Source of the DNA: an uncultured Eubacteriales bacterium | Lineage (GTDB): Bacteria > Bacillota > Clostridia > Oscillospirales > CAG-272 | DNA: 64,000 nucleotides | Direction of reading: 5' to 3' | Assembly (NCBI GenBank): GCA_934467415.1 | Contig: CAKSLQ010000003.1 | Location: 77,957-141,956, forward strand | Part shown: piece by piece, positions 1 through 64,000 of the stretch | Position numbering within the stretch: position 1 is the first letter of the stretch | Layout of the letters: the number at the start of each line of letters is the position of its first letter | Position numbers and translations under genes: made by a program | The notes under the pieces: generated by a model | Seen by the model: only the letters and a program-made list of their open reading frames with translations | Told to the model about the DNA's origin: nothing | Database searches by the model: none

Positions 1-1
1 G

Positions 2-289
2 CGCGTCTTCTTCCGGATCAAGCTGCCCTACATATCCTCGACCGTCCTGTTTGTGACGATCCTTTCGCTCATCAGCTCGTTCAAGATCTTCCGTGAGGTC
101 TACCTGATGACCGGGCGCTATCCCTACGAGCGGTTGTATATGCTGCAGCACTTCATGAACAACACCTTTGAATCGCTGGACTATCAGAAGCTGTCCGCCG
201 CCGCCATCATCATGTGCGCGGTGATGGTCGTTCTGATCGGTGCGCTCTTTCTCATCGACGACAAGCTGGGGAGGGATATCGAGTCGTGA
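2..289 (+). CDS. carbohydrate ABC transporter permease, C-terminal part (5' end outside window)
   Basis: Frame open from window edge (..RVFFRIKLPYISSTVLFVTILSLISSFKIF..). Hydrophobic C-terminal helices typical of MalF-type permeases. Stop overlaps next start in GTGA. Confidence 0.7.
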   Translation, partial: RVFFRIKLPYISSTVLFVTILSLISSFKIFREVYLMTGRYPYERLYMLQHFMNNTFESLDYQKLSAAAIIMCAVMVVLIGALFLIDDKLGRDIES

Positions 290-1197
290 ACGCGAAATTT
301 GTCAAGAAATTCGCCGCCGCACGGAAGACGACGGCGACGGCGCTCATCTTTATCTTCTTCCTCTTCATTTCGATCATCTTCGTCATGCCGACGGTGCTGA
401 CCTTCACCAACTCTCTGATGTCCAAGAGCGAGATCGCCGCCAACTACGGGCAGATCTTCTCGAGTGTGTCGGGCGACGCCAAGGTCTTCGTCTCCGCAAA
501 GTCCAATCTCAAGCTGATTCCCGACATGGTCACCTTTGACCAGTATACCAACGTGCTCATCAAGAACCCGCAGTACCTCATCAAGTTCTGGAACTCGGTG
601 ATCCTGACCGTGCCGATCGTGGCGGGGCAGATCATCGTGGCACTGCTCGCGGCTTACGGCTTTGCCCGCTTCGAGGGCAAGATCCGCAGCCTCATCTTCT
701 TTACCTATGTCATTCTGATGCTGATGCCCTATCAGGTCACGCTGGTGCCGAACCGGCTCGTGGCCGAATGGCTGAACCTCTACGACACGCGGTGGGCGAT
801 CATTCTGCCCGGTATTTTCTCCCCCTTTGCGGTCTTCATCCTGACCAAATTCATGCGCCGCATTCCGAACGCAATGATCGAGGCGGCAAAGCTGGACGGT
901 GCGGGCGAGGTGCAGGTGTTCTGCAAGATCTGCGTGCCGATGTCCAAGGGCATTATCTATTCGGTCGCCATCCTCGTCTTCATCGACTACTGGAACATGG
1001 TCGAGCAGCCGCTCGTGCTGCTCAAGACCTCGGATATGCACCCGCTCTCGGTCTTCCTCTCGGAGATCAACTCGGGAGACGCGGCGCTCGCGTTTGCGGT
1101 GGCAAGCATCTACATGGTCATACCGCTGCTGACCTTCCTATACAGTGAGGACTACATCGTCGAGGGCGTTGCCTACGCCGGCGGCGTCAAAGGCTAA
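286..1197 (+). CDS. carbohydrate ABC transporter permease (MalG-type)
   Basis: GTG at 286 overlaps the upstream stop. Multi-TM pattern with an EAA-loop-like segment IEAAKLDGAGEVQVFCKICVPMSKG. Confidence 0.8.
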   Translation: MNAKFVKKFAAARKTTATALIFIFFLFISIIFVMPTVLTFTNSLMSKSEIAANYGQIFSSVSGDAKVFVSAKSNLKLIPDMVTFDQYTNVLIKNPQYLIKFWNSVILTVPIVAGQIIVALLAAYGFARFEGKIRSLIFFTYVILMLMPYQVTLVPNRLVAEWLNLYDTRWAIILPGIFSPFAVFILTKFMRRIPNAMIEAAKLDGAGEVQVFCKICVPMSKGIIYSVAILVFIDYWNMVEQPLVLLKTSDMHPLSVFLSEINSGDAALAFAVASIYMVIPLLTFLYSEDYIVEGVAYAGGVKG

Positions 1198-1228
1198 GGC
1201 AAACATTTCGTCAAAACAGGAGATACAT

Positions 1229-3382
1229 ATGGAAACGAACAAGCGGGGCTGGATCAAGAATCTCATCATCATCTTTCTCGTGCTGATCCTGATTTTCACC
1301 CTTTTCTCAAACACGTTCATGAACCGCTCGCTGCCCGAGGTCGCCGTCTCCAATTCCGAGAGCGGCACGATCACCACGCAGGTGAAGCTGACCGGTACGG
1401 TCAATGCAAACTCGGTCAAGTCGGTCACGCTCGAGTACGCGCGCAAGATCAATGAAGTGTTCGTGCGCCGCGGTGACACGGTCACGCCGGGCACAGTGCT
1501 TGCCACGCTGGTGGCGGGCGAGAGCACCGAGATCGACAACCTCGAGATCGCGCTCAAGCAGCTCCAGATCGAATACAAGAAGATGCTGGTGGAGACCGAG
1601 GACTCGATCACCACGCTGCGCTATCAGCTGGAGGACGCCGAAAAGGAGCTCGCCGAGCTGAACGACTTTCTCGCCGCGTATCCGACGGCCGACGCGCAGA
1701 AGCAGGCCTACGCCGATCAGATCAAGGTGATGGAAACCCAGATCAAGGCGTATGAGGACAAGATCGAGGCGCGGAACGAGGAGATCGATGCAAAGAAGGA
1801 CGACCTCGACGCCAAGCAGGAGGTCATCGACGACCTGCAAAAGCAGATCAACAAGCTGCATGACGCCGGCATGACGCTGGAGAAGCTCGGCAAGGCCATC
1901 AAGGACGCCGAGCAGGACGTCAAGGACGCCGAAAAGGCGACCAGACGCGCAAAGACCGCGCTGACCTCGGCGGAGAGCGCTGCCAATACCGCATCGCTCC
2001 TGAGCGCAGACGCACTCAAGAAGCTGAACGAGGCCAACGCCGCACTGGAAAAGGCCGAAAAGACGCTGAGCGACCTGAACGCAAAGAAGAATTCGCTGGT
2101 GTCCGAGCGCGAGGCGCTGGATGCCCGCATTGCGGAGCTGGAGGCCAAGACCGACCGCACCGAGGCGGAGGAGGCCGAGCTCGCCGAGAAGAAGACCCGT
2201 CTTGCCGCCGTGCGCAGCGAGATCAGCGACACGAACGCCGCGATCGGGACGGCCGAGACTGCCGTGGCAGACGCCGAGAGCGTACAGACGGCAGCGGCCG
2301 CGGACAGTGAAAAGTATACCGGCCAGCTGCAAACGGCCAACAGCGCCCGCTCTGCGGCGGACGCCGAATACAAGAGCCGCCAGGCTGAGGAAAAGAGCGC
2401 GAAGACTACGCTGGACAACCTGAACGAGGGCTGGTCGCGCGCCCTGCTGGAGGACCGCCTTGCGGAGCGCCAGAGTGAATACGACGCGGTGGCCAAGGAA
2501 CAGAAGCTGCTCAACAAGGACGTCGAAAAGATGACCAAGGAGAAGGAGAAGCTGACCAAGGAGAAGACCGAGCTGGAAACCGACAGCACGACCTTCGAGG
2601 AGAAGACCAAGAAGCAGGTCGAGCTGACCCGCTCGGTGGCGGACTGCAAGACGAAGCTCCGCATTGCCGAGGCGAACGGCGCGATCGACGGCGAGACCGA
2701 GGCGCTCAACCTCTCGATTCAGCGCACGAAAATTGCGCAGAAGCAGCGCGAGATCGAAAAGATGCGCGAGAAGGCGGTCTCCACCGAGATCAAGTCTACG
2801 GTCAGCGGCACGATCAGCACGCTGAACATGACGGCGGGCGATGAGATCGCCGCAGGCACGACGGTGGCCGAGATTGCCACCTCGGACGGCTACACGATGG
2901 AGTGCAGCGTGCCGAACGCCCAGGCATCCCGCCTGCGCGTGGGGCTTGTCGGCGAAGTGCAGTACTATTACTGGGGCGATAAGCCGACCGTCACGATTCA
3001 GACCATCAAGAATGACCCGAACAACTCGGGCAAGAACAAGATTGTCACCCTCACGGTGGACGGCGACGTCGCCGACGGCACGTCGCTCACCGTCACCATC
3101 GGCTCGCAGGGCTCGAGCTACGACTGCATCGTGCCGAACAGCGCAATCCAGGAGGACTCGGACGGCAAGTTCATCCTCGTCGTCACCTCCAAGTCCTCGC
3201 CGCTCGGCAACCGCTACTATGCACAGCGCAAGAACGTCACCGTGCTTGCCTCCGAGGCAACGCGCAGCGCGATTGACGCCTCGCTCTCCTGGGGCGACTA
3301 TGTGATCACGGGCGCGACCGATGCGGACGGCAAGAAGATCCCGATCTCCGACGGTATGCAGGTCCGCATGGCGGAGAAATAA
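1229..3382 (+). CDS. HlyD-family membrane-fusion (periplasmic adaptor-like) protein with a very long coiled-coil insert
   Basis: ATG 1229 preceded by AGGAG. N-terminal TM (WIKNLIIIFLVLILIFTLF). Split lipoyl-like halves (VKSVTLEYARKINEVFVRRGDTVTPGTVLATL ... STVSGTISTLNMTAGDEIAAGTTVAEI) flank roughly 400 aa of E/K/A/L-rich heptad sequence. C-terminal beta-barrel-like region. Confidence 0.75.
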   Translation: METNKRGWIKNLIIIFLVLILIFTLFSNTFMNRSLPEVAVSNSESGTITTQVKLTGTVNANSVKSVTLEYARKINEVFVRRGDTVTPGTVLATLVAGESTEIDNLEIALKQLQIEYKKMLVETEDSITTLRYQLEDAEKELAELNDFLAAYPTADAQKQAYADQIKVMETQIKAYEDKIEARNEEIDAKKDDLDAKQEVIDDLQKQINKLHDAGMTLEKLGKAIKDAEQDVKDAEKATRRAKTALTSAESAANTASLLSADALKKLNEANAALEKAEKTLSDLNAKKNSLVSEREALDARIAELEAKTDRTEAEEAELAEKKTRLAAVRSEISDTNAAIGTAETAVADAESVQTAAAADSEKYTGQLQTANSARSAADAEYKSRQAEEKSAKTTLDNLNEGWSRALLEDRLAERQSEYDAVAKEQKLLNKDVEKMTKEKEKLTKEKTELETDSTTFEEKTKKQVELTRSVADCKTKLRIAEANGAIDGETEALNLSIQRTKIAQKQREIEKMREKAVSTEIKSTVSGTISTLNMTAGDEIAAGTTVAEIATSDGYTMECSVPNAQASRLRVGLVGEVQYYYWGDKPTVTIQTIKNDPNNSGKNKIVTLTVDGDVADGTSLTVTIGSQGSSYDCIVPNSAIQEDSDGKFILVVTSKSSPLGNRYYAQRKNVTVLASEATRSAIDASLSWGDYVITGATDADGKKIPISDGMQVRMAEK

Positions 3383-3394
3383 GGAGGACGACCT

Positions 3395-4426
3395 GTGAAG
3401 AAACGCTACATCGTTCTCGGCGCGCTCGTACTCGGCCTTGCGCTCATCGCGCTCGGCCTCGGCGCGGCGCGGCGCGGCGTCGTCGGTGACGACCGCAGGG
3501 ATTTTGCCGCCGAGACCTTCCGCGGCGCGGCGGAGACGCGGTATGTGCAGCTTTCGCTCTATCCGAAGGAGGAGAAGCATCTCACGCCGGACGGTATGAT
3601 GGCGGTGAAGAACGCGCTGGAGGCGTCGCTCACCGCGGACGGCATTTCGCCGCGCGGCAGCTATCTGCTGGTCGGCAGCGGCGAGACCGCCGTCACGCTG
3701 GCGCGCGAGTCCGCCATGGCGGACGGCATGACCTCGATCAACACCACCGATGCCACGGCAACCGTCTATTTCGGCAGCTGGTTCGGACTGCACCCCACGG
3801 TGCCGCAGAGCGGCGGCTTCGTGGACGCGGGCGAGACCGGCCAGGGCTACTGCGTGATCGACGAGTACACGGCGGCGCGCCTGTTCGGCTCGGTCGATGT
3901 GTGCGGGCTGGACATCACGGTCAACGGGTTTATGTACACCGTCACGGCGGTCGTCCCCGCCGACCGCGGCACCTACAGCGGCTATTACGGCTACACGCCG
4001 CGCGTCTGGCTCTTATACAATTCCCCCGCGATGCTTTCCGCGCGGCTGACCTTCACCTCGCTGGAGGCGGTGCTGCCGAGCACGACCACGGGGCGTGCGC
4101 GCAGCATCTTCCTCGAGGCGGCAAAGAGCTATTACGACGATGAGGGCGAGGTGGTGGAGAACACCGGCCGCTATACCCCCGCGCGGCTCTATCAAAAGGT
4201 GAAGGGCCTGACGAAAATGGCGGTCGCCGAGGGCGACACCTACCCCTACTACGAGAACATTTCGCGCATCCGGGAGACAAAATGCGCCATGATCCTCGTG
4301 TTTGAGGCGGTATGCTGGATGGGTGCGGCCGTCCTCCTTGGCGTACTGCTGTACATCTGGCTGCACCCACTCATCAAGCGGCACCGGGAACGCCGCGCTG
4401 CGAAAAAACTGCACGCCATCGTTTAA
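3395..4426 (+). CDS. bitopic membrane protein with a MacB-periplasmic-core-like extracytoplasmic domain (no FtsX 4-TM bundle)
   Basis: GTG start 12 nt after the adaptor gene. N-terminal TM and one C-terminal TM. Segment CVIDEYTAARLFGSVDVCGLDITVNGFMYTVTAVV resembles the MacB/FtsX extracytoplasmic domain. Confidence 0.5.
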   Translation: MKKRYIVLGALVLGLALIALGLGAARRGVVGDDRRDFAAETFRGAAETRYVQLSLYPKEEKHLTPDGMMAVKNALEASLTADGISPRGSYLLVGSGETAVTLARESAMADGMTSINTTDATATVYFGSWFGLHPTVPQSGGFVDAGETGQGYCVIDEYTAARLFGSVDVCGLDITVNGFMYTVTAVVPADRGTYSGYYGYTPRVWLLYNSPAMLSARLTFTSLEAVLPSTTTGRARSIFLEAAKSYYDDEGEVVENTGRYTPARLYQKVKGLTKMAVAEGDTYPYYENISRIRETKCAMILVFEAVCWMGAAVLLGVLLYIWLHPLIKRHRERRAAKKLHAIV

Positions 4427-4467
4427 CCGGGTGATCTGACCCGACAACAAGGAAAGGAAACGATATC

Positions 4468-6870
4468 ATGAAGAGATTTACGAGAATCCTTGCAGGCGCA
4501 TGCGCGCTGCTGCTGGCGACCGGTTCGCTTACCGGCTGCTTCGGCAGCAAAAAGAAGCTGCCCGATAAGCAGACCGTTGACCATGTCTACAAGTACGAGC
4601 AGCGGGAGCTGTACAAGGTCGCACGCCCGGACGATGACAAGGACGTCACCGAGCGCGAGGACATCTACAACACGCTTTCCGATGTCAACGGCTATATGTT
4701 CCTCGTCTGCCGGTCGGATAAGGACTACAACGAGCTCGGCTACACGCTGCACTACGGCAAGTTTGACGGCGAGGACAAGTCGATAGAGCTGCCCGTGGCC
4801 GAGGATGCGGACAGCTATATCTCCTACGGCAGTTTTGCGCGCTTTGAGGATGGCTTTGCCCTGGTCGAGCAGCGCAACATCCTCATCGACAAGGAAAACT
4901 ATGTGTACGACCAGCAGTCCAATTTGCAGATCTACGACGAGAACGGCGTCTTGCAGTCGACCGTCGATCTGCGGAAGGCGTTCGGCATTCCGGACGACGG
5001 CTACATCAACGTCGAACGGGTGCTGCGGCATGACGATACGCTGTACCTGAGCTGTTACGGCGAAAGCGGAATGACCCTGCAGACGATGAGCCTCGACGGC
5101 ACGCTCGGCAAGACCGTCCCGGTCTTCCCGGACGGCACGGACGGCTACATGAACAACATGTTCTTCACGGCGGACGGCAAGATGATCGTCTGCGCGGACA
5201 TTTACGGCACGGACAGCTCAAAGCAGCTGATTATCACGCTCGACCTTGCCACCGGCGCGCGCACCGAGCTGGATACGAAAAACGACTACCGGCTGGGCAA
5301 TTCGCTGTTTGCGGGCCCCGACGGCACCTTCTACTGCTCGGATCAGAACGGTATCTACACCGTTGACCCGACGACGCTTGCAAAGACCGAGATCCTCAAC
5401 TACATCAACTCGGACTACATCTATAAATACAGCAATTTTACGATGCTGCCCGACGGCAGGATCGCCACCTTCAGAGGCAACTACAACCCGGGCGCCATGG
5501 CCTCGACCTACGCCGTCACCATCTTTACCAAGGTGCCGGACAGTGAGATTACGCCGAAGTACATCATCACGGTGGCGTCGGCGGGCTATGCCTACAATCT
5601 GCAGGAGCAGATCGTCAAGTACAACCTGGCCTCCGAGGAATACCGCATCAAGTATGTGGACTATTCGCAGTACAACACCGATGAGGACTACACGCTGGGG
5701 CAGACCCGCCTCGGCGACGACATCCTTGCGGGCAATGTGCCGGATGTGCTGATCGCCGACCAGCAGTTCTCGGTCTCGAAATACGTCAGCAAGGGGCTGT
5801 TTGCCGACCTCTACACCTTCATCGATAAGGATGAGAGCATGAAGCGCGAGGAATTCCTCGAAAATATCCTTGCCGGCTGTGAGATCGACGGCAAGCTCTA
5901 TGAGATCCCGACCAACTTCTATATTCAGGGGCTGATCGGTCCGAAGGAGACGATCGACACCTTCCGGGACCTCACCATCCGGGAGTTTGTTGACAAGCTC
6001 TCCACCCTGCCCGAGGGCGTGACCTTCTTCCGCGACGGCGACATCACCCGCGAGACCCTGCTGCAGATGCTGTTCCTCACCAACTATCAGAACTTCATCG
6101 ACCGCAAGACCGGCAAGTGCAGCATCAACAACGACGAGTGCCGCGCGCTGCTCGAATTTGCCAAGATGATGCCCGAAAAGAGTCTTTGGGACAGAGAAGG
6201 CTTCGATTCCTCCACGTTTGACTGGGACGCGTACAATAACATGTTCCGCGACGGCAAGGCGCTGGCGCAGGGGGTCTCCATCGGCGACTTCTCCGGCATC
6301 CGGGATTATGCCTACAGCTACGGGAAGGATACGGAGCTTGACTTCATCGGCTTCCCCGCGCCCGACCGTGCCGGCATGAGCTTCACCACGGCAAACCTCA
6401 AGTTCCTCGTCAGCGCAAAGGGCGCGTTCCCGGATGCGTCATGGGAATTCGTCAAGATTTTCCTTGCGGATGATTACCAGACCAACCAGTCCTGGGGCTT
6501 CCCGGTCAAGAAGGCCGCGCTCGACGCAAAGAAGCAGGCGATGCTCGACCAGATCAAGGAGAATGAGAAAAACCGGGACGAAGACGGCGACACGACGGGC
6601 GACGGCAACATCATCGGCGTGGCACGGGCGACGATGATCGACGATGTTTACTATGACGATGTTTACTATCGCCGCGAGGTGACCGCCGCGGATGTCGAGA
6701 CGGTCTACGGCTATGCCTGCACCGCCAAAAAGCAGTTTGTCTATGACACCAGCCTGTTCGACATCATCAACGAGGAGGCTTCCGCCTACTTCGCGGGGAC
6801 GAAAACACTCGACGAGATTCTCCCGCTGATGGAGAGCCGCATCACCATCTTCCTCTCCGAGGGAAGATAA
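4468..6870 (+). CDS. large lipoprotein: beta-propeller-like N-terminal half plus extracellular solute-binding (SBP family 1-like) C-terminal half
   Basis: Signal peptide with lipobox LTGC. C-terminal half has SBP-like sequence (PKYIITVASAGYAYNLQEQ..GNVPDVLIAD..GKLYEIPTNFY). Lies downstream of the ABC permeases. Confidence 0.7.
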   Translation: MKRFTRILAGACALLLATGSLTGCFGSKKKLPDKQTVDHVYKYEQRELYKVARPDDDKDVTEREDIYNTLSDVNGYMFLVCRSDKDYNELGYTLHYGKFDGEDKSIELPVAEDADSYISYGSFARFEDGFALVEQRNILIDKENYVYDQQSNLQIYDENGVLQSTVDLRKAFGIPDDGYINVERVLRHDDTLYLSCYGESGMTLQTMSLDGTLGKTVPVFPDGTDGYMNNMFFTADGKMIVCADIYGTDSSKQLIITLDLATGARTELDTKNDYRLGNSLFAGPDGTFYCSDQNGIYTVDPTTLAKTEILNYINSDYIYKYSNFTMLPDGRIATFRGNYNPGAMASTYAVTIFTKVPDSEITPKYIITVASAGYAYNLQEQIVKYNLASEEYRIKYVDYSQYNTDEDYTLGQTRLGDDILAGNVPDVLIADQQFSVSKYVSKGLFADLYTFIDKDESMKREEFLENILAGCEIDGKLYEIPTNFYIQGLIGPKETIDTFRDLTIREFVDKLSTLPEGVTFFRDGDITRETLLQMLFLTNYQNFIDRKTGKCSINNDECRALLEFAKMMPEKSLWDREGFDSSTFDWDAYNNMFRDGKALAQGVSIGDFSGIRDYAYSYGKDTELDFIGFPAPDRAGMSFTTANLKFLVSAKGAFPDASWEFVKIFLADDYQTNQSWGFPVKKAALDAKKQAMLDQIKENEKNRDEDGDTTGDGNIIGVARATMIDDVYYDDVYYRREVTAADVETVYGYACTAKKQFVYDTSLFDIINEEASAYFAGTKTLDEILPLMESRITIFLSEGR

Positions 6871-6883
6871 AAGGAAATACAGT

Positions 6884-6990
6884 AAAAAATACGGCTGCGC
6901 CGGATTTTTCACACCGATAAGGGCGCGAGCGGTGCGCGAGACGCGAGTGAACGCCCTTGCCCCACTTCAAACGCTCGCCGTTTGAAGTGA
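6884..6990 (+). repeat. intergenic repeat HP-III (terminator-like hairpin + AAGGGCG..CGCCCTT hairpin + variable hairpin), copy 1
   Basis: AAAAAATACGGCTGCGCCGGATTTTT, then AAGGGCG..ACGCGAGTGAACGCCCTTGC, then an 11-bp hairpin 6963-6989. Second copy at 21935-22040. Confidence 0.75.
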
Positions 6991-6996
6991 CTGTTT

Positions 6997-7026
6997 GTAC
7001 GATGCCGCAACGCGGCATCGTACTTT
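6997..7026 (+). terminator. strong hairpin with a short T-tract (probable terminator)
   Basis: Perfect 12-bp stem GTACGATGCCGC / GCGGCATCGTAC with a 3-nt loop, followed by TTTGGTTT. Confidence 0.5.
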
Positions 7027-7083
7027 GGTTTCGGGGGTACTTTAAGATTTTATTAAATTCAAAACATATAAAGGAGAACACAC

Positions 7084-9534
7084 ATGAACAGACGTATACG
7101 GATGCTTGCAGGCGCGCTCGCGGCGGTGCTTGCCGCCGGCAGCCTTGCCGCCTGCGGCGAAAAGAAGCGGAAGCTGCCCGAAAAGCAGGTGCTTGACCAT
7201 GTCTACAAGTATGAGACGAAGACGCTTGCCACTTACGACGAGGTGAAGTGGGACGATGATGCCCAGAGAGATTTCAAGGGCTATACGGAGGTGCAGGACA
7301 CGGTGATCTCACCGGCGGGCTATGCCTACCGCACCGTCACCGTGGACAAGGATTACAACACCACGGCGCAGTCCGTCTCCTTCGGCCGATTTGACGGCAG
7401 CGATCCGGTGACGGTGGACAGCGTCCTGCCGACCGGCAACGGCGACTCGGTCTACTTTTCCGTCACGGCGGTCGTGCCGGAGGGGCTCGCCGCTGTCATG
7501 GACGAAAACCGCGTGGTCGGCGAGCAGAAGGTTGACGGCGAAACGGTTCCGATCTACGAGCGAAAAACCTATCTGCGCATCTTCGGCTTTGACGGCGAAA
7601 AGCTGTCCGAGACCGAGATCACCCCGGCGCTGTTCGGGCTGGCCGACCCGGGCGCAAACGGCTATTTCGGCGTGGGAAACCTCATCACCGACGGCAAGGA
7701 TCTGTACATGACCCTGCGCAGCGACAACACCGAGGCGACGGGCAAGCTCTTTCATCTCGGCGCGGACGGCAGCCCGAAGGAGCCGATCACTCTCGCGGAC
7801 GGCGGGGACTATTACTTCCAGTCGCTCTATTTCTTCGGCGAGGGCAAGCTGTTTGCGTCCTACTATGACCAGAGCGGCGGCGGCTCGGCGGCGTTTATCC
7901 TGGATATCGCGACCGGCAAGAAGACCAAGGTGGAAAGAGACAGCTTCCCCGGCGGCTATGCGGTGCTCTACAACTCCTTCGGCGGTCCGGACGGCATGTA
8001 TCTGTTTGACAGCACCGTCGGCGTGTACAAGCTGGATACCGACGCGATGACGCAGGAGATGGTCTGCAACTTCCTCAATTCGGATTTCATCTTCTCTTCG
8101 GGCAGCATGTCCTATTCCAATCTGCCGCTCGCGTCGCTCGGCGACGGCAGGTTTGCGGCACTGCGCAGCTCGACGAAAAAGGGAAAGACCTCGACACAGC
8201 TCAGCGTGCTGGAGCCTGCCGACCCCGCCGCGCTTCAGCCGAAGTACATCATCACGGTGGCGTCCGCGGGCTATGCGTACAATTTTGAGGAGCAGGTGGT
8301 CAATTTCAATCTCTCCTCGGACGAGTATCGTATCAAGTATGTCAATTACGGCACCTATAATACGACGGAGGATTACACGCTCGGCGTAAAGCAGCTCAAG
8401 GCGGACATCCTGGCCGGCAACGTGCCGGACATCCTGATCGCGGACGAGAGCTTCTCGGCGGCGGATTACATGAACAAGGGCGTCTTCGCCGATCTCTACA
8501 CCTATATCGACAAGGACGAGACCCTGACGCGGGACAAATTCCTGCCCAACATCCTTTCGGCGAGCGAGCTGAACGGTAAGCTCTATGAGCTGCCCACTTC
8601 CGTCTACATCTTCGGCATGATGGGCGAGAAGTCACGGGTCGCCGAATTCGGCGGGCTGACGATGCGTGAGTTTGCCGACAAGGTCGCGGCGCTCCCCGAC
8701 GGCGTGAAGTTCGTGCGCGATGGCGACAACACGCGCGACCAGATGCTGCGGATGCTGTTCTTCATCAACTATGCGGACTTTATCAACCGTGCCGACGCGA
8801 CCTGCGATTTCGACAACGACGATTTCCGTGCGCTGCTCGAATTTGTGAAGACCGTGCCCGAAAAGTTCATGCAGGACGACCCGAATTTCAATTCGGATAC
8901 CTTCGACTGGGACGCGTACAACAACATGTACAAGGAAGGCAAGGCGATCGCCCAGATCTCGGGTCTGACCGATTTCTTCGGCTTCGAGAACATGTCATAC
9001 ACCTTCGGCACGCTGGAGACCGACCTTGTCGGGCTGCCGTCGCGGGACAGAAACGGCTACGCCTTCAGCGCAACCCAGCTCAAATTCCTGCTCAGCGCCA
9101 AGAGCCCGTTTGCGGAGGAGGGCTGGAAGTTTATCCGGCAGTTCTTCACGGACGATGTGCAGACCTCGCTCGAATACGGCTTCCCGGTCACCGTGTCCGC
9201 GCTGAACGCGGCAAAGCAGGCGGCGCTCGACAAGATTGAGAAGCGCGCTGCCGAGCAGAAGGAAGGAACCGGCAAGGTCAACGGCTACATGGTCGGCGAC
9301 AACGGCGTGACCATCCCGATCTACGATCAGGGCACGCGGTATGAGACCGCCGCGGATGTGGAGCACATCTACGACATTGTGATGTCCGCAAAAAAGCCGC
9401 TCGGCTATGATGAAAGCATCTACAATGTCATCATGGAGGAGGCATCGGCGTATTTCTCCGGCGAGAAGAGCGTGGAGGAGGTCACCAAGCTGATTAACAA
9501 CCGGGTGGGGATCATCCTGACCGAAAACCGGTGA
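7084..9534 (+). CDS. large lipoprotein, paralogue of 4468-6870 (propeller-like N-half + SBP-like C-half)
   Basis: AAGGAG SD. Lipobox LAAC. Colinear with the upstream paralogue (KLPEKQVLDHVYKYE; PKYIITVASAGYAYNFEEQ; GNVPDILIAD; GKLYELPTSVY). Confidence 0.7.
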   Translation: MNRRIRMLAGALAAVLAAGSLAACGEKKRKLPEKQVLDHVYKYETKTLATYDEVKWDDDAQRDFKGYTEVQDTVISPAGYAYRTVTVDKDYNTTAQSVSFGRFDGSDPVTVDSVLPTGNGDSVYFSVTAVVPEGLAAVMDENRVVGEQKVDGETVPIYERKTYLRIFGFDGEKLSETEITPALFGLADPGANGYFGVGNLITDGKDLYMTLRSDNTEATGKLFHLGADGSPKEPITLADGGDYYFQSLYFFGEGKLFASYYDQSGGGSAAFILDIATGKKTKVERDSFPGGYAVLYNSFGGPDGMYLFDSTVGVYKLDTDAMTQEMVCNFLNSDFIFSSGSMSYSNLPLASLGDGRFAALRSSTKKGKTSTQLSVLEPADPAALQPKYIITVASAGYAYNFEEQVVNFNLSSDEYRIKYVNYGTYNTTEDYTLGVKQLKADILAGNVPDILIADESFSAADYMNKGVFADLYTYIDKDETLTRDKFLPNILSASELNGKLYELPTSVYIFGMMGEKSRVAEFGGLTMREFADKVAALPDGVKFVRDGDNTRDQMLRMLFFINYADFINRADATCDFDNDDFRALLEFVKTVPEKFMQDDPNFNSDTFDWDAYNNMYKEGKAIAQISGLTDFFGFENMSYTFGTLETDLVGLPSRDRNGYAFSATQLKFLLSAKSPFAEEGWKFIRQFFTDDVQTSLEYGFPVTVSALNAAKQAALDKIEKRAAEQKEGTGKVNGYMVGDNGVTIPIYDQGTRYETAADVEHIYDIVMSAKKPLGYDESIYNVIMEEASAYFSGEKSVEEVTKLINNRVGIILTENR

Positions 9535-9612
9535 CATTTGACCGGCGCAGACTGAATGGCGAAAGGGAAGTGGAATAAGGTTTTGCTGTCTGCATAGCTT
9601 CAAATATAAGTG

Positions 9613-9640
9613 GAAAAGCACCCGTAACGGGTGCTTTTCT
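9613..9640 (+). terminator. rho-independent terminator
   Basis: AGCACCCG-TAA-CGGGTGCT stem-loop followed by TTTTCT. Confidence 0.8.
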
Positions 9641-9730
9641 CCATATTGGAGTTGTTTTTCGCGGATTCTGCATCCGCCTGCGCCGGTCAAGGCGGCGGGG
9701 GTAGGCGATGTTTGCGCAAAAGGAAACAAA

Positions 9731-9778
9731 GCCTTCCCCAGTGGGGGAAGGTGTCGGCGGAGCCGACGGATGAGGTGT
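9731..9778 (-). repeat. solo HP-I arm (3'-arm type)
   Basis: GCCTTCCCC-AGTG-GGGGAAGG-T-GTCGGC-GGA-GCCGAC-GGATGAGGTGT. Nearly identical to the arm at 28513-28560. Confidence 0.8.
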
Positions 9779-9843
9779 TTCTCCTGCGCCGGGCAGACGG
9801 CGGGGTGGGGATTTTTTGCGGAAAGAAACGGGGACGCACATTT

Positions 9844-9985
9844 CCGGTAGGGGTCGGCGCCCTCGACGACCCGCGCTCACCTTAGTGCAGGCGGGTGATT
9901 CGTGAATCGCCCCTACGGGATTGCAAAGGTTTTCGCGCACCGCACACCATTTTCACCGTAGGGCGGGGGCTTGCTCCCGCCGCAA
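9844..9985. repeat. mosaic of shared intergenic modules
   Basis: CCGGTAGGGGTCGGCGCCCTCGACGACCCGC (9844-9874) is the reverse complement of pieces at 55485-55499, 55587-55598 and 61565-61582. GTAGGGCGGGGGCTTGCTCCCGCCGCA (9958-9985) recurs at 55622-55648. Confidence 0.75.
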
Positions 9986-10007
9986 ATGTACGCGGACAAC
10001 TCTTTTT

Positions 10008-10118
10008 ACCTCCCTCGGTGAGGGAGGTGGCACGGCAACGCCGTGACGGAAGGAGTCTTGCTCTCTGCAAAACTCCCCCAGTCACCTATCGGTGACAGCC
10101 CCCTCAGCGAGGGGGCTG
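10008..10118 (-). repeat. HP-II five-hairpin element, copy 1 (inverted relative to the other two)
   Basis: Reverse complement aligns end to end with 50671-50778 and 61613-61718. Five consecutive stem-loops. Confidence 0.85.
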
Positions 10119-10156
10119 AAAATATAACAACCATAGAGCGCCGTCTGCGCCCCTCC

Positions 10157-10185
10157 TTGACAACGGCATACGGATGCGGTACAAT
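10157..10185 (+). promoter_or_regulatory. sigma-A type promoter
   Basis: TTGACA, 17-nt spacer, TACAAT. Lies about 30 nt upstream of the ATG at 10216. Confidence 0.55.
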
Positions 10186-10215
10186 AGGGACATCAACAAA
10201 AAGAGAGGTGCGCGT

Positions 10216-10962
10216 ATGCAGGGGCAGGACAACGACAAGCTGACGCCGACGGCCGAGCCGGGCGGGAAATTCTTTCGCCGGCTCGACAACTTCTGGTATC
10301 ACAACAAGTGGAAGACCATCATCGTGAGCTTTCTGCTTCTGACGCTCATCGTCTGCGCCGTGCAGTTTGCGGGGCGCGAGGACGCGGACATCTACATCCT
10401 CTATGCCGGGCCGTACAAGTTCGGGCAGACCGACACGCAGAGCCTTGAGAGCGCGTTTTCCGCCGTGGCGGGCGACCGCGACGGCAACGGAAAGGTGCGC
10501 GTGGAGCTGATCGACCTCTATCTGATGTCGGACGAGCAGATTGAGGGCGCGGTCTCGTCCGCGCAGGTCGGCGGAGAGGGCGCGGTGGTCGTCAACTACG
10601 AGATGTTCAGGAGCAACCGCACCGCGTTTGACCAGCAGATTCTCGCGGGCGACGTGGTGATCTGCCTGCTCGACCCGTGGCTGTATGCCGATGTGCGGGC
10701 GGCGGACGGCTTTCTGCCGCTGGCCGACGCGCTGGGCTACACGCCGGAGAACGCCGTGGACGAATACGCCGTCCGCATCGGCGACACGCCGCTCGGCAGC
10801 TATTTTTCGGTGCTGCGCGGGCTGGATCGCGACACGCTGCTCTGCGTGCGCCGCATGAGCAGCTTCTCCTTCCTCAAGGGGCAGACCCGCACCGAGAAAT
10901 ATTACAGCTACTGCCTCGACACCTTTAAGAAGATTTTTACCTTCGAAGCGCCGACGGAATAA
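10216..10962 (+). CDS. hypothetical membrane-anchored protein
   Basis: ATG 10216 (MQGQDNDK..). Single TM (TIIVSFLLLTLIVCAVQF) followed by an extracytoplasmic domain. No family recognised. Confidence 0.6.
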   Translation: MQGQDNDKLTPTAEPGGKFFRRLDNFWYHNKWKTIIVSFLLLTLIVCAVQFAGREDADIYILYAGPYKFGQTDTQSLESAFSAVAGDRDGNGKVRVELIDLYLMSDEQIEGAVSSAQVGGEGAVVVNYEMFRSNRTAFDQQILAGDVVICLLDPWLYADVRAADGFLPLADALGYTPENAVDEYAVRIGDTPLGSYFSVLRGLDRDTLLCVRRMSSFSFLKGQTRTEKYYSYCLDTFKKIFTFEAPTE

Positions 10963-11068
10963 GCCTCCCTTGTGTAAAGGGAGTGTGTCCCGAAACGCAA
11001 GCGTTCCTAATGAGTTTCCCTTGCGGGAAACATCATCGCCGACGGAGGGATTGTTTTGTATGGAACAA

Positions 11069-11116
11069 CCCCTCAGTCACCTGACGGTGACAGCTCCCCT
11101 TGCACAGGGGAGCCTG
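11069..11116 (-). repeat. half HP-II element (hairpins 1-2 plus CTGAGGGG)
   Basis: CCCCTCAG-TCACC-TGAC-GGTGA-CAGCTCCCC-TTGCAC-AGGGGAGC. Reverse complement matches the left half of HP-II and the GGCTCCCCTGTGCAAGGGG module. Confidence 0.7.
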
Positions 11117-11142
11117 CATAGCAGGTTTACTCAAAGCCCCCG

Positions 11143-11172
11143 TTTTCGGGGGCTTTTCTCTTGCAAGGCGGG
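11143..11172 (+). terminator. rho-independent terminator
   Basis: AAAGCCCCC / GGGGGCTTT 9-bp stem with a 6-nt loop and a T-rich tail. Confidence 0.7.
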
Positions 11173-11189
11173 GCGAAACGTGTTATACT
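11161..11189 (+). promoter_or_regulatory. sigma-A type promoter
   Basis: TTGCAA, 17-nt spacer, TATACT. Upstream of the ABC exporter pair. Confidence 0.5.
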
Positions 11190-11222
11190 ATTGAAGTTAA
11201 ATTCATCAAACGGAGATTTCGG

Positions 11223-12944
11223 ATGAAACGGGTTTTCGGCTACCTTGCCAAATTCAAAAAAGAAGCGATTCCGGCGCCGCTCTTCAAAATGCTGGAGGCG
11301 ACCTTTGAGCTGCTTGTGCCGCTCGTCGTCAAGAGCCTGGTCGATGTCGGCATCAGAAATGCGGATAAGCCGTACATCTTTGGGATGTGTGGGCTCCTCG
11401 TGCTGTTTTGCATCATCGGCTTTGTCAGCGCGGCGACGGCGCAGTATTTCTCGGCCAAGGCGGCGGTCGGCGTCACCACGGAGCTGCGGCACGACATGTT
11501 CGAAAAGGTGCAGCGCTTCTGCCATGCGGAGCTGGATACCGTGGGCATCTCCAATACGCTCACCCGCATGACGAGCGACCTTTCTCAGGTGCAGACCGGC
11601 ATCAACATGACGCTCCGTCTGCTCCTGCGCTCGCCGTTCATCGTCTTCGGCGCGATGATCCTCGCGTTCACGATCGACGTGCGCTGCGCGCTCATCTTCG
11701 CCGTGGGCATTCCGCTGCTGCTGGCGGTGGTATTTGCGGTCACGCTCGTCACCGTCCCGATGTTCCGCCGCGTGCAGAGCAAGCTCGGCGACGTACTCAA
11801 GTCCACGCGCGGCAGCCTCGTCGGCGCGCGCGTGATCCGCGCCTTCTGCGCAGAGGACCTCATGACGCGCGAGTTTGACGATGAGAACGACCTGCTCACG
11901 TCCATGCAGAAGAAGGCGGCACGCATCTCGGTGCTCTTAAATCCGCTGACCTACCTCATCATCAACGCGGCGGTCATCGTGCTGATCTGGACGGGCGCCG
12001 TCCGCATGGAGGCGGGGCTGCTCACGCAGGGCGCGCTGCTCGCGCTCTACGACTATATGTCGCAGATCCTGATAGAGCTGATCAAATTTGCCAACTTCAT
12101 CGTCACGGTCACAAAGTCGGTGGCCTCCGCTGAGCGCATCGACGAGTTCATGGCGTCGGGCGACCCGCGCACCGTGCCGGATGCGCCGCGCGACGCGGAC
12201 AAGCCGTATATCTCCTTTGACCATGTGTCCTTCCACTATCCGCGCGGCGGCGACGTGCTGCATGACATCAGCTTCACCGCAAACCGCGGCGAGACGGTCG
12301 GCATCATCGGCGGCACGGGCAGCGGCAAGACGACGCTGGTCAATCTGATCCCGCGCTACTATGACGCGACGGGCGGCGAGGTCGCCGTGGACGGCCTGGA
12401 CGTGCGCGCCTATCCGGGCGACGACCTGCAAAGAAAGGTCGGCTATGTTCCGCAGAAGGCCGTGCTGTTCCGCGGCAGCATCCGCGACAATATGCGCTGG
12501 GGCAAGGCCGACGCGACCGACGCAGAGATCGTCGATGCAATCACCCGCGCGCAGGGCGAAGACATTCTGCGCGCCAAGGGGTCGCTGGACGCCGCCGTCG
12601 TCGAGGGCGGCAAGAACTTCTCGGGCGGCCAGCGCCAGCGCCTCACGATTGCGCGCGCGCTCGTGCGCAAGCCGGAGATTCTGATCCTGGATGACAGCGC
12701 GTCCGCGCTGGACTATGCGACCGACGCGCGTCTGCGCGCAACGATCCGTGCCGCCGAGAATCCGCCGACCACCTTTATCGTGTCGCAGCGTGCCGCCTCG
12801 GTGATGCACGCCGACAAGATCATCGTGCTGGACGACGGCGCGGCGGTCGGTATCGGCAGGCACGAAGAGCTGCTCGAGACCTGCCCGGTCTACCGCGAGA
12901 TCTACGATTCCCAGTTCAGGAAAGGAGACGCCGCCGATGACTGA
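11223..12944 (+). CDS. ABC transporter ATP-binding/permease (type I exporter half-transporter, multidrug-type)
   Basis: 6-TM domain followed by an NBD with Walker A GGTGSGKTT, signature FSGGQRQR and Walker B ILILDD. Confidence 0.9.
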   Translation: MKRVFGYLAKFKKEAIPAPLFKMLEATFELLVPLVVKSLVDVGIRNADKPYIFGMCGLLVLFCIIGFVSAATAQYFSAKAAVGVTTELRHDMFEKVQRFCHAELDTVGISNTLTRMTSDLSQVQTGINMTLRLLLRSPFIVFGAMILAFTIDVRCALIFAVGIPLLLAVVFAVTLVTVPMFRRVQSKLGDVLKSTRGSLVGARVIRAFCAEDLMTREFDDENDLLTSMQKKAARISVLLNPLTYLIINAAVIVLIWTGAVRMEAGLLTQGALLALYDYMSQILIELIKFANFIVTVTKSVASAERIDEFMASGDPRTVPDAPRDADKPYISFDHVSFHYPRGGDVLHDISFTANRGETVGIIGGTGSGKTTLVNLIPRYYDATGGEVAVDGLDVRAYPGDDLQRKVGYVPQKAVLFRGSIRDNMRWGKADATDAEIVDAITRAQGEDILRAKGSLDAAVVEGGKNFSGGQRQRLTIARALVRKPEILILDDSASALDYATDARLRATIRAAENPPTTFIVSQRAASVMHADKIIVLDDGAAVGIGRHEELLETCPVYREIYDSQFRKGDAADD

Positions 12945-14676
12945 CAAGAAGACGCTCCGCCGTGTGCTTGCGTATATCCGCGGCAGTCTCGGCAAGATCA
13001 TTCTGACCCTGATCCTCGCGCTCGCCATCGTCGGCATGACGCTCTATGTGCCGATCCTCATCGGCGACGCGATCGACCTCTGCGTGGAGGGCGGCGGCAT
13101 CGACTTTGCCGCGATCCTTGCGCTGCTTGCGCGCGCGGGCGCGCTGATTGCGCTCACGGCATTGCTCCAGTGGGTGATGAGCGTGCTGAACTCCAACATC
13201 ACCTACAACGTCGTGCATGACATCCGGCGCGACGCCATCCGCAAGATCCAGGCACTTCCGCTCTCGTATATCGACGCGCATCCCGCGGGCGAGACGGTCA
13301 ACCGCGTGATTTCGGACGTGGACACCTTCTCGGACGGCCTCCTCATGGGCTTCACGCAGTTTTTCACCGGCGTCATCACGATCCTCGGCACGCTCGCGTT
13401 CATGATTGTGCTCGACTGGCGCATCGCGCTGCTCGTCGTGGTGCTCACGCCGCTGTCGCTCTTTGTGGCGAAGTTCATCGCCGAGCATACGCACGCGATG
13501 TTCCTGGAGCAGAGCAGAACCAAGGCGGAGCAGTCGGCGCTGATCGACGAGATTGTCACCAATCAGAAGATTTCCATCGCCTTTTCGCACGGCGACGCAA
13601 ACCTGGAGAAGTTTGACGAGGTGAACGACCGCCTCGCCAAATGCTCGGTGCGCGCGCTGTTCTATTCCGCACTGGTCAACCCGTCCACGCGCGTCGTCAC
13701 CAACCTGGTCTACGGCGGCACGGCGCTGCTCGGCGGCCTGTTCTGCATCGGCGCGGGCGCGACCATGACGGTCGGCAGCCTCGCGGTGTTCCTGCGCTAC
13801 GCCAACCAGTATACCAAGCCGTTCAACGAGATCTCCGGCGTCATCACCGAGCTGCAAAACGCCTTCGCCTGCGCGTCGCGCGTGTTTGAGCTGCTCGACG
13901 CCGAGGAGATGCCGCCCGAGACGGGCGCCGTCGATATGGGGACGGCGGAGGGCCGCATCGACTTCGAGGACGTTTCGTTCTCCTATGTACCCGAGCGGAA
14001 GCTGATCGAACACTTCAACTTCGCGGCGAAGCCGGGGCAGCGTGTGGCCATCGTCGGCCCGACCGGCTGCGGCAAAACGACGCTGATCAACCTCTTGATG
14101 CGCTTCTACGACGTCACGGACGGCAAAATCGCGGTGGACGGCAGGCCGACGGCCGAGATCACCCGCGCCTCGCTGCGCAAAAACTTCGGCATGGTGCTCC
14201 AGGAGACCTGGCTTCGTGAGGGGACGATCCGCGACAACATCGTGATGGGAAAGCCGGACGCGACCGACGAGGAGGTTGTCGCCGCCGCCGGGGCATCCCA
14301 TGCGCACAGCTTCATTTCCGCCCTGCCGCAGGGCTATGACACCTACATCGGCGAGGACGGCGGCGCGCTCAGCGCCGGGCAGAAGCAGCTGCTCTGCATC
14401 ACGCGCATCATGCTCTGCCTGCCGCCGATGCTGATCCTCGACGAGGCGACCTCGTCCATCGACACCCGCACCGAGATGAAGATTCAGCACGCGTTTGCCA
14501 CGCTGATGCGCGGCCGCACCAGCTTCATCGTGGCGCACCGCCTGTCCACCATCCGCGAGGCGGACGTCATCCTCGTCATGCGGGACGGCAACATCGTGGA
14601 GCAGGGCACGCATGACGAACTGCTGGCCGAAAACGGCTTCTACGCGACGCTCTGGAATGCTCAGTTTGCAAATTAA
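12937..14676 (+). CDS. ABC transporter ATP-binding/permease (partner half-transporter)
   Basis: 8-nt overlap with the upstream gene. Walker A GPTGCGKTT, signature LSAGQKQL, Walker B MLILDEATS. Confidence 0.9.
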   Translation: MTDKKTLRRVLAYIRGSLGKIILTLILALAIVGMTLYVPILIGDAIDLCVEGGGIDFAAILALLARAGALIALTALLQWVMSVLNSNITYNVVHDIRRDAIRKIQALPLSYIDAHPAGETVNRVISDVDTFSDGLLMGFTQFFTGVITILGTLAFMIVLDWRIALLVVVLTPLSLFVAKFIAEHTHAMFLEQSRTKAEQSALIDEIVTNQKISIAFSHGDANLEKFDEVNDRLAKCSVRALFYSALVNPSTRVVTNLVYGGTALLGGLFCIGAGATMTVGSLAVFLRYANQYTKPFNEISGVITELQNAFACASRVFELLDAEEMPPETGAVDMGTAEGRIDFEDVSFSYVPERKLIEHFNFAAKPGQRVAIVGPTGCGKTTLINLLMRFYDVTDGKIAVDGRPTAEITRASLRKNFGMVLQETWLREGTIRDNIVMGKPDATDEEVVAAAGASHAHSFISALPQGYDTYIGEDGGALSAGQKQLLCITRIMLCLPPMLILDEATSSIDTRTEMKIQHAFATLMRGRTSFIVAHRLSTIREADVILVMRDGNIVEQGTHDELLAENGFYATLWNAQFAN

Positions 14677-14688
14677 CGGAGGAAAAAT

Positions 14689-15372
14689 ATGATCGGCATT
14701 ATCTGCGCCATGAAAATCGAGGCGGACGCGATCCGCGAGACGCTGACCTCACCTGTCTGCGAGACGGTGAGCGGCATTGAATTTACCCGCGGCAGCCTCC
14801 ACGGCAAGGAGGTTGTGATGGCGGTCTGCGGCATCGGCAAGGTCTTTGCCGCCATCTGCACCGAGGCGATGATTCTGCGCTATGCCCCGTCGCTCGTGCT
14901 CAACAGCGGCGTCGGCGGCACGCTCACGCCCGCGCTGTCCATCGGCGACATCGCGGTGGCGACCTCGCTCGTGCAGCACGATATGGACACCAGCGCCCTC
15001 GGCGACCCCGTGGGGTTGATCTCCGGCATCAACAAGATCTATTTTGAGGCGGACAAGGACGCGGTCGCGCGCCTCTGCGCCGCCGCCGACAAGGTCGGCG
15101 CAAGGACGCTCTGCGGCACCATCGCCTCGGGCGACCGGTTCCTCGCCGACGCGGCGCACAAGCGTTTTGTCGCCGACACCTTCGGGGCGGTCGCCTGCGA
15201 GATGGAGGGCGCCGCCGTGGCGCAGGTCGCCTACGTCAATCACACGCCCTTTGCCGTGATGCGCGCCATTTCGGACAGCGCCTCCGGCGACGCGACGATG
15301 GAGTATCCGAAGTTCCTCGCGATGGCGGCGGCAAGGTCGCACGCCATTCTCGATGCGTTTCTCAAGGACTGA
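14689..15372 (+). CDS. mtnN: 5'-methylthioadenosine/S-adenosylhomocysteine nucleosidase
   Basis: MIGIICAMKIEA.., GIGKV, and a CEMEGAAVAQV motif typical of Pfs/MtnN. Confidence 0.85.
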   Translation: MIGIICAMKIEADAIRETLTSPVCETVSGIEFTRGSLHGKEVVMAVCGIGKVFAAICTEAMILRYAPSLVLNSGVGGTLTPALSIGDIAVATSLVQHDMDTSALGDPVGLISGINKIYFEADKDAVARLCAAADKVGARTLCGTIASGDRFLADAAHKRFVADTFGAVACEMEGAAVAQVAYVNHTPFAVMRAISDSASGDATMEYPKFLAMAAARSHAILDAFLKD

Positions 15373-15379
15373 ACCGAAA

Positions 15380-15417
15380 GAAAAAAACACGGACGGCTTG
15401 CCGTCCGTGTTTTTTTG
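15380..15417. terminator. bidirectional rho-independent terminator
   Basis: A-run, ACACGGACGG-CTTG-CCGTCCGTGT, T-run, between convergent genes. Confidence 0.9.
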
Positions 15418-16452
15418 TCAGAATAGCGTGATCGTCTCGGCGGTGACGGTGTAGTCAGCGGGCTTGCCGCTGCCGTCTCCGATGATGATCCTGCCGTCCT
15501 CGATGCGGTAGCGCTCGAGGAAGACGTGGCGCTTGGCGCCCTTTTCGCGCGAGAGGTAGGCGTGGTAGCAGATGAAGCGGTCGCCCGCCGCGTCCTTGAA
15601 GAAGGAGGCGTGGCCGCAGCCGAACACCTTGTCCGACATCGAGAAGATGGGCTCCTTTTCCTTCTTCCAGTCCTCGATCTTTTCGGGATCGCCATGAAGC
15701 GTCAGCTGCCCGAGCGCGTAGTAGGGCGTCCAGTAGCCGCTGCCCGAATAGGTGAGGTAGACCTCGCCGTTGTCGCCGTAAATCGCCGTGCCGCCCTCGA
15801 CCACGCGCGGGCGGATCTTGCCGTCCTTGCCCATGCCGAAGCCGTGCATCTCCCAGTCCTCGGTGGGGCGGATGATGACGCGCGCCGTCCCGGCGGTGTA
15901 GGGGTTTGTGAGCTTTGCAAGGCGGACGCGCTGGTGGAAGTCCTCGGTCTGCCTGCCCACCTCGTCCACCCACATGGCGTAGACATTGCCGCAGGCGCGC
16001 AGAATCGTCTGCCCGCAGCACCATGCGGTGTTAAAATCGGGGTCAACGGGCGATGCAAATTTTTCGGGGACGTTCCGCGCGCCGGTGACGGGGTTGCCGT
16101 AGTGGGCGAACGGGGAATGCGGGTCCTCGCTTTTCAGCACATACATGCGGTGGTTGACGTTCTGCCCGTCGTCGCAGGCGATGAAGAGATACCAGCCCGC
16201 GTGCGCTTCGCCGAAGTCCTCGGGCGCGAAATAGTGAATTTCGGGCGACCAGAGGTCAAGCGACCATTCGTGCCCCGCCTCGGGTTCAAAGGCGACGATG
16301 CTTTCCTCGCTCTGAATCTTCGTCGGGTCGGCGGCGCGCCACAGCGTGATGCGGTGCCCCGCCGTGCAGCAGAGATAGAACTTCCCCTCAAACGGGAACA
16401 TCCACGGGTCTGCGCCGCGGCAGATCGGGTTGTGAAAGGATATGGTTTTCAT
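15418..16452 (-). CDS. glycoside hydrolase family 43-like protein (cytoplasmic, no signal peptide)
   Basis: NPICRGADPWMFPFEGKFYL.., WSPEIHYF, EGGTAIYG: five-bladed-propeller GH43-type motifs. Confidence 0.75.
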   Translation of the reverse strand: MKTISFHNPICRGADPWMFPFEGKFYLCCTAGHRITLWRAADPTKIQSEESIVAFEPEAGHEWSLDLWSPEIHYFAPEDFGEAHAGWYLFIACDDGQNVNHRMYVLKSEDPHSPFAHYGNPVTGARNVPEKFASPVDPDFNTAWCCGQTILRACGNVYAMWVDEVGRQTEDFHQRVRLAKLTNPYTAGTARVIIRPTEDWEMHGFGMGKDGKIRPRVVEGGTAIYGDNGEVYLTYSGSGYWTPYYALGQLTLHGDPEKIEDWKKEKEPIFSMSDKVFGCGHASFFKDAAGDRFICYHAYLSREKGAKRHVFLERYRIEDGRIIIGDGSGKPADYTVTAETITLF

Positions 16453-16476
16453 GTCGGTCTCCTGATGGAAGAATCG

Positions 16477-19400
16477 TCAGTCGGCGAGGAAGCGCAGCAG
16501 GTTCAGTATATCGGCAAGTGTGCCGCCCTTACCGTTCAGCACGTTTTGCAGGGAAAGGAGGGCATCCCGGATATCGCAGACGCCGTCGCCGTTGGTGTCG
16601 TAAGCCTTGTCATAATGCGCGCCGATGCGCAGGGTCTGCGTCACGCTGTCAAAGACGCGGCCGTCCTCGTCGAGAACATCCAGGCGGAAGACATATTTGC
16701 CGTCTCCCCACGGATTTGCAAACTGTGACGTGCCGACGAGATTGCCGGAAAGGTAGGGGGAACCGTCCCGATAGAGCTTGTAGGAAGCCGCACCCGAGAC
16801 CTCCGAAATGGTCAGTGTGATCGTACCGTTTTTCTCCGAGATGCGCAGGGACGCCTTCGGTTCTGCGGCTGTGCAGAAGGCGGAAATCCGATAGACGGAT
16901 TCTCCGTTTTCATAGGCGGTAATGAGATAATTATAATGTGTTCCCGGCACGACATCGGTGTCGAGGCAGGTTTTGTCCGTTGTGTTTGCCAGCACCTTGC
17001 CGTCATCATAGCGCTTGAACTCGTAAGAGTCGGCACTTCCGCTGTCGGTGATCGTCAGCAGGATGCCGCCGCCGACCGCGGTCTTGGCGGTTGCCGTCAT
17101 GCGCGGAATCGGCACATAAAGGCGCCGCTCCGCGCTCGGCGCACTTTCAAAGCCGTCTTTGACAGCGGTCGCCGAATAGACATAGGTGTGTTCAAGCTCG
17201 ATCTCGGTGTCAACCCACGAGGTGCGGTTTGCCTTGATCTCGGCAAGCAGCGTCTTTGTCGCCGCACCCTCCGCAGCATCGTATTTGTAGATACGATAGA
17301 GGGAAAAGCTCGTTGTGTCGGGGTGCGACAGAAGCAGAATCGCCACTTTTGAATCAGTGGTAATATCGACTTCCAGCGTCGGCGGCTCCAGCCGGACTTC
17401 TGCGGTCGCCTCGTCGGACGGCGCGCCGTAGTAGCGCGTGCCGCCGTGTTCCATGTAGGGAAGCGCGATGTAGGCGTATGCGGTGTTGGCCTCGGTCGCC
17501 GTGTCGGTATACGCTCGGTCGCCGCCGGTCAGATCCGTGAGCTTGACGAACGCGCCGCCGTCAACCTTGCGGCGGATCTCGCAGCCCTCGATCCCGTCCG
17601 CCTTGTAGGAGGCGCGCAGCAGGACACCGCCGTCGACCGGCTCGGCCGAGAGGGAGGCTGCGGCGTCGAGCGTGACGGCGGCATCAAAGCTGTCGTCAAA
17701 CAGATCGAGCAGCGAGGACGCGGACAGCCGCGTGGTGAAGCTGACTTTCATCGAGGTATTGGCGGGCTTTTTGCCGTTTGCAAAGGTCAGCACGCCGTAG
17801 TTTGCACCGTTGAACTTGGTGTAGTCGATGGAGCAGGGCTCGATGTAGGCATTGCGGGCGGACGCCTTGTTTGAGCCGTTCGCATCGGACGGGTAGGCAT
17901 GATAGACGGCGTAGAGCTTGTCCTCCGCGTCGCGCACGAAGAAGGCGTGTCCCGCGCCCTGCATCATGACGCCGGAATAGTGGTTTCCGTTTTTGTCATT
18001 GGCGCCGAAGACCGGGTTGTCGGTGTATTTGACCCAAGAGGAAGCGGATTGCGGGTCGCCGCCGTTCCAGGTGATCTGCCCGAGGCCGTAGTTCGTCCAG
18101 TAGCCGCTGCCGCAGTAGATGACGTAGACCTGTCCGTCCTTGCCGTAGAGCGCGGTCGCGCCCTCGACGACGGCGGGATAGTATTTGCCCTGCCAGTAGC
18201 CCGCGTCGATCTTTTCCCAGTACTGTGAGGGGTAGAGGATCGCCGTCGGCTCGCTTGCGAGCTGCCACGGGGACTTCAGTCTGGCGATCATGATCTTCTG
18301 GCGGAATGCGGCCGTGCCGCGGTTCTCCTCGGCGACCCACATCGCATAGATGCCCTTGTAGGCGCCGCTTTCAATGCGGAGAATGCTCATGCCGCAGGCC
18401 CACTCGGTGATGATGCTGCCGCTTCTGTCGAGGATGGGCTGCGACTTGTAGGTCGTGCCGTCCGTCGGATGACGGTACGGGCCTTCCGGCGTCTCGCCGT
18501 ACTTCGATTTCAGCGCGACCATGCGGATGTTGGAGGAGTCGTCCCCCTTCTTGCGCAGAGCAAGGAACATATACCAACCGGCATAGTCCGCGCCGAAGTC
18601 GTCTGCATCAAAATAATGAAGCTCGGGCGACCAGGTGCCGCTCAGCTCCGTGTAGCCGAAGGTGTCCGTCGCCGTCGCGTCCTGCGCGCCGCGGTAGACG
18701 AGGTTCTGCGAGAGCGTCAGCGAGCCGAGGCCGTCAAGCGACGTGGAGCGAAGCAGCGCGATGTTGGACGAGCCGGTCATGGTGAGGTAATACAGGCCGT
18801 TTGCGTAGAGGAGGCAGGGGTCTGCCACGCCCGTGCGGAGCAGCGTGCCGGAAAGCGTGTCGGTGATGCGGTTCTCGATCACGCCGGTGAGCGACGGAGA
18901 CAGGACGAGGCTCGTCCTGAGGCTGCCGCTGCCCGCGTATCCGTAGATGCCGGTGAGGCCGGAGAAGTCGCCGCCGAGCAGGCGGATCGTGCTCTCGCCG
19001 CGCAGCGTACCGCTGTCGAAGATCGACAGGCGGATCGTGCCGCCGATCCTGCCGCCGTTCACCGTCAGCGTGCTGTCGGCCGTGGATGCGGCCGAGCCGG
19101 ACACCGAGAAGAAGCGGATGTTTGTGATGCTGCCGCCGTTTATCGTGACGTCAAACCGCGAGCCGGGCGCGCTTGCGCCCGCACCGCAGATCTGCAAAAA
19201 TTCGGTGATGCTGCCGCCGTTTATCACGACGCTGCCGCTTTGCAGGACAGAACCCGTACCCGCGTTGCCGCCGCGTATGCGCTGCCAGGTGCCGCCGTCA
19301 ACGGTCAGCCTGCCGCCCGTAAAGGCGGCGGAGGCGGTGTAGCCCGCCATGATGCTGGGGTAATAGTCGCCGGACTTCCCACAGGTGACCGTGTCGTAGA

Positions 19401-19758
19401 AATGCACGTCATGTCCGCCGCAGGGAATGGAGCGGTAAGTGCCGATGTTGTAGAAGCAGATGTTCTTGACGTCCATATCACCGTTCAGCGCCAGGTTGCC
19501 GTTCATCCGGAGCGTGTATCCGCCGCCGTCGATCGTGATGCGGGCGCTGTTTTGGGGGAGCGAAAGCGAAGAAGTCAGCGAAATGTCACCCGAAAACCGG
19601 ATGGTGCCGCCGGTCGCGGCCAGGGTTGAAACCGCGCTTTCAAGCTCGGCCGGGGTGGAGACGGTGATGACGTCTGCCGCCGCGGTGAGCAGCGTGCAGA
19701 AGATGCAGAGAAATGCAAGGATGGCGAGGGCAGGAAGGACTTTTCTGACCTGATTCAT
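16477..19758 (-). CDS. large secreted multidomain protein: beta-helix-like repeats, GH43-like domain, Ig/Fn3-like repeats, C-terminal dockerin-like segment
   Basis: Signal peptide. Repeated ..NGGSIT.. units. GH43-like core (ADPCLLYANGLYYL, WSPELHYF, EGATALYG). C-terminus DTNGDGVCDIRDALLSLQNVLNG. GAGGAG SD. Confidence 0.7.
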   Translation of the reverse strand: MNQVRKVLPALAILAFLCIFCTLLTAAADVITVSTPAELESAVSTLAATGGTIRFSGDISLTSSLSLPQNSARITIDGGGYTLRMNGNLALNGDMDVKNICFYNIGTYRSIPCGGHDVHFYDTVTCGKSGDYYPSIMAGYTASAAFTGGRLTVDGGTWQRIRGGNAGTGSVLQSGSVVINGGSITEFLQICGAGASAPGSRFDVTINGGSITNIRFFSVSGSAASTADSTLTVNGGRIGGTIRLSIFDSGTLRGESTIRLLGGDFSGLTGIYGYAGSGSLRTSLVLSPSLTGVIENRITDTLSGTLLRTGVADPCLLYANGLYYLTMTGSSNIALLRSTSLDGLGSLTLSQNLVYRGAQDATATDTFGYTELSGTWSPELHYFDADDFGADYAGWYMFLALRKKGDDSSNIRMVALKSKYGETPEGPYRHPTDGTTYKSQPILDRSGSIITEWACGMSILRIESGAYKGIYAMWVAEENRGTAAFRQKIMIARLKSPWQLASEPTAILYPSQYWEKIDAGYWQGKYYPAVVEGATALYGKDGQVYVIYCGSGYWTNYGLGQITWNGGDPQSASSWVKYTDNPVFGANDKNGNHYSGVMMQGAGHAFFVRDAEDKLYAVYHAYPSDANGSNKASARNAYIEPCSIDYTKFNGANYGVLTFANGKKPANTSMKVSFTTRLSASSLLDLFDDSFDAAVTLDAAASLSAEPVDGGVLLRASYKADGIEGCEIRRKVDGGAFVKLTDLTGGDRAYTDTATEANTAYAYIALPYMEHGGTRYYGAPSDEATAEVRLEPPTLEVDITTDSKVAILLLSHPDTTSFSLYRIYKYDAAEGAATKTLLAEIKANRTSWVDTEIELEHTYVYSATAVKDGFESAPSAERRLYVPIPRMTATAKTAVGGGILLTITDSGSADSYEFKRYDDGKVLANTTDKTCLDTDVVPGTHYNYLITAYENGESVYRISAFCTAAEPKASLRISEKNGTITLTISEVSGAASYKLYRDGSPYLSGNLVGTSQFANPWGDGKYVFRLDVLDEDGRVFDSVTQTLRIGAHYDKAYDTNGDGVCDIRDALLSLQNVLNGKGGTLADILNLLRFLAD

Positions 19759-19796
19759 GGTTTTCTCCTCAAAATTCGGTTTTAATCATTCTGCTT

Positions 19797-21629
19797 TTAT
19801 TCTACGGTGACGCTCTTGGCAAGGTTGCGGGGCTTGTCGATGTCGCAGCCGCGCGCCGCCGCGACATGGTAGGCCAGCAGCTGGAGCACGGTGGCAAGCG
19901 GGATCGCCGCAAAGAGCGGGTCGCAGTCCGGGATGCAGAGCACACGCTCCGCCTCGTCCGCGGCGTGTTCGGCGTCGCGGCGGGTAATCAGCAGTACCCG
20001 GGCGCCGCGCGCCTTGACCTCGCGGATGTTGCTGATCATCTTTTCGTAGAGCGCCTCGTCGGTCGCAAGTGCGATGACCGGCATCTGATCGGTGATCAGC
20101 GAGATCGTGCCGTGCTTGAGTTCGCCTGCGGCGTAGGCCTCGCTGTGGATGTAGGAGATCTCCTTCAGCTTGAGCGAGCCCTCCATCGAGAGATAGTAGT
20201 CGAGGCCGCGGCCGATGAAGAAGAGGTCCTCGTAGTGTGCAAAGTCGGCGGCCGCCGCCTTGATTGCATCCTCGGTTTTCAGCGTCTCCTCGATGACGCG
20301 GGGCATGTCGCGGTAGAGCTTCTCGGTGTAGGCGCGCGCCTCCGCCTCGCTGAGGCGGCCGCAGAGCAGCGCCATGCGGATGGTGAGCAGATAGATCAGC
20401 GAGATCTGCACGGTGTAGGCCTTGGTGGAGGCGACCGAGATCTCGGGGCCTGCCCAGGTGTAAATCACATTGTCCGCCTCGCGCGCGATGGACGAGCCGA
20501 TGACGTTGACGATGCCGAGCGTGTAGGCGCCGCGGGATTTTGCCAGGCGGAGCGCCGCCAGCGAGTCGGCGGTCTCGCCCGACTGGGAGATGATGATGAC
20601 GAGGTCGTCGGGCGTGAGGATCGGGTCGTTGTAGCGGAACTCGGACGCGATCTCCACCTTGACGGGGATGCGGCAGAGGCGCTCGATCGCCGCCTTGCCG
20701 ACGAGACCGGCGTGCATCGCCGTGCCGCAGGCGACAAACGTCACGCTCTTGGCGCGGCGCAGCCGCTCGTCCGAGAGATGCTCACCCTCAAAGTCGGGCA
20801 GCATCCCCGCGATGCGCGGGTGCAGCGTCTTTTCGACGGCGGCGGGTTCTTCGTTGATCTCTTTGATCATGAAGTGCGGGTAGCCGCCGCGCTCCGCCGC
20901 CTCGACCGACCAGTCGGCGGTCATCATCTCGGGGTGCAGGGGGCGCTTGTCGATGTCCATGATCTCGATGCTGTGTGCCGTGACGACCGCCATTTGCAGG
21001 TCGCCGAGCGGATAGTAGTTTTTCGTGTGGCGCAGCACCGCCGCGATGTCCGAGGCGATGAAGTTTTCGCCCTCGCCGACGCCGACGATCAGCGGATTGT
21101 CTTTTTTGATGGCGTAGAGCCGGTCGGGCGTGTCGGCAAACAGCACGGCGATGGCGTAGGAGCCGACCATCTCGCGCATGACGGCGGAGAGGGCGCTCAG
21201 GTGGTCGCCGCATTCGCGGTAGCGCAGGTCAATCAGCTTTGCCGCGACCTCGGTGTCGGTCTCCGAGGAGAAAGTATAGCCTTTTTCAAGGAGCATTTTG
21301 CGGAGCGCGGCATAGTTTTCAATGATGCCGTTGTGGACGATCTGCACCCGTTCGTTGCCGTGGGGATGTGAGTTTGCGTCCGAGGGCGCGCCGTGTGTTG
21401 CCCAACGGGTGTGCCCGATGCCGACCTGCGCGCCGGCAAAATTGCCGACGGCGGCGAGCTTTGCCTCGAGCGCGGCGACCTTGCCGACCGCCTTGGTGAC
21501 CTCAATGCCGCCGTCTTTGTAAACCGCGATGCCCGCGGAGTCGTAGCCGCGGTATTCGAGCGCGTGCAGCCCCTCCAGAATAATCTTCGCTGCTTCCTTC
21601 TGACCGATGTAACCGGTGATTCCGCACAT
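19797..21629 (-). CDS. glmS: glutamine--fructose-6-phosphate aminotransferase
   Basis: Starts MCGITGYIG (catalytic Cys2). SIS domains. Ends ..AKSVTVE. The ORF-track start at 21641 is rejected in favour of the ATG at 21629. Confidence 0.95.
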   Translation of the reverse strand: MCGITGYIGQKEAAKIILEGLHALEYRGYDSAGIAVYKDGGIEVTKAVGKVAALEAKLAAVGNFAGAQVGIGHTRWATHGAPSDANSHPHGNERVQIVHNGIIENYAALRKMLLEKGYTFSSETDTEVAAKLIDLRYRECGDHLSALSAVMREMVGSYAIAVLFADTPDRLYAIKKDNPLIVGVGEGENFIASDIAAVLRHTKNYYPLGDLQMAVVTAHSIEIMDIDKRPLHPEMMTADWSVEAAERGGYPHFMIKEINEEPAAVEKTLHPRIAGMLPDFEGEHLSDERLRRAKSVTFVACGTAMHAGLVGKAAIERLCRIPVKVEIASEFRYNDPILTPDDLVIIISQSGETADSLAALRLAKSRGAYTLGIVNVIGSSIAREADNVIYTWAGPEISVASTKAYTVQISLIYLLTIRMALLCGRLSEAEARAYTEKLYRDMPRVIEETLKTEDAIKAAAADFAHYEDLFFIGRGLDYYLSMEGSLKLKEISYIHSEAYAAGELKHGTISLITDQMPVIALATDEALYEKMISNIREVKARGARVLLITRRDAEHAADEAERVLCIPDCDPLFAAIPLATVLQLLAYHVAAARGCDIDKPRNLAKSVTVE

Positions 21630-21685
21630 GGTATGACACAATACGGCATACGGGCGCTCATCCCCCGCTGCCGTCTCAATTCTTA

Positions 21686-21852
21686 AAGTATTCTGCGTAT
21701 CCTCCGTGTTGTCGGACGGTTACCCGTCGGTTTTGCCGGAAGATGCGGCGGCAGTCCGCCGTCGGAGCATCCGCCGAATGGGCAGGCGAGCCTGCCGCTC
21801 TCGATAACTCCGATCCTCGTTAACCGCGCGGTGCGCGGTCTGGCGCTAAAGG
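21686..21852 (-). ncRNA. glmS: glmS ribozyme (GlcN6P-activated)
   Basis: The minus strand reads ..UUU-AGCGCCAGACCGCG..GGUUAACGAGGAUCGGAGUUAUCGAGAGCGG..UUCGGCGGAUGCUCC.., matching the conserved glmS core and cleavage-site context. Lies directly 5' of glmS. Confidence 0.9.
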
Positions 21853-21934
21853 CGCGGCACATGTGCCGACGCCCTTTTCATGAGCGTATATTTTCTGCGG
21901 CTCCGCCGCGGAAAAACAAAATATGAAATCCCGT

Positions 21935-22040
21935 AAAAAAGACGGCTGTGCCGGCTTTTTTACTCCTTAAAGGGCGGCGCGGCTGAGCGCACGCGAGTGA
22001 ACGCCCTTGCACCAGTCGAAAACCTCGGTTTTCGACTGAA
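21935..22040 (+). repeat. intergenic repeat HP-III, copy 2 (includes the bidirectional terminator of glmM)
   Basis: AAAAAAGACGGCTGTGCCGGCTTTTT, AAGGGCG..ACGCGAGTGAACGCCCTTGC, hairpin AGTCGAAAACC/GGTTTTCGACT. Colinear with 6884-6990. Confidence 0.75.
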
Positions 22041-22043
22041 TCG

Positions 22044-23408
22044 TCAGTATACCTTCAGCTTCTCCTCGATCCGCTCGGCGACCTGCCGTGCGATCGCCTC
22101 GGTGAAGGCCTCGTCCTCGCCCTCCGCCATGATGCGGATCAGCGGTTCGGTGCCGGACGGGCGCACGACCAACCTGCCGCGGTTCCCGAGCTTTTCCTTG
22201 CCCTCGTCGAGGATGGCGCGCACATCGTCGTCGGTGTAGAACGCGAGCTTTGCCGCGTCGCTGGTGCGGATGTTGACGATGAGCTGCGGGTACTTGGTCA
22301 TGACCGTCTTCAGCTCGGAAAGCTTCTTGCCGCTGCGGTGGATGTGTGCCAGCAGCTGCACGGCCGAGAGCTGACCGTCGCCCGTGGTGGCGAAGTCCTT
22401 GAAAATGATATGCCCCGACTGCTCACCGCCGAAGACATAGTCCTCCAGCAGCATCTCCTCCAGCACATAGCGGTCGCCGACCTTGGTCGCCGAGAAGCGG
22501 ATGTCGTTGGCCTCGCAGAAGCGGATGAACCCGAGGTTGGACATGATCGTGCCCACCACGGTGTTGTTCTTCAGTCTGCCGCGCGCCTTCATGTCCAGCG
22601 CGAGGATCGCCATAATCATGTCGCCGTCCACGACCTCGCCGTTTCCGTCCACGCAGAGCACGCGGTCCGCGTCACCGTCAAAGGCAATGCCGATGTCCAG
22701 CTTCTTCTCCTTGACGCAGGCAATCAGGTTTTCGAGGTGGGTCGAGCCGCAGGCGGCGTTGATGTTGGTGCCGTCCGGCTTGTCGGAGAGCATCACGCAG
22801 TTGACGCCGAGCGAGGTGAACAGCTTTTCCGCCGTGCGGGAGGCCGAGCCGTTCGCGCAGTCGAACGCGACGGTCAGCCCGTCGAGCCGCTCGTCCGTCG
22901 TCGATGCGACAAACCTGATGTACTCGTCGATCGCCTCGGGCTTGTGGATGATCTTGCCGATCTTCGCGCCGGTCGCCGGCTTCGGCATCGGCACTTCGCC
23001 GAGCACCATCGACTCGATGTTCTCCTCCAGCTCGTCGGCGAGCTTGAAGCCGTCGGCGTTGAAGACCTTGATGCCGTTGAACTCAAACGGGTTGTGCGAC
23101 GCCGAGATCATGATGCCCGCGCGCGCCTTGCAGCGGCGGGTGAGATAGGCGACGGCGGGGGTCGGGACGACGCCGAGGTTGATGACGTCGTAGCCGACCG
23201 AGAGAATGCCTGCGGTCAGCGCAGAGGCGAGCATATCCGAAGAAATGCGGGTGTCCATGCCGAGCAGGATGGTCTTTTTGGTATTGCTTTTGCTTTTTGC
23301 CATGCCGATGGATGCGGCAACGGCGCGTCCGGTGGCGACGGCCAGCTCAACCGTGAGCTTTTCGTTGGCAACGCCGCGGATGCCGTCTGTTCCGAAGAGT
23401 CTTCCCAT
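22044..23408 (-). CDS. glmM: phosphoglucosamine mutase
   Basis: MGRLFGTDGIRG.., active-site SASHNP, GDGDADR. Confidence 0.95.
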   Translation of the reverse strand: MGRLFGTDGIRGVANEKLTVELAVATGRAVAASIGMAKSKSNTKKTILLGMDTRISSDMLASALTAGILSVGYDVINLGVVPTPAVAYLTRRCKARAGIMISASHNPFEFNGIKVFNADGFKLADELEENIESMVLGEVPMPKPATGAKIGKIIHKPEAIDEYIRFVASTTDERLDGLTVAFDCANGSASRTAEKLFTSLGVNCVMLSDKPDGTNINAACGSTHLENLIACVKEKKLDIGIAFDGDADRVLCVDGNGEVVDGDMIMAILALDMKARGRLKNNTVVGTIMSNLGFIRFCEANDIRFSATKVGDRYVLEEMLLEDYVFGGEQSGHIIFKDFATTGDGQLSAVQLLAHIHRSGKKLSELKTVMTKYPQLIVNIRTSDAAKLAFYTDDDVRAILDEGKEKLGNRGRLVVRPSGTEPLIRIMAEGEDEAFTEAIARQVAERIEEKLKVY

Positions 23409-23432
23409 GGGGATCTTCCTTTCGTTTAACTG

Positions 23433-24107
23433 TTAACTGTTTTCTTTGAGGACAATGTTGTCGGCGGCCTTGTAGATGCTGTCCGCCATGATGACGCCGC
23501 GGACGCGCGAGAGCGGATAGATGTTGGTGTGCTTGCCGATGATCGTGCCGGGGTTCAGCACGCTGTTGCAGCCGACCTCGACAAAGTCGCCGAGCATGGC
23601 GCCGATCTTGTAGGCGCCGGTCGCGGCGGTCTCCTTGCCGCAGCGGATGACGATGTTTGTCCGGTCGCTCTTGACGTTGGAGGTGATCGAACCGGCGCCC
23701 ATGTGCGAATGCCAGCCGAGGATGGAGTCGCCGACGTAGTTGTAGTGCGGGGTCTGCGCATCGTCGAAGATGATGGAGTTTTTGATCTCGCAGGAGTTGC
23801 CGAAGACCGCGTTCTTCCCGATGATGGCGCTGCCGCGGATGAACGCGCAGTGGCGGATCTCCGCGCCGTGGTCGATGATGCAGGGCGCGCCGATGTACGC
23901 GCTCGGGAAGACCTTGGCGTCCTTCGCGATCCAGACGCCCTCCTCGGGGTGGTCGTACTCGTCGGCGGGCAGGGTCGCGCCGAGCTCGAGAATAAAGGCT
24001 TTCAGCTCCTTCAGCACTTCCCACGGGTAGGTGTGGCGCAGAAGCAGATCCTTGGCGATGGTGTGGTCGAGGTCGTACAGCTCGCTGATCGAAGGAATGT
24101 TGCTCAT
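23433..24107 (-). CDS. left-handed beta-helix (hexapeptide) acyltransferase, GlmU C-terminal-domain-like
   Basis: Hexapeptide repeats. CEIKNSIIFDDAQTPHYNYVGDSILGWHSHMGAGSITSN resembles the GlmU acetyltransferase region. Lies next to glmM/glmS. Confidence 0.6.
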   Translation of the reverse strand: MSNIPSISELYDLDHTIAKDLLLRHTYPWEVLKELKAFILELGATLPADEYDHPEEGVWIAKDAKVFPSAYIGAPCIIDHGAEIRHCAFIRGSAIIGKNAVFGNSCEIKNSIIFDDAQTPHYNYVGDSILGWHSHMGAGSITSNVKSDRTNIVIRCGKETAATGAYKIGAMLGDFVEVGCNSVLNPGTIIGKHTNIYPLSRVRGVIMADSIYKAADNIVLKENS

Positions 24108-24565
24108 CTGCGTTCCTCCTCCTCAATCGCCGCGATCATGTCCACGCGGGTCTGGTGGCGGCCGCCCTCAAAGGCTGCGCCGAGAAAGGCGTCCACGAGG
24201 TCGCAGGCCAGGCCGTAGCCGACGACGCGCGCGCCGAAGCAGAGAATGTTCGCGTCGTTGTGCGCGCGGGTCATGCGCGCCGAGAAGGTGTCCGAGCAGC
24301 AGGCCGCGCGGATGCCCTTAAACTTGTTGGCGACCATGCTCATGCCCACGCCCGTGCCGCAGACGAGAATGCCGCAGGTGTCGGCGTCCGCGTCGCGCAC
24401 CGCTTTGGCGACCGCCGCGCCGTAGACCGGGTAGTGGCAGGAGGCGTCCGAGTCGGTGCCGCAGTCGGTCACGTCGTAGCCGTCCGCGATGAGTTTTTCC
24501 TTGATCTGTTCCTTGAGGTGGTAGCCGGCGCTGTCCGCGCCGATGATGATGTGCTTGAAGATCAT
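24104..24565 (-). CDS. rpiB: ribose-5-phosphate isomerase B / RpiB-LacAB family sugar-phosphate isomerase
   Basis: GILVCGTGVGMSMVANKFKGIRAA.., ARMTRAHNDANILCFGARV. Confidence 0.85.
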   Translation of the reverse strand: MIFKHIIIGADSAGYHLKEQIKEKLIADGYDVTDCGTDSDASCHYPVYGAAVAKAVRDADADTCGILVCGTGVGMSMVANKFKGIRAACCSDTFSARMTRAHNDANILCFGARVVGYGLACDLVDAFLGAAFEGGRHQTRVDMIAAIEEEERR

Positions 24566-24598
24566 GTGTGCAAACCTTTCCTAAAATTTATACAGCAT

Positions 24599-25315
24599 TC
24601 ATTTGCACGGCGCCGTTTCGTGCGCCGCTTTTTCCTTTTCCAGCCGCTCGCGCTCCGCCTGCGGCAGCCGCAGGTAGACCGGGGCAAATTCCGCGTCGGT
24701 CACGGTCTCTCCCGCGCGGTACATCGCGTAGGCGACAAGCCCCACGCTCTCGCCGTCGGCAAGGCGGCGGTCTTCGGGGCAGAGCTCGACCGGCAGCCCG
24801 TCGAAAAAGGGCAGGGCTGCCGCCGCGCCGTCGCCCACCAGGGTGACGTGCGGATAGGCGGCAAGCGATGCCGCGATCTCCTCGCCGCTCTTGGCTTCGT
24901 CCGGGGTGAGGCGGGTGACCCTGCCGCCTTCCACGGCGAACGTTGCGGTGTAGAACTGCCCGCGCCGCGCGTCCATCAGGGCGCAGACGGTGCCGTCCGC
25001 CGCGCGCAGGTTATAGGCCAGCGCTTCGAGCGCGCTGACGGCGCAGCAGGGCTTGTTTCTGCCGAAGGCGATGCCTTTGAGCGTGGCCGCGCCGATGCGC
25101 ACGCCGGTGAACGAGCCGGGGCCCGCCGAGGCGGCAAACAGGTCGATGTCGGCAAAGGTCAGCCCGGCCTTTTTCAGCAGCTGCTCGATGGCGGGCAGCA
25201 GGGTGGACGAATGGGTCATGGCGTCGTCCGCCGCCGCTTTGCAGAGCAGACGGTCGTCGTCGAGCAGGGCGGCCGCGGCGACCTTGGCCGCGGAATCCAG
25301 GGCGAGTATTTTCAT
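24599..25315 (-). CDS. tsaB: tRNA t6A37 biosynthesis protein TsaB
   Basis: MKILALDSAA.. with a GPGSFTGVRIG motif. Confidence 0.85.
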   Translation of the reverse strand: MKILALDSAAKVAAAALLDDDRLLCKAAADDAMTHSSTLLPAIEQLLKKAGLTFADIDLFAASAGPGSFTGVRIGAATLKGIAFGRNKPCCAVSALEALAYNLRAADGTVCALMDARRGQFYTATFAVEGGRVTRLTPDEAKSGEEIAASLAAYPHVTLVGDGAAAALPFFDGLPVELCPEDRRLADGESVGLVAYAMYRAGETVTDAEFAPVYLRLPQAERERLEKEKAAHETAPCK

Positions 25316-25357
25316 GATATGCAAAAGTCCTTTCGCGTGTGCGGTTCGCGTGTGCGG

Positions 25358-25813
25358 TCAGAGCGCCGCGCCGTCCGGCAGGGTGAGGGTGATGCGCCGC
25401 CCGTCCGCGCCGTCGGTCTTCGCGATTTCGACGGTGATGCGGTCATCCGGCAGCGCAAACGGGATCTTCTCACTCCATTCGCAGAGCAGGTAGCCCGCGT
25501 CGAGGTAGTCGTAGTAGCCGGTGGAATAGAGGTCGTCCTCCCCCTCGATGCGATAGACGTCGAAGTGGAAGACCGGGATGCGCCCGCCGCGATATTCGTT
25601 GACGATGGTGTAGGTCGGGCTTTTCACGCGGGCGTCCGGCGCGAGCGCCGAGACAAAGCCGCGGACAAAGGCGGTCTTGCCGACGCCGAGGTCGCCGGAG
25701 AGGGCGACGAACGCGGTCGGCTTTCCGGCCGTCAGCAGCCGCTCACAGAGTGCGCGGCCGGCGGACTCGGTTTCCGCCGCTGAGGCGGTGGTATAGACGG
25801 TGGTCTGCGCCAT
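25358..25813 (-). CDS. tsaE: tRNA t6A37 biosynthesis ATPase TsaE
   Basis: [17 protein letters not shown]-loop and [10 protein letters not shown] motif. Confidence 0.85.
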
Positions 25814-25984
25814 GCGCGCTCCTTTCCGCGGCAGTTCCGCAAAGGTATACTCATACTACATTATGATAGCATATCCGGCGGGAAAAAGAAAGCACTTTTC
25901 ACACTTTTGCTGTGTTTTTTATACCATAAATTTAAATGCATCCGCAAAAAAATGAAAAACACGCCGCAAAAATCGCAAAAGTTC

Positions 25985-26013
25985 TTGACAGACGCGGCGG
26001 GGCTTGCTATAAT
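25985..26013 (+). promoter_or_regulatory. consensus sigma-A promoter for rpmG-secE-nusG
   Basis: TTGACA, 17-nt spacer, TATAAT. Confidence 0.7.
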
Positions 26014-26161
26014 AATTTTACCTCTGTCAAGGAGGGCTTTTTCGTCGTGCTCTTGCACGCGCGCTTATTCCTTCGGCGCAAAAGCCCCCGTTTGGAGAGG
26101 GAGGTACGGCGGCTATGCCGCAGACGGGCGCATGCCCGAAAAACAAACAGGAGGTGCCGAT

Positions 26162-26311
26162 ATGAGAGTAAAAATTACCCTGGCGTGCAGCGAGTGCAAG
26201 CAGAGAAACTACGAGACCAAGAAGAACAAGAAAAACGATCCCGACAGACTTGAGATGAACAAGTACTGCCGTTTCTGCAACAAGCACACGCTCCACAGAG
26301 AGACGAAGTAA
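26162..26311 (+). CDS. rpmG: 50S ribosomal protein L33
   Basis: [56 protein letters not shown]. Confidence 0.95.
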
Positions 26312-26327
26312 TCGGGAGGACGACAAA

Positions 26328-26543
26328 ATGGCAGAAGCTACGAAAGAAAAGAAGCCCGGCCGCGTTGCGAAATTCTTCCGCGACTACAGGAGCGAACTGA
26401 AGAAGATCACCTGGTGCCCGTTCAAGTCTGTGAAGACCAGCACCGCGATCGTTGTCGCTTTCACCGTCATTCTGGCGGCGATCATCGCCGTTCTTGACCT
26501 CGGATTTTCTTCCGGCGTCATCGCACTCGGACGTCTGTTCTGA
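26328..26543 (+). CDS. secE: preprotein translocase subunit SecE
   Basis: KFFRDYRSELKKITWCP followed by a single TM. Conserved position before nusG. Confidence 0.9.
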   Translation: MAEATKEKKPGRVAKFFRDYRSELKKITWCPFKSVKTSTAIVVAFTVILAAIIAVLDLGFSSGVIALGRLF

Positions 26544-26557
26544 GCGGAGAGACAAGC

Positions 26558-27100
26558 ATGAGCGATTTCGATGAGATGAATCTCGGCCCGAGGTGGTACG
26601 TTGCGCATACCTACTCCGGATACGAGAACAAGGTGAAGACCAATCTCGAAAAAATTATCGAAAACAGAAATCTCGGTCACCTGATCTATGAGATCAGGAT
26701 CCCGACGGAGACGGTCATTGCGACCACCGACGCCGGTGTGGAGAAGGAAACCGAGCAGAAGCTGTTGCCCGGCTACGTTTTCATCAAAATGACGATGACG
26801 GACGAAAGCTGGCATGTTGTGCGCAATGTTCGCGGCGTTACGGGCTTTGTAGGCCCCGGCTCGCGTCCCGTTCCGCTGACGGACGACGAGCTTGCCATCA
26901 TGCAGGGTGGCGAGGCGCATCGCGAAAATACCTTCAAGGTCGGCGACATGATTAAGATCGTGCGCGGCTCGTTTGAAGGCTTCAGCGGCAAGATCTATGA
27001 TGTTTCCGAGGACGGCGCAAGCGTCACCGTGCTGGTCAACACCGGCAAGCGCGACATGCCCGTCAAGATCGACGTCGGCGACATTAAGCTCGCAGACTGA
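26558..27100 (+). CDS. nusG: transcription termination/antitermination factor NusG
   Basis: WYVAHTYSGYENKV.. NGN domain and a C-terminal KOW (GDMIKIVRGSFEGFSGKI). Confidence 0.95.
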   Translation: MSDFDEMNLGPRWYVAHTYSGYENKVKTNLEKIIENRNLGHLIYEIRIPTETVIATTDAGVEKETEQKLLPGYVFIKMTMTDESWHVVRNVRGVTGFVGPGSRPVPLTDDELAIMQGGEAHRENTFKVGDMIKIVRGSFEGFSGKIYDVSEDGASVTVLVNTGKRDMPVKIDVGDIKLAD

Positions 27101-27190
27101 ACATCAGGATGTTTCGCCCTTTGTCAAAGGGCAGGTGGGAGAGGAAAAATTCTTGATTTCCTCGAGTAACCACATTTGGAGGTAGTTAAA

Positions 27191-27616
27191 ATGGCAAAGA
27201 AGATTTCCGGTTACATTAAACTGCAGATCCCGGCCGGCAAGGCAACGCCTCAGCCGCCTATCGGTCCTGCACTCGGTCAGTACGGTGTTTCGATCCCGAA
27301 CTTCACCAAGGAGTTCAACGAGAGAACCAAGAACGACATGGGTCTGATTATCCCCGTTGTCATCACGGTTTACGCTGACCGTTCGTTCACGTTTATCACC
27401 AAGACCCCTCCCGCAGCCGTTCTGATCAAGAAGGCTTGCGGCATTGAGACCGCTTCGGGCACGCCGAACAAGACCAAGGTCGCGTCCCTCACCAAGGAGC
27501 AGGTCAGAAAGATCGCAGAGACCAAGATGCCCGATCTCAACGCAGGCTCGATCGAGAGCGCGATGAGCATGGTGGCAGGTACCGCTCGCAGCATGGGCGT
27601 TACGGTTGAAGACTGA
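27191..27616 (+). CDS. rplK: 50S ribosomal protein L11
   Basis: [30 protein letters not shown].. Confidence 0.95.
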
Positions 27617-27630
27617 GGAGGGTATCGACG

Positions 27631-28320
27631 ATGACTGGAAAGAAGTATATTGAAAGCTCGAAGCTGATCGACAAGAGCAAGCTTTACGACGCATCCGAGG
27701 CTGTTGCACTCGTATGCCAGACCGCGAAGGCAAAGTTCGACGAGACCGTCGAGCTGCACGTCCGTCTCGGCGTTGACTCCCGTCACGCAGACCAGCAGGT
27801 CCGCGGCGCGATCGTTCTCCCCAACGGTACCGGTAAGACCGTCCGCACCCTCGTTTTTGCAAAGGGTGACAAGGCGACTGCCGCAACCGAGGCCGGTGCC
27901 GACTATGTCGGCGCTGAGGACATGGTCCAGAAGATCACGACCGAGAACTGGTTCGACTTTGACGTCGTTATCGCAACGCCCGACATGATGGGTGTGATCG
28001 GCCGTCTCGGTAAGGTGCTCGGTCCTAAGGGCCTGATGCCGAACCCGAAGGCAGGCACGGTCACGATGGACGTTGCCAAGGCCGTCAAGGAAGCAAAGGC
28101 CGGTAAGATCGAGTATCGTCTCGACAAGACCAACATCATCCACTGCCCGATCGGCAAGGCGTCTTTCGGTGCAGAGAAGATCGGCGAGAACTTTGACGCG
28201 ATCATGACCGCGATCATCAAGGCGAAGCCGGCAGCAGCAAAGGGTCAGTACATCAAGAGCTGCGTAATCGCAACCACGATGGGCCCGGGTGTAAAGGTCA
28301 ACTACGCAAAGCTGGGCTGA
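27631..28320 (+). CDS. rplA: 50S ribosomal protein L1
   Basis: ..[38 protein letters not shown].. Confidence 0.95.
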
Positions 28321-28349
28321 GTTACAACTTGAATCTTTTGCACAGAACA

Positions 28350-28383
28350 AAAACCACGGAGAGGTTTCTCCGTGGTTTTTTCT
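28350..28383 (+). terminator. rho-independent terminator after rplA
   Basis: CCACGGAG / CTCCGTGG stem followed by a T7 tract. Confidence 0.85.
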
Positions 28384-28512
28384 TGCCGCAAGCCGACTTG
28401 CTTGATAATCATAAAGCGGCGCCGTCTTGCGGCAAGTCTGTACAAAATCTGCTGTGCCGTGGACGCAGCCATTGACAAAGTGTATATGTGAAGTGTAATG
28501 CTTGCGCTTATA

Positions 28513-28985
28513 GCCTTCTCCAGTGGGAGAAGGTGGCGGCGCAGCCGTCGGATGAGGTGTTTACGACAGCTGCAAGCTGTCGTAATCCAAGCACAGCTTG
28601 TCCAGTATATCTGCGGTTACAGAACCGAAGTTTTTGCGGATACTATCATTGGAATAACGAAGCACAGTAATCCCCCACAGGGCAAGCTTCTCATCTCTTT
28701 GTGCATCAGTTTGTACATGTGCATCGGACAGATGCTGTTTTCCGTCTACTTCAATCGCTATTTTTTTCTCTGCAATATAAAAGTCCAGAATATAGTTTTC
28801 AATATTGTGTTGACGCCTCACATTGCAGGGAAGTTTTTTCAGAAAGTCATACCAAAGATGCTTTTCTTCCGGTGTCATATTTTTACGAAGCGTTCGCGCG
28901 TTTTGGACAAGCTTTTTATTATATGGCAGCATGGCTACTCCTCATCCACCGCTGACGCGGTCCCCCTTCTCCCGCAGGAGAAGGC
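28513..28985 (-). mobile_element. candidate selfish element: DUF559 endonuclease ORF bracketed by double-hairpin inverted arms (HP-I, full-length form)
   Basis: Arms at 28513-28560 and 28938-28985. Each reads GCCTTCTCC-N4-GGAGAAGG, then a second hairpin, then GGATGAGG, in inverted orientation. The interior is visibly AT-rich compared with the flanks. The same arms occur without an ORF elsewhere in the window. Confidence 0.55.
28561..28932 (-). CDS. DUF559 domain endonuclease (Vsr-like PD-(D/E)XK fold)
   Basis: ..NYILDFYIAEKKIAIEVDGKQH..RDEKLALWGITVLRYSN.. is the typical DUF559 core. SD GAGGAG lies 5 nt before the ATG. Confidence 0.8.
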   Translation of the reverse strand: MLPYNKKLVQNARTLRKNMTPEEKHLWYDFLKKLPCNVRRQHNIENYILDFYIAEKKIAIEVDGKQHLSDAHVQTDAQRDEKLALWGITVLRYSNDSIRKNFGSVTADILDKLCLDYDSLQLS

Positions 28986-29018
28986 TTTTTTAGTTGTTCG
29001 GCAAAGCTTGTTCGCCCC

Positions 29019-30023
29019 TTACATCATACTGCCGAGGATGAACGTGGCCGCGGCGGCGACGACGATGTAGATCATCATGCCGACGTTGACAAAGGCGGCA
29101 GCCCCCTCGGTATCGGGCGGAAGCTGCTCGGCCGCGGACTTGAAGAAGACTTTTTTGCGGTATTGAACGAGCAGTATACAGCCGCCGATGAGCAGGCCGA
29201 GGCAGAGGAAAGCGTATACAAAGAAGATGCCGATGCCGACGGGGTTGGCTTCAAGGACGGCGATCTGTTCATCGACCGTTTCTGCCTCGAGGAGGGACAA
29301 GACGTCGCTGACGCGCAGGACTTCGGCCGAGATGAGGCCGCCGAAAAGGTTGAAGACGGCATGCATGAGCGCAGTGACGGCCATTTTGCCGGTGCGCAGG
29401 TAGACATAGCCGAAGACAAGGCCGATGAAAAAGGTATAGAAAAACTGATAGATGTTGGTGTGATAGAAGGCGAACAGCAGCGCGGAGACCAGCACGGCGA
29501 GCTTCTCCCCATAGACGCGCGTGCGGTCGATGAGCAGCTTGCGGAAGAACCATTCCTCGCAGATCGGCGCAAGAATCACGGCGACGAAGAACAGCATGAG
29601 CATGTTGTTCTCCATCAGGGCATATACGCCGTCGGTCATTTGCAGGTTGAATGCCTCGGCGGCAAGCTCACCGGCAAGGTTGCCGAGCAGCGCGCCGACA
29701 TAGCTGCACAGATAGAGAATCGGCAGAAAAGCGAAAAAGTGACGCGCGCTGATCTTCCCCTTTTCGGGCGCGGCGGCCGGAAGACGGCGCAGCGGCAGGG
29801 CCGCCATCGGGAAGGCGATGCCGTAGACGCCGACATAGGCGGCGAGCAGCGTCAGCCAGGCGGGCGCGTCGCCTGCCGGGAAGCACAGCCCGATGCAGGC
29901 GCCGACAAGCGTACCGACGAGCAGCTGGCCGACAAGCAGCAGAAGCGCGGAAAAGCCGAGGACAGAAAAGGTGTGCCGCGCGGCCTTCAGCTTGTCGCTG
30001 GGTTTTTGCATTTCACTTTGCAT
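29019..30023 (-). CDS. CPBP family intramembrane glutamic endopeptidase (CAAX protease/Abi-like)
   Basis: Multi-TM. Motifs EEWFFRKLL, FAFYH and HAVFNL. Confidence 0.8.
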   Translation of the reverse strand: MQSEMQKPSDKLKAARHTFSVLGFSALLLLVGQLLVGTLVGACIGLCFPAGDAPAWLTLLAAYVGVYGIAFPMAALPLRRLPAAAPEKGKISARHFFAFLPILYLCSYVGALLGNLAGELAAEAFNLQMTDGVYALMENNMLMLFFVAVILAPICEEWFFRKLLIDRTRVYGEKLAVLVSALLFAFYHTNIYQFFYTFFIGLVFGYVYLRTGKMAVTALMHAVFNLFGGLISAEVLRVSDVLSLLEAETVDEQIAVLEANPVGIGIFFVYAFLCLGLLIGGCILLVQYRKKVFFKSAAEQLPPDTEGAAAFVNVGMMIYIVVAAAATFILGSMM

Positions 30024-30201
30024 GGTACGCCTCCGAAACAGTTACTGCGTTTATTTTAGCATATCGGGGCGCAGAAGTCAAACCCCGCGGCAGATTTCGG
30101 CTGATTTCTATGGGAAATGTCTATTGATTTTGCGCGCGGTTTCCTGTATAATCTTCCCTGTAGGCGCGGCGCGATGCCGCGGCGATGAAAGGAAACAGGA
30201 T

Positions 30202-31197
30202 ATGAAGGAACGCAAGGGTTTTTTTCAGCGCTATTTCATTGATGCGCTCGGCGCGATGGCGCAGGGGCTTTTCGCCTCGCTGATCATCGGCACCATCTTC
30301 GGCCAGCTCGCGAAGATCCCCTACATGGGCTTTCTCACCAACTTCACCGTGCACATCGGCGACGCCAAGTCGCCGGTCATCGGCTGCGCCATCGGCGTGG
30401 CGATCGCCTATGCGCTCGGCGCGCAGAAGCTGACGCTGTTCACCAGCGCCGTCACCGGCGCGCTCGGCTATGCGCTCGGCGGCCCGGTCGGCGCGTATAT
30501 TGCGGCGGTCGTCGGCGCGGAGGTCGGCTCACTCGTCGCGGGCAAGACCAAGCTCGACATCATTCTCACGCCCGCCACGGTCATTCTCTCGGGCGGCGCA
30601 GTCGGCATTCTCGTCGGGCCGTACATCAACCGCTTCATGGTCTTCCTCGGCGAATATATCAACACGGCGACCGAGTATGCGCCGATTCCGATGGGCATTG
30701 TCATCGCGGTCATCGTGGGTCTCGCGCTCACCGCGCCGATCTCCTCGGCGGCCATCTGCATCTCCATCGGCATTGACGGTATCGCCGCGGGCGCGGCGGT
30801 GGTCGGCTGCTGCTGCCAGATGATCGGCTTTGCCGTCGCGGGCTACCGCGACACCAAGCTCGGCGGCGCGATCTCGGTCGGCGTCGGCACCTCGATGCTG
30901 CAGATTCCGAACATCATGAAGCACCCGCAGATCCTGATCGCGCCCACGCTGGCGTCCGCCATTCTCGGGCCGATCTCCACAAAAGTGCTTGCCATGACCA
31001 ACACCAAGGTCGGCGCCGGCATGGGCACCTCCGGCTTTGTCGGGCAGTTCGGCGCATTCGAGGCGATGGGCTTCACGGCGAAGTCGGTCATCGAGGTGCT
31101 GCTCATGCACTTCGTTCTCCCGGCGCTGCTCACGCTGCTGTTCGACCTCATCCTGCGTAAGATGAAGTGGGTCAAGCCCGGCTACATGACGCTGTGA
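30202..31197 (+). CDS. PTS EIIC-like integral membrane protein (PTS_EIIC_2-type), orphan
   Basis: MKERKGFFQRYFIDALGAMAQGLFASLIIGTIFGQL.. Polytopic and Gly/Ala-rich. No EIIA/EIIB nearby. Confidence 0.55.
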   Translation: MKERKGFFQRYFIDALGAMAQGLFASLIIGTIFGQLAKIPYMGFLTNFTVHIGDAKSPVIGCAIGVAIAYALGAQKLTLFTSAVTGALGYALGGPVGAYIAAVVGAEVGSLVAGKTKLDIILTPATVILSGGAVGILVGPYINRFMVFLGEYINTATEYAPIPMGIVIAVIVGLALTAPISSAAICISIGIDGIAAGAAVVGCCCQMIGFAVAGYRDTKLGGAISVGVGTSMLQIPNIMKHPQILIAPTLASAILGPISTKVLAMTNTKVGAGMGTSGFVGQFGAFEAMGFTAKSVIEVLLMHFVLPALLTLLFDLILRKMKWVKPGYMTL

Positions 31198-31208
31198 CGG
31201 AGGCTTCG

Positions 31209-32483
31209 ATGGAGAATACGGCTCTGTTTGATTTTATCGCGCACTGTCCGACGGCGTTTCACACGGCGGCGACCGTGTGCGAGGCGCTGACGGCGGCGGG
31301 ATACACGCGGCTTGCCGAGTCCGACGCATGGACGCTCGAGGCGGGCAGGGGCTATTTTGTCAGCCGCGGCGCGTCCTCGGTGATCGCGTTCCGCGCGCCG
31401 GAAGCGTTCGGCGGCTTCGTGATCGCGGCGGCGCACGGCGACAGCCCCGCGCCGAAAATCAAGGAAAACGCCGATCTGAAGTCGGAGGACTACACCGAGC
31501 TTTCGGTCGAACCCTACGGCGGGATGATCTTCTCGACCTGGTTTGACCGCCCGCTGTCGGTGGCAGGGCGCGTGATCGTCCGCACCGAGGGCGGCATTGC
31601 CGCGCGGCTCTGCGATCTGGGCGCGCCGACGGCGGTGATCCCGAATGTGGCCATCCACATGAACCGCACGATGAACGACGGCACAAAGCTGAACGCGGCG
31701 GTCGATCTGCTTCCGCTGTACGGCGGCGCAGACGCCGAACCGCTCCGCGCGCGGGTTGCGGCGTCGCTCGGCGTCGCCGCGGACGACATCCTTTCGGCCG
31801 ATCTGTTTGTCTACAATCCGCAGGCGGGCGTGGAATGGAACGGCTATATTTCCGCACCGCGCCTCGACGATCTGCAATGCGTCTATGCGGCGCTGCACGG
31901 CTTTCTCGATGCCGGGTTCGGCGCGGCGGCCAAGGTGCTGGCGGTGTTCGACAACGAGGAGGTCGGCAGCCGGACGCAGCAGGGCGCGGCGTCCACCTTC
32001 CTCTGCGATGTGCTGCGCCGCGTCTCGGCGGCGTTCGGCCGGGATTACGATGCGGCGGTGGCGGGCAGCCTGATGCTTTCCTGCGACAATGCACATGCAA
32101 TCCATCCGAATCATCCCGAGTATGCGGACAAGAACCACCATGTGCGCATGAACGGCGGCGTGGTGGTCAAATACAATGCAAACCGGAGCTACGCGACCGA
32201 TGCATGGTCGGCGGCGCTCTTCCGCGTGATCTGTGAGCGGGCGGGCGTCCCGGTGCAGCTGTATGCCAACCGCGCCGACATGCCCGGCGGCTCCACGCTC
32301 GGCAACATCGCCAACACGCAGGTTTCGCTGCCCACCGTGGACATCGGCGCGGCACAGCTGGCGATGCATTCCGCCTATGAGACGGCGGGCGCGGCCGACA
32401 CGGCGTACCTCTACCGCGCGATCAAGCAGGCGTTTGAGACCACGCTCACCGCGGTTTCGGACGGTGCGGCGGAGATTGTGTAA
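31209..32483 (+). CDS. M18 family aminopeptidase
   Basis: MENTALFDFIAHCPTAFH.., AAHGDSP, FDNEEVGS, LSCDNAHAIHPN. Confidence 0.8.
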   Translation: MENTALFDFIAHCPTAFHTAATVCEALTAAGYTRLAESDAWTLEAGRGYFVSRGASSVIAFRAPEAFGGFVIAAAHGDSPAPKIKENADLKSEDYTELSVEPYGGMIFSTWFDRPLSVAGRVIVRTEGGIAARLCDLGAPTAVIPNVAIHMNRTMNDGTKLNAAVDLLPLYGGADAEPLRARVAASLGVAADDILSADLFVYNPQAGVEWNGYISAPRLDDLQCVYAALHGFLDAGFGAAAKVLAVFDNEEVGSRTQQGAASTFLCDVLRRVSAAFGRDYDAAVAGSLMLSCDNAHAIHPNHPEYADKNHHVRMNGGVVVKYNANRSYATDAWSAALFRVICERAGVPVQLYANRADMPGGSTLGNIANTQVSLPTVDIGAAQLAMHSAYETAGAADTAYLYRAIKQAFETTLTAVSDGAAEIV

Positions 32484-32555
32484 ATGAAATAAAAGGGGGA
32501 AACTTTCGTGTACGAAAGTTCCCCCCGCGCCCCCTTCAAAGGACTTTGAAAAAAG

Positions 32556-32600
32556 GAAAAGCAGCTTATCCGGGCAAGGATAGACTGCTTTTCTTCTTTT
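32556..32600 (+). terminator. probable terminator of the aminopeptidase gene
   Basis: GAAAAGCAG..CTGCTTTTC outer stem with an inner TTATCC/GGATA stem, then TTCTTCTTTT. Confidence 0.55.
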
Positions 32601-32621
32601 ATGAAGTTTTTTGGAGGGTTT

Positions 32622-32653
32622 CAGGGGACCTTTTGTTCACAAAAGGTCCCCTG
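32622..32653. other. perfect 13-bp hairpin downstream of folC
   Basis: CAGGGGACCTTTT-GTTCAC-AAAAGGTCCCCTG. No U-tract on the folC strand. Confidence 0.5.
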
Positions 32654-32667
32654 GCGCATCCTCAAAC

Positions 32668-33930
32668 TTACTGAAACAACCGATACACGTCCTTGTAGGT
32701 GTAGAGCGAGCCGAGGATGATGAGCGGCTCGCCTTTTTCTTCGGCGGCGCGCACGCCTGCACGGACTGCGGCGGCGATGGTGTCCCGCGCCTCTGCGGGG
32801 ATGCCGTGCGCGCGGAAGACTTCGGCATATTCTGCCGCGGGGAGTGCGCGCGGATTGTCGGGCGTGAGCGTGACGGCGCAGTCGGCAATCTCGGCGAGGA
32901 TGGAGACCATCTTTTCGTAGGCCTTGTCGCGCATCACGCCGGAGACCAGCACCACCTTGCCGCCGAAGATCGCCTTCACGGTGTCGGCGGCGGCGCGCAC
33001 GCCCTCCTCGTTGTGTCCGCCGTCGTAGATGACGACCGGGTCGCGCGAGAGCAGCTCAAAGCGCGCCTGCCAGCGCGTTTCGGCAATGCCGCGGCGCACG
33101 GCCGCCTCGGGGATGGCGATGCCGATGCCGCGCAGGACGTCCACCGTCTCGCAGACCAGCGCGATGTTGCGCGGCTGGTACAGGCCGATGAGCGAGGTTG
33201 TGAGGCGGGTCCGCCCCTTGTAGTCGAGGACGATGCCGTCGAGGCTCTGCGACACCACCCGGATGGCGGCCGGATCAACGACCGTGCGCGGCGCGCGGCG
33301 CATGGCGGCCTCGTCGGCGATCACGCGCTCCGCTTCGGGCGCGAGCGCCGCGGTCACGACCGGGCAGCCTTCTTTGATGATGCCCGCCTTTTCCCACGCG
33401 ATCTTCGCGAGCGTGTCGCCCAGCAGCTGCATGTGATCCATCGCGATGCCGGTGATGACCGAGCAGAGCGGCTTGGTGACGACATTGGTCGAGTCAAACC
33501 GTCCGCCGAGCCCGACCTCCAGCACGACGATGTCGCATTTCTTGCGGCGGAAGATCTCAAAGCCGATGGCGGTGATCAGTTCAAACTCGGTCGGCTTGTC
33601 CTCCAGCCCCTCGGCGTAGGCGCGCACGGTTTCGGTGGCGCTCGCCAGCATGTAGTTGCTCACGGGCTTTCCGTCCACGGCGATGCGCTCGTTGAACGTG
33701 CGGACATAGGGAGAGGTGAAGCTGCCCACGCGATAGCCCGCCGCGCGCAGGATCGACGAGAGATACGCCACGGTCGAGCCCTTGCCGTTTGTCCCCGCGA
33801 CGTGGACGACGCGCAGCTCCCGCTCGGGGTTGCCCATCGCGTCGCAGAGCGCCTGAATGCGCGACAGCCCCGGCACGCTGCCGCGCCAGGAAACCGAATG
33901 AATATATTGCAGAGCCTCGGTGTAAGTCAT
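32668..33930 (-). CDS. folC: bifunctional folylpolyglutamate synthase / dihydrofolate synthase
   Basis: MTYTEALQYIHS..VHVAGTNGKGST.. The ORF-track N-terminal extension is rejected. ATGA overlap with folT. Confidence 0.9.
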   Translation of the reverse strand: MTYTEALQYIHSVSWRGSVPGLSRIQALCDAMGNPERELRVVHVAGTNGKGSTVAYLSSILRAAGYRVGSFTSPYVRTFNERIAVDGKPVSNYMLASATETVRAYAEGLEDKPTEFELITAIGFEIFRRKKCDIVVLEVGLGGRFDSTNVVTKPLCSVITGIAMDHMQLLGDTLAKIAWEKAGIIKEGCPVVTAALAPEAERVIADEAAMRRAPRTVVDPAAIRVVSQSLDGIVLDYKGRTRLTTSLIGLYQPRNIALVCETVDVLRGIGIAIPEAAVRRGIAETRWQARFELLSRDPVVIYDGGHNEEGVRAAADTVKAIFGGKVVLVSGVMRDKAYEKMVSILAEIADCAVTLTPDNPRALPAAEYAEVFRAHGIPAEARDTIAAAVRAGVRAAEEKGEPLIILGSLYTYKDVYRLFQ

Positions 33931-34448
33931 ACTTTCTCCAAAAGCGCACGCAGCGCTTTGTTTTTCAAGAGCAGGGTCAGGAGGATGAACTCCGCCGTGC
34001 CGGTGAGGATGTAGGTCGGGACGCGCAGCGCAAGTCCGGGCAGCGGCGTTGCGAAATAGAGCCAGATGCCGAACGACTTGACGATGAGCGAGCCGACGAC
34101 GTGCGCCGCGACGACCGACAGCCAGAGCCGCGGCTTTGCGGTGACGCCGCGCCTGCCGAACAGGCCGGCCATCACGCCGACAAGACCTGCGCCGAGCGTG
34201 ATAATCGGGTTGACGGCATAGCCGCGCAAAAGGCAGCCGACAAGGTCGGCGCACACGCCGACGACGGCGCCTGCGACCGGGCCGAAGAGGTAACCGGCAA
34301 GCAGAATCGGCAGATTCTCGAAGCTGATGCGCAGAAAGTCGTTGCCGACCGGGACCTGCGCCAGCTTGAGGACGGCGCTGAGCGCGGCGAGCAGGGCAAG
34401 CCGCACGAGCAGAAGCGGGGGAATGCGATGGGTTTTGGTGTCTGACAT
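33927..34448 (-). CDS. folT: folate-family ECF transporter S component
   Basis: 173-aa polytopic protein (MSDTKTHRIPPLLLVRLALLAAL..). Preceded by a THF riboswitch and followed by folC. Confidence 0.75.
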   Translation of the reverse strand: MSDTKTHRIPPLLLVRLALLAALSAVLKLAQVPVGNDFLRISFENLPILLAGYLFGPVAGAVVGVCADLVGCLLRGYAVNPIITLGAGLVGVMAGLFGRRGVTAKPRLWLSVVAAHVVGSLIVKSFGIWLYFATPLPGLALRVPTYILTGTAEFILLTLLLKNKALRALLEKV

Positions 34449-34550
34449 GGAAATACCTCCGTTATGAGCGTATCCCACGCATAACGGAGGTATTGCGGTC
34501 TTTGGGTGCGGTGCGGCAAAGCCGCCCCACATCCGGGTATCCGAAAAAGT

Positions 34551-34652
34551 CCGTACAGCGGGATGCGGAATACGCACCGCAGGGCAAAGCCCTTTCGTCC
34601 GCTCCGCAACTCCCCGTCGGGGCGGCACTGTACGCGCGCATTCCTACTCTGT
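34551..34652 (-). promoter_or_regulatory. THF (tetrahydrofolate) riboswitch aptamer
   Basis: The minus strand reads ACAGAGUAGGAAUGCGCGCGU..GGGGAGUUGCGGAGCGGACGAAAG..CUGCGGUGCGUAUUCCGCAUCCCGCUGU. This matches the conserved AGAGUAG / GCGU / CGCGGUG / GCAUCCGCU elements of the THF-I class. Located 5' of folT. Confidence 0.8.
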
Positions 34653-34716
34653 AATTTAATCAGTTGAAAAATTCTGTTCTTCAACTGCCGACTCTATTAT
34701 AGTCGCTTTCTGCGGC

Positions 34717-36657
34717 TTATGCAAGAGTTTTCTTGAGATTTTCCAGCTCGTCGAGATAGGATTTTGCCGATGCGTCGGACGGCATACGGAAGTCGCTGCG
34801 CGGCGAGAGCGTCACCGAGCCGACCTTCGGGCCGTCGGGCAGGCAGGTGCGCTTGAACTGCTGTGCAAAGAAGCGGCGCACGAACATGCGGAGCCAGGAG
34901 AGAATTGTTTCGGCGTCATATTCGCCCGCAAAGGCACAGCACGCGAGGCGGAAAATCTTCGCCGGGCGGCAGCCCATGCGCACCATGTGGTAGAGGAAGA
35001 AGTCGTGCAGCTCGTAAGGGCCGACGATCTGCTCGGTCACCTGCGAGATCACGCCGTCCTTCGGCGGCAGCAGCTCGGGGCTGACCGGCGTTGCGAGGAT
35101 GTCGAAAAGGGCGTCGGCAAGCGCGGTTTTGCCCGCGTCGCGGCAGGTCTCGGCGCGGCGGCGCACGATGTGGCGCACCAGCGTCTTCGGCACCGAGGCG
35201 TTGACGCCGTACATCGACATGTGGTCGCCGTTGTAGGTGGCAAAGCCGAGCGCCAGCTCGGAGAGATCGCCCGTGCCGACCACGATGCCGCCCTCCTTGT
35301 TGGCGAGATCCATCAGGATCTGCGTGCGCTCACGCGCCTGGCAGTTTTCATAGGTCACGTCGTGCGTTTCGGGGTCCTGTCCGATGTCGCGGAAGTGGAT
35401 GTCCACCGCGTCCTTGATGTCGATGTCCGAGAAGGTCGTGCCGAGCGCGGCGGCCAGCGTCTCCGCGTTGGATTTGGTGCGCTTCGTCGTGCCGAAGCAG
35501 GGCATCGTCACGGCGTGGATGTCGGACATGGGGCGGCCCGCAATTTCGCAGGCGCGCACCGCGACCAGCAGGGCGAGGCAGGAGTCGAGGCCGCCGGAAA
35601 GCCCGATTACGAGCGTCTTTGCGCAGGCGGCCTCCATGCGGCGGGCAAGCCCGCGCGCCTGAATTTCGAGGATGCGGTCGCAGCGGTCGTTCTTCTCGCC
35701 GTCGTCCGACGGGACGAAGGGATGCTTGTCCACAAAGCGGGTCAGCACCGTCTCGGCAAGCCCGCCCGCGGAGAACGGGATGCGGACATAGCCGTCGTCG
35801 GCAAAGGCGGCGAAGGTGTTCATCTTCACGCGCTCCATCACGAGCTTTTCGCAGTCGATCTCGCTTGCCGCAAAGCTGTCGGCCGCAAAGGGCGCGGCTT
35901 CGGCCAGCAGACTGCCGTTTTCGGCGATGAGGTTGTGCGCCGAGAAGACCAGGTCGGTCGAGGATTCGCCCTCGCCCGCGTCGGCGTAAATATAGGCGCA
36001 GAGCGCGCGGGCGCTGCTCGTCGAGACCAGCATCCGGCGGTAGGCGTCCTTGCCGACCAGCTCGTCCGAGGCGGAGAGGTTGGCGATGACGGTCGCGCCC
36101 GCGGCGGCATGGCGCAGCGACGGCGGCGCGGCCACCCACAGATCCTCGCAGATCTCGACGGCGAGCGTGAAGGCGGGGACTTCGTCCATTGTAAAGAGCT
36201 GCTTTGTGCCGAGCAGTACGTCAAAGCCGCAGAACGTCACCGGGACGTTCTCGGCGATGGCGGGCGCGAAATGGCGGCTCTCGTAAAATTCGCGGTAGTC
36301 GGGGATGTTGCTTTTCGGCACGAGGCCGAGCAGCCTGCCGTCCGTGACCACGGCGGCGCAGTTGTAGAGGCGGTTGCCGTAGACAACGGGCAGGCCGACG
36401 AGCGTCAGCATATGCAGGCCGCGCGAGGCTTCGATCACGCGGGCAAGCGCCGCTTCGGCGTCGGAGAGCAGCTTGGTCTGGAAGAACAGGTCGGCGCAGG
36501 TGTAGCCGGTGAGAAACAGCTCGGGCAGGACGAGCAGCTTTGCGCCCGCCGCGTCGGCGCGGTGCATCGCGGCGATCACGGTCTCGGCATTCTGCATCGG
36601 CGTGCCGAGCGCCACGCGCGGACTGTACGCCGCGACCTTGACAAATCCGTCTTTCAT
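34717..36657 (-). CDS. nadE: glutamine-dependent NAD+ synthetase
   Basis: N-terminal CN-hydrolase domain (MKDGFVKVAAYSP..LVLPELFLTGY) plus a NAD synthase domain (GLSGGLDS). Start moved to 36657 because the upstream part of the ORF lies in repeats. Confidence 0.9.
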   Translation of the reverse strand: MKDGFVKVAAYSPRVALGTPMQNAETVIAAMHRADAAGAKLLVLPELFLTGYTCADLFFQTKLLSDAEAALARVIEASRGLHMLTLVGLPVVYGNRLYNCAAVVTDGRLLGLVPKSNIPDYREFYESRHFAPAIAENVPVTFCGFDVLLGTKQLFTMDEVPAFTLAVEICEDLWVAAPPSLRHAAAGATVIANLSASDELVGKDAYRRMLVSTSSARALCAYIYADAGEGESSTDLVFSAHNLIAENGSLLAEAAPFAADSFAASEIDCEKLVMERVKMNTFAAFADDGYVRIPFSAGGLAETVLTRFVDKHPFVPSDDGEKNDRCDRILEIQARGLARRMEAACAKTLVIGLSGGLDSCLALLVAVRACEIAGRPMSDIHAVTMPCFGTTKRTKSNAETLAAALGTTFSDIDIKDAVDIHFRDIGQDPETHDVTYENCQARERTQILMDLANKEGGIVVGTGDLSELALGFATYNGDHMSMYGVNASVPKTLVRHIVRRRAETCRDAGKTALADALFDILATPVSPELLPPKDGVISQVTEQIVGPYELHDFFLYHMVRMGCRPAKIFRLACCAFAGEYDAETILSWLRMFVRRFFAQQFKRTCLPDGPKVGSVTLSPRSDFRMPSDASAKSYLDELENLKKTLA

Positions 36658-36683
36658 AGTGGTTTCCTCTGTATCAAAATTCA

Positions 36684-36812
36684 GGCTCCCCTGTGCAAGG
36701 GGGTGAGTTGTACGAGACACAAAAGCGTCTCGCGGAGTTTTTCTTCGTCGGCTAAACACCGACGATTTCGCGAGCGAAACCGAAAAACATCCTGACGCAG
36801 TTGACTGAGGGG
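36684..36812 (-). repeat. intergenic module mosaic (GGCTCCCCTGTGCAAGGGG module, ~60-nt shared module, half HP-II)
   Basis: The reverse complement of ~36735-36798 matches 55499-55557 almost base for base. GGCTCCCCTGTGCAAGGGG recurs at 50608 and, inverted, at 11091. Confidence 0.75.
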
Positions 36813-36816
36813 TTGT

Positions 36817-37782
36817 TCACCGCAGGGCTATTTTTTCCTTGCGGACGTCCTCGCCGCAGAAGACGAGGGGGGTATATTCGCCGAACAGGCGGGAGGCGAT
36901 GCGCTCGCCGTAGCGGTCGGTCAGCTCTTTCGCCGACAGGTTGGTGCTCATGACGGTCGGCAGACCGCGCACGAGGCGCGTGTTGATGATGTCGTAGAGG
37001 CAGGCGGTGGTGAACGTGCCGCCGAGCTCTGTGCCGAGATCGTCGAGGATCAGCAGCTCGACCGTAAGATAGCGGTCGGTATCGTCCGCGCCGTCGTGAA
37101 ACCGTGCGTTTTCAAACGCGGAGAAGACATGCATCGCCGAGTCGTACAGCACGTCAAAGCCGCGGTCGATGACCGTCTTGGCGATCGCGCTGGACAGATG
37201 CGTCTTGCCGAGCCCCGTACCGCCGAGAAAGAGCAGCGACGGGCCGTTTTTCGGTGAAAAGTCCTGCGCGAAGCTTTGCGCCGCCTCGAAATTGTGCTTC
37301 ATGCGGGAGTAGGCCTCCGGGTCGCGCTTGTAGTAATCGAGCGAAAACGTGCCGAAGGACTGCGTGGCGATCAGCCGCGCGACGCCCGCCGACTCGTAAC
37401 CGCGCAGGGTGAGCGCCCGGCGGAAGCAGGCGCACATTTTTGTGCCGACAAAGCCGGTATCGCCGCAGGCGGTGCATTCGTAGTGCACATCGGCGTAGTC
37501 GGCGGGGTAACCGGCATTCTTCAAAAGCTCGACCATGGCCAGCCGCATGTCCACGGTCTCCTGCTTGATCTTGGCGATGCGTTCATCCAGTCCCTCGCGC
37601 CCCTCCAGCGCCGCGCCCATGATGCGGCTTGCCGTCGTGGCGAGTGCCGCGTCAAGCTCGGCGTAGCCGGGCAGCTTTCGCCGCAGCTCTTCCTTGCGGG
37701 CATCGGCCTTTTCGATGGCGCGGAGCGGCTTTTCGGCATACTCTTCGCGGAGCTTATAGTAATTCTCGTTGTTGTAGCTCAT
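36817..37782 (-). CDS. DnaC/DnaI-like helicase loader ATPase
   Basis: Zn-ribbon-like CTACGDTGF..CACF and Walker A GGTGLGKTHL. Paired with a DnaD-domain gene. Confidence 0.75.
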   Translation of the reverse strand: MSYNNENYYKLREEYAEKPLRAIEKADARKEELRRKLPGYAELDAALATTASRIMGAALEGREGLDERIAKIKQETVDMRLAMVELLKNAGYPADYADVHYECTACGDTGFVGTKMCACFRRALTLRGYESAGVARLIATQSFGTFSLDYYKRDPEAYSRMKHNFEAAQSFAQDFSPKNGPSLLFLGGTGLGKTHLSSAIAKTVIDRGFDVLYDSAMHVFSAFENARFHDGADDTDRYLTVELLILDDLGTELGGTFTTACLYDIINTRLVRGLPTVMSTNLSAKELTDRYGERIASRLFGEYTPLVFCGEDVRKEKIALR

Positions 37783-38774
37783 GATTTGCCCCCCGCCTCA
37801 CCGTAGGAACGGCGAATTGCTTTTTCAAAAAAGTCTTCGGTGTCAAAGCTCTGCGGCTGCTTGCCGCTCTTTGCGGCGGGCTTGGCCCGCTTTGCCCCCT
37901 TTGCAGCCTCGACGTCAGCGGGCGTCTTGTACCCCGCCTCATGCCAGGCGCGCAGGATGGAGGCGGCATAGGCGATCGAGGCCTTGCCGATCGTGTTGAC
38001 GGTCTTCTCGTAGGCGGCTCTGACCATGTCCTCGCCGTAGCCGAGGAGGCCGAACCAGCTGTCCACGGCGGCGCGCTCCTTCTCGGTCAGCGTGCGCTGT
38101 CCGAGGCCGAACAGGCGGCGGACGATGCCCTCGTGCGTCTCGCTTTCCTCGCGGCGGCGCAGCCATTCTTCCAGCGCCGCGGGGGTGGTGATCCCCTTGT
38201 CGCAGAGGTCGTAGGCGACCTTCTCGACGTAGCGGAGCGGCATCTCCTTTTTGCAGACGTAGTAGCCGATCAGATTGAGGATGAATTCGCCGGGCAGATG
38301 CAGCGAGGCGTAGAGCGAGGCGACGATGCCGATCTCGCTTTCGTTGAAGATCCAGCCCGCCGTCTGCTGTGCGGCGTGCAGCAGGCTCGAAAAGTCTGCG
38401 TTCTCTTTGGCCACGCGGCAGAGCTCCGCGCCGCTCAGCTGCATCGGCGCTTTGTTCCGCAGGGGCTTGTCCGCGGGGGCGGGAACGTCCGCCGCGGCCG
38501 CCGGCACAGCTGCGTCCGCCTTTTCCGCCGCGGGGCGGCGGGATACGCCGAGCAGCCCCGCGCCGCGCCAGAACTTGACCGAGGAGCGCACCTCGCTCTC
38601 GGTGAGCGCGAGCGCTTCGGCGGCGTCCTTCGGCTCGAAATCTTCGCCGTCCGCGTCGCGGAGCGCGGCGTAGATCAGCACGCGCAGGTCGGCGGCGTCC
38701 GCGTCGGCCAGCAGAGGCTCGACGGCGCGCGGGAGGATGGGATTATTCTGTTTTCCGTCGATCTTCAGCTTCAT
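37779..38774 (-). CDS. DnaD/DnaB_2-domain replication initiation/restart protein
   Basis: C-terminal ..IAYAASILRAWHEAGYKTPADVE.. is typical of the DnaD domain. 4-nt overlap with the loader gene. Confidence 0.65.
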   Translation of the reverse strand: MKLKIDGKQNNPILPRAVEPLLADADAADLRVLIYAALRDADGEDFEPKDAAEALALTESEVRSSVKFWRGAGLLGVSRRPAAEKADAAVPAAAADVPAPADKPLRNKAPMQLSGAELCRVAKENADFSSLLHAAQQTAGWIFNESEIGIVASLYASLHLPGEFILNLIGYYVCKKEMPLRYVEKVAYDLCDKGITTPAALEEWLRRREESETHEGIVRRLFGLGQRTLTEKERAAVDSWFGLLGYGEDMVRAAYEKTVNTIGKASIAYAASILRAWHEAGYKTPADVEAAKGAKRAKPAAKSGKQPQSFDTEDFFEKAIRRSYGEAGGKS

Positions 38775-38795
38775 TTTGCCTTTGCCCCCGGAGGT

Positions 38796-39479
38796 CTATT
38801 CTTCGTCTTCGTCCTTGGACGCGCCTGCGCGCATCTTGTAGGTCAGCTGCATCAGCGAGTCGCCGATGTGAACGTTCTGCACGGCGGTGTTCGTGTGTGC
38901 GAGGTCAAGCTCCACATTGGTGAAGTTGAGGATGCCCTTGACGCCGAGCGCCGCCAGCTTTTCCGCCGTTTCCTTGGCGTAGGTGCGCGGCAGGGTCAGG
39001 ACGGCGAGGTCCACGTCGTTCTGGCGCACATATTCGGCCAGGCGATCCACATGGTACACGCGCAGCACGCCGTATTCCGCGCCGACGATGGCGGGCGAAA
39101 CGTCAAACAGCGCCGTCAGCGTGATGCCGCGCTTGTGAAACATCGGGCTGCCGACCAGCGCAAGGCCGAGGTGACCCGCGCCGATGATGATCGCGCGATA
39201 GCCCTCGTCCACGCCGAGAATTTCGCTGATCTTGCTGTAGAGGTACTTCACGTTGTAGCCGTATCCCTGCTGGCCGAAGCCGCCGAAGCAGTTGAGGTCC
39301 TGCCGAATCTGCGAGGCGGTGACGTTCATCATCTTGGACAGCTCCCCCGAGCTGATGCGCATACGTCCCGCCTCTTTCAGCTCGCGCAGATACCGGAAAT
39401 AGCGCGGCAGACGCTTGATGACGGCGGGGGAAATGCGGTAGCCCGCGGATCTAACCTTATCCTGATTGATTTCTTCCAT
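38796..39479 (-). CDS. rex: redox-sensing transcriptional repressor Rex
   Basis: ..VIKRLPRYFRYLREL..SQIRQDLNCFGGFGQQGYGYNV.., then Rossmann IIGAGHLG. Confidence 0.9.
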   Translation of the reverse strand: MEEINQDKVRSAGYRISPAVIKRLPRYFRYLRELKEAGRMRISSGELSKMMNVTASQIRQDLNCFGGFGQQGYGYNVKYLYSKISEILGVDEGYRAIIIGAGHLGLALVGSPMFHKRGITLTALFDVSPAIVGAEYGVLRVYHVDRLAEYVRQNDVDLAVLTLPRTYAKETAEKLAALGVKGILNFTNVELDLAHTNTAVQNVHIGDSLMQLTYKMRAGASKDEDEE

Positions 39480-39508
39480 GATTTCAGCCCTTTCGAGAAA
39501 GTTACGCC

Positions 39509-40510
39509 TCAGACGGCAGAGGCGTTGAGGTCGGAAGCGGCGCGTGCGCCGCATTTGTATTCATAGTAGCCCTGGAGCGCGACCATCGCCGCGTTGTCGC
39601 CGCACAGGTTCAGCGGCGGCAGACAGAGGCGCGCCCCATGCTTTTTGCAGACCTTGTCCGCGGCGGCGCGCAGGTGCGAGTTGGCGGAGACGCCGCCCGC
39701 CACGACCACGGTGGAAAGCCCGGTCGCGTCCAGCGCCATGCCGAGCTTTTTGGCAAAGCCGTCGGCAACGGTGGCGGTGAAGGAGGCGGCAAGGTCGGCG
39801 CGGTCCACTTCTTCGCCGCGTGCCTCGGCGTTGTGGATGAGGTTGAGCGCGGCGGTCTTGAGCCCCGAGAACGAGAAGTCCAGCGTATCGCCCGCGAGCG
39901 CGGGAGAGGGCAGCTTGTAGGCGTGCGGATCGCCCTCGCAGGCGAGGCGGTCCATCGCCGCGCCGCCGGGGTAGGGCATCCCGATCACGCGCCCGATCTT
40001 GTCAAAGGCTTCACCCGCCGCGTCGTCGCGGGTCGAGCCGATCTCGTGGAAGGACGCATAGCCGCCCACGATGTAAAACGAGGTGTGCCCGCCCGAGAGC
40101 ACTACGCCGAGAAAGGGCGGCGCAAGGTCGGGGTAGGCCGCATAGGCGGCGGCGATGTGCGCGCGCACATGATCCACGCCGACGAGCGGAATGCCGTTTG
40201 CCACGGCGAGTGACTTTGCAAAGTTGACGCCGACGAGCAGCGCGCCGATGAGGCCCGGATGGGAGGTGACGGCCACCAGCCCGACGTCGCCGAGCGTGAT
40301 CTTCGCTTCGTCGAGCGCCTCGTGCGTGATGCGCGTGACCGCCTCGATGTGGGCACGCCCCGCGATCTCGGGGACGACGCCGCCGTAGAGGCGATGAATG
40401 TCGATCTGCGACGCCACAATGTCGGCGGCGATGCGGCGGCCGTTGTCGTCCGCCTCGACCACCGCTGCGCTGGTCTCGTCGCAGGAGCTTTCGATTCCTA
40501 AAATGTACAT
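39509..40510 (-). CDS. tsaD: tRNA N6-adenosine threonylcarbamoyltransferase TsaD
   Basis: MYILGIESSCDETSAAVV.. Length is 334 codons. The long upstream extension in the ORF track (to 41344) is rejected. Confidence 0.95.
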   Translation of the reverse strand: MYILGIESSCDETSAAVVEADDNGRRIAADIVASQIDIHRLYGGVVPEIAGRAHIEAVTRITHEALDEAKITLGDVGLVAVTSHPGLIGALLVGVNFAKSLAVANGIPLVGVDHVRAHIAAAYAAYPDLAPPFLGVVLSGGHTSFYIVGGYASFHEIGSTRDDAAGEAFDKIGRVIGMPYPGGAAMDRLACEGDPHAYKLPSPALAGDTLDFSFSGLKTAALNLIHNAEARGEEVDRADLAASFTATVADGFAKKLGMALDATGLSTVVVAGGVSANSHLRAAADKVCKKHGARLCLPPLNLCGDNAAMVALQGYYEYKCGARAASDLNASAV

Positions 40511-40563
40511 AGTGTTCCCTGTGAAAGAAATTTTTGCTTCGGATTGCCGTCCGGCATGCCCGG

Positions 40564-41010
40564 TCAGCCGCTTTCGGCTGCCGCGTCCCGGCGGCAGAGC
40601 ACCGCGTCCTCGCGGGGGCTTTCGTAGTAGTTTTTGCGTATGCCGCATTCGGAAAAGCCGAGCGCGGCGTAGAGCGCGCGGGCGGGGGCATTGCTCCGCC
40701 GCACCTCGAGGTAGACCGTGCCGCCGACCTTGCCGAGCAGGGCGCGCACCAGTGCGCGTCCCGCGCCGCACCCGCGCAGGGCGGGCGGGACGGCGACCGT
40801 TATGATGTCGGTCTCGTCCAGCACGGTGCAGGCGGCGATGTAGCCTGAAAAAGCGCCGTCCGCCTCGGCGACAAGCAGCGTGCGCGCGGGGTCGGTCAGC
40901 ATGTCCGCAAAGTCCTCCGCACGCCACGGGCGGGAGAAGCAGAGCGCCTCCAGCGCCGCCACGGCGGGGATGTCGGCCGCGCAGGCCGCGCGCACCGTCA
41001 CCGCCGTCAT
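40564..41010 (-). CDS. rimI: ribosomal-protein-alanine N-acetyltransferase (GNAT)
   Basis: GNAT fold (..RGCGAGRALVRALL..), adjacent to tsaD. Confidence 0.75.
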   Translation of the reverse strand: MTAVTVRAACAADIPAVAALEALCFSRPWRAEDFADMLTDPARTLLVAEADGAFSGYIAACTVLDETDIITVAVPPALRGCGAGRALVRALLGKVGGTVYLEVRRSNAPARALYAALGFSECGIRKNYYESPREDAVLCRRDAAAESG

Positions 41011-41507
41011 ACGCCGCCCTCCGCAAACAGCATCGGAAAGGCGTCCGCCATCGCGCGGCGGATGTCGGCAAGGCAGGCCCGGTAGCAGGCGAGGTCGCCG
41101 CCGTGCGGGTTCGGGATCTCGCCGAGCACGCGGATCTGCGAGGCATGCTCGGGATAGGCGCCGAGCAGCGCCTCGGCGTGGGCGGCCGACAGGCAGAACA
41201 CGCCGTCGCAGCGGTCAAAATCCGCCGCGGTGAACCGCACGGAGCGGTGGCTGCGGTAGTCGTTGCGCCCCCGGCTCTCGATGCCCGCTTCTTCCAGCGC
41301 CCGCGCCGCGTTCTCGCTGATAGGCGAGCCGTCTTTGGCCGCAATGCCGCGGCTGAATGCGAGGTAACCGCGTCCCGCGCCGGCGGCGGTCAGCAGAGCC
41401 GCCGCCATCGGTGAGCGGCAGGTGTTGCCGGTGCAGACAAAGCAGTAGACGCGGATATCCTTCGTGCGGATGTCCTTGACGGCAAATTTCGGTGCAGCCG
41501 TCTGCAT
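41007..41507 (-). CDS. low-molecular-weight protein tyrosine/arginine phosphatase
   Basis: P-loop VCTGNTCRSPMA. Confidence 0.8.
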   Translation of the reverse strand: MQTAAPKFAVKDIRTKDIRVYCFVCTGNTCRSPMAAALLTAAGAGRGYLAFSRGIAAKDGSPISENAARALEEAGIESRGRNDYRSHRSVRFTAADFDRCDGVFCLSAAHAEALLGAYPEHASQIRVLGEIPNPHGGDLACYRACLADIRRAMADAFPMLFAEGGV

Positions 41508-41508
41508 G

Positions 41509-42000
41509 TCAATAGCCGAGCGCCGTGCCGAGGCTGTCGTCGTTCTCCAGCCAGTCCTCCACGGCGATCTTGCGGTAGGTATCCTTCGTGTCGCGGATGA
41601 CGACCCATTCGATGCCCGCGTTGATAATCATGCGCTTGCACATCATGCAGTTGGACGTGTCCGGCATGACGGCGCCGTCGTGCGGCGAGGTGCAGCACAT
41701 ATAGAGCGTCGCGCCGAGCATCTCGGTGCGGGGTGCGGCGATGATGGCGTTGGCCTCGGAATGCACCGAGCGGCAGAGCTCATAGCGTTCGCCGCGCGGG
41801 ATGTTCATCTCCTCACGCTTGCAGGACGCGAGGTCGCTGCAATTTTTGCGCCCGCGGGGCGCGCCGTTGTAGCCGGTGGCGACGATGCTGTCGTTTTTCA
41901 CGATGATCGAGCCGAAGCGGCGGCGCAGACAGGTGCTGCGCTCCGAGACGATCTCGGCAATGTCAAGATAGTAGTTTTCTTTCGATACTCTGTCCATCAC
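41509..42000 (-). CDS. deoxycytidylate (dCMP) deaminase
   Basis: HSEANAI .. PCMMCKRMI zinc-binding motifs. Confidence 0.85.
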   Translation of the reverse strand: MMDRVSKENYYLDIAEIVSERSTCLRRRFGSIIVKNDSIVATGYNGAPRGRKNCSDLASCKREEMNIPRGERYELCRSVHSEANAIIAAPRTEMLGATLYMCCTSPHDGAVMPDTSNCMMCKRMIINAGIEWVVIRDTKDTYRKIAVEDWLENDDSLGTALGY

Positions 42001-42012
42001 GGCATCCTTTCT

Positions 42013-42885
42013 TCAGAAGCGGTAGTTTTTCACAAATTCGGCAAATGCCGCCGCCGTCTCCGGGTGCTCGAGCGCCTTGACGAAATTCGCCTCGGCGAAG
42101 CCGAGCTTCGACCCGATGTCGTAGCGGTCGCCCTCGAAAATCTTCGCGGTCACGCCGTGCGCGCGGGCATAGGCCGCCATCGCGTCGGTCAGCTGCACCT
42201 CGCCGCCCGCGCCGGGCGCGGTGTGTTCGAGAATCGTGAAGATCTCGGGCGTGAGCAGGACGCGGCCGAGGATTGCCAGATTGGAGAATTCCTCGCCCGG
42301 CTTCGGCTTTTCAATCATGTCGTCCACAAAAAATTCGGTGTCCGAGCCCTCGATGGGCGCGGCCTTCATCGAGCAGTATTTGGAGAGCAGCTCGTGCGGC
42401 ACCTCCTTGACGCCGACGGCGGCGCGGCCGTAGGCCTCGTAGGTGTCCATCAGCTGGCGGGTGACCGGCTTTTCGCTGAAAATGATGTCGTCGCCGTACA
42501 GCACGGCAAACGGCTCGTCGCCGATGAAGTTCTTCGCGCGCAGCACGGCGTGGCCGAGCCCGCGCGGCTCCTTCTGCCGCAGAAAATAGACGTTGGCAAG
42601 GTCGCACGCCGCGCGGAGCGCATCGCGGTCGGCCTCGCGCCCCTTCTTTGCAAGGGCGGCGTCATATTCGGGCGAGTAGTCGAAAAAGTCCTCCATCGGG
42701 GCCTTGTCGCGCCCCGTGATGATGAGCACGTCGGTGATGCCGCTGTCGGCGGCCTCCTTGACCAGATAATAGATGGCGGGATAGTCCATGATGGGGAGCA
42801 TTTCCTTGGGGACGGCACGGGAGATCGGCAGCATGCGCGTGCCGAGACCTGCCGCGGGGATGATCGCTTTTGTGACCTTTTTCAT
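42013..42885 (-). CDS. galU: UTP--glucose-1-phosphate uridylyltransferase
   Basis: MKKVTKAIIPAAGLGTRMLPISRAVPKEMLPI.. Confidence 0.9.
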   Translation of the reverse strand: MKKVTKAIIPAAGLGTRMLPISRAVPKEMLPIMDYPAIYYLVKEAADSGITDVLIITGRDKAPMEDFFDYSPEYDAALAKKGREADRDALRAACDLANVYFLRQKEPRGLGHAVLRAKNFIGDEPFAVLYGDDIIFSEKPVTRQLMDTYEAYGRAAVGVKEVPHELLSKYCSMKAAPIEGSDTEFFVDDMIEKPKPGEEFSNLAILGRVLLTPEIFTILEHTAPGAGGEVQLTDAMAAYARAHGVTAKIFEGDRYDIGSKLGFAEANFVKALEHPETAAAFAEFVKNYRF

Positions 42886-43013
42886 TCGTTCCTCCGTTTG
42901 GGGCTCGCGCCCGTGGGCAGACGAACCCAAGATACATTAACAAGACCATTATAGTACAAGATTGTGAAAAAAGCAACGTTTTTGCGGCTTTTCCTCTTAT
43001 TTAATGAAATATA

Positions 43014-43042
43014 TTGAATCATCCGCGCCGTTGTGGTACAAT
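43014..43042 (+). promoter_or_regulatory. sigma-A type promoter upstream of rbfA
   Basis: TTGAAT, 17-nt spacer, TACAAT (preceded by TGG). Confidence 0.5.
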
Positions 43043-43090
43043 ATTGGGAAGAACAAGACGCGGGAATTTCCCGCGAGATAGAGGTAACAC

Positions 43091-43453
43091 ATGGCAAATT
43101 ACAGAAGAGGACGCATCAACGACGAGATGCAGAAGGAACTGTCGGCGCTGCTGCGCGAGATCAAGGATCCGCGCGTTTCGGGCGCGATGGTCAGCATCAC
43201 GGCGGCGCAGGTCACGCCGGATATGAAGTATGCCACCGTGTATTTTTCGGTTCTCGGCGGCGACCCGAAGGAGACGAAAAAGGGGCTGGACAGCGCGAAG
43301 GGCTTCATCCGCCGCGAGATCGCGGCGCGGCTCAATCTGCGCAATACGCCCGAGTTCAACTTTGTGTTTGACGATTCCATCCGCTACGGCGCGCATATCT
43401 CCAAGCTGATCGAGGATATCAAAACGGCGGACGGCGGAAAGGAAAACAAATGA
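43091..43453 (+). CDS. rbfA: ribosome-binding factor A
   Basis: MANYRRGRINDEMQKELSALLREIKDPRV.. Confidence 0.9.
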   Translation: MANYRRGRINDEMQKELSALLREIKDPRVSGAMVSITAAQVTPDMKYATVYFSVLGGDPKETKKGLDSAKGFIRREIAARLNLRNTPEFNFVFDDSIRYGAHISKLIEDIKTADGGKENK

Positions 43454-44415
43454 GCGTGGACATTTCCGCCCTGCGCGCCGCGCTTGACGATGTGCGGGAT
43501 GCCCTCATCGTGGGGCACAGTCACCCGGATGGGGACTGCGCGGGCAGCGCGGCGTCGCTTGCCGCCTATCTTGCGGCAGACGGAGCGCGTGCGCGCGTGC
43601 TGTTTCCCGAGCCGCTGCCGCTGCGCCTGCGCTTTCTCTGCGACGGCGTTGAGCTGCTCGAGACCCTGCCGGACGATCTCGACGGCGTGACCGTGATCTG
43701 CACGGACGTTGCGTCGGCGGTGCAGCTCGGCAGTCTGCGCGAGGCGCTGGAGGGGCGGGTGGCGATCCGCATTGACCATCACGGGGTCGGCGCGTCCTAT
43801 GCGGCACGCGAATTTGTCGATCCCGCCGCGGCGGCGACCGGCGAGATCCTGTTTGACCTGTATACCGAGACCGGGCTTTCCCGCCTGCCGATGACGGCAA
43901 AGGCGGCGGTCTTCGGCGCGATCGCGTCGGACACCGGCTGCTTCAAGTATGCCAATGTCACGCCGTCCACGCATCTGCGCGCGGCGGCGCTGCTTGCCGC
44001 AGGCGTGGACGGCGCGCGGGTGAATCGGCTGCTGTTTGACACCAAGGACAGGACGCAGATCCGCGCCGAGGGTCTGGCACAGAGCCGCCTGCGGCTCTTT
44101 GACGGCGGGCGTGTGGCGGCGATCGTGATCGAAAACGCCGATTACACGGACGGCCTTGCCATGTCGGACTTTGAGACGGCGGTGGACATCGCGCGCAGTG
44201 TGCGCGGCGTGCAGATCGCGATCGTCATCAAGGGGGCGCCGAAGGCGGGCGTCTATCGCGTGTCTCTGCGCGGCAATGAAGGCACCCCGGTCAGCGGCAT
44301 TGCCGCCGCGTTCGGCGGCGGCGGGCATCTCCTGGCCGCGGGCTGCACCGTTGAGGCGGAAAGCGGCGAAGCTGCCTTGCAGATGCTGCTGGATGAAGTT
44401 GAAAAAGAGAAGTGA
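43450..44415 (+). CDS. DHH-family phosphoesterase (NrnA-like oligoribonuclease/pAp phosphatase)
   Basis: GHSHPDGDCAGS DHH motif and C-terminal DHHA1 GGGGH. Conserved position after rbfA. Confidence 0.8.
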   Translation: MSVDISALRAALDDVRDALIVGHSHPDGDCAGSAASLAAYLAADGARARVLFPEPLPLRLRFLCDGVELLETLPDDLDGVTVICTDVASAVQLGSLREALEGRVAIRIDHHGVGASYAAREFVDPAAAATGEILFDLYTETGLSRLPMTAKAAVFGAIASDTGCFKYANVTPSTHLRAAALLAAGVDGARVNRLLFDTKDRTQIRAEGLAQSRLRLFDGGRVAAIVIENADYTDGLAMSDFETAVDIARSVRGVQIAIVIKGAPKAGVYRVSLRGNEGTPVSGIAAAFGGGGHLLAAGCTVEAESGEAALQMLLDEVEKEK

Positions 44416-44446
44416 AAAAGGAACGGCGAAAGCCGTTCCTTTTTTC
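44415..44446 (+). terminator. rho-independent terminator
   Basis: AAAGGAACGGC-GAAA-GCCGTTCCTTT followed by a T-tract. Confidence 0.85.
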
Positions 44447-44639
44447 AAGGCCGGGGAGAATGTCGGTCGTTTGGCGAGCGTTGGCACGGCACGATGCCGC
44501 GCTTCTTAGGCTTCCCCGGCGGGGAAGGCTTTAGCGGCGGGAGACAGATGTTGCCCTACAGATTTGAGCGTTTTCCGTACATTCCGACGCGCGCATTTCG
44601 CCCTCGGTTCTGAACCCGCACGGGTTCTTTTTTCTTTGC

Positions 44640-45449
44640 CTATTCCGCAATGCCGAAGACGCGGCGGGCGTTGTCGGCGAGGATGGCTTTGTTCTCTGCC
44701 GGGGTCAGCCCGAGCGAGAAGAAGGACGCAAGCTCGCCCTCCGGCGTCCAGAGCGGGTAATCCGTGCCGAACAGGACGCGCGCGGCGCCGTAGCGGCGGA
44801 TGATCTCGACGACGGTCTCGTGCGGCAGGTAGGGCAGGGTGGACGAGCAGTCCACCGTGAGGTTTTCAATGTCGCAGAGCTTGCGGCCGGCCTCCTCCCA
44901 CATCGTGTAGCCGCCCATGTGCGCGGCAATCAGCTTCAGCCCGGTGTAGATGCGCAGGATCGGGACGAGGCGGTTCGGGTTGGAGTAGTCGTAGCGGCTG
45001 TCGCCGGTGTGCATGAGGATCGGCAGCCCGTCCGCCTCGCACATCTCGTAGATTTTGAGGCAGCGGAAATCGTCGATCTTGAAGCCCTGAATGTCGGGGT
45101 GCAGCTTGACACCGTGCAGGCCCAGCTCCCGCAGATGATGGTAGTCACCGACAAGGTCGGGACTGTCGGGGTAGAGCGTGCCGAGGCCGAAGAAGCGGCC
45201 GCCCGCCGCAGCGACCTCGGCGGCGATAAACTCGTTGATGTCCCGCACCTGATGCGCCGAGGTGGCGACCGATTCCACGATGAAGCGGTCGATGCCGCAG
45301 GCGTCTGCGCGGCGGAGCAGTTCTTCCGCCGTGCCGCCGCAGGCGGATTTGGTTCGGTAAAATGTGCCGATGCCCGCCGCGGCGCGTGCGGCGATCTTCG
45401 CGGGGTAGATGTGGCAGTGTGCGTCTATGATAAAGTATCCGTTGTTCAT
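44640..45449 (-). CDS. amidohydrolase-2 family metal-dependent hydrolase (TIM barrel)
   Basis: IIDAHCHIYP.. and later H/D metal ligands. Family-level call only. Confidence 0.65.
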   Translation of the reverse strand: MNNGYFIIDAHCHIYPAKIAARAAAGIGTFYRTKSACGGTAEELLRRADACGIDRFIVESVATSAHQVRDINEFIAAEVAAAGGRFFGLGTLYPDSPDLVGDYHHLRELGLHGVKLHPDIQGFKIDDFRCLKIYEMCEADGLPILMHTGDSRYDYSNPNRLVPILRIYTGLKLIAAHMGGYTMWEEAGRKLCDIENLTVDCSSTLPYLPHETVVEIIRRYGAARVLFGTDYPLWTPEGELASFFSLGLTPAENKAILADNARRVFGIAE

Positions 45450-45465
45450 GATGTTTCCTGAAAAT

Positions 45466-45501
45466 CAAAATAGTTCCGTGCGGCTGCACGGAACTATTTT
45501 A
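45466..45501 (-). terminator. rho-independent terminator after the ATPase gene (A/T tracts on both sides)
   Basis: 14-bp stem AAATAGTTCCGTGC / GCACGGAACTATTT. Confidence 0.8.
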
Positions 45502-45520
45502 GCGCCGATTATTTCCCGCG

Positions 45521-47629
45521 TCAAGCGTTTTCCGCATTCGGCGCGCCCTCCGCGTCATACAGGAGCGGCGTCATGCTGCGCAGGCTGATTGCCAGCGTCG
45601 ATGCGTTGTGCAGGAGCGCCGAGAAGGTCGGCTGGATCGTCCCGGTGACGCCGAGCAGGATGAGCAGCGAGTTGAACGAAACGATCGTGCGGTAGTTGCG
45701 CCCGATGCGGGCTTGCAGCGCCGCTGCGATGCGGCGCAGGGTGACGAGCGCGTCGAGATCGTCCGAGAGTACGGTCACGTCCGCCACCTCGCGGGCAATC
45801 GCCGCGCCGGTGCTGACCGCGATGCCGACGTTTGCCTCGGAGAGGGCGGGCGTGTCATTCACGCCGTCGCCGACCATGATGACCGTGCGCCCGGCCTCGC
45901 GCTCGGCGCGGACAAAGTTTGCCTTGTCCTCCGGCAGCACTTCGGCGCGGAAGTCGTCCACGCCGACGGCGGCGGCCACGCGCGCCGCGGTCTTCTCGTT
46001 GTCGCCGGTCATCATCACGATGCGGCCGACGCCGCAGGCGTGCAGGGCGCGGATCGCCTCTTTCGCGCCCGCCTTGATGGGGTCGTCGATGCAGAGGATG
46101 GCCGCAAGCTCGCCGCCGATGGCGAGATACAGGTAGGAATATTCGCCGTGCAGCGCGGCGAGCTTGTCCTCTTCGCCCGCCGGTACGCGGCAGGCCTCAT
46201 CCTCAAAGATGAAGTGTGCGCTGCCGATGCACACGCGCTCGCCGTCCACCGCGCTGGCGATGCCGTGCGCCACGACGTACTGCACCTCGGCGTGCCGCTC
46301 CTCGTGTCCGAGACCGCGCGCCGTCGCCTCGGCGACGACCGCATTGGCGATCGAGTGCGGGTAATGCTCCTCGAGGCAGGCGGCGAGGCGGAGCATTTCG
46401 CTCTCCGTATGTCCGCCGAAGGTGACGATGTCGGCGACGCGCGGCGTGGCATAGGTCAGCGTGCCGGTCTTGTCGAAGACAACGGTGTCTGCCTTGGCGA
46501 CGGTTTCAAGATAGTGGCCGCCCTTGACCGTGATGCCGTGCAGGCTGCATTCGCGCATTGCGGAGATCACCGCGATCGGGATCGCGAGCTTCAGCGCGCA
46601 GGAGAAGTCCACCATCAGCACCGCCAGCGTCTTCGTGATGTTGCGGGTGAGCAGCCAGGTCAGCACCGTGCCGCCGAGCGTATAGGGGACGAGACAATCC
46701 GCAATGCTCGTCGCGCGGGTCTCGGAGGCGGATTTCATCCGCTCGGAGTCCTCGATCATTTTGACGATGCGGTCATAGCGTCCGCCGCCCGCCACCTTTT
46801 CCACCTCGACGACGATACTGCCGTCCTCCACGACCGTACCTGCGTAGACAAAGCCGCCCGCGCTCTTTTGTACGGGGAGAGATTCGCCGGTCATCGACGC
46901 CTGGTTGACGGCGGCTTCACCCGAGACGACCTTGCCGTCGAGCGGGATGAGGTTGCCGGTGCGCACCGCGATGCGGTCGTGCGCGGCGATCTCGCCGATC
47001 GGCACGAGAACCTCGCCGCCGTCCTCGATGCGCCAGACCTTGTCCACATGGAGCGACATGGCGTCGGCCAGATCGGCCAGCGACTTCTTGCGCGTCCACT
47101 CCTCGAGTATTTCGCCCAACTTCAGCATGAACATGACGGATGCCGCCGTCTTGAAGTCGCCGCGCAGCAGCGAAACGCTGACGGCAGTGGCGTCCAGCAC
47201 CTCGACGGTCAGCTTGCCGCGCCGCAGGGCGGAAAGCCCCTTCCGGACGTAGCGGATGCCCTTGAGCGCCGCCAGCACGGCGCGCAGCGGGGCGGGGAAG
47301 AACAGCTTGGATGCAAAGCGGCGCACCGTCACGCCGATGAGGCTGTCTTCAAAGTCGCGGTTCAACGCCCGCGTCGAATGCGCGGGCAGATAGGCGTCGA
47401 GCGCTTCGTCGGCCTTGTTGTAGCGCGCAAACGCGCCGATGACGGCGGCGCGGTTGCCCGCGTAGCAGACGACGGCGTCGGCCGTGCGGTCGTAGACCTT
47501 TGCGTGCGTCACGCCGGGAACGGCCGCGAGATACCCCTCCAGCTTGTCCGCGTCGCTCAGCGACAGGCGGCAGCCGACAAGGTGAACGCGCAGTCTGCCG
47601 CGCGTTTCATGCAGGACTTTGCATTTCAT
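45521..47629 (-). CDS. P1B-type heavy-metal-translocating ATPase with non-canonical SCA TM motif
   Basis: TGES, DKTGTLT, GDGVNDTPAL. The transmembrane metal motif reads FSCALKLAIP instead of CPC. The N-terminal HMA-like domain lacks CxxC. Confidence 0.85.
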   Translation of the reverse strand: MKCKVLHETRGRLRVHLVGCRLSLSDADKLEGYLAAVPGVTHAKVYDRTADAVVCYAGNRAAVIGAFARYNKADEALDAYLPAHSTRALNRDFEDSLIGVTVRRFASKLFFPAPLRAVLAALKGIRYVRKGLSALRRGKLTVEVLDATAVSVSLLRGDFKTAASVMFMLKLGEILEEWTRKKSLADLADAMSLHVDKVWRIEDGGEVLVPIGEIAAHDRIAVRTGNLIPLDGKVVSGEAAVNQASMTGESLPVQKSAGGFVYAGTVVEDGSIVVEVEKVAGGGRYDRIVKMIEDSERMKSASETRATSIADCLVPYTLGGTVLTWLLTRNITKTLAVLMVDFSCALKLAIPIAVISAMRECSLHGITVKGGHYLETVAKADTVVFDKTGTLTYATPRVADIVTFGGHTESEMLRLAACLEEHYPHSIANAVVAEATARGLGHEERHAEVQYVVAHGIASAVDGERVCIGSAHFIFEDEACRVPAGEEDKLAALHGEYSYLYLAIGGELAAILCIDDPIKAGAKEAIRALHACGVGRIVMMTGDNEKTAARVAAAVGVDDFRAEVLPEDKANFVRAEREAGRTVIMVGDGVNDTPALSEANVGIAVSTGAAIAREVADVTVLSDDLDALVTLRRIAAALQARIGRNYRTIVSFNSLLILLGVTGTIQPTFSALLHNASTLAISLRSMTPLLYDAEGAPNAENA

Positions 47630-47671
47630 GGTGGTTTCTGTCCTCCGATGGAAAAAACAAAAGATGAATCC

Positions 47672-47698
47672 AAAAAAGCCGCGCTCGGCGGCTTTTTC
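47672..47698 (-). terminator. terminator/attenuator between the small protein gene and the ATPase gene
   Basis: GCCGC..GCGGC stem extended by A/T runs. T6 follows on the minus strand. Confidence 0.55.
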
Positions 47699-47727
47699 GG
47701 CGACCGAGTTTCCTCAGTCCGGATGGC

Positions 47728-48024
47728 TTATTCGGCAGCGGGCGCGACTGCGGTCTCGGCTGCGGCTTCCGCCTCGGCATCCTCGATGACCTGCGCTTCC
47801 TCGGCGGCCGCACGATCCTCGTTGATCGCCTTTGCGTCGGCGAGAATGTCCTCCGCATTTTCCTTGACCGTCGTGTAGGTCTTCATCACGCTTTCCTTGG
47901 CGCGCAGAGCCGCCGCGGTCGTGTGCGTGTAGACCTTCTTTGCGTCCTTGCTCGACAGAAGCTTGACGCCTGCCGTGCCGAACAGTACGCCGGCTGCGAA
48001 TACCGCAAGTTTTTCAAAGCTCAT
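47728..48024 (-). CDS. small protein with a hydrophobic N-terminus and an Ala/Glu-rich helical tail (possibly YtxH/DUF6110-like, uncertain)
   Basis: ATG 48024 with a GGAGG SD. MSFEKLAVFAAGVLFGTAGVKLL.. Directly upstream of the ATPase. Confidence 0.55.
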   Translation of the reverse strand: MSFEKLAVFAAGVLFGTAGVKLLSSKDAKKVYTHTTAAALRAKESVMKTYTTVKENAEDILADAKAINEDRAAAEEAQVIEDAEAEAAAETAVAPAAE

Positions 48025-48260
48025 TGTCAATACCTCCGTGTTTATCGCCCGATGGGCGTTTGTTGCATATGCGGGCAGCCTCGGGCTGCTCTACGCTTAT
48101 ATTAGCACAGGCTAACTGAAAATACAAGCCTCAATTTCGAAAAAATTCGCGCGCGTTCACCCGCTTTTTTATGCAAAAGAGCGAAAAAGGCGTTTCTGCG
48201 CCGAAAAAAGTCATTCCGACAGAAGATGAAAAACTGTCGGAATTTTCTTTGCAAATCCCA

Positions 48261-48289
48261 TTGACAAACGCCATCGGATGTGCTATTAT
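48261..48289 (+). promoter_or_regulatory. sigma-A type promoter for the MarR gene
   Basis: TTGACA, 17-nt spacer, TATTAT. Confidence 0.55.
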
Positions 48290-48336
48290 AGTTGCGCTTA
48301 GAATTGTTCTGTTTAGAACTGTTTTGAAAAGGAGGT

Positions 48337-48855
48337 ATGACGGTGGAGAAAGAAAGCAAGCCGCGTTTCAAACCGTATGAGGTGTTCACAAAGCTGATGA
48401 GCCTCGGCAAGTCGATGCGCACGCATTGTCACCGCGCCATCGAGGCGGACGGCTTTACGCTCAACGAGACCGATGTACTGCTGGCGCTGACGGCCTCGCC
48501 CGAGAACAACACGGTGGGCGCGATCAGCGAAGCCTCCAATATTTCCAAGGGGAATATCAGCCAGGCGGTGGAATCCTTAAAGCAGAAGGGGTATCTCGTC
48601 ACCGAGCAGAGCAGCGACGACCGACGGTATTTCGCGGTGCGGCTGACGGCGGCGGCGGACCCCGTGATCGAAAAGCTGAAGGCGGCGGAGGACGAGTATT
48701 TCGCCGGATTCATGGGCGCGCTGCCGAGCAGCGAGGAGGCATCGCTTGTCACCCGCATCTTCGACGCCGCGCAGAAATTTTCACCGACCGCGTTTTTGGG
48801 CAAGCTCTCCGGTAAGGGCAAAAAAACCGATAAAGATGCCGCAGACAAGGACTGA
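48337..48855 (+). CDS. MarR family transcriptional regulator
   Basis: Winged-helix region ..NTVGAISEASNISKGNISQAVESLKQKGYL..DDRRY.. The start may be GTG 48343, which is better spaced from GGAGG. Confidence 0.8.
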   Translation: MTVEKESKPRFKPYEVFTKLMSLGKSMRTHCHRAIEADGFTLNETDVLLALTASPENNTVGAISEASNISKGNISQAVESLKQKGYLVTEQSSDDRRYFAVRLTAAADPVIEKLKAAEDEYFAGFMGALPSSEEASLVTRIFDAAQKFSPTAFLGKLSGKGKKTDKDAADKD

Positions 48856-48871
48856 GAGGAACATCAAAGCG

Positions 48872-50548
48872 ATGAAAAAGACGAAACGCATTTATACACC
48901 GATCACCAATATCAAGCACATGGTCTCCATCTTCGAGAGCCGCGGCGAGCGCACCATGTTCGATTATTTTGACGCCGACGGCAACATCCGCAGGATCACC
49001 TACCGTGCGCTGGCCGCGCGCGTGACGGCGTTCGGCTCGGGGCTGTACCGCCTCGGCCGCATCAAGGGGAAGCGCACGGCCGTCATCGGCGAGACCTCGC
49101 CCTCCTGGTACGTCGCCTACCTCGCGACCGTGATGTTCGGCGGCACGGCGATCCCGATGGACAAGGAGCTGGCGACCGCCGAGATCGAGAATTTCCTCTG
49201 CCGCGCGGAGGCCGACAATGTGGTCTTCTCCCCGCTGTTCAACGAGAAGTTCCGCGAGATGGCGGCGCGCCATCCCGAGATCGCGTTCATCCCGATGGCG
49301 GGTGCTTCGGACGCGCCTTATTACAAATCCATGGATGAGATCGAGTCGATCGGCATCGGCCGCCCGCACGATCCCTCGTCGCCCGCCGACATGAATCGCC
49401 TCGCCGTGATGCTGTTCACCTCGGGCACGACCGGCACGAGCAAGTGCGTCATGCTCTCCGAGAAGAACATCTGCGCCGCCATCAATTCGGCCTGCGAAGC
49501 GGTCGATTTCTTCCCGCGCGACGTGCTGGTCTCGGTGCTGCCCATCCACCACACCTATGAGCTTTGCTGCTCCCTCGCCGCCGCCAACTACGGCTGCGAG
49601 ATCGCCATCAACGACTCTCTGCGCCACTGCATGCGCAATTTTCAGACCTTCCGCCCCACGGCGCTCGTGCTCGTGCCGCTGTTCCTCACCACGATGGACA
49701 AGAAGATCTGGGACGAGATCCGCAAAAAGGGCGTGGAATCCGCCGTGCGCGGGCTGATGAAGCTGTCCGACGGCACGCGGAAGATCGGGCTTGACCCGCG
49801 CCGCCTCCTGTTCCGCGATATTCTCGCGGCGTTCGGCGGCAGACTTGAGAAGATCATCTGCGGCGGCGCGCCGCTCGACCCGAAGATCGCCGCCGACTTC
49901 CGCTCGCTCGGCATTGATGTCTGGGAGGGCTACGGCATCACCGAGTGCTCGCCCCTGATCGCGGTGGATGTGTACTATCATTCCAAGCCCGGCTCGGTCG
50001 GCCCCGCGGTCACGTCCTGCATGGTGCGCATCGAGGACGCCGTGGCCGATGAGAACGGACACGAGATCGGCGAGATCTGTGTCAAGGGCAAGAACGTCAT
50101 GCTCGGCTACTACAAGGATGAGGCGGCCACCGCCGACGCCTTTACCGCCGACGGCTGGTTCCGCACGGGCGACCTCGGCTATCTCGACGGCGAGGGCTAC
50201 ATCTACATCACCGGCCGCAAAAAGTCGGTCATCGTCCTCGAAAACGGCAAGAACGTCTTCCCCGAGGAGATCGAGGAATACCTCGCGTCGGTGGATAAGA
50301 TCGCCGAGTGCGTCGTCGTCGGCCGCAAGAGCGGCAGAGAGACGGTGCTGACCGCCGTGGTCTACCCGAACATGGAGAAGTTTGCGCCCGACATGCCGGA
50401 GAGCGAGATGCTTGCGGCCATCCGCACGGACGTCAACAAGCTCAACCGCCGCCTTGTCGGCTATAAGCAGGTGCGGAACGTGGAGCTTCGTACAACCCCG
50501 TTTGAGAAGACGACCTCGATGAAGATCAAGCGCCATCTGGTGAAATAA
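48872..50548 (+). CDS. AMP-forming long-chain acyl-CoA ligase
   Basis: TSGTTGTSK AMP-binding motif and WFRTGDLGYLDGEGYIYITGRKK. Confidence 0.85.
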   Translation: MKKTKRIYTPITNIKHMVSIFESRGERTMFDYFDADGNIRRITYRALAARVTAFGSGLYRLGRIKGKRTAVIGETSPSWYVAYLATVMFGGTAIPMDKELATAEIENFLCRAEADNVVFSPLFNEKFREMAARHPEIAFIPMAGASDAPYYKSMDEIESIGIGRPHDPSSPADMNRLAVMLFTSGTTGTSKCVMLSEKNICAAINSACEAVDFFPRDVLVSVLPIHHTYELCCSLAAANYGCEIAINDSLRHCMRNFQTFRPTALVLVPLFLTTMDKKIWDEIRKKGVESAVRGLMKLSDGTRKIGLDPRRLLFRDILAAFGGRLEKIICGGAPLDPKIAADFRSLGIDVWEGYGITECSPLIAVDVYYHSKPGSVGPAVTSCMVRIEDAVADENGHEIGEICVKGKNVMLGYYKDEAATADAFTADGWFRTGDLGYLDGEGYIYITGRKKSVIVLENGKNVFPEEIEEYLASVDKIAECVVVGRKSGRETVLTAVVYPNMEKFAPDMPESEMLAAIRTDVNKLNRRLVGYKQVRNVELRTTPFEKTTSMKIKRHLVK

Positions 50549-50557
50549 AGGAAAATG

Positions 50558-50592
50558 AAAAGGGAACGAACGGAAAGTTCGTTCCCTTTTGT
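50558..50592 (+). terminator. rho-independent terminator
   Basis: 13-bp stem AAAGGGAACGAAC / GTTCGTTCCCTTT followed by a T-tract. Confidence 0.85.
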
Positions 50593-50670
50593 GTTGATGT
50601 GTTTTTCGGCTCCCCTGTGCAAGGGAGGCAAAGAGAGATTGCGCACGGTGCGAGAAATCGGTTCATCTTT

Positions 50671-50778
50671 CAGCCCCCTCGGTGAGGGGGCTGTCACCGA
50701 TAGGTGACTGGGGGAGTTTTGCAGAGAGCAAGACTCCTTCCGTCGCCGTTCGGCGACACCTCCCTCACCGAGGGAGGT
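50671..50778 (+). repeat. HP-II five-hairpin element, copy 2
   Basis: CAGCCCCCT..AGGGGGCTG, TCACC-GATA-GGTGA, GGAGTTTTGC..GCAAGACTCC, GTCGCC-GTTC-GGCGAC, CCTCCCT..AGGGAGG. Confidence 0.85.
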
Positions 50779-50861
50779 AAAAAGAGTAGTTCGTGCAAAG
50801 ATTGCGGCGGGAGAGAGCCACCCCTCCATGCGGTTAAAGTCTTTTCTGTCTTCCTGAATCC

Positions 50862-53192
50862 TCACTGCACATAATCGAGCGCGGTGTCGTCGGCAGGGAC
50901 AAACGCAATCCACGCGATGTCAATGCCGTCGCCCACCTTTGCCTGCAAGCCGTCGTAGGGGTCGATGCGCAGGGTCTTCAGCTTGCCGAAGAAGCCGTCC
51001 GCCGCCGAGAAGTCCACGAGCGCGACATGCCATTCTCCGTCGGTTGCAAGCGCGCCCATCGTCAGATGCGCCGCCGTGTAGGCATAGGCTTCGTCATCGC
51101 CCGCGCAGTAGTACAGCCCGAGTCTGCTGCTCTCTCCGTGGTTGCGGTAGCAGATCAGCATCTGCTTGTTTGCATCTGCGTCGGTCTCGCCGAGCACCAG
51201 CGAAACATAGGGGTCGTAATTGTCGGTGATGCGCAGGGCAGCGTAGCCGTCCTCCGCCGTGACGGCAAGGCCGTTTGCGCCGTCAAATACCGTCCCGACA
51301 AGCGTCTTGTCCGCAAAGTCGAAGAAGGTCTGCGGCGCGTTTTCGCGCACAGGCGGCTTTGCATCGACGACCGAGGCGGGCGCACCGTCCGCAAGCGGGG
51401 GCTTTTCGCCGCTTGCAAAAGTGACATCCAGCCACGTGTTCGCGTCATAGAGGTCGGCGGCGTCGATGCTGTCGCGCGTCAGCGCATCGGCGTCGCCGTC
51501 GGCGTTGTAAAGGACATAGTTGACCTTCAGACTGCCGCGGTTTTCAAGCCCGATGGACGCAAGGTCCACGGCGATTTCGGTGACGATGCCCTCCGTGAGG
51601 ACAGTGGACGCCGCCGTGAATTTACCCTCCGCCGCCGCAAAGGCCGCGCCGATGCCGGACTCCATCGTGACCTCACCCGCCGCGTCCACGACAAGACGGT
51701 AGGCCTTGCCCGCCGTGTCCGCGAGGTAAACGGCGGTGCGGTCGTGCGCGGTCAGGCTGTCATCCCGCCGCTCGATGAGGAGGTAGAGCGTGTTTTTGTC
51801 CTTCGCGTAGCGGAAGGTTGCCTGCGCCTGCGAGGCGCTGCCGATGAAGTGCGCGTCGGTCACGCCTGCCCAGTCGTCGCTGTTTTTGCCGTCGGTGCAG
51901 ACGGCGCGGTCGGCGGCGGGAATGGCGTGGTTGAGATAGAAGTTTTCAATCAGGATCGCGTTGCCGTCCTGGCTGGAGATGGCGGGGTAGACTGCGGTCA
52001 GGCGATTTGCGCCCGTGACCTCGATCGAGCCCCAGTAGCCCGATTTGCCGAAGGCGAGAATCGGCTCGCCGATATTGCGCGCGCTGCCGTCGGCAACACG
52101 CAGGCAGTAGTCATTGCTTCTGCCGTAGCCGATGATGACCTCGCCGCTCGGCATCTTGCGGATGTAGGGCGCCGCGCCGACAAAAAGATTGCTCTGCCGG
52201 TCGGCAGGACCGGTCTTGTCATAGTCCGGCGCATCCGACCACGCCGCGTCCGAATAGATAATCGAGATGTGGAACTTTTTGTCCGCGTCCTTGGATTCGC
52301 AGACGGCGGCAAGCGACCCGTCGTACAGCTCGGTGACGACGCTCATCTGGTCGGTGAAGCTGGGCGAGCCCTCCACGTCGAGGACGTACTGCTGGAAGGC
52401 GATCTTCGCCTGCCACGGCGCTTCGGTGACGTTCGGCGTCCAGGTATAGCCGCCGTCGGTCGAGGAAATCATCGCCGTGCCCGTCGAGTTGCGGTCCTCC
52501 TTCAGCCCCCAGCGCGCGATGCCGGGCGAAACCTGCGAGAAGAAAATCTGGATCTCGCCGCTTGACAGCTCGATGATGGAAGGCTCCCAGTTGACGCCCT
52601 TGTAGATCGAGGTCTCGGTGCTCCAGGTGCGGCCGCCGTCGGTCGAACGGCGCAGATAGATGCCCGCGAGCTCCGGATAGTCACGGTACTTCTCCTTGTT
52701 GCGGTAGGAGGTGACGGCGAGGATGTCGCCGTTTTGCAGCACGACGGCGTCACAGTTGACAAAGTAGGTCACGCCCGCGCCGTTTGGCAGGCGCTCGTCC
52801 TTGTAGCGGTAGAGCTCCGCGTTGTAAAGCACCTCGGGCGCTTCCCAGTGCACAAGATCTTTGCTGTGTGCATAGTAGATATGCGGACCGTAGGTGGCAT
52901 ACTGGAAGAAGAGGATGTAGCTGCCGTCTGCCTTCTTCTTGAGGCGGGGATACTGCGCCTTGATATAGCGCGGCTCGCCCGTGGTGTCGTCGGACAGCTC
53001 GATATAGCTGCGCGCGTCGCCTTCAAGATAGGCGAGCGTCTCGGCTTCGGCATAGGCATTCTCGGCGACGGCGTTCAGGTCGTCGGCTGAGGTCAGCAGG
53101 GCTTCGCCGCTCGACGGCACGGTTTTGCCGCAGGCGGCAAGTGCCAGCGCAAGCGCTGCGGCGGCAAGCAGGGAAAGGGCGATTTTTTTCAT
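50862..53192 (-). CDS. BNR/Asp-box repeat (sialidase-fold) lipoprotein with C-terminal accessory domains
   Basis: Lipobox LAAC. Asp-boxes STDGGRTWS and STDGGYTWT. GGAGGA SD. Confidence 0.7.
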   Translation of the reverse strand: MKKIALSLLAAAALALALAACGKTVPSSGEALLTSADDLNAVAENAYAEAETLAYLEGDARSYIELSDDTTGEPRYIKAQYPRLKKKADGSYILFFQYATYGPHIYYAHSKDLVHWEAPEVLYNAELYRYKDERLPNGAGVTYFVNCDAVVLQNGDILAVTSYRNKEKYRDYPELAGIYLRRSTDGGRTWSTETSIYKGVNWEPSIIELSSGEIQIFFSQVSPGIARWGLKEDRNSTGTAMISSTDGGYTWTPNVTEAPWQAKIAFQQYVLDVEGSPSFTDQMSVVTELYDGSLAAVCESKDADKKFHISIIYSDAAWSDAPDYDKTGPADRQSNLFVGAAPYIRKMPSGEVIIGYGRSNDYCLRVADGSARNIGEPILAFGKSGYWGSIEVTGANRLTAVYPAISSQDGNAILIENFYLNHAIPAADRAVCTDGKNSDDWAGVTDAHFIGSASQAQATFRYAKDKNTLYLLIERRDDSLTAHDRTAVYLADTAGKAYRLVVDAAGEVTMESGIGAAFAAAEGKFTAASTVLTEGIVTEIAVDLASIGLENRGSLKVNYVLYNADGDADALTRDSIDAADLYDANTWLDVTFASGEKPPLADGAPASVVDAKPPVRENAPQTFFDFADKTLVGTVFDGANGLAVTAEDGYAALRITDNYDPYVSLVLGETDADANKQMLICYRNHGESSRLGLYYCAGDDEAYAYTAAHLTMGALATDGEWHVALVDFSAADGFFGKLKTLRIDPYDGLQAKVGDGIDIAWIAFVPADDTALDYVQ

Positions 53193-53262
53193 GGCTTCCT
53201 CCGTTTTTTCGCGGGAATATCATCTGCCTCCATTATGCAGGAAGAAAAACGGCTTTGCAATA

Positions 53263-53295
53263 CAAAAAACCGCATCCGTTTTGGATGCGGTTTTG
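53263..53295 (-). terminator. rho-independent terminator after rpsR (bidirectional)
   Basis: ACCGCATCC / GGATGCGGT stem. T6 follows on the minus strand. Confidence 0.85.
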
Positions 53296-53310
53296 CGCTT
53301 TTTGCAAAAA

Positions 53311-53628
53311 TCAGTCGCTGACGTAAGGGATCAGAGCCATCTGTCTTGCTCTCTTGACGGCAACGGTAAGCTGACGCTGGTGAACGGCGCAGGTGCCCGA
53401 GATTCTTCTGGGAAGAATCTTGGAGCGCTCGCTGACGAGCTTCTTCAGTCTTACGGTATCCTTATAATCGATGTAGTCGATCTTGTCTGCGCAGAAAATG
53501 CAGACCTTCTTCTTCTTCCGCATGGGGCGGAAGGGGCGCTGCTGAGGCGCTGCTGCGGCCGCGGGTGCGGGTGCAGCTGCGGGAGCCTCTGCTGCGGGCG
53601 TTACGTTTTCGGTAACATTCGTATCCAT
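53311..53628 (-). CDS. rpsR: 30S ribosomal protein S18 (with a possible Ala/Pro-rich N-terminal extension)
   Basis: ..[66 protein letters not shown]. Start uncertain: 53628 or the internal ATG at 53523. Confidence 0.85.
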
Positions 53629-53701
53629 GATTATGCCCTACTGTAAAGTACAGATTCCTTTCTATAAATTCTTTGCGCCGTGGCGCATCCGACCGCGTGG
53701 G

Positions 53702-54160
53702 TCAGAACGGGAGATCATCCTCGTCGGAGACGGGTTCGAACTTCGGCTCGGCCGCATTCGTGTTGGAATACGACGGCGCCGCGTTGTAAGCGTCGGGCGT
53801 GTATGGGGAAGCGCCGGCGGACTCGGACTTGCTTTCGACAAATCCGACCTCATCGGCCACGACCTCGGTAACATAACGCTTATTGCCCTGATTGTCGGTG
53901 TACGATCTCGACTGGATCGAGCCGCATACGAGAATCGGCTTGCCCTTCTTGAAGAAGCGCGAGACAAACTCCGCCGACTGTCTCCATGCAACGATGTTGA
54001 TGAAGTCCGCCGTCTGCTGTCCCTCGGGCGCGTTCTTGCTCTGGTAGCGGCGGTTGATCGCGATCGTAAAGGATACGACCGAGATGCCGGACTGCGTCTG
54101 CTTGAGCTCGGGGTCTGCCGTCAGATTGCCGATCAGGATTACCTTATTCAAACTTGCCAT
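53702..54160 (-). CDS. ssb: single-stranded DNA-binding protein
   Basis: MASLNKVILIGNLTADPELKQT.. OB fold with an acidic tail ..DEDDLPF. Confidence 0.95.
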   Translation of the reverse strand: MASLNKVILIGNLTADPELKQTQSGISVVSFTIAINRRYQSKNAPEGQQTADFINIVAWRQSAEFVSRFFKKGKPILVCGSIQSRSYTDNQGNKRYVTEVVADEVGFVESKSESAGASPYTPDAYNAAPSYSNTNAAEPKFEPVSDEDDLPF

Positions 54161-54180
54161 AACTACGCTCCTTGTCTCAA

Positions 54181-54492
54181 TTACGACTTGGCCTTTTTCT
54201 CGTGGAGTCTGATTACAAGACCGCGCATGATGTTTTCATCAATGTTGTAGCGGCGCTCCAGCTCTGCGGGGAATGCGGGCTCGCTCGTAAAGTTTACGAG
54301 GACATAGTAGCCTTCGGGAATGTCCTCGATCGGGTATGCCAGCTTGCGCTTGCCCCACTCGTTGACTTCGCCGAGGGTACCGTTCTCCGCGATCAACGCG
54401 ATGAACTTCTCCGCCGTTGCCTTGACCTCGTCATCACCGATCGTGGGATTGACGATGAACAGCGTTTCGTAAGAATTTACTACCTTTTCCAT
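54181..54492 (-). CDS. rpsF: 30S ribosomal protein S6
   Basis: ..YETLFIVNP..WGKRKLAYPI.. AAGGAGG SD. Confidence 0.9.
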   Translation of the reverse strand: MEKVVNSYETLFIVNPTIGDDEVKATAEKFIALIAENGTLGEVNEWGKRKLAYPIEDIPEGYYVLVNFTSEPAFPAELERRYNIDENIMRGLVIRLHEKKAKS

Positions 54493-54710
54493 CTGTGTTA
54501 CACCTCCTTATGGACTGATGGCCATGCACGAACACATGGCAAGGGGGTAGGGTCAACTTCGGTCAACCTATACCGAATCAATATTCTACCATGCAAAAAA
54601 GGCTTTGTCAAGAAAAATCATCAATATTTTTTACGGAACGTGCCGAAAAAACTGCGCACACGGGCGGATTTTGTGCTAAAATAAAGGCAGTTATGGTTTC
54701 GGAGGCAGTT

Positions 54711-55361
54711 ATGACGGTCATGTATTTGGTGCGCCACGGGCAGAGCGAGGGCAATGTACGCGGCGGATTTGCGGGGCGCGTGGACTACGCGCTCTCCGAA
54801 AAAGGCGCGCGGCAGGCGCGCCTCACGGCGGATTTTCTCGGCGGCGTGCATCTCGACGCCGTCTGCGCAAGCCCGCTGCGCCGCGCGCAGGAGACAGCCG
54901 CACCGATCGCGGCCGATCACGGGCTTGTGACAGAGACGCGCGCGGGGCTTGTCGAGTTCGATTTCGGCGACTGGGAGGGGCTCGCGCCCGACGTGCTGAA
55001 TGCCCGCTTCCCGGACGCCGTGCCGACCTGGAAGTATCACCTGCCCGACGTCGCCTGCCCGCACGGCGAGCGCATGGCGGACTGCTTTGCGCGGGCCGGG
55101 GCGGAATTTGCCGCGCTTGCGCGGGACTATGCCGGGCGCGACGTCTGCGTCGTGACGCACGGCGCGTTTCTCAAGTGCCTTTTCTGCGTGCTGCACGGTC
55201 TGCCGCTTCGTGAGATCGACCGCGTGCCGTGGGCGGACAACGCCTCGGTGACCAAGGTCGTCATCGGTGCGGACGGCGTCCCCGCGATCGAATACGAGAA
55301 TTACAGCGCCCATATGGGCGACCTCGTCACCGGCGTCTCCCGCACCCTCACCGAGAAGTAG
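54711..55361 (+). CDS. histidine phosphatase family protein (phosphoglycerate mutase-like)
   Basis: LVRHGQSEGN catalytic motif. ATG 54711 lies 6 nt after GGAGG. Confidence 0.8.
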   Translation: MTVMYLVRHGQSEGNVRGGFAGRVDYALSEKGARQARLTADFLGGVHLDAVCASPLRRAQETAAPIAADHGLVTETRAGLVEFDFGDWEGLAPDVLNARFPDAVPTWKYHLPDVACPHGERMADCFARAGAEFAALARDYAGRDVCVVTHGAFLKCLFCVLHGLPLREIDRVPWADNASVTKVVIGADGVPAIEYENYSAHMGDLVTGVSRTLTEK

Positions 55362-55365
55362 GGGC

Positions 55366-55781
55366 GGGAACGCGCAAACCGCACGGGGGCTTACTCCCGC
55401 CGTCCGAACCCAATCTGACTTTGGCTCCTCCTGACGGGGGAGCTGTCGCCGTAGGCGACTGAGGGAGAGATAACGCAAAGCAAGGCGGGTCGTCGAGGGA
55501 TGTTTTTCGGTTTCGCTTTGCGAAATCGTCGGTGTTCAGCCGACGAAGAAAAACTCCTTAGGAACACATCGTGTTCCGGGGGTCATGACCCCTACCGGAT
55601 TGTACAAAAGACGCACACACTGTAGGGCGGGGGCTTGCTCCCGCCGCACCTGCTCATACAAAACAATCATTCCCCGGTTGTTATTTTACTTTGCAAAAGA
55701 CACCTCATCCGTCGCCGTTCGGCGACACCTTCCCCCGCTGGGGAAGGCAAAGAACGCGGGTGACCGTACCGTTCTAACCAA
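55366..55781. repeat. dense mosaic of intergenic hairpin modules
   Basis: Contains a half HP-II (55423-55468), the ~60-nt shared module (55499-55557), GTAGGGCGGGGGCTTGCTCCCGCCGCA (55622-55648) and a solo HP-I 3' arm (55700-55748). Confidence 0.8.
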
Positions 55782-55944
55782 GCCTTCCCCCTTGGGGGAA
55801 GGTGGCGTGTAATACGCCGGATGAGGGGTAGCCATTCGTCAGAATGGCGTCTCACAGCACAGAACGAGACTGCGCAGACGGATGCTTACGCATCCTACCC
55901 CTCATCAGTCAACTCCGTTGACAGCTTCCCCCAAGGGGGAAGCC
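55782..55944. repeat. HP-I miniature (gene-less, symmetric arms)
   Basis: A and B hairpins, then GGATGAGGGGTA, then three small hairpins, then TACCCCTCATC followed by B' and A' hairpins. Confidence 0.85.
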
Positions 55945-56117
55945 AAAAGACGCTTTGCGTCTCGTACGGCTCTCCCCACCGGGGAAGCCTAAGGGCGAAG
56001 AGCGCTTTCTTCTCCGCTTCCCGCAAACAACCCGCCGGAAACGGCGTATTTTTTGTATTTACTTGCCGGGCGGCGGATGCTATGATTGAAATAGGAAAAA
56101 ACGCGGAGGAAACCGAC

Positions 56118-58598
56118 ATGAAACTGGTTGCAAAACTTCTGTGCGCGGCGGCGCTCACGCTTTTGCTGTGCTTTGCGGCTTCGGCCAAAGAGGTCGTCAT
56201 CTACGAGAACAGCTTCGACGGCGCGTCCGCCCTCTCCGACTTTACCGTGCGCGGCAACTGGTCGGTGAAAAACGGCGCCGCAAATCTCGCGGCGGGCAAA
56301 TCCTCGTCGGGCTGCCTGACCTACAAAATGCCGCAAAAATACCGCGGCAAAAAGTACAAACTTGAGGTGGACTACCTCGGGCAGAGCGGCATGGGCGGCC
56401 TGCTGATCGGCGCGGACGGCGCGGGTCTCTCGTCGACGCCGTCCTACTTCTTCGGCTATACCGCATCGGTCGCGGCAAGCGGCACGAAGGGCATGTTTGC
56501 CTATTTCAACGAAGAAGGCGGCTGGGGCGACACGCTGCGCACCGGGCTTGACACCTTTGACGAGAAGGACGTCCGCCTCACGGCCGTGGTCGATCCCGCA
56601 AAGCGCGAGATCCTGTTCACGATCAAGCCGCAGGGCGGCTCGCGCGAGCTGTTTGCCATGACCTACTGCCTGCAGACGACCGAAAACGAGATGATCTACA
56701 CGTCGTTTTCGGACACGGTCGGCCTGCGCCGCGCTTACACGGCAAAGGGCAGCTTCGACAATTTCCGCGTCAGCGTCTACGAGGACGATGTCATGCCCGC
56801 GATGGGCGGCAGCGTCACGCTGTCGGGGCTTGCGTTTGCCGCCTCGGCGGACGCGGCCGTGACCGACGGCACGCTCACGGCTGGGACGGTCCTCTCGGCC
56901 GCAGACTTCGGCAGTGCCGCCGACTTTGCGGCGGACATCCGCTGCGAGCGCCGTATGCTCTTTTATTTCGGTATGCGCGATGCGAAAAACGGCTTTGCCG
57001 CCGAAATAAACCGCGCCGAGGAGACCGTGGTGCTGTATGCCGTCCGGGACGGCGCGTTTGTCTGGCTCGGCGAGCGGCATGTGCCGGTCACGGACGATTT
57101 CTGCCGCCTGCGCGCCCGTGTGCGCGATGAAGTTGTCTCGGTCTGGTACGACTGCTACGGGGAGAGCGACGACCTCTATCCGCTGATTGAGCTTGCGCAG
57201 GATGGCGCGGCCGCCGGGCGGTTCGGCGTCCTCTGCGAGGGCGGCGAAGCGAAGAACTTCACCGTGACCGGTGCGGGTGAGGCATATGCGGGCAAAACCT
57301 TTGTCAACCCGGTCTGCTACGGCGCAGACCCGGATGTGCTTTACCACGACGGCGTGTATTACCTCTACATCCGCAAGGTCGTCGGCGACGATCCGTTCAC
57401 GGTGTACACCTCGACCGATATGGTCAACTGGACGGAGCGGGGCGGGGTCTACAAGTGGCAGAAGGGCTGGAGCAGCAAGTACCACTTCATGAGTCCGAAC
57501 GTCTTTTACTGCGACGGTATGTTCTATCTGCTGTTCCAGGCGTGGAACAACGACACCGACAAGAGCGCGCGGCTGTTCTATGCCAGCGCAAAGTCGCCGC
57601 TCGGACCGTTTGAGGGCTGCACGATGCTGCACGATGTCCACGAGATCGGCGGACATCCGTTTGTGGACGACGACGGCAAGGTCTATATCACGCTCTGCCG
57701 CTTTGACTTCGGCTCAAACCTGTATATCGAGGAGGTCACGGTGAAGGACGGCGTCATCACGCCGAAGCCCGAGACCTGCAAGCTGATCCTCTATCCGCAG
57801 ACTGCCTATGAGGTCAACGGCCGCGGCCGCACGGTGGAGGGCGGCGTGCCGTGGAAGCACGGCGGCTATTATTACATGTTTTATGCCGTTGGCAGCTACA
57901 AGCTGCATTACGGGCAGAGCTATGCGGTGTCGAAGAACATCTACGGCCCGTACGAGAAGTACGAGTACAATCCGTTCCTCGTCTACAATGCGGCGGTGGA
58001 CGGCCCGGGCGACGCGGTCATCCTGCCCTCGCCGGACGGAGAGGAGCTGTATCTCGTCTACCATCAGCACAATGCGATCGGCACGGTCTCGCCGCGCATG
58101 ACCTGCATTGACCGGCTGAAATTTGTCCCGAATCCGGACGGCGGCCCCGATGTGCCGGTGACGGCGGGGCCGTCCTCCACGCCGCAGCCCGTGCCGTCCG
58201 GCGCGGCGGAGACCCCTGCGGCGGCCGAAACCAAAGTGACGCTGACGCTCGGCAGCCGGGCGGCGACGCGGAATGATACCGCCGTGACGCTGGATGCCGC
58301 GCCGCTCTCCCGCGGCGGGCGCATGATGCTGCCCATCCGCTTTGTGGCCGAGGCGTTCGGCGCGGCGGTCGGCTGGGACGGCGACACCGCCACGGCGACC
58401 GTGGCGGCCGGGGACACGGTTATCACCGTGCGGATCGGCGAAAAGCAGATCTTTGTGAACGGCAATGCCGTGCCGCTCGACACCGCCGCCTTCATCGAGG
58501 GCGGGCGCACCTATCTGCCGGTGCGCGCCGTTGCCGACGCGCTCGGCGCGGCGGTCGGCTGGGACGGCGACACCGCCACGGCGACTCTGACGAAGTGA
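56118..58598 (+). CDS. secreted GH43-like glycoside hydrolase with an N-terminal lectin-like domain and two C-terminal copper-amine-oxidase-N-like (stalk) repeats
   Basis: ATG 56118 after GGAGGA. Signal peptide. GH43-like NPVCYGADPDVLYHDGVYYLY. Duplicated ..AVGWDGDTATAT.. C-terminal repeats. Confidence 0.75.
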   Translation: MKLVAKLLCAAALTLLLCFAASAKEVVIYENSFDGASALSDFTVRGNWSVKNGAANLAAGKSSSGCLTYKMPQKYRGKKYKLEVDYLGQSGMGGLLIGADGAGLSSTPSYFFGYTASVAASGTKGMFAYFNEEGGWGDTLRTGLDTFDEKDVRLTAVVDPAKREILFTIKPQGGSRELFAMTYCLQTTENEMIYTSFSDTVGLRRAYTAKGSFDNFRVSVYEDDVMPAMGGSVTLSGLAFAASADAAVTDGTLTAGTVLSAADFGSAADFAADIRCERRMLFYFGMRDAKNGFAAEINRAEETVVLYAVRDGAFVWLGERHVPVTDDFCRLRARVRDEVVSVWYDCYGESDDLYPLIELAQDGAAAGRFGVLCEGGEAKNFTVTGAGEAYAGKTFVNPVCYGADPDVLYHDGVYYLYIRKVVGDDPFTVYTSTDMVNWTERGGVYKWQKGWSSKYHFMSPNVFYCDGMFYLLFQAWNNDTDKSARLFYASAKSPLGPFEGCTMLHDVHEIGGHPFVDDDGKVYITLCRFDFGSNLYIEEVTVKDGVITPKPETCKLILYPQTAYEVNGRGRTVEGGVPWKHGGYYYMFYAVGSYKLHYGQSYAVSKNIYGPYEKYEYNPFLVYNAAVDGPGDAVILPSPDGEELYLVYHQHNAIGTVSPRMTCIDRLKFVPNPDGGPDVPVTAGPSSTPQPVPSGAAETPAAAETKVTLTLGSRAATRNDTAVTLDAAPLSRGGRMMLPIRFVAEAFGAAVGWDGDTATATVAAGDTVITVRIGEKQIFVNGNAVPLDTAAFIEGGRTYLPVRAVADALGAAVGWDGDTATATLTK

Positions 58599-58621
58599 GC
58601 GCGGGATGCGCGGGTGCAAAG

Positions 58622-58656
58622 AAAAAAGCGGGGCGACGGTGCTCCGCTTTTTTTCG
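58622..58656 (+). terminator. rho-independent terminator
   Basis: AGCGGGG..CTCCGCT stem followed by a T7 tract. Confidence 0.75.
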
Positions 58657-58664
58657 CTTTGACG

Positions 58665-58693
58665 TTGACATCTTCTATATAGGGTGCTATAAT
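58665..58693 (+). promoter_or_regulatory. consensus sigma-A promoter for alaS
   Basis: TTGACA, 17-nt spacer, TATAAT. Confidence 0.7.
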
Positions 58694-58752
58694 ATTTTGG
58701 ATCATTTTTTGTGATAATGAATTTTATACAGATAAAAGGACAGGAAACCGCC

Positions 58753-61380
<2,628 letters not shown>

Positions 61381-61420
61381 AGGTAATAAGGTAGGAAATG
61401 CAGGGCGGCGCGTTCTCCAA

Positions 61421-61559
61421 GCCTTCCCCTTGGGGGAAGGGGGACCGCACCCGCGGTGGATGAGGGATTGCAGGCAGCAGGCACAGCATTGTGTGATGCT
61501 TTGCTTGCATCAATCCCTCATCAGTCGCCTACGGCGACAGCTTCCCCAATGGGGAAGCC
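61421..61559 (+). repeat. HP-I miniature (gene-less, with 5'-arm and 3'-arm polarity like the DUF559 copy)
   Basis: Left arm ..GGGGAAGG-GGG-ACCGC-ACCC-GCGGT-GGATGAGGGATT. Right arm AATCCCTCATC-A-GTCGCC-TAC-GGCGAC-A-GCTTCCCC-AAT-GGGGAAGC. Confidence 0.85.
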
Positions 61560-61612
61560 TAAGAGGCGCCGACCCCTACCGGGTTTGTGGAGAATCTGCA
61601 CAATCTGTCTTT

Positions 61613-61718
61613 CAGCTCCCTCGGTGAGGGAGCTGTCGCCGAAGGCGACTGAGGGAGTTTTGCTCTGAGCGAAACTCCTTCCACCGCTGGCGCGGTCCCC
61701 CTCCCTCAATGAGGGAGG
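61613..61718 (+). repeat. HP-II five-hairpin element, copy 3
   Basis: Colinear with 50671-50778. Stems differ by paired substitutions. Confidence 0.85.
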
Positions 61719-61761
61719 TATAATTACTGTCCATCCCATCGAATTAAATTTCAAAAAACAC

Positions 61762-61790
61762 TTGACAAGCTATATCCGATTTCGTATAAT
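61762..61790 (+). promoter_or_regulatory. consensus sigma-A promoter for rpmH
   Basis: TTGACA, 17-nt spacer, TATAAT. Confidence 0.7.
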
Positions 61791-61857
61791 ATAGATTGTC
61801 TTATTGTGAATACACGCGAAGTTTCCGCTTCCGAAATACTGCAAGGAGGTGCAACCA

Positions 61858-61992
61858 ATGCTCAGAACTTACCAGCCTAAAAAGCGTCAGAGAAAAAAAG
61901 AACACGGCTTCAGAAAGAGAATGAGAACTGCCGACGGCAGAAAGGTTCTCAAGAGACGCCGCGCTAAGGGCAGAGCAAGACTCACCTATTGA
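61858..61992 (+). CDS. rpmH: 50S ribosomal protein L34
   Basis: Not in the ORF track (44 aa). [53 protein letters not shown]. Confidence 0.95.
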
Positions 61993-62034
61993 TGAGCCGC
62001 TTTCTGCCTCGCTCCCCACGGGAGTTTCAAATCT

Positions 62035-62068
62035 CCGATAACTCTTTGTGAGGTTATCGGGGTTTTTG
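62035..62068 (+). terminator. intercistronic terminator/attenuator between rpmH and rnpA
   Basis: CCGATAAC / GTTATCGG stem followed by GGTTTTTG. Confidence 0.55.
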
Positions 62069-62123
62069 ATTATTCGGCCCGTTTTGAAGATCCCGGCGAA
62101 AACCAATCGGAAGGGGTAGACCC

Positions 62124-62495
62124 GTGAAATACCGCGCTATCTGCGAAAACCATCTGTATTCCAAGGCATATAAAAAAGGGGCACGGGCGGTCACATCGAC
62201 CGTTGCCGTCTATGTCCTGCCCGACTACAAAAAACACGCGCTGATGAAGGCAAATCCCGAAAAGAAGTATATCAACCGCGTGGGCCTCACGGTCGGCAAA
62301 CGCATCGGCGGCGCCGTCGCGCGCAGCCGCGCAAAACGCATCATCCGGCACGCATACCGGAACATTGATACAGCTACGCCCGTGAAAACGGGGCATCTCG
62401 TCGTGATCGTCGCGCGCGAGGGCATTACCGGGAAAAAAACGCAGGACATCGAGCGCGATCTCCGATACGCGCTCCGCAAAACCGGGCTTCTATGA
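62124..62495 (+). CDS. rnpA: ribonuclease P protein component
   Basis: GTG start. ..[28 protein letters not shown].. (RNR motif region). Confidence 0.9.
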
Positions 62496-62767
62496 AGCAT
62501 CTCTGCATTTTTCTCATCGAGCTGTATCGGAAGTATATTTCCCCGCATAAGAGGAGTTGTTGCAGGTTCAGTCCGACCTGTTCTGCCTACGCCCTCGAGG
62601 CGTTTCAAAAACGCGGCTTTTTCTGCGGGCTGATTCTCACCGTGTACCGCATCCTCCGCTGCAATCCGTTTTGCCGCGGCGGCTATGACCCGGTGCCGGA
62701 CAAAGGATTTCGCCCCTACACCAAACAACCGGACGGGGAAACCGACGAAGACAAGGACAAGCAATGA
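62492..62767 (+). CDS. yidD: membrane protein insertion efficiency factor YidD
   Basis: [40 protein letters not shown]. Confidence 0.9.
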
Positions 62768-62796
62768 AAGGACGCCGCTTGTGCGGCGGTTGAAAC

Positions 62797-63963
62797 ATGG
62801 AATTTATCAACATCCCATTTGCGTATATCATGCGCTGGTTTGACGGCTTCACGCATTCCTATGCGCTGTCGCTCCTGCTGTTTGCGATCCTGATCAAGGT
62901 GATCTTCATCCCGGTCGGCATCAAGCAGCAGAAGAACCAGATCAAGATGGCATCGCTCCGTCCGAAGGAGGCGGTCATCAAAAAGAAATATGCCGGGCGC
63001 ACCGACCGTGCCACCCAGCAGAAGATGCAGCAGGAGCTGATGGAGCTTCAGCAGAAGGAGAACGCAAGCCCGCTTGGCGGCTGCCTGCCGCTTCTCATCC
63101 AGATGGTCTTCATCATCATTCTGTATCAGATCATCCGCAACCCGCTGACCTACATCTGCCAGATGAGCAAGGACGCGATCGTCGAGCTGGCAGAGCAGAT
63201 CGGCTATACCGTCGGCGGCAGCGCCGTGACGCTGGAGAACATCGGCAAGATCGACCAGATCAGCATGATCGCACAGATCCCGGCCGACCTCAAGGCATCT
63301 ATGCCCGCGCTCGTCAACCTGCCGAACTTCAATTTCCTCGGTCTTGACCTGTCGATGACCCCGATGCTTGTCTGGAACAGCTTCATCGGCAAGTCGGCCA
63401 TGACGATCTTCGGCGACGCTGCGCCCACGATCGTCAACGTCATTCTCTATGCGCTCATTCCGCTCATCTGCTTTTTGTCGCAGGTGCTCACGATGAAGCT
63501 GACCCGCAAGTTCACCTATCAGTCGCAGGCCATGCAGACCGAACAGGGGGCAAACGGATGCAGCACGCAGATGATGGACTGGTCCATGCCGCTGCTCTCG
63601 CTGTTCTTCTGCTTCACGTTCCCGCTTGCGATCGGCCTGTACTGGATCTATCAGAACATCCTTTCCTTCGCGCAGACCGTTATCCTCGCCAAGACCATGC
63701 CCATTCCGGTGCTGACCGACGAGGACTACAAGCGCGCCGAGAAGGAAATGAAGGCCAAGGGCTATGACACGAAGCGTGCCGACCTGCCCCGCGTCCGTTC
63801 GCTCCACCACATTGACGACGATGACTACGAGGATCTGCCCGACGCGCCGAAGGACGGCGCAAAGGGGACGTCGCAGCCGCTGCTGAACGGCGAGAAAGTC
63901 CCCGTCAAGGATGAGAGCGACAAAAAAGCGCCGAAGCTGAAGGACGAAAGCGACAAAAAGTAA
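62797..63963 (+). CDS. yidC: YidC/Oxa1 family membrane protein insertase
   Basis: ..KMQQELMELQQKENASPLGGCLPLLIQMVF.. Polytopic, with a basic/acidic C-terminal tail. Confidence 0.9.
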   Translation: MEFINIPFAYIMRWFDGFTHSYALSLLLFAILIKVIFIPVGIKQQKNQIKMASLRPKEAVIKKKYAGRTDRATQQKMQQELMELQQKENASPLGGCLPLLIQMVFIIILYQIIRNPLTYICQMSKDAIVELAEQIGYTVGGSAVTLENIGKIDQISMIAQIPADLKASMPALVNLPNFNFLGLDLSMTPMLVWNSFIGKSAMTIFGDAAPTIVNVILYALIPLICFLSQVLTMKLTRKFTYQSQAMQTEQGANGCSTQMMDWSMPLLSLFFCFTFPLAIGLYWIYQNILSFAQTVILAKTMPIPVLTDEDYKRAEKEMKAKGYDTKRADLPRVRSLHHIDDDDYEDLPDAPKDGAKGTSQPLLNGEKVPVKDESDKKAPKLKDESDKK

Positions 63964-64000
63964 TACGAGAAAGGCGGACGGAAGCGTCCGGATATGAAAT

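Follow-up and report, generated by a model that had tools for sequence, protein, structure and literature searches.

Hairpin repeats with a candidate third-strand tail at both ends of a DUF559 nuclease-family gene in an uncultured Eubacteriales bacterium

The BoxC/PIT/TM repeats have been known in Escherichia coli since the 1990s and mark unstable loci. To our knowledge no function, origin or associated protein is known for them; an earlier account of BoxC/PIT intrastrand triplex elements was reportedly given by Hoyne et al. in 2000. In 2015 Holder et al. renamed BoxC/PIT to TM_ECO and found the repeat in E. coli, other Proteobacteria and Cyanobacteria, with the pattern CCCTCNCCC N3-6 GGGNGAGGG N3 GGGNGAGGG, which describes a class II intrastrand purine-motif triplex (PMC4666352). 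A triplex and not a quadruplex was found by NMR in vitro, DMS probing in vivo gave no protection, and 3,610 copies were counted in 262 proteobacterial genomes, often as inverted pairs of two subtypes and tied to local genome instability (PMC4666352). The authors found no associated transposase, integrase or mobility-type gene, their paper mentions neither ycjD nor DUF559, Clostridia or Firmicutes, and in the published searches the second loop was limited to 0-10 or 1-6 nt (PMC4666352).

The DNA analysed here, which we call the window, is a stretch of 64,000 nucleotides from an uncultured Eubacteriales bacterium (GCA_934467415.1 CAKSLQ010000003.1:77957-141956). It harbors repeats, called arms below, with the consensus CCTTCYCC...GGRGAAGG...GGATGAGG, in which an 8-bp stem (hairpin A) is followed by a second hairpin (hairpin B) and a purine tail. 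Like TM_ECO, the arms consist of a pyrimidine tract, a loop, a purine tract, a loop and a purine tract in mirror order whose centre is a T (GGGTGAGGG in TM_ECO, GGATGAGG in the arms); both are intergenic, multi-copy and associated with local rearrangement, and both form inverted pairs of two subtypes (A and B in TM_ECO, GCC.. and GGC.. in the arms). The sequence is different, with the TM_ECO consensus not matched by the arm and a tract of 8 bp as compared to 9 bp; the second loop is 3 nt in TM_ECO and a hairpin in the arms, the hosts of the arms are Clostridia, and the arms bracket a DUF559 gene. Of the class II features, the same-strand pyrimidine/purine hairpin and the mirror third tract are present in the arms, whereas the short second loop is not: it measures 14-17 nt in the window and up to about 40 nt elsewhere, and forms hairpin B. 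Because the second loop is a hairpin of 13-40 nt, the Clostridial arms would have escaped the published searches.

Several other systems resemble the arms in part. As in the REP/RAYT/REPIN system, short structured extragenic repeats occur as singlets and inverted pairs, and flank in inverted orientation a small, vertically inherited nuclease gene at a fixed locus; the presumed substrate in both cases is folded single-stranded DNA. The gene between the arms encodes a PD-(D/E)XK protein of the DUF559 family and not an HUH/Y1 enzyme, and the arms lack the GTAG guide motif and have a candidate third strand. With IS200/IS605 elements and their MITEs the arms share ends defined by DNA secondary structure instead of plain inverted repeats, and in the arms, too, no target-site duplication was seen, but there is no TnpA or TnpB and the two ends are inverted copies of each other. 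The DUF559 protein has the small Vsr-like nuclease core in common with Vsr and I-Bth0305I (EDxHD), although its gene lies outside any intron or intein. The Whalefall-1 motif (Rfam RF01762), known from one whale-fall metagenome only and described as RNA, also has a pyrimidine/purine hairpin, a second hairpin and a purine tail (UCuCuCC-UUGG-GGaGaGA...AGgGuGAGGAC), and its tail fits the mirror rule given below as well.

The relevant features of the window are the following.

9731-9778 (+), solo HP-I arm, C-G variant: G; CCTTCCCC 9732-9739; AGTG; GGGGAAGG 9744-9751; T; GTCGGC 9753-9758; GGA; GCCGAC 9762-9767; GGATGAGG 9768-9775; TGT. Hairpin A is 9732-9751, hairpin B 9753-9767, and the purine tail 9768-9775 is the candidate third strand (7 of 8 triads allowed).
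10009-10116, inverted pair of sister-family modules: CCTCCCTC/GAGGGAGG with tail GGAAGGAG (+), and GCCCCCTC/GAGGGGGC with tail TGGGGGAG (-).
11067-11113 (-), single sister-family module: GCTCCCCTG/AAGGGGAGC with tail TGAGGGGTT, 9 of 9 triads allowed.
28513-28563 (+), arm at the 3' end of the DUF559 gene and inverted relative to it, T-A variant: G; CCTTCTCC 28514-28521; AGTG; GGAGAAGG 28526-28533; T; GGCGGC; GCA; GCCGTC; GGATGAGG 28550-28557; TGTTT. Hairpin A is 28514-28533, hairpin B 28535-28549, and the tail 28550-28557 (8 of 8 triads allowed).
28561-28932 (-), DUF559 gene encoding a predicted Vsr-like PD-(D/E)XK nuclease of 123 amino acids (Pfam PF04480, 94.3 bits, cut-off 20.6).
28938-28987 (-), arm at the 5' end of the DUF559 gene in sense orientation, T-A variant, hairpin B of the type GGGGGACCGC...GCGGT.
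50673-50777, another copy of the pair at 10009-10116, in reversed orientation.
55423-55467 (+), single sister-family module: GCTCCTCC/GGGGGAGC (one T.G) with tail TGAGGGAG.
55700-55748 (-), second solo HP-I arm, C-G variant, head-to-head with the next pair at a distance of 34 bp.
55782-55945, gene-less inverted pair, MITE-like: left arm 55782-55830 (+), GCCTTC...GGATGAGG; right arm 55897-55945 (-), GGCTTC...TGATGAGG.
61421-61558, gene-less inverted pair: 61421-61468 (+) and 61508-61558 (-).
61615-61718, inverted pair of sister-family modules: GCTCCCTC/GAGGGAGC with tail TGAGGGAG (+), and a CCTCCCTC/GAGGGAGG module (-).

Three of these arms, 9731-9778 (+), 28513-28563 (+) and 55700-55748 (-), had been described in an earlier note on this DNA, and re-reading gave exactly the sequences reported there, including the opposite orientation of the second solo arm. 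The two-hairpin description of that note is correct as far as the hairpins are concerned; it omits the triplex-like tail, the 5' DUF559 arm at 28938-28987, the two gene-less pairs and the sister families, and in total the window holds five further arms of the same type and about eight of the sister types. The pattern CCTTCYCCNNNNGGRGAAGG with up to 2 mismatches matches seven times where 0.07 matches are expected, and a module finder returned 18 modules in the window as compared to none in five shuffles. Folded as single-stranded DNA, the arms have z-scores of -3.4 to -5.4. The solo arm 9731-9778 is identical in the 3 other strains covering the site, and in strain L219 the module at 55423-55467 extends into a complete pair.

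The arms at 9731 and 28513 have the loop AGTG and the tail GGATGAGGTGT in common and differ in hairpin A by a paired swap (28519 T / 28528 A versus 9737 C / 9746 G), as had been noted earlier; hairpin B has another sequence in each and is a hairpin in both, with a single G.T in the 28513 copy (28536/28548) where the sister species has G-C. Neither arm is the parent of the other, the T-A and C-G forms being two old and abundant subfamilies. Beside DUF559 genes T-A predominates over C-G by 93 to 29, while gene-less loci in a viral-contig collection (120 matches listed) contain 140 C-G and 24 T-A arms, a contrast that is confounded by lineage. In the window both DUF559-flanking arms are T-A and all six gene-less arms are C-G. 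When the swap position was left free in the search pattern, 168 hits comprised 131 C-G, 28 T-A, 2 A-T and 1 G-C pair, with 6 non-pairs that are mostly coding false positives.

Pairing is maintained throughout the family. In a collection of 237 distinct arms made without constraint on the 5' strand, Watson-Crick pairing holds for 1886 of 1896 stem A pairs (99.5%), 3 arms are unpaired at the swap position, and the share of G.T pairs is about 1% in stem B and 0.1% in stem A. The covariation tests were done on gapless same-length alignments without a covariance model: with 53 arms, stem A is 99.3% paired and has 39 double-sided cells versus 12.2 +/- 2.6 in shuffles, and with 35 arms both helices are 98% paired and have 69 double-sided cells versus 20.8 +/- 3.0, a number reached by none of 500 shuffles. 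Double-sided stem changes lie above all shuffles and all slid controls. In the 35-arm alignment covariation is seen at four of the six pairs of hairpin B, and there is no pair with one-sided variation alone; hairpin B occurs with 34 distinct stem sequences among 154 arms. The excess of compensatory over one-sided changes on which the earlier note had made its reading depend is thus found, and the covariation indicates that the structure of the arm, rather than its sequence, is under selection. That note had left the choice between selected structure and hairpin-templated repair. Selection of structure over sequence stands; templated repair is conceivable for the stems and fails for the covariation of the tail.

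When the sister families are compared, the tail proves to be the purine strand of hairpin A in mirror order; it is not a direct repeat of that strand, nor an inverted one. In the DUF559 arms, the purine strand GGAGAAGG, whose mirror is GGAAGAGG, and the tail GGATGAGG give eight allowed triads of the types G.G-C and A.A-T with one T.A-T. A scan that was blind to the tail, in which a pyrimidine/purine hairpin and a second hairpin were required and the next 12 nt were taken, gave 95 distinct purine strands. The mirror-triad score averages 0.74 over the 50 purine-tailed families, as compared to 0.625 +/- 0.015 with tails permuted, and 21 families score 0.85 or higher (null mean 5.2, maximum 12 in 2000 permutations), whereas direct-repeat scoring gives 3; since the families share descent, these permutation tests overstate independence. 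Families that differ by single steps illustrate the rule, with purine strands and tails GAGGGGGC and TGGGGGAG, GAGGGAGC and TGAGGGAG, AGGGGAGC and TGAGGGGT, GGGAGAGC and TGAGAGGG, AAGGGGGC and TGGGGGAT, AGAGAAGG and GGATGAGT, AGGGAAGG and GGATGAGT, and GGGGAAGG and GGATGAGG. In 240 combinations pre-filtered at 75% allowed triads, the tail base opposite G is G in 1162 and A in 142 cases and that opposite A is A in 328 and T in 234 cases, both rows being partly circular by the filter; the row for C, with T in 45 of 49 cases, lay outside the scoring and is independent. Loci of YcjD homologues (see below) form an independent set, in which mirror exceeds direct scoring by 40 to 13 with a permutation z of about 7.

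The alternation of A and T at A-T pairs is the signature of the purine motif, and the mirror covariation requires selection on a folded structure because no copying mechanism yields mirror repeats. The arm is therefore likely to be a module of the class II intrastrand triplex type, in which hairpin B takes the place of the short second loop, and we treat it as a candidate triplex. Against this counts the flagged pair itself. The tail base facing it is A in both variants, so that the T-A form has 8 of 8 allowed triads and the C-G form 7 of 8, and among the single-step family comparisons that were read the swap is the sole stem change that the third strand does not follow. With no covariation of the tail at the swap, most gene-less copies carry A opposite G-C. 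The swap thus separates the gene-flanking variant (8/8) from the commoner gene-less one (7/8); hairpin A is preserved by it, we propose, because the hairpin is required.

Other uses of the tail were considered. As a direct repeat of the 3' half of the stem it could pair alternatively with the 5' half, but mirror scoring wins by 21 to 3 and by 40 to 13. A mere Shine-Dalgarno function is true for the DUF559 5' arm and fails for solo, 3'-end and paired arms and for the mirror covariation. A G-quadruplex formed from the G-runs would need neither the pyrimidine strand nor the A/T rules, and for TM_ECO it was ruled out by NMR (PMC4666352).

By its profile matches the ORF between the two T-A arms is a member of the DUF559/Vsr-like nuclease family, with nuclease activity predicted. 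Pfam assigns DUF559 (PF04480) alone, with MTES_1575 below its cut-off and no HUH/Y1 transposase domain in the protein. Residues D50, E61, D63 and H67 are invariant from the window protein to E. coli YcjD. The closest solved structure is 3HRL (family profile E=2.9e-23), which has no assigned function, and the profile also matches 3R3P, the mobile-intron endonuclease I-Bth0305I (E=8.5e-5). The tail of the 5' arm, GGATGAGGAG, doubles as the ribosome-binding site of the gene, 5 nt before its ATG, and the last codons and the stop codon sit within an additional hairpin (28561-28585).

The arrangement is not confined to this locus. At the 80 genome loci found via the DUF559 protein, inverted arms stand on both sides of the gene, and the tail of the 5' arm (GGATGAGGAGT, followed after 4-6 nt by ATG) acts as ribosome-binding site. 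A second set, of at least 80 loci of YcjD homologues, was obtained from a metagenome scan. Modules were found at the ends of the gene as follows.

Clostridia loci: 5' end (+) 52 of 76; 3' end (-) 59 of 79; both 45 of 75; either 62 of 75; background 0.27 per kb.
YcjD homologues of less than 70% identity: 5' end (+) 21 of 50; 3' end (-) 33 of 48; both 15 of 46; either 37 of 46; background 0.65 per kb, or about 0.055 expected per search window.

At several YcjD loci the second-loop hairpin starts with GGGACC, like that of the Clostridial 5' arm. The enterobacterial relatives have modules at the 3' end of the gene only. In E. coli, where ycjD was the DUF559 gene examined, a canonical TM_ECO lies 168 bp downstream (the TM_ECO pattern is matched once in that stretch), a decayed inverted motif overlaps the last codons and a fragment of the 3' end is duplicated. 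Salmonella reportedly lacks TM_ECO. A search of the literature outside subscription-only papers found no paper that ties DUF559 or YcjD to inverted repeats, mobile elements or triplexes; the positional association of module and DUF559 gene in Clostridia and Proteobacteria appears to be unreported.

We propose that in single-stranded DNA the tail would bend back and lie in the major groove of hairpin A, where it would run antiparallel to the purine strand and give a purine-motif triple helix of G.G-C, A.A-T and T.A-T triads, a class II intrastrand structure with hairpin B as its second loop. Two inverted modules would form the ends of a small unit encoding the DUF559 (Vsr-like) nuclease, and the gene-less pairs and single modules would be non-autonomous relatives dispersed in intergenic DNA. 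The DUF559 protein may recognise and nick the folded module, by which the repeats would be maintained or spread, in an arrangement parallel to that of RAYT, a transposase with REP sequences on either side and dispersed REPINs. We regard the core of this explanation, the structure and its association with the gene, as moderately probable. Action at the DNA level is favoured by the scarcity of G.T pairs (about 1% or less) and by the presence of arms in both orientations. A broader proposal, which we put forward only tentatively, is that DUF559 (YcjD-family) nucleases are the missing partner enzymes of intrastrand-triplex repeats across phyla and belong to a new class of REP/RAYT-like selfish or domesticated systems in which a DNA triple helix is recognised.

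An Rce1-like gene and rplA flank the DUF559 gene and its two arms in all strains, and likewise in the sister species, where the DUF559 protein is 90% identical. Compared with the sister species dN/dS is 0.11 and about 35% of synonymous sites are changed, and as only 3 of 103 arm bases are changed the arms are under purifying selection in place. The ribosome-binding role of the upstream tail contributes to tail conservation at that position. As the DUF559 unit is stable across speciation, mobility of the unit itself is conjectural. Clean insertions or target-site duplications were found in none of 18 filled/empty comparisons. A classical MITE of a DDE transposon has terminal inverted repeats and a target-site duplication of fixed length; here inverted ends and A/T-rich flanks are seen, with no consistent duplication. 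Filled/empty boundaries in phage-like contigs show 5-10 bp direct repeats (GGTGA or TCACCTCATC) that are equally readable as deletions; at least one filled/empty case looks like a deletion because a diverged outgroup phage has an arm at the same site. At 55782-55945 one strain has a different pair instead. The interior of the window's pair at this site starts with GTAGCCAT, the 8 nt leading into the DUF559 start codon, and this retained gene leader suggests that the pair may descend from a gene-bearing unit by internal deletion. The check proposed in the earlier note, for decayed DUF559 remnants beside solo arms, was negative: relaxed tblastn and blastn-short searches around solo arms and pairs gave no DUF559 sequence beyond the gene itself.

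These data also bear on the reverse order of events, in which a homing-type selfish DUF559 gene would have invaded the centre of pre-existing pairs, with the arms as target or homology arms and the pairs spread by other means. The profile match to I-Bth0305I and the position of the gene exactly between two modules agree with such an invasion, as does the number of gene-less pairs, which far exceeds that of gene-containing ones: the arm pattern, with swap and hairpin B left free, occurs at no fewer than 120 loci of the viral-contig collection, and the gene is present at 0 of the arm-bearing loci among the 120 matches listed. Among orthologous sites, however, there was no case of a pair that is empty in one genome and holds the gene in another, and the leader retained in the pair at 55782 speaks for loss of the gene from a unit that contained it. 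Fixation of the gene at one locus across species, under purifying selection, is furthermore unlike the turnover typical of homing genes, and we consider this order of events unlikely.

The arms could also act as RNA, either as a small structured RNA or as a cis-acting mRNA element with a Shine-Dalgarno-like tail, with an incidental mirror relation. In phage-like operons they lie in intergenic spacers that are transcribed, the DUF559 gene has the upstream tail as its ribosome-binding site, and there is a weak match to Whalefall-1, a motif of like plan that its authors rated as certainly RNA (PMC2864571). The better match (55892-55945, -) scores 16.9 bits against this model and the other 10.6 bits, far under the gathering threshold of 37 bits; at gathering thresholds Rfam gave nothing at the arms, and permissive scans added chance miRNA matches besides the weak Whalefall-1 ones. 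Arms and inverted pairs occur in both orientations relative to neighbouring genes, and G.T pairs (about 1% in stem B, 0.1% in stem A) are unusually scarce for an RNA family. The triad rules, moreover, are those of the purine motif, which is stated not to form in RNA (PMC4666352), and a pyrimidine-motif RNA triplex formed by the complementary strand would have a mismatch at the conserved central T. An RNA role as the explanation of the arms is for these reasons improbable. A hammerhead ribozyme, to which CTGATGAG in the right-hand arms had drawn attention, was rejected, since stem II and GAAA are both missing and Rfam gave no match even at E<=10. Elsewhere in the window, a THF riboswitch and a glmS ribozyme are the only Rfam families at gathering thresholds.

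An equally improbable reading is that the arms are ordinary REP-like palindromes in which the hairpins alone matter and the tail is a protein- or ribosome-binding sequence that forms no triplex. The strongest signal is indeed that of hairpin covariation, the tail is unchanged at the flagged swap, and no sign of a triplex came from DMS probing of TM_ECO in vivo (PMC4666352). A fixed binding site would not shift in mirror register across more than 20 families, though, direct-repeat scoring fails (3 versus 21 families), and the rule that T faces C (45/49) emerged outside the scoring. That structure is not selected at all, with stems restored by template switching in quasi-palindromes or by gene conversion among copies, is very improbable: one-sided stem changes are almost absent, as templated correction predicts, and the different pair at one site in one strain shows exchange between copies, but mirror repeats cannot be templated and yet the tails track the stems, the change of 3 of 103 arm bases as compared to about 35% of synonymous sites points to purifying selection that includes unpaired bases, and the G.T in the DUF559 3' arm was left uncorrected.

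The triplex-module reading with its DUF559 partner adds a Firmicutes branch to the BoxC/PIT/TM design and brings comparative, covariation-type evidence for selection on a third strand; if true, this would be rare comparative evidence of a DNA triplex as a selected biological structure. The link to DUF559 gives the unexplained BoxC/triplex repeats a candidate partner enzyme and the very large DUF559 "domain of unknown function" family a candidate function to test. In gut Clostridia, on the practical side, the repeats fragment metagenome assemblies and create spurious ORFs. Of the 4,814 homologues of the DUF559 protein, many lie on very short contigs, in line with the assembly breaks that such a repeat would cause. 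Gut and rumen MAGs labelled Eubacteriales, Clostridia or Oscillospiraceae make up the nearest genome records, and an identical DUF559 protein is present in human-gut metagenomes.

The DUF559 genes of the metagenome loci L274, L275, L280, L282, L293 and L304, which carry YcjD homologues and are presumably non-Clostridial, are flanked by modules with a hairpin in the second loop. This hairpin starts with AGGGACCC and ends with GGGA, and it is similar to the Clostridial loop, which runs GGGGGACCGC...GCGGT. The resemblance is a hint that the long-loop form has a common origin. The surroundings of ycjD, a DUF559 gene of E. coli, were examined over positions 11030-11840 of the MG1655 locus L226 (NC_000913.3, about 1351029-1351839). 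A canonical TM_ECO/BoxC repeat lies 168 bp downstream of ycjD, the last codons of the gene are overlapped by an inverted, decayed motif, and a fragment of its 3' end is present as a duplicate (GGAGACGGTGCTGGAGAATATTC...). Upstream, the GTG start codon falls inside an inverted repeat, TCACCTCATTCTGACA...TGTCAGAATGAGGTGA.

Among the matches listed from the viral-contig collection, the 120 loci with arms (L001-L120) all lack a gene for a DUF559 homologue. The arms in these loci are often placed between a stop codon and the ribosome binding site of the next gene, and a pyrimidine run 5' of hairpin A gives rise, on the opposite strand, to a new Shine-Dalgarno sequence.

At the DUF559 locus of the window, a further hairpin directly follows the arm tail:

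28561-28585: hairpin ACGACAGCTGCAAGCTGTCGT, overlapping the stop codon of DUF559 and the codons just before it

Arms of phage-like contigs likewise have a third hairpin behind their tail. Between DUF559 and rplA, strains differ by indels of 46-182 bp (L209 10473-10685 as compared to L210, L211 and L213; window about 28320-28510), which are built from repeated units of the CAGATTTTGTACAGACTTG... type and are unrelated to the arms.

In strain L216 of the same species, the site of the gene-less pair at 55782-55945 is occupied by a different inverted pair, which resembles the pair at 61421-61558 and whose right arm is truncated, an arrangement that suggests that copies have undergone exchange or conversion with one another. 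In the right-hand arms 55897-55945 (-) and 61508-61558 (-) the outer pair of the stem is flipped (GCTTCCCC/GGGGAAGC) and the first tail base is T, not G, so that these arms read CTGATGAG, similar to a hammerhead core. Ribozyme features are absent, and a hammerhead was rejected. At Rfam gathering thresholds, the only families in the window are:

21689-21858 (-): glmS ribozyme, 63.9 bits
34554-34653 (-): THF riboswitch, 94 bits

The intergenic spacers of the window that harbor arms are mosaics of several repeat classes. Other intergenic repeat families, including units of the CCGGTAGGGGTCGGCGCCCTCGACGACCC and GTAGGGCGGGGGCTTGCTCCCGCCGC types, are found among the arms:

9846-9878: intergenic repeat
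about 9985-10000: intergenic repeat
55575-55600: intergenic repeat
55622-55650: intergenic repeat
61568-61590: intergenic repeat

Follow-up and report, generated by a model that had tools for sequence, protein, structure and literature searches.

The stretch of DNA analysed here (the window) is 64 kb long and carries three copies of a 31-nt hairpin unit, termed U, all of them intergenic, together with sibling units and larger palindromic elements, one of which encloses a nuclease-like gene. The features are given below.

9844-9874, minus strand: intact unit U, a GTAG-tagged REP-like hairpin; minus-strand reading GCGGGTCGTCGAGGG-CGCC-GACCCCTACCGG, plus strand CCGGTAGGGGTCGGCGCCCTCGACGACCCGC
9891-9916, minus strand: sibling GTAG unit V1 (GTAGGGGCGATTCACGAATCACCCGC), tail-to-tail with U
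9958-9983, plus strand: sibling GTAG unit V2 (GTAGGGCGGGGGCTTGCTCCCGCCGC), head-to-head with V1
10963-11113, plus strand: complete E-type element, its left arm hairpin occupied by a two-hairpin cargo
28513-28985, minus strand: E2-type shell whose central loop holds a DUF559 ORF (28561-28932; Vsr-like nuclease)
36684-36815, minus strand: E-type right half; an arm hairpin with the second S60 of the window (36734-36791), then GAGACGC..GTGTCTC
55423-55467, plus strand: E-type left half (two hairpins and GAGGGAG), a neighbour of the composite and not part of it
55485-55598, plus strand: composite U::M3, U arms enclosing an 87-nt three-hairpin cargo; member of a dispersed composite family
55485-55499, plus strand: U left arm and loop (GCGGGTCGTCGAGGG), the same 15-mer as in intact U
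55499-55557, plus strand: shared module S60, GATGTTTTTCGG[TTTCGC..GCGAAA]TC[GTCGG..CCGAC]GAAGAAAAACTCC, a three-way junction closed by GGA.GTTTTTC/GAAAAACTCC
55560-55577, plus strand: third cargo hairpin, AGGAACAC-ATC-GTGTTCC, the variant of the U context; the E-type-arm variant is GAGACGC..GCGTCTC
55578-55592, plus strand: junction palindrome GGGGGTCATGACCCC, formed by the cargo end and the U right arm; other copies have GGTCGCCATGACCCC, retaining the CGCC of U
55587-55598, plus strand: U right arm and GTAG complement (GACCCCTACCGG), the same 12-mer as in intact U
55622-55647, plus strand: V2 unit, head-to-head with U::M3, 25 nt from the CTAC of U, a typical doublet spacing
61420-61568, plus strand: short complete E2-type element and flank; hairpins a and b, GATGAGGG...CCCTCATC, hairpins d and e
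61565-61582, plus strand: orphan U right half, GGCGCC-GACCCCTACCGG; its fusion partner is GCCTAAGAGGCG, the 3' flank of the E2 element 61420-61563

The hairpin unit U

The initial annotation had read the reverse complement of 9844-9874 as GCGGGTCGTCGAGGG-CGCC-GACCCCTACCGG, which is correct to the base. The palindrome it described there is also real, but the fold had to be corrected to GGGTCG.CG[AGGG]CG.CGACCC, with nine stem positions, a single T.C mismatch and a 4-nt AGGG loop (-7 kcal/mol). The fold energy alone is no better than that of shuffled sequence (z = 0.13). In the opposite reading U is CCGGTAGGGGTC-GGCG-CCCTCGACGACCC, and the GTAG tag (CCGGTAGGGGTC...) lies directly 5' of the palindrome in all three window copies and in every copy fetched. 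Judged by its tag, its mismatched stem, its tetraloop and its doublets, U looks like a REP unit.

Within the window the 12-mer GACCCCTACCGG has three exact matches, where 0.19 would be expected even with one mismatch allowed and none of 100 shuffles reached three; the 15-mer GCGGGTCGTCGAGGG has two. Since two exact blocks recur with order and orientation preserved, within about 100 nt of sequence, we infer that their pairing is not due to chance. The unit is spread widely among gut Oscillospiraceae-like Clostridia. The 87 loci of 8 kb that were fetched contain about 70-79 intact and 74-95 cargo-loaded copies, the bare unit being the commonest form; about 70 of the intact copies were counted in loci fetched for another purpose, and one metagenome-assembled genome (SVTT01) contributes at least 12 of the U loci.

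Together with V1 and V2, the intact copy forms a BIME-like cluster at 9844-9983. Head-to-head GTAG partners, mostly 26-28 nt away, accompany 8 of 69 copies of U that are intact and 20 of 79 that bear cargo (28/148, against a background of 1.4%). In a sister species, some strains have a perfect doublet, GTAGGGGCGACC..GGTCGCCCCTAC, that another strain lacks. The bare and loaded copies in the window have opposite orientations relative to their flanking genes.

The composite at 55485-55598 and the orphan halves

A split copy of U had been noted at 55485-55598, and both halves are found there as described, the 15-mer at 55485-55499 and the 12-mer at 55587-55598. The separator, put at about 85 nt and taken to consist of a module of about 60 nt and a further hairpin, measures 87 nt (55500-55586) and is made of the 59-nt module, the hairpin 55560-55577 and GGGGGTCAT. 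The module (55499-55557) is about 95% identical to 36734-36791 on the minus strand. The predicted fold of 55481-55602 is strong (z = -4.9). Within it the two U halves no longer pair with each other, and the partner of the right half is now the end of the insert; with its shell unclosed in this model, the window copy may already have lost its mobility. Elsewhere the shell is usually still closed, around a multibranch fold, as in two other copies (L159 and L217) and in the 83-nt cargo family.

The split copy was originally read as a case of modules inserting into the loops of other modules. A local insertion at this site is contradicted by the distribution of the composite. U::M3, with a cargo of 86-87 nt, occurs in at least 12 other genomic contexts; 12 distinct outer flanks were found in gut metagenomes, and three GTDB genomes carry it without the neighbouring element of the window. 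The composite is thus a family member that has spread as a unit. A different reading, in which 55423-55592 would be a single E-type element, its central loop expanded and its last hairpin overlapping the U right half by chance, was rejected because the composite occurs without that left arm in L159, L217, L220 and 13 metagenome copies.

The third version, at 61565-61582, does contain GGCGCCGACCCCTACCGG in the place reported, but it is not a nested copy: this orphan half seems to have been joined with the flanking sequence of its neighbour through the shared bases GAGG(G)CG. Four orphan right halves were found, and all four break in the loop. A search for left-half orphans with new partners returned only coding look-alikes and decayed copies.

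Cargo slot and junctions

The wider claim of the initial annotation was that modules insert into the loops of other modules. Such nesting proved general, modular and non-random, reaching three levels of hairpins, but neither insertion at the loop apex nor a local event fits the data. In U the junction lies at the 3' edge of the loop, and in the larger elements it lies 1-6 nt into the 3' arm. Breakpoints scattered at random with respect to stems and loops, which would have spoken against nesting, were not seen in the host-blind sample of the shared module, where the junctions are fixed for each host.

About 12 unrelated multi-hairpin cargos of 38-87 nt, some of them single-copy, occupy one slot of U, AGGG^CGCC, between GAGGG and (CGCC)GACCCC. 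Several cargo families retain CGCC or CGTC on the right, which places the junction directly after the loop. The cargo left end follows (N)AGG or AGGG in U and in most E-type arm hairpins; a two-hairpin cargo of the GATGATG type does not follow AGG, and there the left-junction microhomology fails. Host bases are often replaced at the junctions. Within a given cargo family, the constant junctions may all go back to one ancestral event. The genome-wide scan for split units demanded both U arms intact and hence detects only cargo between the arms. About one quarter of its loci were chance matches in high-GC phyla, and its 91-nt class was one conserved protein-coding region; both were excluded by eye. 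No U shells around large cargos (130-4000 nt) and no DUF559 genes near U were found.

The pairing of cargo and host is not fixed. In a host-blind sample of 60 copies, S60 was found in U (13 copies), in E-type arm hairpins (44) and in one hybrid (L255), with fixed junctions for each host; the hybrid could be a chimera of short-read assembly. A composite with a 65-nt cargo occurs at no fewer than 10 loci in at least seven genomes. On a single contig (L227), a 69-nt cargo sits in two REP-like shells 3 kb apart, GGGTCGTCGAGGG/GCCGACCCC and GGGCGGATGAAGG/ATCCGCCCC; the two cargos are identical at 67 of 69 positions and have the same boundaries and relative position. Between strains with about 98% identical flanking genes, a simple hairpin is found swapped for a two-hairpin cargo. 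No orthologous site with bare U in one strain and cargo-bearing U in another was found.

E-type elements and the DUF559 gene

The E-type element at 10963-11113 has no counterpart at the orthologous site in one strain, where the neighbouring protein shows 94% identity. In the ORF-less E2 elements the centre is GATGAGGAG...CACCTCATC. The suggestion that a DUF559 ORF sits in the central loop of a palindrome was borne out: at two independent, unrelated loci, homologues of the gene occupy the central loop of the same conserved palindromic shell, and an ORF-less shell lies beside one of them. The domain match has an E value of 5e-27, and the free-standing gene encodes about 123 aa and is low in G+C. 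An embedded nuclease gene whose shell also exists in ORF-less form is a homing-endonuclease-like arrangement. The family of DUF559 nuclease genes is very large (at least 4,806 relatives), and nearly all of its members are unnamed or generically named.

Rearranged copies are also present among the fetched loci. L004 has a deletion with its breakpoint in a hairpin loop, and in L002, compared with L004, a whole E2 element appears to have been reduced to one hybrid hairpin. A hammerhead-like core considered for the E2 elements from CTGATGAGGG was rejected, as no GAAA core follows the motif and Rfam gives no match.

Association with RAYT-like genes

No RAYT gene lies within the 64-kb window, and the link to such enzymes comes from another species. 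In this relative (L193), a U-like hairpin stands at the start of a RAYT-like ORF (1419-1826), and a tandem array of 7.3 copies of a 30-nt U repeat lies 270 nt away. The only NCBIfam match of the gene is REP-associated tyrosine transposase (E = 1e-15), and HUH and Tyr motifs are present. A second RAYT-like gene was found in L176. Both proteins score under the curated NCBIfam cutoff (58 and 64 bits against 80). In E. coli REP, the GTAG, the lower stem and the mid-stem mismatch matter, while the upper stem-loop has only a non-specific, structural role (PMC8266576); Group 3 RAYTs do read their loops. By analogy with the E. coli enzyme, U would likewise tolerate changes in its apical part. A RAYT would be the enzyme that moves both U and its composites.

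Origin of the composites

The explanation we favour, with about even confidence, is that U is a REP whose tolerant apical slot holds cargo, and that the composites disperse as REP-like units. U would belong to the kind of GTAG-tagged imperfect hairpins handled by RAYT/TnpA(REP) tyrosine transposases, with recognition falling on the lower stem (GGGTC/GACCC) and the GTAG tag. The apical part, comprising the upper stem and the AGGG loop, would be the tolerant slot, in which multi-hairpin cargo lodges at AGGG^CGCC. Because the recognition part stays intact, a composite would still behave as a REP and disperse as a unit, in many cases forming one of the two arms of a head-to-head doublet. Among the window copies, 9844-9874 would be the bare unit, 55485-55598 a slightly decayed U::M3 and 61565-61582 an orphan half left by recombination in the loop region. 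A similar slot is proposed in the arm hairpins of the E-type elements and in their central loop, the site of the DUF559 gene; similar slots in both kinds of host would account for the many-to-many pairing of cargo and host. Cargo may have entered by template switching or microhomology-mediated joining at an extruded hairpin tip, as the AGG shared at the left junctions suggests, and the shared modules could later have served as portable homology for exchange. The recurrence of the shell-and-cargo design in dozens of related gut genomes argues for a real REP-like modular system and against a single local insertion.

Two other explanations, both of them unlikely in our estimation, deserve fuller discussion. 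In the first, the cargo modules (M3, the two-hairpin, the 65-nt and the 83-nt cargos) are themselves tiny active single-stranded DNA elements, like ORF-less IS200/IS605 derivatives, and are inserted by an enzyme 3' of a short target exposed in an extruded hairpin loop, which would make the nesting structure-targeted. Such an origin would explain the fixed left junction, with cargo starting right after (N)AGG or AGGG in U and most E-type arms, and also the cargo of L227, which has identical boundaries in two unrelated shells that lack common flanking homology. The cargos are hairpin-ended on both sides without terminal inverted repeats, and Y1 HUH transposase-like genes do occur in these genomes. 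However, S60 was never free-standing or found beyond two host types in the 60-copy sample, the right ends depend on the host (a GGAACGC or a GAGACGC hairpin), and host bases are often replaced and not cleanly interrupted. The GATGATG-type cargo, moreover, lacks the preceding AGG, and no autonomous partner with these ends was seen.

The second explanation dispenses with dedicated insertion. The nested forms would be by-products of replication and repair on dense palindromes, through tip breakage, template switching and ectopic recombination, and would spread only by gene conversion among existing copies. Any palindromic module forms direct as well as inverted repeats with its relatives, so such events should be easy. 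Several observations agree with this: AGG and GAGG(G)CG are shared across junctions, junction bases of the host are replaced, the hybrid L255 has the left of one host and the right of the other, the L004 deletion and all four orphan right halves break in a loop, and L002 shows the apparent collapse of an E2 element into one hybrid hairpin. Dispersal is harder to explain in this way. Gene conversion needs flanking homology, yet the two shells of L227 share only the cargo; composites occur in 12 and 33 distinct contexts with unrelated flanks, so that new sites must have been colonised; and a whole E-type element of 150 nt is present in one strain and absent in another.

A more far-reaching possibility is a self-nesting repeat ecosystem, in which modules are actively and structure-specifically inserted 3' of extruded hairpin loops, RAYT-type REPs and DUF559-associated palindromes serve as hosts, and the composites are hierarchical and replicating. 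We regard this possibility as doubtful.

Much less probable is that the two halves are the terminal inverted repeats of a MITE family with variable interiors, in which case the 31-nt U would be a minimal element or an excision scar and nothing would have been inserted. A conserved shell around about 12 unrelated interiors and the spread of composites as units would suit a MITE. The bare unit is nevertheless the commonest form, it stands in tandem arrays beside a RAYT-like gene, and it has the hallmarks of a REP (GTAG tag and doublets); the arms are just 6-9 nt long, and the interiors are found in unrelated hosts too. No target-site duplications were evident at the flanks of four U::M3 and 18 U::65-nt copies, no insertion sequence with U-shell ends was seen, and the MITE combination of terminal inverted repeats of about 15-30 bp with duplications was not found.

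That the modules are structured RNAs, with nested hairpins as expansion segments selected as RNA (for example transcript stabilisers or terminators), can hardly be upheld in spite of the strong fold of 55481-55602 and of stems that vary between copies while staying complementary, since the modules match no Rfam family at gathering score, a search for terminator-like sites gave none, the two strands fold equally well (-29.8 and -27.5 kcal/mol), the stems are Watson-Crick on both strands with few G.T pairs, the bare and loaded window copies are oppositely oriented to the flanking genes, and copy number and dispersal are typical of genomic repeats. With Rfam 15 at gathering score the window has only THF and glmS riboswitches, and 55350-55960 gives only meaningless sub-threshold matches.

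Relation to known systems

The REPINs of Bertels and Rainey are reportedly REP doublets that form the replicating unit. The repeats described here share their head-to-head doublets and fixed spacing (about 26-28 nt), but the two arms are often different units (U with V2), and one arm may bear cargo. ERIC/IRU are small intergenic palindromic repeats with short forms and longer forms that carry extra blocks at fixed internal sites, and pneumococcal BOX elements are built of interchangeable boxes A, B and C. To our knowledge, neither carries a GTAG tag or more than one or two fixed types of insert, whereas here several host families and many cargo families interchange, at up to three nesting levels. 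With ORF-less IS200/IS605 derivatives the cargos share small size, hairpin ends, the lack of terminal inverted repeats, the occurrence of Y1 HUH enzymes in the clade and, in most copies but with exceptions, a left end abutting a short, apparently target-like AGG; they differ in being far smaller (45-87 nt) than the derivatives described so far and in having host-dependent right ends, and no autonomous insertion sequence with these ends was found.

The closest parallels lie with the REP/BIME repeats of E. coli and their RAYT (TnpA-REP; REPtron). Both systems have GTAG 5' of a GC-rich imperfect hairpin with a mid-stem mismatch, an apparently high copy number in extragenic DNA, and differing units that alternate in orientation with characteristic spacers, and in a relative of the present host a cluster of units neighbours a RAYT-like gene. 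In E. coli the apical half tolerates sequence change (PMC8266576). The present host, in contrast, is a gut Firmicute, the loop slot holds multi-hairpin cargos of 38-87 nt common to other repeat families, the window lacks a RAYT, and the RAYT-like proteins of relatives fall under the NCBIfam cutoff.

A 2013 survey of GTAG repeats (Di Nocera et al., PMC3733652) never mentions Firmicutes or Clostridia. It describes GTAG repeats with self-complementary inner regions of up to 27 bp in the loop, and REP dimers within longer palindromes in Anabaena, Thermomicrobium and Halothiobacillus, so that nested geometry is common to both cases. The loop variants it reports are short and each specific to one family, and the survey discarded repeats whose loops were unusual; the cargos described here are discrete 38-87-nt modules that recur in unrelated hosts, many-to-many. 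The DUF559 arrangement resembles the homing endonuclease genes of the Vsr/DUF559 clade, such as I-Bth0305I (PMC3424549), with a nuclease gene placed centrally in a conserved sequence of which gene-free versions exist. The home of this candidate nuclease is a dispersed palindromic repeat and not an intron or intein in a conserved gene. Literature searches on DUF559 with palindromic or mobile repeats, nested bacterial MITEs, REPs of Oscillospiraceae and RAYTs of Firmicutes returned nothing relevant.

Implications for gut Clostridia

These repeats fill the intergenic DNA of abundant and poorly cultured gut Clostridia. They break short-read assemblies, the contigs of the closest strains ending exactly at them, and they also give rise to spurious small ORFs. 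As they differ among strains that are about 98% identical, they constitute a fast-evolving layer of the genome. If the shell-and-cargo model is true, it provides a natural test of what a RAYT requires in a REP, and it extends REP/RAYT biology to Firmicutes. Active insertion of cargo at hairpin tips, if true, would be a new targeting mechanism, in which a DNA hairpin tip takes the place of a sequence. A very large family of DUF559 nuclease genes is tied to a palindromic, mobile-looking element with ORF-less derivatives.

Additional observations

A breakpoint histogram from 9-mer seeds was overwhelmed by chance 9-mers and was dropped. In IMG/VR, the exact 26-mer of U was found in two contigs. 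The matches to the 15-mer alone, among those listed, were random and in GC-rich phages, the 18-mer matches were coding or unrelated only, and one match to the split pattern was a chance occurrence inside an actinophage gene. No promoters or terminators were found in 55300-55900. For the ORF at 54591-55361, the first in-frame start is wrong, and the real protein has 216 aa.

Unit U and its REP character

REP/BIME-like repeats with loaded loops are present in gut Clostridia. The G+C content of the window is ~60%, its proteins match Clostridia of gut metagenomes, and perfect short hairpins are packed in the intergenic stretches 9535-10215, 10963-11125, 50549-50861, 55362-55820 and 61381-61800. 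The first stretch follows two adjacent paralogous genes of ~800 aa each (4468-6870 and 7084-9534), one with a solute-binding-protein domain, which share stretches 69-84% identical in DNA at an offset of 2.6-2.7 kb.

The reverse complement of 9844-9874 reads GCGGGTCGTCGAGGG-CGCC-GACCCCTACCGG. On the opposite strand this 31-nt unit, U, reads CCGGTAGGGGTCGGCGCCCTCGACGACCC: a GTAG tag precedes a hairpin that folds as GGGTCG.CG[AGGG]CG.CGACCC, with a mid-stem T.C mismatch and a four-base loop. U-related sequences had been placed by the initial annotation at 9844-9874, 55485-55598 and 61565-61582, and all three were found there, sharing a 12-mer with three exact copies in the window. Only 0.19 copies are expected even with one mismatch and no shuffle gave three; homology of the copies is certain. 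Sibling GTAG units lie nearby:

9891-9916, V1, orientation alternating with neighbours
9958-9983 and 55622-55647, V2, orientation alternating with neighbours

A head-to-head GTAG partner accompanies U in 28 of 148 copies, mostly 26-28 nt away, against a background of 1.4%. About 70 intact copies were by-catch of loci fetched for a different purpose, and two IMG/VR contigs contain the exact 26-mer, adjoining other GTAGGGG hairpins. Judged on sequence, with its tag, hairpin, siblings and partners, U carries the features that define a REP.

A REPtron-like arrangement is present in at least one relative, as seen in a Eubacteriales MAG (L193, 1419-2306). There a 135-aa ORF has its start codon at a U-like hairpin, and 270 nt upstream U is repeated in tandem 7.3 times with a 30-nt period. 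The only NCBIfam match of the ORF is the REP-associated tyrosine transposase (RAYT; E = 1e-15, with a score below the curated cutoff), and the HUH and Tyr motifs are present. A second RAYT-like gene of this kind, also scoring below the cutoff, was found at locus L176. Within the L193 ORF a repeated KAPTPT stretch is encoded by two opposite-strand GTAGGG motifs, where REP-like units may have inserted in frame. Firmicutes and Clostridia are never mentioned in the 2013 survey of GTAG repeats (PMC3733652).

Inserts between the arms of U

At 55485-55598 a 15-mer (55485-55499) and a 12-mer (55587-55598), both as in the intact copy, are separated by 87 nt, in agreement with the ~85 nt proposed. A scan of GTDB, one genome per species, was carried out for both U arms 32-92 nt apart; both arms had to be intact, so only cargo between arms was detectable. 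It returned 87 loci, ~60 of them in gut or rumen MAGs of Oscillospiraceae, Ruminococcaceae or unclassified Clostridia, the remainder being chance matches in high-GC phyla. Roughly a dozen unrelated inserts, some single and each containing hairpins, were found between GAGGG and GACCCC.

Cargo in U
65 nt, family, ~20 copies at at least 10 loci in at least 7 genomes
83 nt, family, 9 distinct copies
38, 40, 48, 54, 61 and 67 nt, families or single copies

In several families the right end is a preserved CGCC or CGTC, which places the junction directly after the AGGG loop. The window's own insert recurs at L159, L217 and L220 with a length of 86-87 nt. Flanks differ there and the E-type half element (E-type elements are larger palindromes with arm hairpins and a central loop) preceding the window copy is missing, so the window's split copy was not formed in place; it is a member of a composite that dispersed as a unit. 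L159, L217 and the 83-nt family retain a shell (the host arms) that closes a multibranch fold. The window composite has lost CGCC; its right arm pairs with the insert end (GGGGGTCATGACCCC) and its left arm is unpaired.

Tandem arrays of (GGGTCGTCGAGGGCGCCGRMAAAC)n, comprising the left arm and loop of U only, occur in SVTT01 (Oscillospiraceae bacterium SIG702; loci within L141-L222, e.g. L157 and L219) and terminate in one complete unit. This left-arm amplification differs from cargo loading.

A shared module and its junctions

55499-55557 and 36734-36791, window copies of S60, the shared 60-nt module

S60 is itself nested, its stem GGA.GTTTTTC/GAAAAACTCC closing two hairpins; in a simpler relative at L001 a plain TTTTCCC-TCC-GGGAAAA hairpin takes the place of the two-hairpin stem. 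Using the S60 core as pattern with surroundings unspecified, a host-blind metagenome scan sampled 60 copies on 57 human-gut contigs. The host was the right-arm hairpin of E-type elements in 44/60 (33 distinct outer flanks) and U in 13/60 (12 distinct outer flanks); one was a hybrid with an E-type host on the left and U on the right, and two had a truncated or unclassifiable left flank. Neither a third context nor a free-standing copy was seen among these copies. The hybrid (L255) matches L244 exactly on the left and carries the U right arm on the right; it arose by recombination through the shared module or is a chimera of short-read assembly.

In U, the left junction is invariably GGGTCGTCG-NNGG-(A/C)TG. 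Cargo in E-type arms is preceded by 7-16 nt of host (versus 15-17 nt for a complete simple hairpin), made up of the 5' arm and loop plus 1-6 nt of the 3' arm, and the last GAC or TAC of the arm follows, e.g. GTCGGC-TAAC-GCC^[AGGATG...GCGTCTCG]^GAC. These fixed positions make the junctions non-random, as anticipated, but they lie on the 3' side of the loop rather than at the apex where breakpoints had been expected to cluster.

One cargo in two shells

The strongest single case is one contig of a Bacillota MAG (L227), which holds a 69-nt cargo twice, 3 kb apart, 67/69 identical and with identical boundaries.

L227, shell of the first copy, GGGTCGTCGAGGG / GCCGACCCCTAC
L227, shell of the second copy, GGGCGGATGAAGG / ATCCGCCCCTAC

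The outer flanks of the two composites are unrelated. The shell arms differ at about half of their positions and the cargo is almost unchanged; the shells thus did not merely drift apart around it, and the slot that the cargo fills in different hairpins is a structurally defined one. The observation behind the proposed nested architecture is confirmed and its interpretation partly supported.

Possible routes of cargo entry and dispersal

The preferred reading of U and its composites, shell and slot, has, in our judgement, an even chance of being correct. The GTAG tag and lower stem would be the parts needed by RAYT. Since the REP upper stem-loop plays merely a non-specific structural role for the E. 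coli enzyme (PMC8266576), a loaded REP could by analogy still be processed and dispersed.

For cargo entry, template switching or breakage at an extruded hairpin tip is favoured, given microhomology at the junctions and the frequent replacement of host bases there. AGG is common to host and cargo at the left junction in most cases, the exception being the GATGATG-type two-hairpin cargo. Room is left for active, structure-targeted insertion, to which the fixed AGG junction and the two shells of L227 point. An RNA-level explanation of the modules is ranked low because they match none of the known RNA families, no terminator-like site is present at 55300-55900 and both strands fold equally strongly. 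Only two Rfam families reach the gathering score in the window:

34554-34653, minus strand, THF riboswitch (94 bits)
21689-21858, minus strand, glmS ribozyme (64 bits)

A DUF559 gene in a palindromic shell

28561-28932, minus strand, DUF559 (Vsr-like nuclease) ORF, E = 5e-27
28513-28985, E2-type shell (a larger palindrome) holding this ORF between its two arms

The analogy drawn with this ORF held. The same shell surrounds a 90% identical homologue at the same locus of the sister species and a 73% identical one at an unrelated locus of another species, and the latter is adjoined by one of the ORF-less copies in which the shell also occurs (L304, 3095-3250; L294-L313 examined). At least 4,806 relatives belong to the family, most of them on contigs <3 kb. 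DUF559, Vsr and the homing endonuclease I-Bth0305I fall in one PD-(D/E)XK clade (PMC3424549). Gene and shell together resemble a selfish element, so far undescribed, that has miniature derivatives.

Recombinant halves and strain turnover

The third version, GGCGCCGACCCCTACCGG at 61565-61582, had been noted for its different left partner. At 61557-61582 the usual 3' flank of the E2 element (GCCTAAGAGGCG, also in L001, L002, L004 and L244) is continuous with the U loop and right arm (GAGGGCG joined to CCGACCCCTACCGG), with GAGG(G)CG shared by flank and U across the junction; no left arm of U was found on the far side of the element. Three further orphan right halves in the by-catch likewise start at (R)GG-CGCC. 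All are recombinant halves broken in the loop region, not nestings. The L255 hybrid, possibly a chimera, could illustrate how orphans arise via shared cargo.

In the AlaRS-rpmH spacer of the sister species, two alleles with flanking genes ~98% identical were found. At either arm of one E-type element the alleles have a simple hairpin or, in its place, a two-hairpin cargo, and the proximal arm is retained each time. A strain with 94% identity in the neighbouring protein lacks the whole E-type element at 10963-11113. Within 10945-11125 this element sits at the extreme 3' end of gene 10216-10962, whose C-terminus appears to have been remodelled by the insertion, because the final codons and stop are not those of the strain without it. 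The spacer 9535-10215 holds ~550 nt of modules, versus 127 or 73 nt in relatives. At L004, 160 nt are missing, among them a perfect GTAGGGGCGACC doublet, and the breakpoint falls within a hairpin loop.

The complete E2-type element of L004 (10735-10990) corresponds at L002 (10730-10765) to a single hybrid hairpin (AGCCTTCTCCCCCAAGGGAAGCCT), apparently through recombination between the two terminal hairpins, as in solo LTR formation. Palindromic ends permit such an exchange, each being a direct as well as an inverted repeat of the other.

In the strains closest to the window (L011-L013 and L228-L229; neighbouring proteins 94-99% identical), contigs end exactly at the start of repeat-filled spacers; repeat modules limit short-read assembly in this strain group. 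A GTAGGGGCGGGA...TCCCGCCG unit at 55358-55402 overlaps the stop codon of a histidine phosphatase gene, and in a 99%-identical strain (L011, 4746-4813) divergence is complete after GCGCAAAC within it, a further breakpoint inside a GTAG unit.

Follow-up and report, generated by a model that had tools for sequence, protein, structure and literature searches.

HP-II, a dispersed five-hairpin element of a gut Clostridium, as a probable gene-less member of a repeat family that brackets a DUF559 nuclease gene

The window analysed here, the whole stretch of 64,000 nucleotides from a Clostridium-class gut bacterium, carries three copies of HP-II, an element of five hairpins that consists of two ~58-nt units placed tail-to-tail. 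These units form an intergenic family which turns over between species, which flanks DUF559 genes in seven contexts and whose sequences link HP-II to the ends of the DUF559 cassette. Because the same tail-to-tail unit pair brackets the DUF559 gene, we regard HP-II as a non-coding, gene-less unit dimer, probably (at roughly 0.6) a non-autonomous REPIN/MITE-like member of a nuclease-cassette repeat family.

The original prediction placed three copies of ~110 nt in the window, with copy 1 on the minus strand, and all were found there (Table 1). Their alignment has a mean column identity of 86%, and the central-hairpin pattern GGAGTTTTGC-N3-7-GCRARACTCC occurs three times in the window versus 0.00 times expected from 100 shuffles. 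The RNA minimum free energy (MFE) is -72.2 kcal/mol for copy 1 (z-score -7.75), -85.1 kcal/mol for copy 2 (z-score -10.08) and -67.2 kcal/mol for copy 3 (z-score -6.69). Exactly the five hairpins described appear in the predicted folds of copies 1 and 3, on either strand. Copy 2 prefers a single long hairpin as its MFE fold because the whole element is an imperfect palindrome, the 55-nt arms of which are 76% complementary. When six full copies were compared (the three of the window and those at loci L023, L153 and L156), the RNAalifold consensus was the five-hairpin fold with 42 pairs; this consensus and the folds of copies 1 and 3 confirm the proposed architecture. The substitutions preserve the stems as claimed, with paired changes in stems 1-3: one pair of hairpin 1 alternates between C-G and U-A (three copies each), one pair of hairpin 2 between A-U and G-C (5:1), and hairpin 3 has both-sided changes at three pairs. 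In hairpin 4 the closing pair varies and the remainder is invariant. The central stem shows only shifts from G.U to A-U and zero compensatory changes, and its three G.U pairs are found on one strand only.

All three copies are intergenic, as had been noted, and the U-tract is indeed missing, since no T-run follows any of them. Their hairpins were not reported by the terminator scan, and the terminators reported there are separate sites. The one at 9613-9639, which precedes copy 1 in window coordinates, belongs to a solute-binding-protein gene (7084-9534), and a bidirectional terminator (50558-50590) lies upstream of copy 2, where the gene for the AMP-binding enzyme ends at 50548 and the BNR-domain gene occupies 50862-53192 on the minus strand. 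Between alaS and copy 3 the scan detected no terminator. Readings of HP-II as an attC/integron site, a CRISPR or a terminator were rejected on architecture. An extent of 106-111 nt had been given for HP-II; copies of this length do lie at the positions in Table 1, but ~50-60 additional bases past hairpin 4 are common to copies 1 and 2 and those at L023, L153 and L156, and these extended matches span 149-177 nt at 84-89% identity. The extension beside copies 1 and 2 is a piece of a neighbouring repeat module.

Each unit is composed of a pyrimidine-rich hairpin A of 8-9 bp, a hypervariable hairpin B of 5-6 bp and a purine-rich tail, and the central hairpin of HP-II is two unit tails paired together. 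The covariance model R1 identified 16 units in the window, 8 per strand, and no further full-length match above 15 bits. The two "half elements" of the original prediction, at 11069-11116 and 55423-55468, are real units with R1 scores of 47.0 and 54.3 bits; the former, however, is part of another type of dimer, whose central stem differs. Copies inside coding regions, which had been named as possible counter-evidence, were not seen: coding DNA is free of units, all 16 of which are confined to six intergenic spacers that together measure 3127 nt (4.9% of the window). Every cluster follows the 3' end of a gene or lies in the spacer of two convergent genes. The tail-to-tail arrangement is found in seven pairs of neighbouring units, whose gaps measure 1, 1, 1, 34, 57, 219 and 366 nt; the last of these gaps is occupied by the DUF559 gene. 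Besides these pairs there are units that stand alone, pairs in head-to-head orientation and dimers whose central stems are unrelated. Gene callers put short spurious "hypothetical proteins" over these repeats in gut Clostridia.

Table 1. Positions of HP-II, its extension, the DUF559 gene and the repeat units in the window
Feature	Position	Strand	Remarks
HP-II copy 1 (five-hairpin tail-to-tail dimer)	10008..10118	-	between terminator 9613-9639 and promoter-like site 10157-10185
HP-II copy 2	50671..50778	+	between convergent genes (AMP-binding enzyme / BNR-domain)
HP-II copy 3	61613..61718	+	between alaS (58753-61380) and rpmH promoter (61762-61790)
Extension (AAAAAGAGT...GCGGCGGGAG...)	9954..10007		common to copies 1, 2, L023, L153, L156
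Same extension, beside HP-II copy 2	50779..50834		matches extension 9954..10007
DUF559 endonuclease-like gene, 123 aa	28561..28932	-	Pfam PF04480, E 5e-27
Unit, right half of HP-II copy 1, tail GGAAGGAG	10002..10063	+	R1 54.0 bits; R2 18.7 bits, E 3e-4
Unit, left half of HP-II copy 1, tail TGGGGGAG	10065..10123	-	R1 61.1 bits; undetected by R2
Unit, left half of HP-II copy 2	50666..50724	+	R1 61.1 bits
Unit, right half of HP-II copy 2	50726..50784	-	R1 64.9 bits; R2 16.3 bits, E 2e-3
Unit, left half of HP-II copy 3	61608..61665	+	R1 68.9 bits
Unit, right half of HP-II copy 3	61667..61724	-	R1 48.9 bits; R2 20.4 bits, E 7e-5
Unit at 3' end of DUF559 gene, overlapping stop codon	28508..28565	+	R1; R2 64.3 bits
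Unit at 5' end of DUF559 gene	28932..28990	-	R1; R2 68.8 bits
Single unit, tail GGATGAGGTGTTT matching cassette 3' junction	9726..9783	+	R1, R2
Unit of variant dimer, central stem GAGGGGTTGTT/AACAATCCCTC	11060..11118	-	R1
Single unit (second "half element")	55418..55475	+	R1
Unit	55695..55753	-	R1, R2
Unit, tail and junction GGATGAGGGGTAGCCAT	55777..55834	+	R1, R2; 16/17 match to cassette 5' junction
Unit, tail-to-tail partner of 55777-55834, 57-nt gap between	55892..55949	-	R1
Unit, left half of gene-less dimer with 34-nt gap	61416..61473	+	R1
Unit, right half of gene-less dimer with 34-nt gap	61508..61565	-	R1

Pairing in the stems was counted on 30 distinct units. The fraction of stem cells that are paired is 87% versus 73.7% in shuffles, and 66 cells are changed on both sides versus 23 +/- 5 in shuffles. 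Neither value was attained in any of 500 shuffles, and slid controls were far lower. The fold of the forward strand is the better one for 25 of the 30 units. The 5' flank of the units is merely T- or A-rich, with no conserved GTAG-type tetranucleotide next to the palindrome, and the conserved single-stranded part is the 3' tail. We also considered whether the tail might pair with the 5' arm of hairpin A instead, and dropped this because the substitutions do not match up.

The cassette at 28508-28990 is a tail-to-tail unit pair that encloses the DUF559 gene. The tail of its 3' unit is the reverse complement of the 5' unit tail, and the latter (GGATGAGGAG) resembles a ribosome-binding site and stops 5 nt short of the ATG. 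The gene has a GC content of 0.41 versus 0.62 for the genome. When the protein model was compared with solved structures, the nearest fold was the catalytic domain of I-Bth0305I (3R3P; E 3.2e-5, TM 0.78 on target), followed by 3HRL and then Vsr (E 7e-3). Homologues with 50-90% identity are flanked by units in six other genomic contexts, so that seven are known in all. In five of the six, an inverted unit pair abuts the start codon and overlaps the stop codon; these homologues are 90%, 73%, 73% and 74% identical (one syntenic and three different loci), with a further one at 60%. Upstream of the sixth, the 50% homologue (L218), the unit is only partial, and downstream of it a unit lies in direct orientation at the contig end. 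The GC content of the gene is 0.36-0.41 in hosts of 0.43-0.62, and in five of five gene tables it is co-directional with the preceding gene and at most 138 nt downstream of it.

At the rplA locus, different species carry the DUF559 gene in synteny and with ~90% identity, and strong purifying selection acts on the family; a resident host gene would show this no less than a mobile one. One relative (L214) matches at 91.6% identity as far as the neighbouring stop codon and lacks the cassette at the syntenic site; the borders are imprecise, and the site looks like one of loss and not of gain. No dimer is present at this, the sole empty site found. Among the species searched for a clean empty site, synteny is lost where the neighbouring gene is 62% identical, the contigs of the 64% species end at an unrelated hairpin and those of the 83% species end inside the 5' unit; only the 87% species gave this empty site. 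A truncated, frameshifted allele (P0125) goes back to a 23-nt tandem duplication, and an internal deletion as its origin was ruled out. With tblastn, no DUF559 remnants were found inside any gene-less dimer of the window, which contains one DUF559 gene versus 16 units. The low GC content, the missing syntenic site and the fold are signs of a selfish or dispensable cassette. It may also be mobile, to judge solely from its differing loci.

The sequences of HP-II and of the cassette ends are linked at several points. Model R2, built solely from cassette flanks of other genomes, matches the right halves of all three HP-II copies over their full length (20.4, 18.7 and 16.3 bits) and scores 22-59 bits on other units. 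The right half of copy 3 is 68% identical to the cassette 5' unit in a pairwise comparison (z 6.8), and its stretch AGGGGGACCGCGCCAGCGGTGGA, which covers the linker, hairpin B and the start of the tail, matches that unit in 23 of 24 positions. The left halves are not detected by R2 and match cassette units only weakly (pairwise z 1.5-3.3); their probable membership in the family is based on palindromic symmetry with the right halves and on R1, which was trained on them. Gene-less units also retain lineage-specific bases of the cassette junctions, namely GTAGCCAT, which reaches as far as the start codon, and TGTTT, which follows the stop. In the unit at 55777-55834, GGATGAGGGGTAGCCAT follows the cassette 5' junction as far as the start codon. 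We infer that the gene-less copies derive from cassette ends, and it may be the DUF559 nuclease, rather than another enzyme or plain recombination, that propagates or maintains them.

Comparison with relatives revealed presence/absence polymorphism of HP-II and of units between species at ~90% identity. The sister species is 90.1% identical in nucleotide sequence over 21 kb, but HP-II is missing from its alaS-rpmH and AMP-binding/BNR spacers, though the unique flanks align and the flanking promoter is almost the same. Across the same 22 kb there are 12 units here versus none in the sister species, and the cassette is present in both, which suggests lineage-specific amplification. A relative with 83% identical AlaS has one single unit at the rpmH site and no HP-II. 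The HP-II-like elements at L023, L153 and L156 are 84-89% identical, in flanks unlike those of the window. Among nine contigs that are 98-100% identical there is no insertion polymorphism; they differ by small indels in coding repeats and, in the stems, by a single 1-nt indel only. Target-site duplications were sought without a convincing result. Only T/A runs are common to the flanks of the six HP-II copies, and the one candidate, a direct repeat of 8 bp (AGATTGCG) that surrounds copy 2, is located outside the element and has no support elsewhere. The orientation relative to flanking genes is inconstant, copy 1 being inverted relative to copies 2 and 3 in a similar context.

Because additional HP-II copies exist, the lack of such copies, another possible piece of counter-evidence to the original prediction, does not apply. 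A scan of a genome collection with the central-hairpin pattern returned mostly perfect-palindrome terminators, chiefly from Treponema, and one true HP-II copy (L023) among the matches listed. A stricter pattern gave 38 loci in metagenomes, of which only L153 and L156 are true HP-II, the others being one conserved coding site or chance; full HP-II is therefore either rare in public data or the scan pattern was too narrow. The matches listed thus added three full copies at as many loci, two of which are alike, and no copy was found in viral contigs. Rfam 15 at gathering score detected only THF and glmS in the whole window, with no match to HP-II, and in the region 9600-11200 at E<=10 it gave chance-level matches only. 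No Y1_Tnp gene is present in the gene tables covering ~22 kb of this genome and the related loci.

In the scheme that we propose, the full-length form of the repeat family would be the DUF559 nuclease cassette and HP-II would work as DNA. Its copies would build up and turn over in spacers 3' of genes, the unit stems would be kept because the folded or palindromic form is recognised or copied, and effects on transcripts, if any, would be secondary. Several other explanations have to be weighed against this one. The very stable predicted folds (z -6.7 to -10) and the compensatory changes in the stems would suit a structured non-coding or cis-regulatory RNA (a 3' or 5' UTR element or an sRNA) whose function selects the hairpins, as would the one-sided G.U pairs of the central stem, the better forward-strand fold of 25 of 30 units and a possible co-transcription of copy 3 with alaS, no terminator being detected between them. 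Such an RNA, which the original prediction implied, is very unlikely and finds no support because of the orientation and placement of the copies, their absence from the sister species, the negative Rfam result and the identity of HP-II as a palindromic dimer and cassette terminus. Copy 1 is inverted relative to the other two in the same kind of context and has a canonical terminator before it and the next promoter after it, copy 3 sits before the rpmH promoter, and position and orientation towards the conserved neighbouring gene are not fixed across relatives. Orthologous spacers of the ~90% species and of the relative with 83% AlaS are without HP-II, Rfam has zero matches even at E 10, only three further full copies are among the matches listed, and the palindrome folds nearly equally well on both strands. 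Structures selected by the host without any selfish component (terminators, protectors of mRNA 3' ends, protein-binding or insulator sites) would agree with the location of every cluster, either past the 3' end of a gene or in a convergent spacer, and REP sequences are known to have been co-opted for host functions (PMC3337134). We nevertheless find this scarcely credible, since the stems lack a T-run, separate canonical terminators are present and the content differs wholly between species that are 90% identical.

The dimers could also be immobile relics of old cassette insertions, the ORF of which was deleted later and which are not propagated at present. This is unlikely in our opinion: 16 units are found versus one gene in the window, the dimers are devoid of ORF remnants, units also occur singly, in head-to-head pairs and in dimers whose central stems are unrelated, and the 12 versus 0 units over the same 22 kb occur though both species have the cassette. 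Still, junction bases kept by some gene-less units, the loss of a cassette seen in L214, the allele frameshifted by a 23-nt duplication and the absence of strain-level polymorphism would suit relics. A classical REP/REPIN moved by a RAYT (HUH Y1 transposase) elsewhere, with the DUF559 link as a secondary pile-up, would account for the extragenic inverted doublet with its short spacer, the singlets, the alternating clusters and the long-hairpin potential. However, Y1_Tnp is absent from the gene tables just mentioned, a conserved GTAG-type 5' motif is lacking, and units abut DUF559 start and stop codons in five of seven contexts in hosts of 43-62% GC, a precision that random pile-up does not predict. 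This origin is rather improbable. We judge it equally doubtful that the relation is reversed, with the dimers as the target and DUF559 as a free-standing homing endonuclease gene that cuts the dimer centre and is copied in by repair. The gene does occupy the exact place between the two tails that a short spacer or hairpin takes up in gene-less dimers, it is AT-rich within GC-rich hosts and closely follows a co-directional gene (<=138 nt, 5/5 gene tables), and the solved fold nearest to that of its product is a homing-endonuclease catalytic domain. Yet the 123-aa protein is without the extra DNA-binding domain of I-Bth0305I, the only empty site has no dimer, and one gene copy per ~64 kb is faced with seven potential target dimers.

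As a non-autonomous repeat of a nuclease cassette, HP-II can be compared with several known systems. REPIN-RAYT systems combine REP doublets with a single-copy REP-associated tyrosine transposase (PMC3116915, PMC3337134, PMC5581495), and REPINs are described as inverted doublets with a short spacer, accompanied by singlets and alternating clusters and able to form a long hairpin (PMC3337134, PMC3116915). The units described here are likewise short extragenic palindromes that occur as singlets and inverted doublets with long-hairpin potential. So far as seen, many gene-less units accompany one small nuclease-type gene flanked by inverted repeats, which is syntenic between related species, and the unit load differs between close species. 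In contrast to REPIN-RAYT, the flanked gene encodes a DUF559 PD-(D/E)XK nuclease (Vsr/EDxHD fold) and not an HUH Y1 transposase, the unit consists of two hairpins and a tail that doubles as the putative ribosome-binding site of the gene, the GTAG motif is lacking and the host is a Gram-positive bacterium. A text search of the literature found no paper joining REPIN, RAYT and Firmicutes.

BOX, RUP, Correia/NEMIS and Bacillus bcr1 are modular intergenic repeats of Gram-positive bacteria or Neisseria. Such intergenic repeats have been surveyed (PMC2267715). Like these repeats and MITEs, HP-II is ~100 nt long, non-coding and intergenic, with terminal inverted repeats and strong secondary structure, it is modular or mosaic and varies between relatives, and a longer, gene-carrying form with the same ends exists (in seven contexts). 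It departs from them in that no convincing target-site duplication was found, the gene-carrying form encodes no known transposase and hairpin B is hypervariable yet stays paired. IS200/IS605 elements have subterminal hairpins that are recognised as folded single strands, non-autonomous PATE derivatives and no target-site duplication. HP-II resembles them in having hairpins, in being probably non-autonomous and in showing no convincing target-site duplication. In IS200/IS605, however, neither end is an inverted copy of the other, and their enzyme belongs to the HUH transposases, of which none was seen in the inspected gene tables (~22 kb of genome and related loci). Among nucleases, the best structural matches of the DUF559 model are I-Bth0305I (EDxHD family, PDB 3R3P) and Vsr (1VSR/1CW0), and a selfish, site-specific nuclease activity is plausible from the model. 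The identity is only 25%, and unlike I-Bth0305I, which carries an extra DNA-binding domain, the DUF559 protein is a bare 123-aa domain outside any intron or host gene.

In E. coli, a hairpin repeat with a polypyrimidine stem lies over the stop codon of the DUF559 gene ycjD, with a second copy 170 nt downstream. The start of ycjD is within a hairpin, the 3' arm of which (GAATGAGGTG) resembles the tail of the Clostridial unit. Copies of the repeat are scattered over each genome, at a median of 15 places. No inverted pair surrounds ycjD, in contrast to the Clostridial cassette, and R1 gave E >= 1 at the ycjD locus and hence no detectable homology. We take this repeat to be boxC, which was originally described near envM/fabI. 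Published boxC copy numbers (PMC2267715) are a second basis for the name.

Dispersed palindromic repeats are common in bacterial genomes, and DUF559 is a large, uncharacterised family of Vsr-like nucleases. To our knowledge, an associated enzyme is known for only one class of repeats, REP/REPIN with RAYT; we know of no partner for boxC and other classes and of no REP-like system from Clostridia. It is conceivable, as a tentative idea on which we would not bet, that a class of dispersed hairpin repeats has DUF559 proteins as its cognate enzymes, the two forming a second, mechanistically different partnership of the REPIN-RAYT type, with boxC and YcjD as its counterpart in E. coli. The gene would then lie between two inverted units, the tail of one being its ribosome-binding site, its nuclease would spread or maintain the gene-less copies, and in gut Clostridia the repeats would be two-hairpin units and dimers such as HP-II. 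Transposition or cleavage by DUF559 would be a putative activity only. If the units do depend on the bracketed gene, a widespread domain of unknown function would gain a testable role, and the spurious "hypothetical proteins" over the repeats would be explained. If true, a nuclease of a different fold would represent a second, independent origin of the partnership between a repeat and a single-copy nuclease. Even without the link to DUF559, HP-II is best read as a dispersed DNA repeat and not as a dedicated RNA gene, and it should not be recorded as an RNA gene in annotation.

All three HP-II copies named in the original prediction are present (see the table), copy 1 on the minus strand, and align with a mean column identity of 86%. 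The central-hairpin pattern occurs three times in the window, with none expected from 100 shuffles. Folding energies of copies 1, 2 and 3 are -72.2, -85.1 and -67.2 kcal/mol (z = -7.75, -10.08 and -6.69 against shuffles). The proposed five-hairpin fold is the minimum-energy structure of copies 1 and 3, but copy 2 favours one long hairpin, because HP-II is an imperfect palindrome in which the 55-nt arms show 76% complementarity. Together with the three window copies, one full copy from a genome scan (L023) and two from a metagenome scan (L153, L156) were compared, and the six share a consensus fold of 42 pairs. In this set the anticipated stem-preserving substitutions were recovered as double-sided changes at one pair of hairpin 1, one pair of hairpin 2 and three pairs of hairpin 3; the sole variation of the central stem is a shifted G.U pair, and hairpin 4 is invariant except for its closing pair. 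No T-run follows any of the window copies, as had been noted.

Each HP-II arm is a unit of ~58 nt, which consists of a pyrimidine-rich hairpin A (8-9 bp), a linker (1-3 nt), a hairpin B (5-6 bp) and a purine-rich tail (GGATGAGG, GGAAGGAG or TGRGGGAG). The "central hairpin" is thus two unit tails meeting tail to tail, plus a few bases. Using the covariance model R1, 16 units were found in the window, 8 per strand, with no further full-length match above 15 bits. The intergenic placement originally described for HP-II holds for all 16, which lie inside six intergenic spacers with a total of 3127 nt (4.9% of the window). Some stand alone and others are paired head to head; the seven pairs that are tail to tail have gaps of 1 nt (the three HP-II copies), 34, 57, 219 and 366 nt. 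Stem statistics were calculated for 30 distinct units from the source genome and its relatives: 87% of stem cells are paired (73.7% in shuffles) and 66 cells are changed on both sides (23 +/- 5 in shuffles), values that were reached by 0 of 500 shuffles and were much lower in slid controls, but which overstate the support since the units are related sequences whose alignment had been fitted to the model. Hairpin B takes many differing sequences, every one of them paired. Such paired changes could also be produced without selection, by template-directed correction within palindromes. The forward strand folds slightly better in 25 of the 30 units (Wilcoxon p = 3e-5); a single basal G.T pair in hairpin A accounts for much of this bias, which was given little weight.

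Positions of HP-II, the DUF559 cassette and neighbouring features (window coordinates unless a locus or accession is named)
Feature	Position	Strand	Setting
HP-II copy 1	10008-10118	-	inverted; between terminator of solute-binding-protein gene and next promoter-like site
HP-II copy 2	50671-50778	+	between convergent genes, past bidirectional terminator
HP-II copy 3	61613-61718	+	between alaS and rpmH promoter (12/12 consensus)
Tail-to-tail pair of cassette	28508-28990		
Cassette 3' unit	28508-28565	+	overlaps DUF559 stop codon
DUF559 gene	28561-28932	-	
Cassette 5' unit	28932-28990	-	
Promoter-like site	28473-28503		just beyond cassette 3' unit
Second repeat family	9893-9987, 50790-50835, 55360-55401, 55585-55650, 61573-61606		adjoins units
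Third repeat module	36699-36818, 55498-55557; L023 5742-5863		
Spurious ORFs	61521-61754	-	across repeat cluster
Spurious ORFs	L158 12769-12987; L164 3470-4639		across repeat clusters
rpmH-rnpA-yidD-yidC-jag-trmE	61858-64000; L158 13106-17741		
Solute-binding-protein paralogues	4468-6870, 7084-9534		tandem
THF riboswitch	34554-34653	-	
glmS ribozyme	21689-21858	-	upstream of 19797-21641 gene
DUF559 loci with differing spacers	L168, L169, L170 (3372-3860)		towards rplA
Frameshifted DUF559 allele	L219 3001-3339		
E. coli K-12 ycjD	L216, NC_000913.3 1351000-1351830		

From the settings of copies 1-3 it follows that the orientation of HP-II relative to its neighbours varies. The elements are embedded in mosaics with other repeat modules, and a further 50-60 nt is common to copies 1 and 2 and those of L023, L153 and L156. 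A second repeat family (CCCCTACGG...CCGTAGGGCGGGGGCTTGCTCCCGCCGC) shares the spacers of the units and abuts four of the six HP-II copies; its core, GGCGGGAGnnAGCCnCC, occurs four times exactly and seven times with at most two mismatches (1.3 expected). The two window copies of a third module (GGAGTTTTTCTTCGTCGGCTAAACACCGACGATTTCGC) are 97% complementary, with 88% identity to the stretch beside HP-II in L023; in L023 and L159 this module apparently replaces a unit's hairpin B by insertion. Spurious ORFs are called across the repeat clusters, and in L164 the gene caller stretches the real gene miaA over one, which leads to short "hypothetical proteins" composed of repeat sequence. The gene order that begins with rpmH suggests that the region of the replication origin lies nearby; over most of the window the cumulative GC skew climbs, with no switch. 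The tandem paralogues encode solute-binding proteins of ~800 aa and share blocks of 69-84% identity at an offset of ~2685 nt.

HP-II had been presented by implication as an RNA element. This reading was not supported: the orientation is inconstant, the sister-species spacers lack HP-II, and no Rfam family matched it at curated or permissive thresholds. Orthologous alaS-rpmH regions were retrieved via AlaS homologues from the same genome (L158, 100% identical), a sister species (L159-L163, 90.1% nucleotide identity over 21 kb) and a more distant relative (L164-L167, AlaS 83% identical). In the sister species this region contains no HP-II and wholly different repeat modules, with the rpmH promoter region nearly unchanged, and HP-II is also absent from the AMP-binding/BNR spacer. 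The matching 22 kb holds 12 units in the source genome vs 0 in the sister species (E < 0.001); at the alaS-rpmH site of the distant relative there is a lone unit. Between strains at 98-100% identity no gain or loss of elements was seen. Outside the window's species, full HP-II is rare, being found among the matches listed only in L023, L153 and L156 (84-89% identity to the window copies, unrelated gene contexts). HP-II behaves as a turning-over repeat population rather than a conserved regulatory RNA. The only Rfam matches in the window are the THF riboswitch (94 bits) and the glmS ribozyme (63.9 bits).

The tail-to-tail pair with the 366-nt gap flanks a gene of 123 aa that matches Pfam DUF559 (E = 5e-27) and has a GC content of 0.41 in a genome of 0.62. 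The 5' unit of this cassette terminates in GGATGAGGAG, 5 nt upstream of the ATG, which looks like the ribosome-binding site of the gene. A promoter-like site beyond the 3' unit (TTGACA-16-TGTAAT, read by eye) points antisense into the gene; its -35 box is missing in the sister species (L168). There were 4806 DUF559 homologues at E <= 1e-10, the best 120 of which are 71-99% identical and mostly on very short contigs. Most homologues of the clade lie on contigs of 0.5-3 kb, which would fit assembly breaks at flanking repeats. R1 detected flanking units in all six fetched homologue contexts, namely P0122 (90% identity, synteny as in the window), P0234 (73%, methyltransferase gene/folD interval), P0181 (73%, HAD hydrolase gene/dxs interval), P0165 (74%, histidine-phosphatase gene/padR interval) and the IMG/VR contigs L217 (60%) and L218 (50%). 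In all but L218 a forward unit reaches the start codon or stops shortly short of it, and a reverse unit overlaps the stop codon; in L218 the upstream unit is partial and the downstream unit, at the contig end, is in direct orientation. Hairpin A is essentially invariant across cassettes whose proteins diverge by up to 30%. A gene-less tail-to-tail dimer lies 70 nt downstream of the cassette in L217; it has its own central hairpin and the five-hairpin architecture, in a different sequence. Strains encoding an identical DUF559 protein (L168, L169, L170) have spacers of 240, 317 or 483 nt towards rplA, which differ by a duplicated ~60-nt block and alternative terminator segments and not by units. 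The DUF559 allele of one co-assembly is out of frame owing to a 23-nt tandem duplication, and is a pseudogene unless this is an assembly artefact.

Because the window units used to train R1 comprised the HP-II halves and the window's own cassette units, this model cannot decide whether HP-II belongs with the cassette ends. A second model, R2, was trained on cassette flanks of other genomes only. In the window it scores the cassette units at 69 and 64 bits and six gene-less units at 22-59 bits, and it matches the three HP-II right halves full-length and in the correct orientation (20.4, 18.7 and 16.3 bits; E = 7e-5 to 2e-3); the left halves were not detected by R2 in the window. Aligned directly, copy 3's right half and the cassette 5' unit share 68% identity (z = 6.8, 0/300 shuffles), with 23 of 24 positions matching in the block AGGGGGACCGCG[C/T]CAGCGGTGGA. 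In copies 1 and 2 the right half is 61-62% identical to the 3' unit (z about 4), and the left halves match cassette units weakly. Past the tail, gene-less units also retain bases specific to the cassette of this lineage: GGATGAGGGGTAGCCAT in the unit at 55777, compared with GGATGAGGAGTAGCCATG at the DUF559 gene start, and GGATGAGGTGTTT in that at 9726, as after the DUF559 stop. By R2, direct alignment and junction bases, the family thus forms a graded series from cassette ends through gene-less units and dimers and HP-II right halves to the left halves, whose place is based on the internal palindrome.

That the cassette is mobile or dispensable is suggested by the presence of closely related DUF559 genes in at least four different gene neighbourhoods and by their constant AT-richness (GC 0.36-0.41, hosts 0.43-0.62), but the gene is syntenic and ~90% identical between two sister species, its family is strongly conserved, and the gene-less dimers contain no DUF559 ORF remnants. 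Also in favour, the cassette is entirely missing from a relative with 91.6% identity as far as the stop codon of the neighbouring gene, whereas more distant relatives (89.5%, 87.6%) have it; on the other side, the borders of this empty site are imprecise and it resembles a loss. Two further points count in favour. In 5/5 gene tables the gene is co-directional with the preceding gene and at most 138 nt downstream of it. The structure nearest to the DUF559 model (pLDDT 78.9) is the catalytic domain of the homing endonuclease I-Bth0305I (E = 3.2e-5), followed by the DUF559 structure 3HRL and Vsr.

The closest known system is REPIN-RAYT, which combines inverted doublets of an extragenic palindrome, numerous copies that hold no gene, and a vertically inherited nuclease-type gene that is present once and flanked by the repeats (PMC3116915, PMC3337134, PMC5581495). 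Membership fails, as the enzyme here is DUF559 instead of an HUH Y1 transposase and the units lack the GTAG motif. Like MITEs, the HP-II family has inverted termini and a longer gene-bearing form; unlike MITEs, it showed no target-site duplication and no transposase. In E. coli K-12 the DUF559 gene ycjD starts inside a hairpin containing GAATGAGGTG, and its stop codon is overlapped by a polypyrimidine-stem hairpin repeat, which recurs 170 nt downstream, past a partly duplicated 3' end of the gene. This repeat, which we take to be boxC, is dispersed (median 15 places per genome, 5426 genomes). For boxC, 32 copies have been described (PMC2267715). It is unlikely that ycjD adjoins a repeat of 15-30 copies by chance. 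The Clostridial unit model gave no significant match at the ycjD locus, and the likeness is one of analogy, not homology.

HP-II consists of two copies of a dispersed extragenic unit, joined as a palindrome. The family of this unit is limited to intergenic DNA and turns over between species, and the same unit brackets DUF559 genes. We put the probability that HP-II is a dispersed DNA repeat related to the cassette ends, and not a dedicated RNA, at about 0.8. The gene-less copies may derive from cassette ends, in the way that MITEs arise from parent elements or REPINs from the flanks of RAYT genes, and the hairpins would persist since folded or palindromic DNA is the form recognised or copied. 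The enzyme involved might be the DUF559 nuclease, but we regard propagation of HP-II by DUF559 as doubtful. In the openly accessible literature no paper was found that combines REPIN, RAYT and Firmicutes, and in that on DUF559 and ycjD we found no link between DUF559 and flanking repeats. As an object, HP-II is a real and fairly ordinary REP/MITE-like intergenic palindromic repeat; what makes it more interesting is that two such units consistently enclose a DUF559 nuclease gene.
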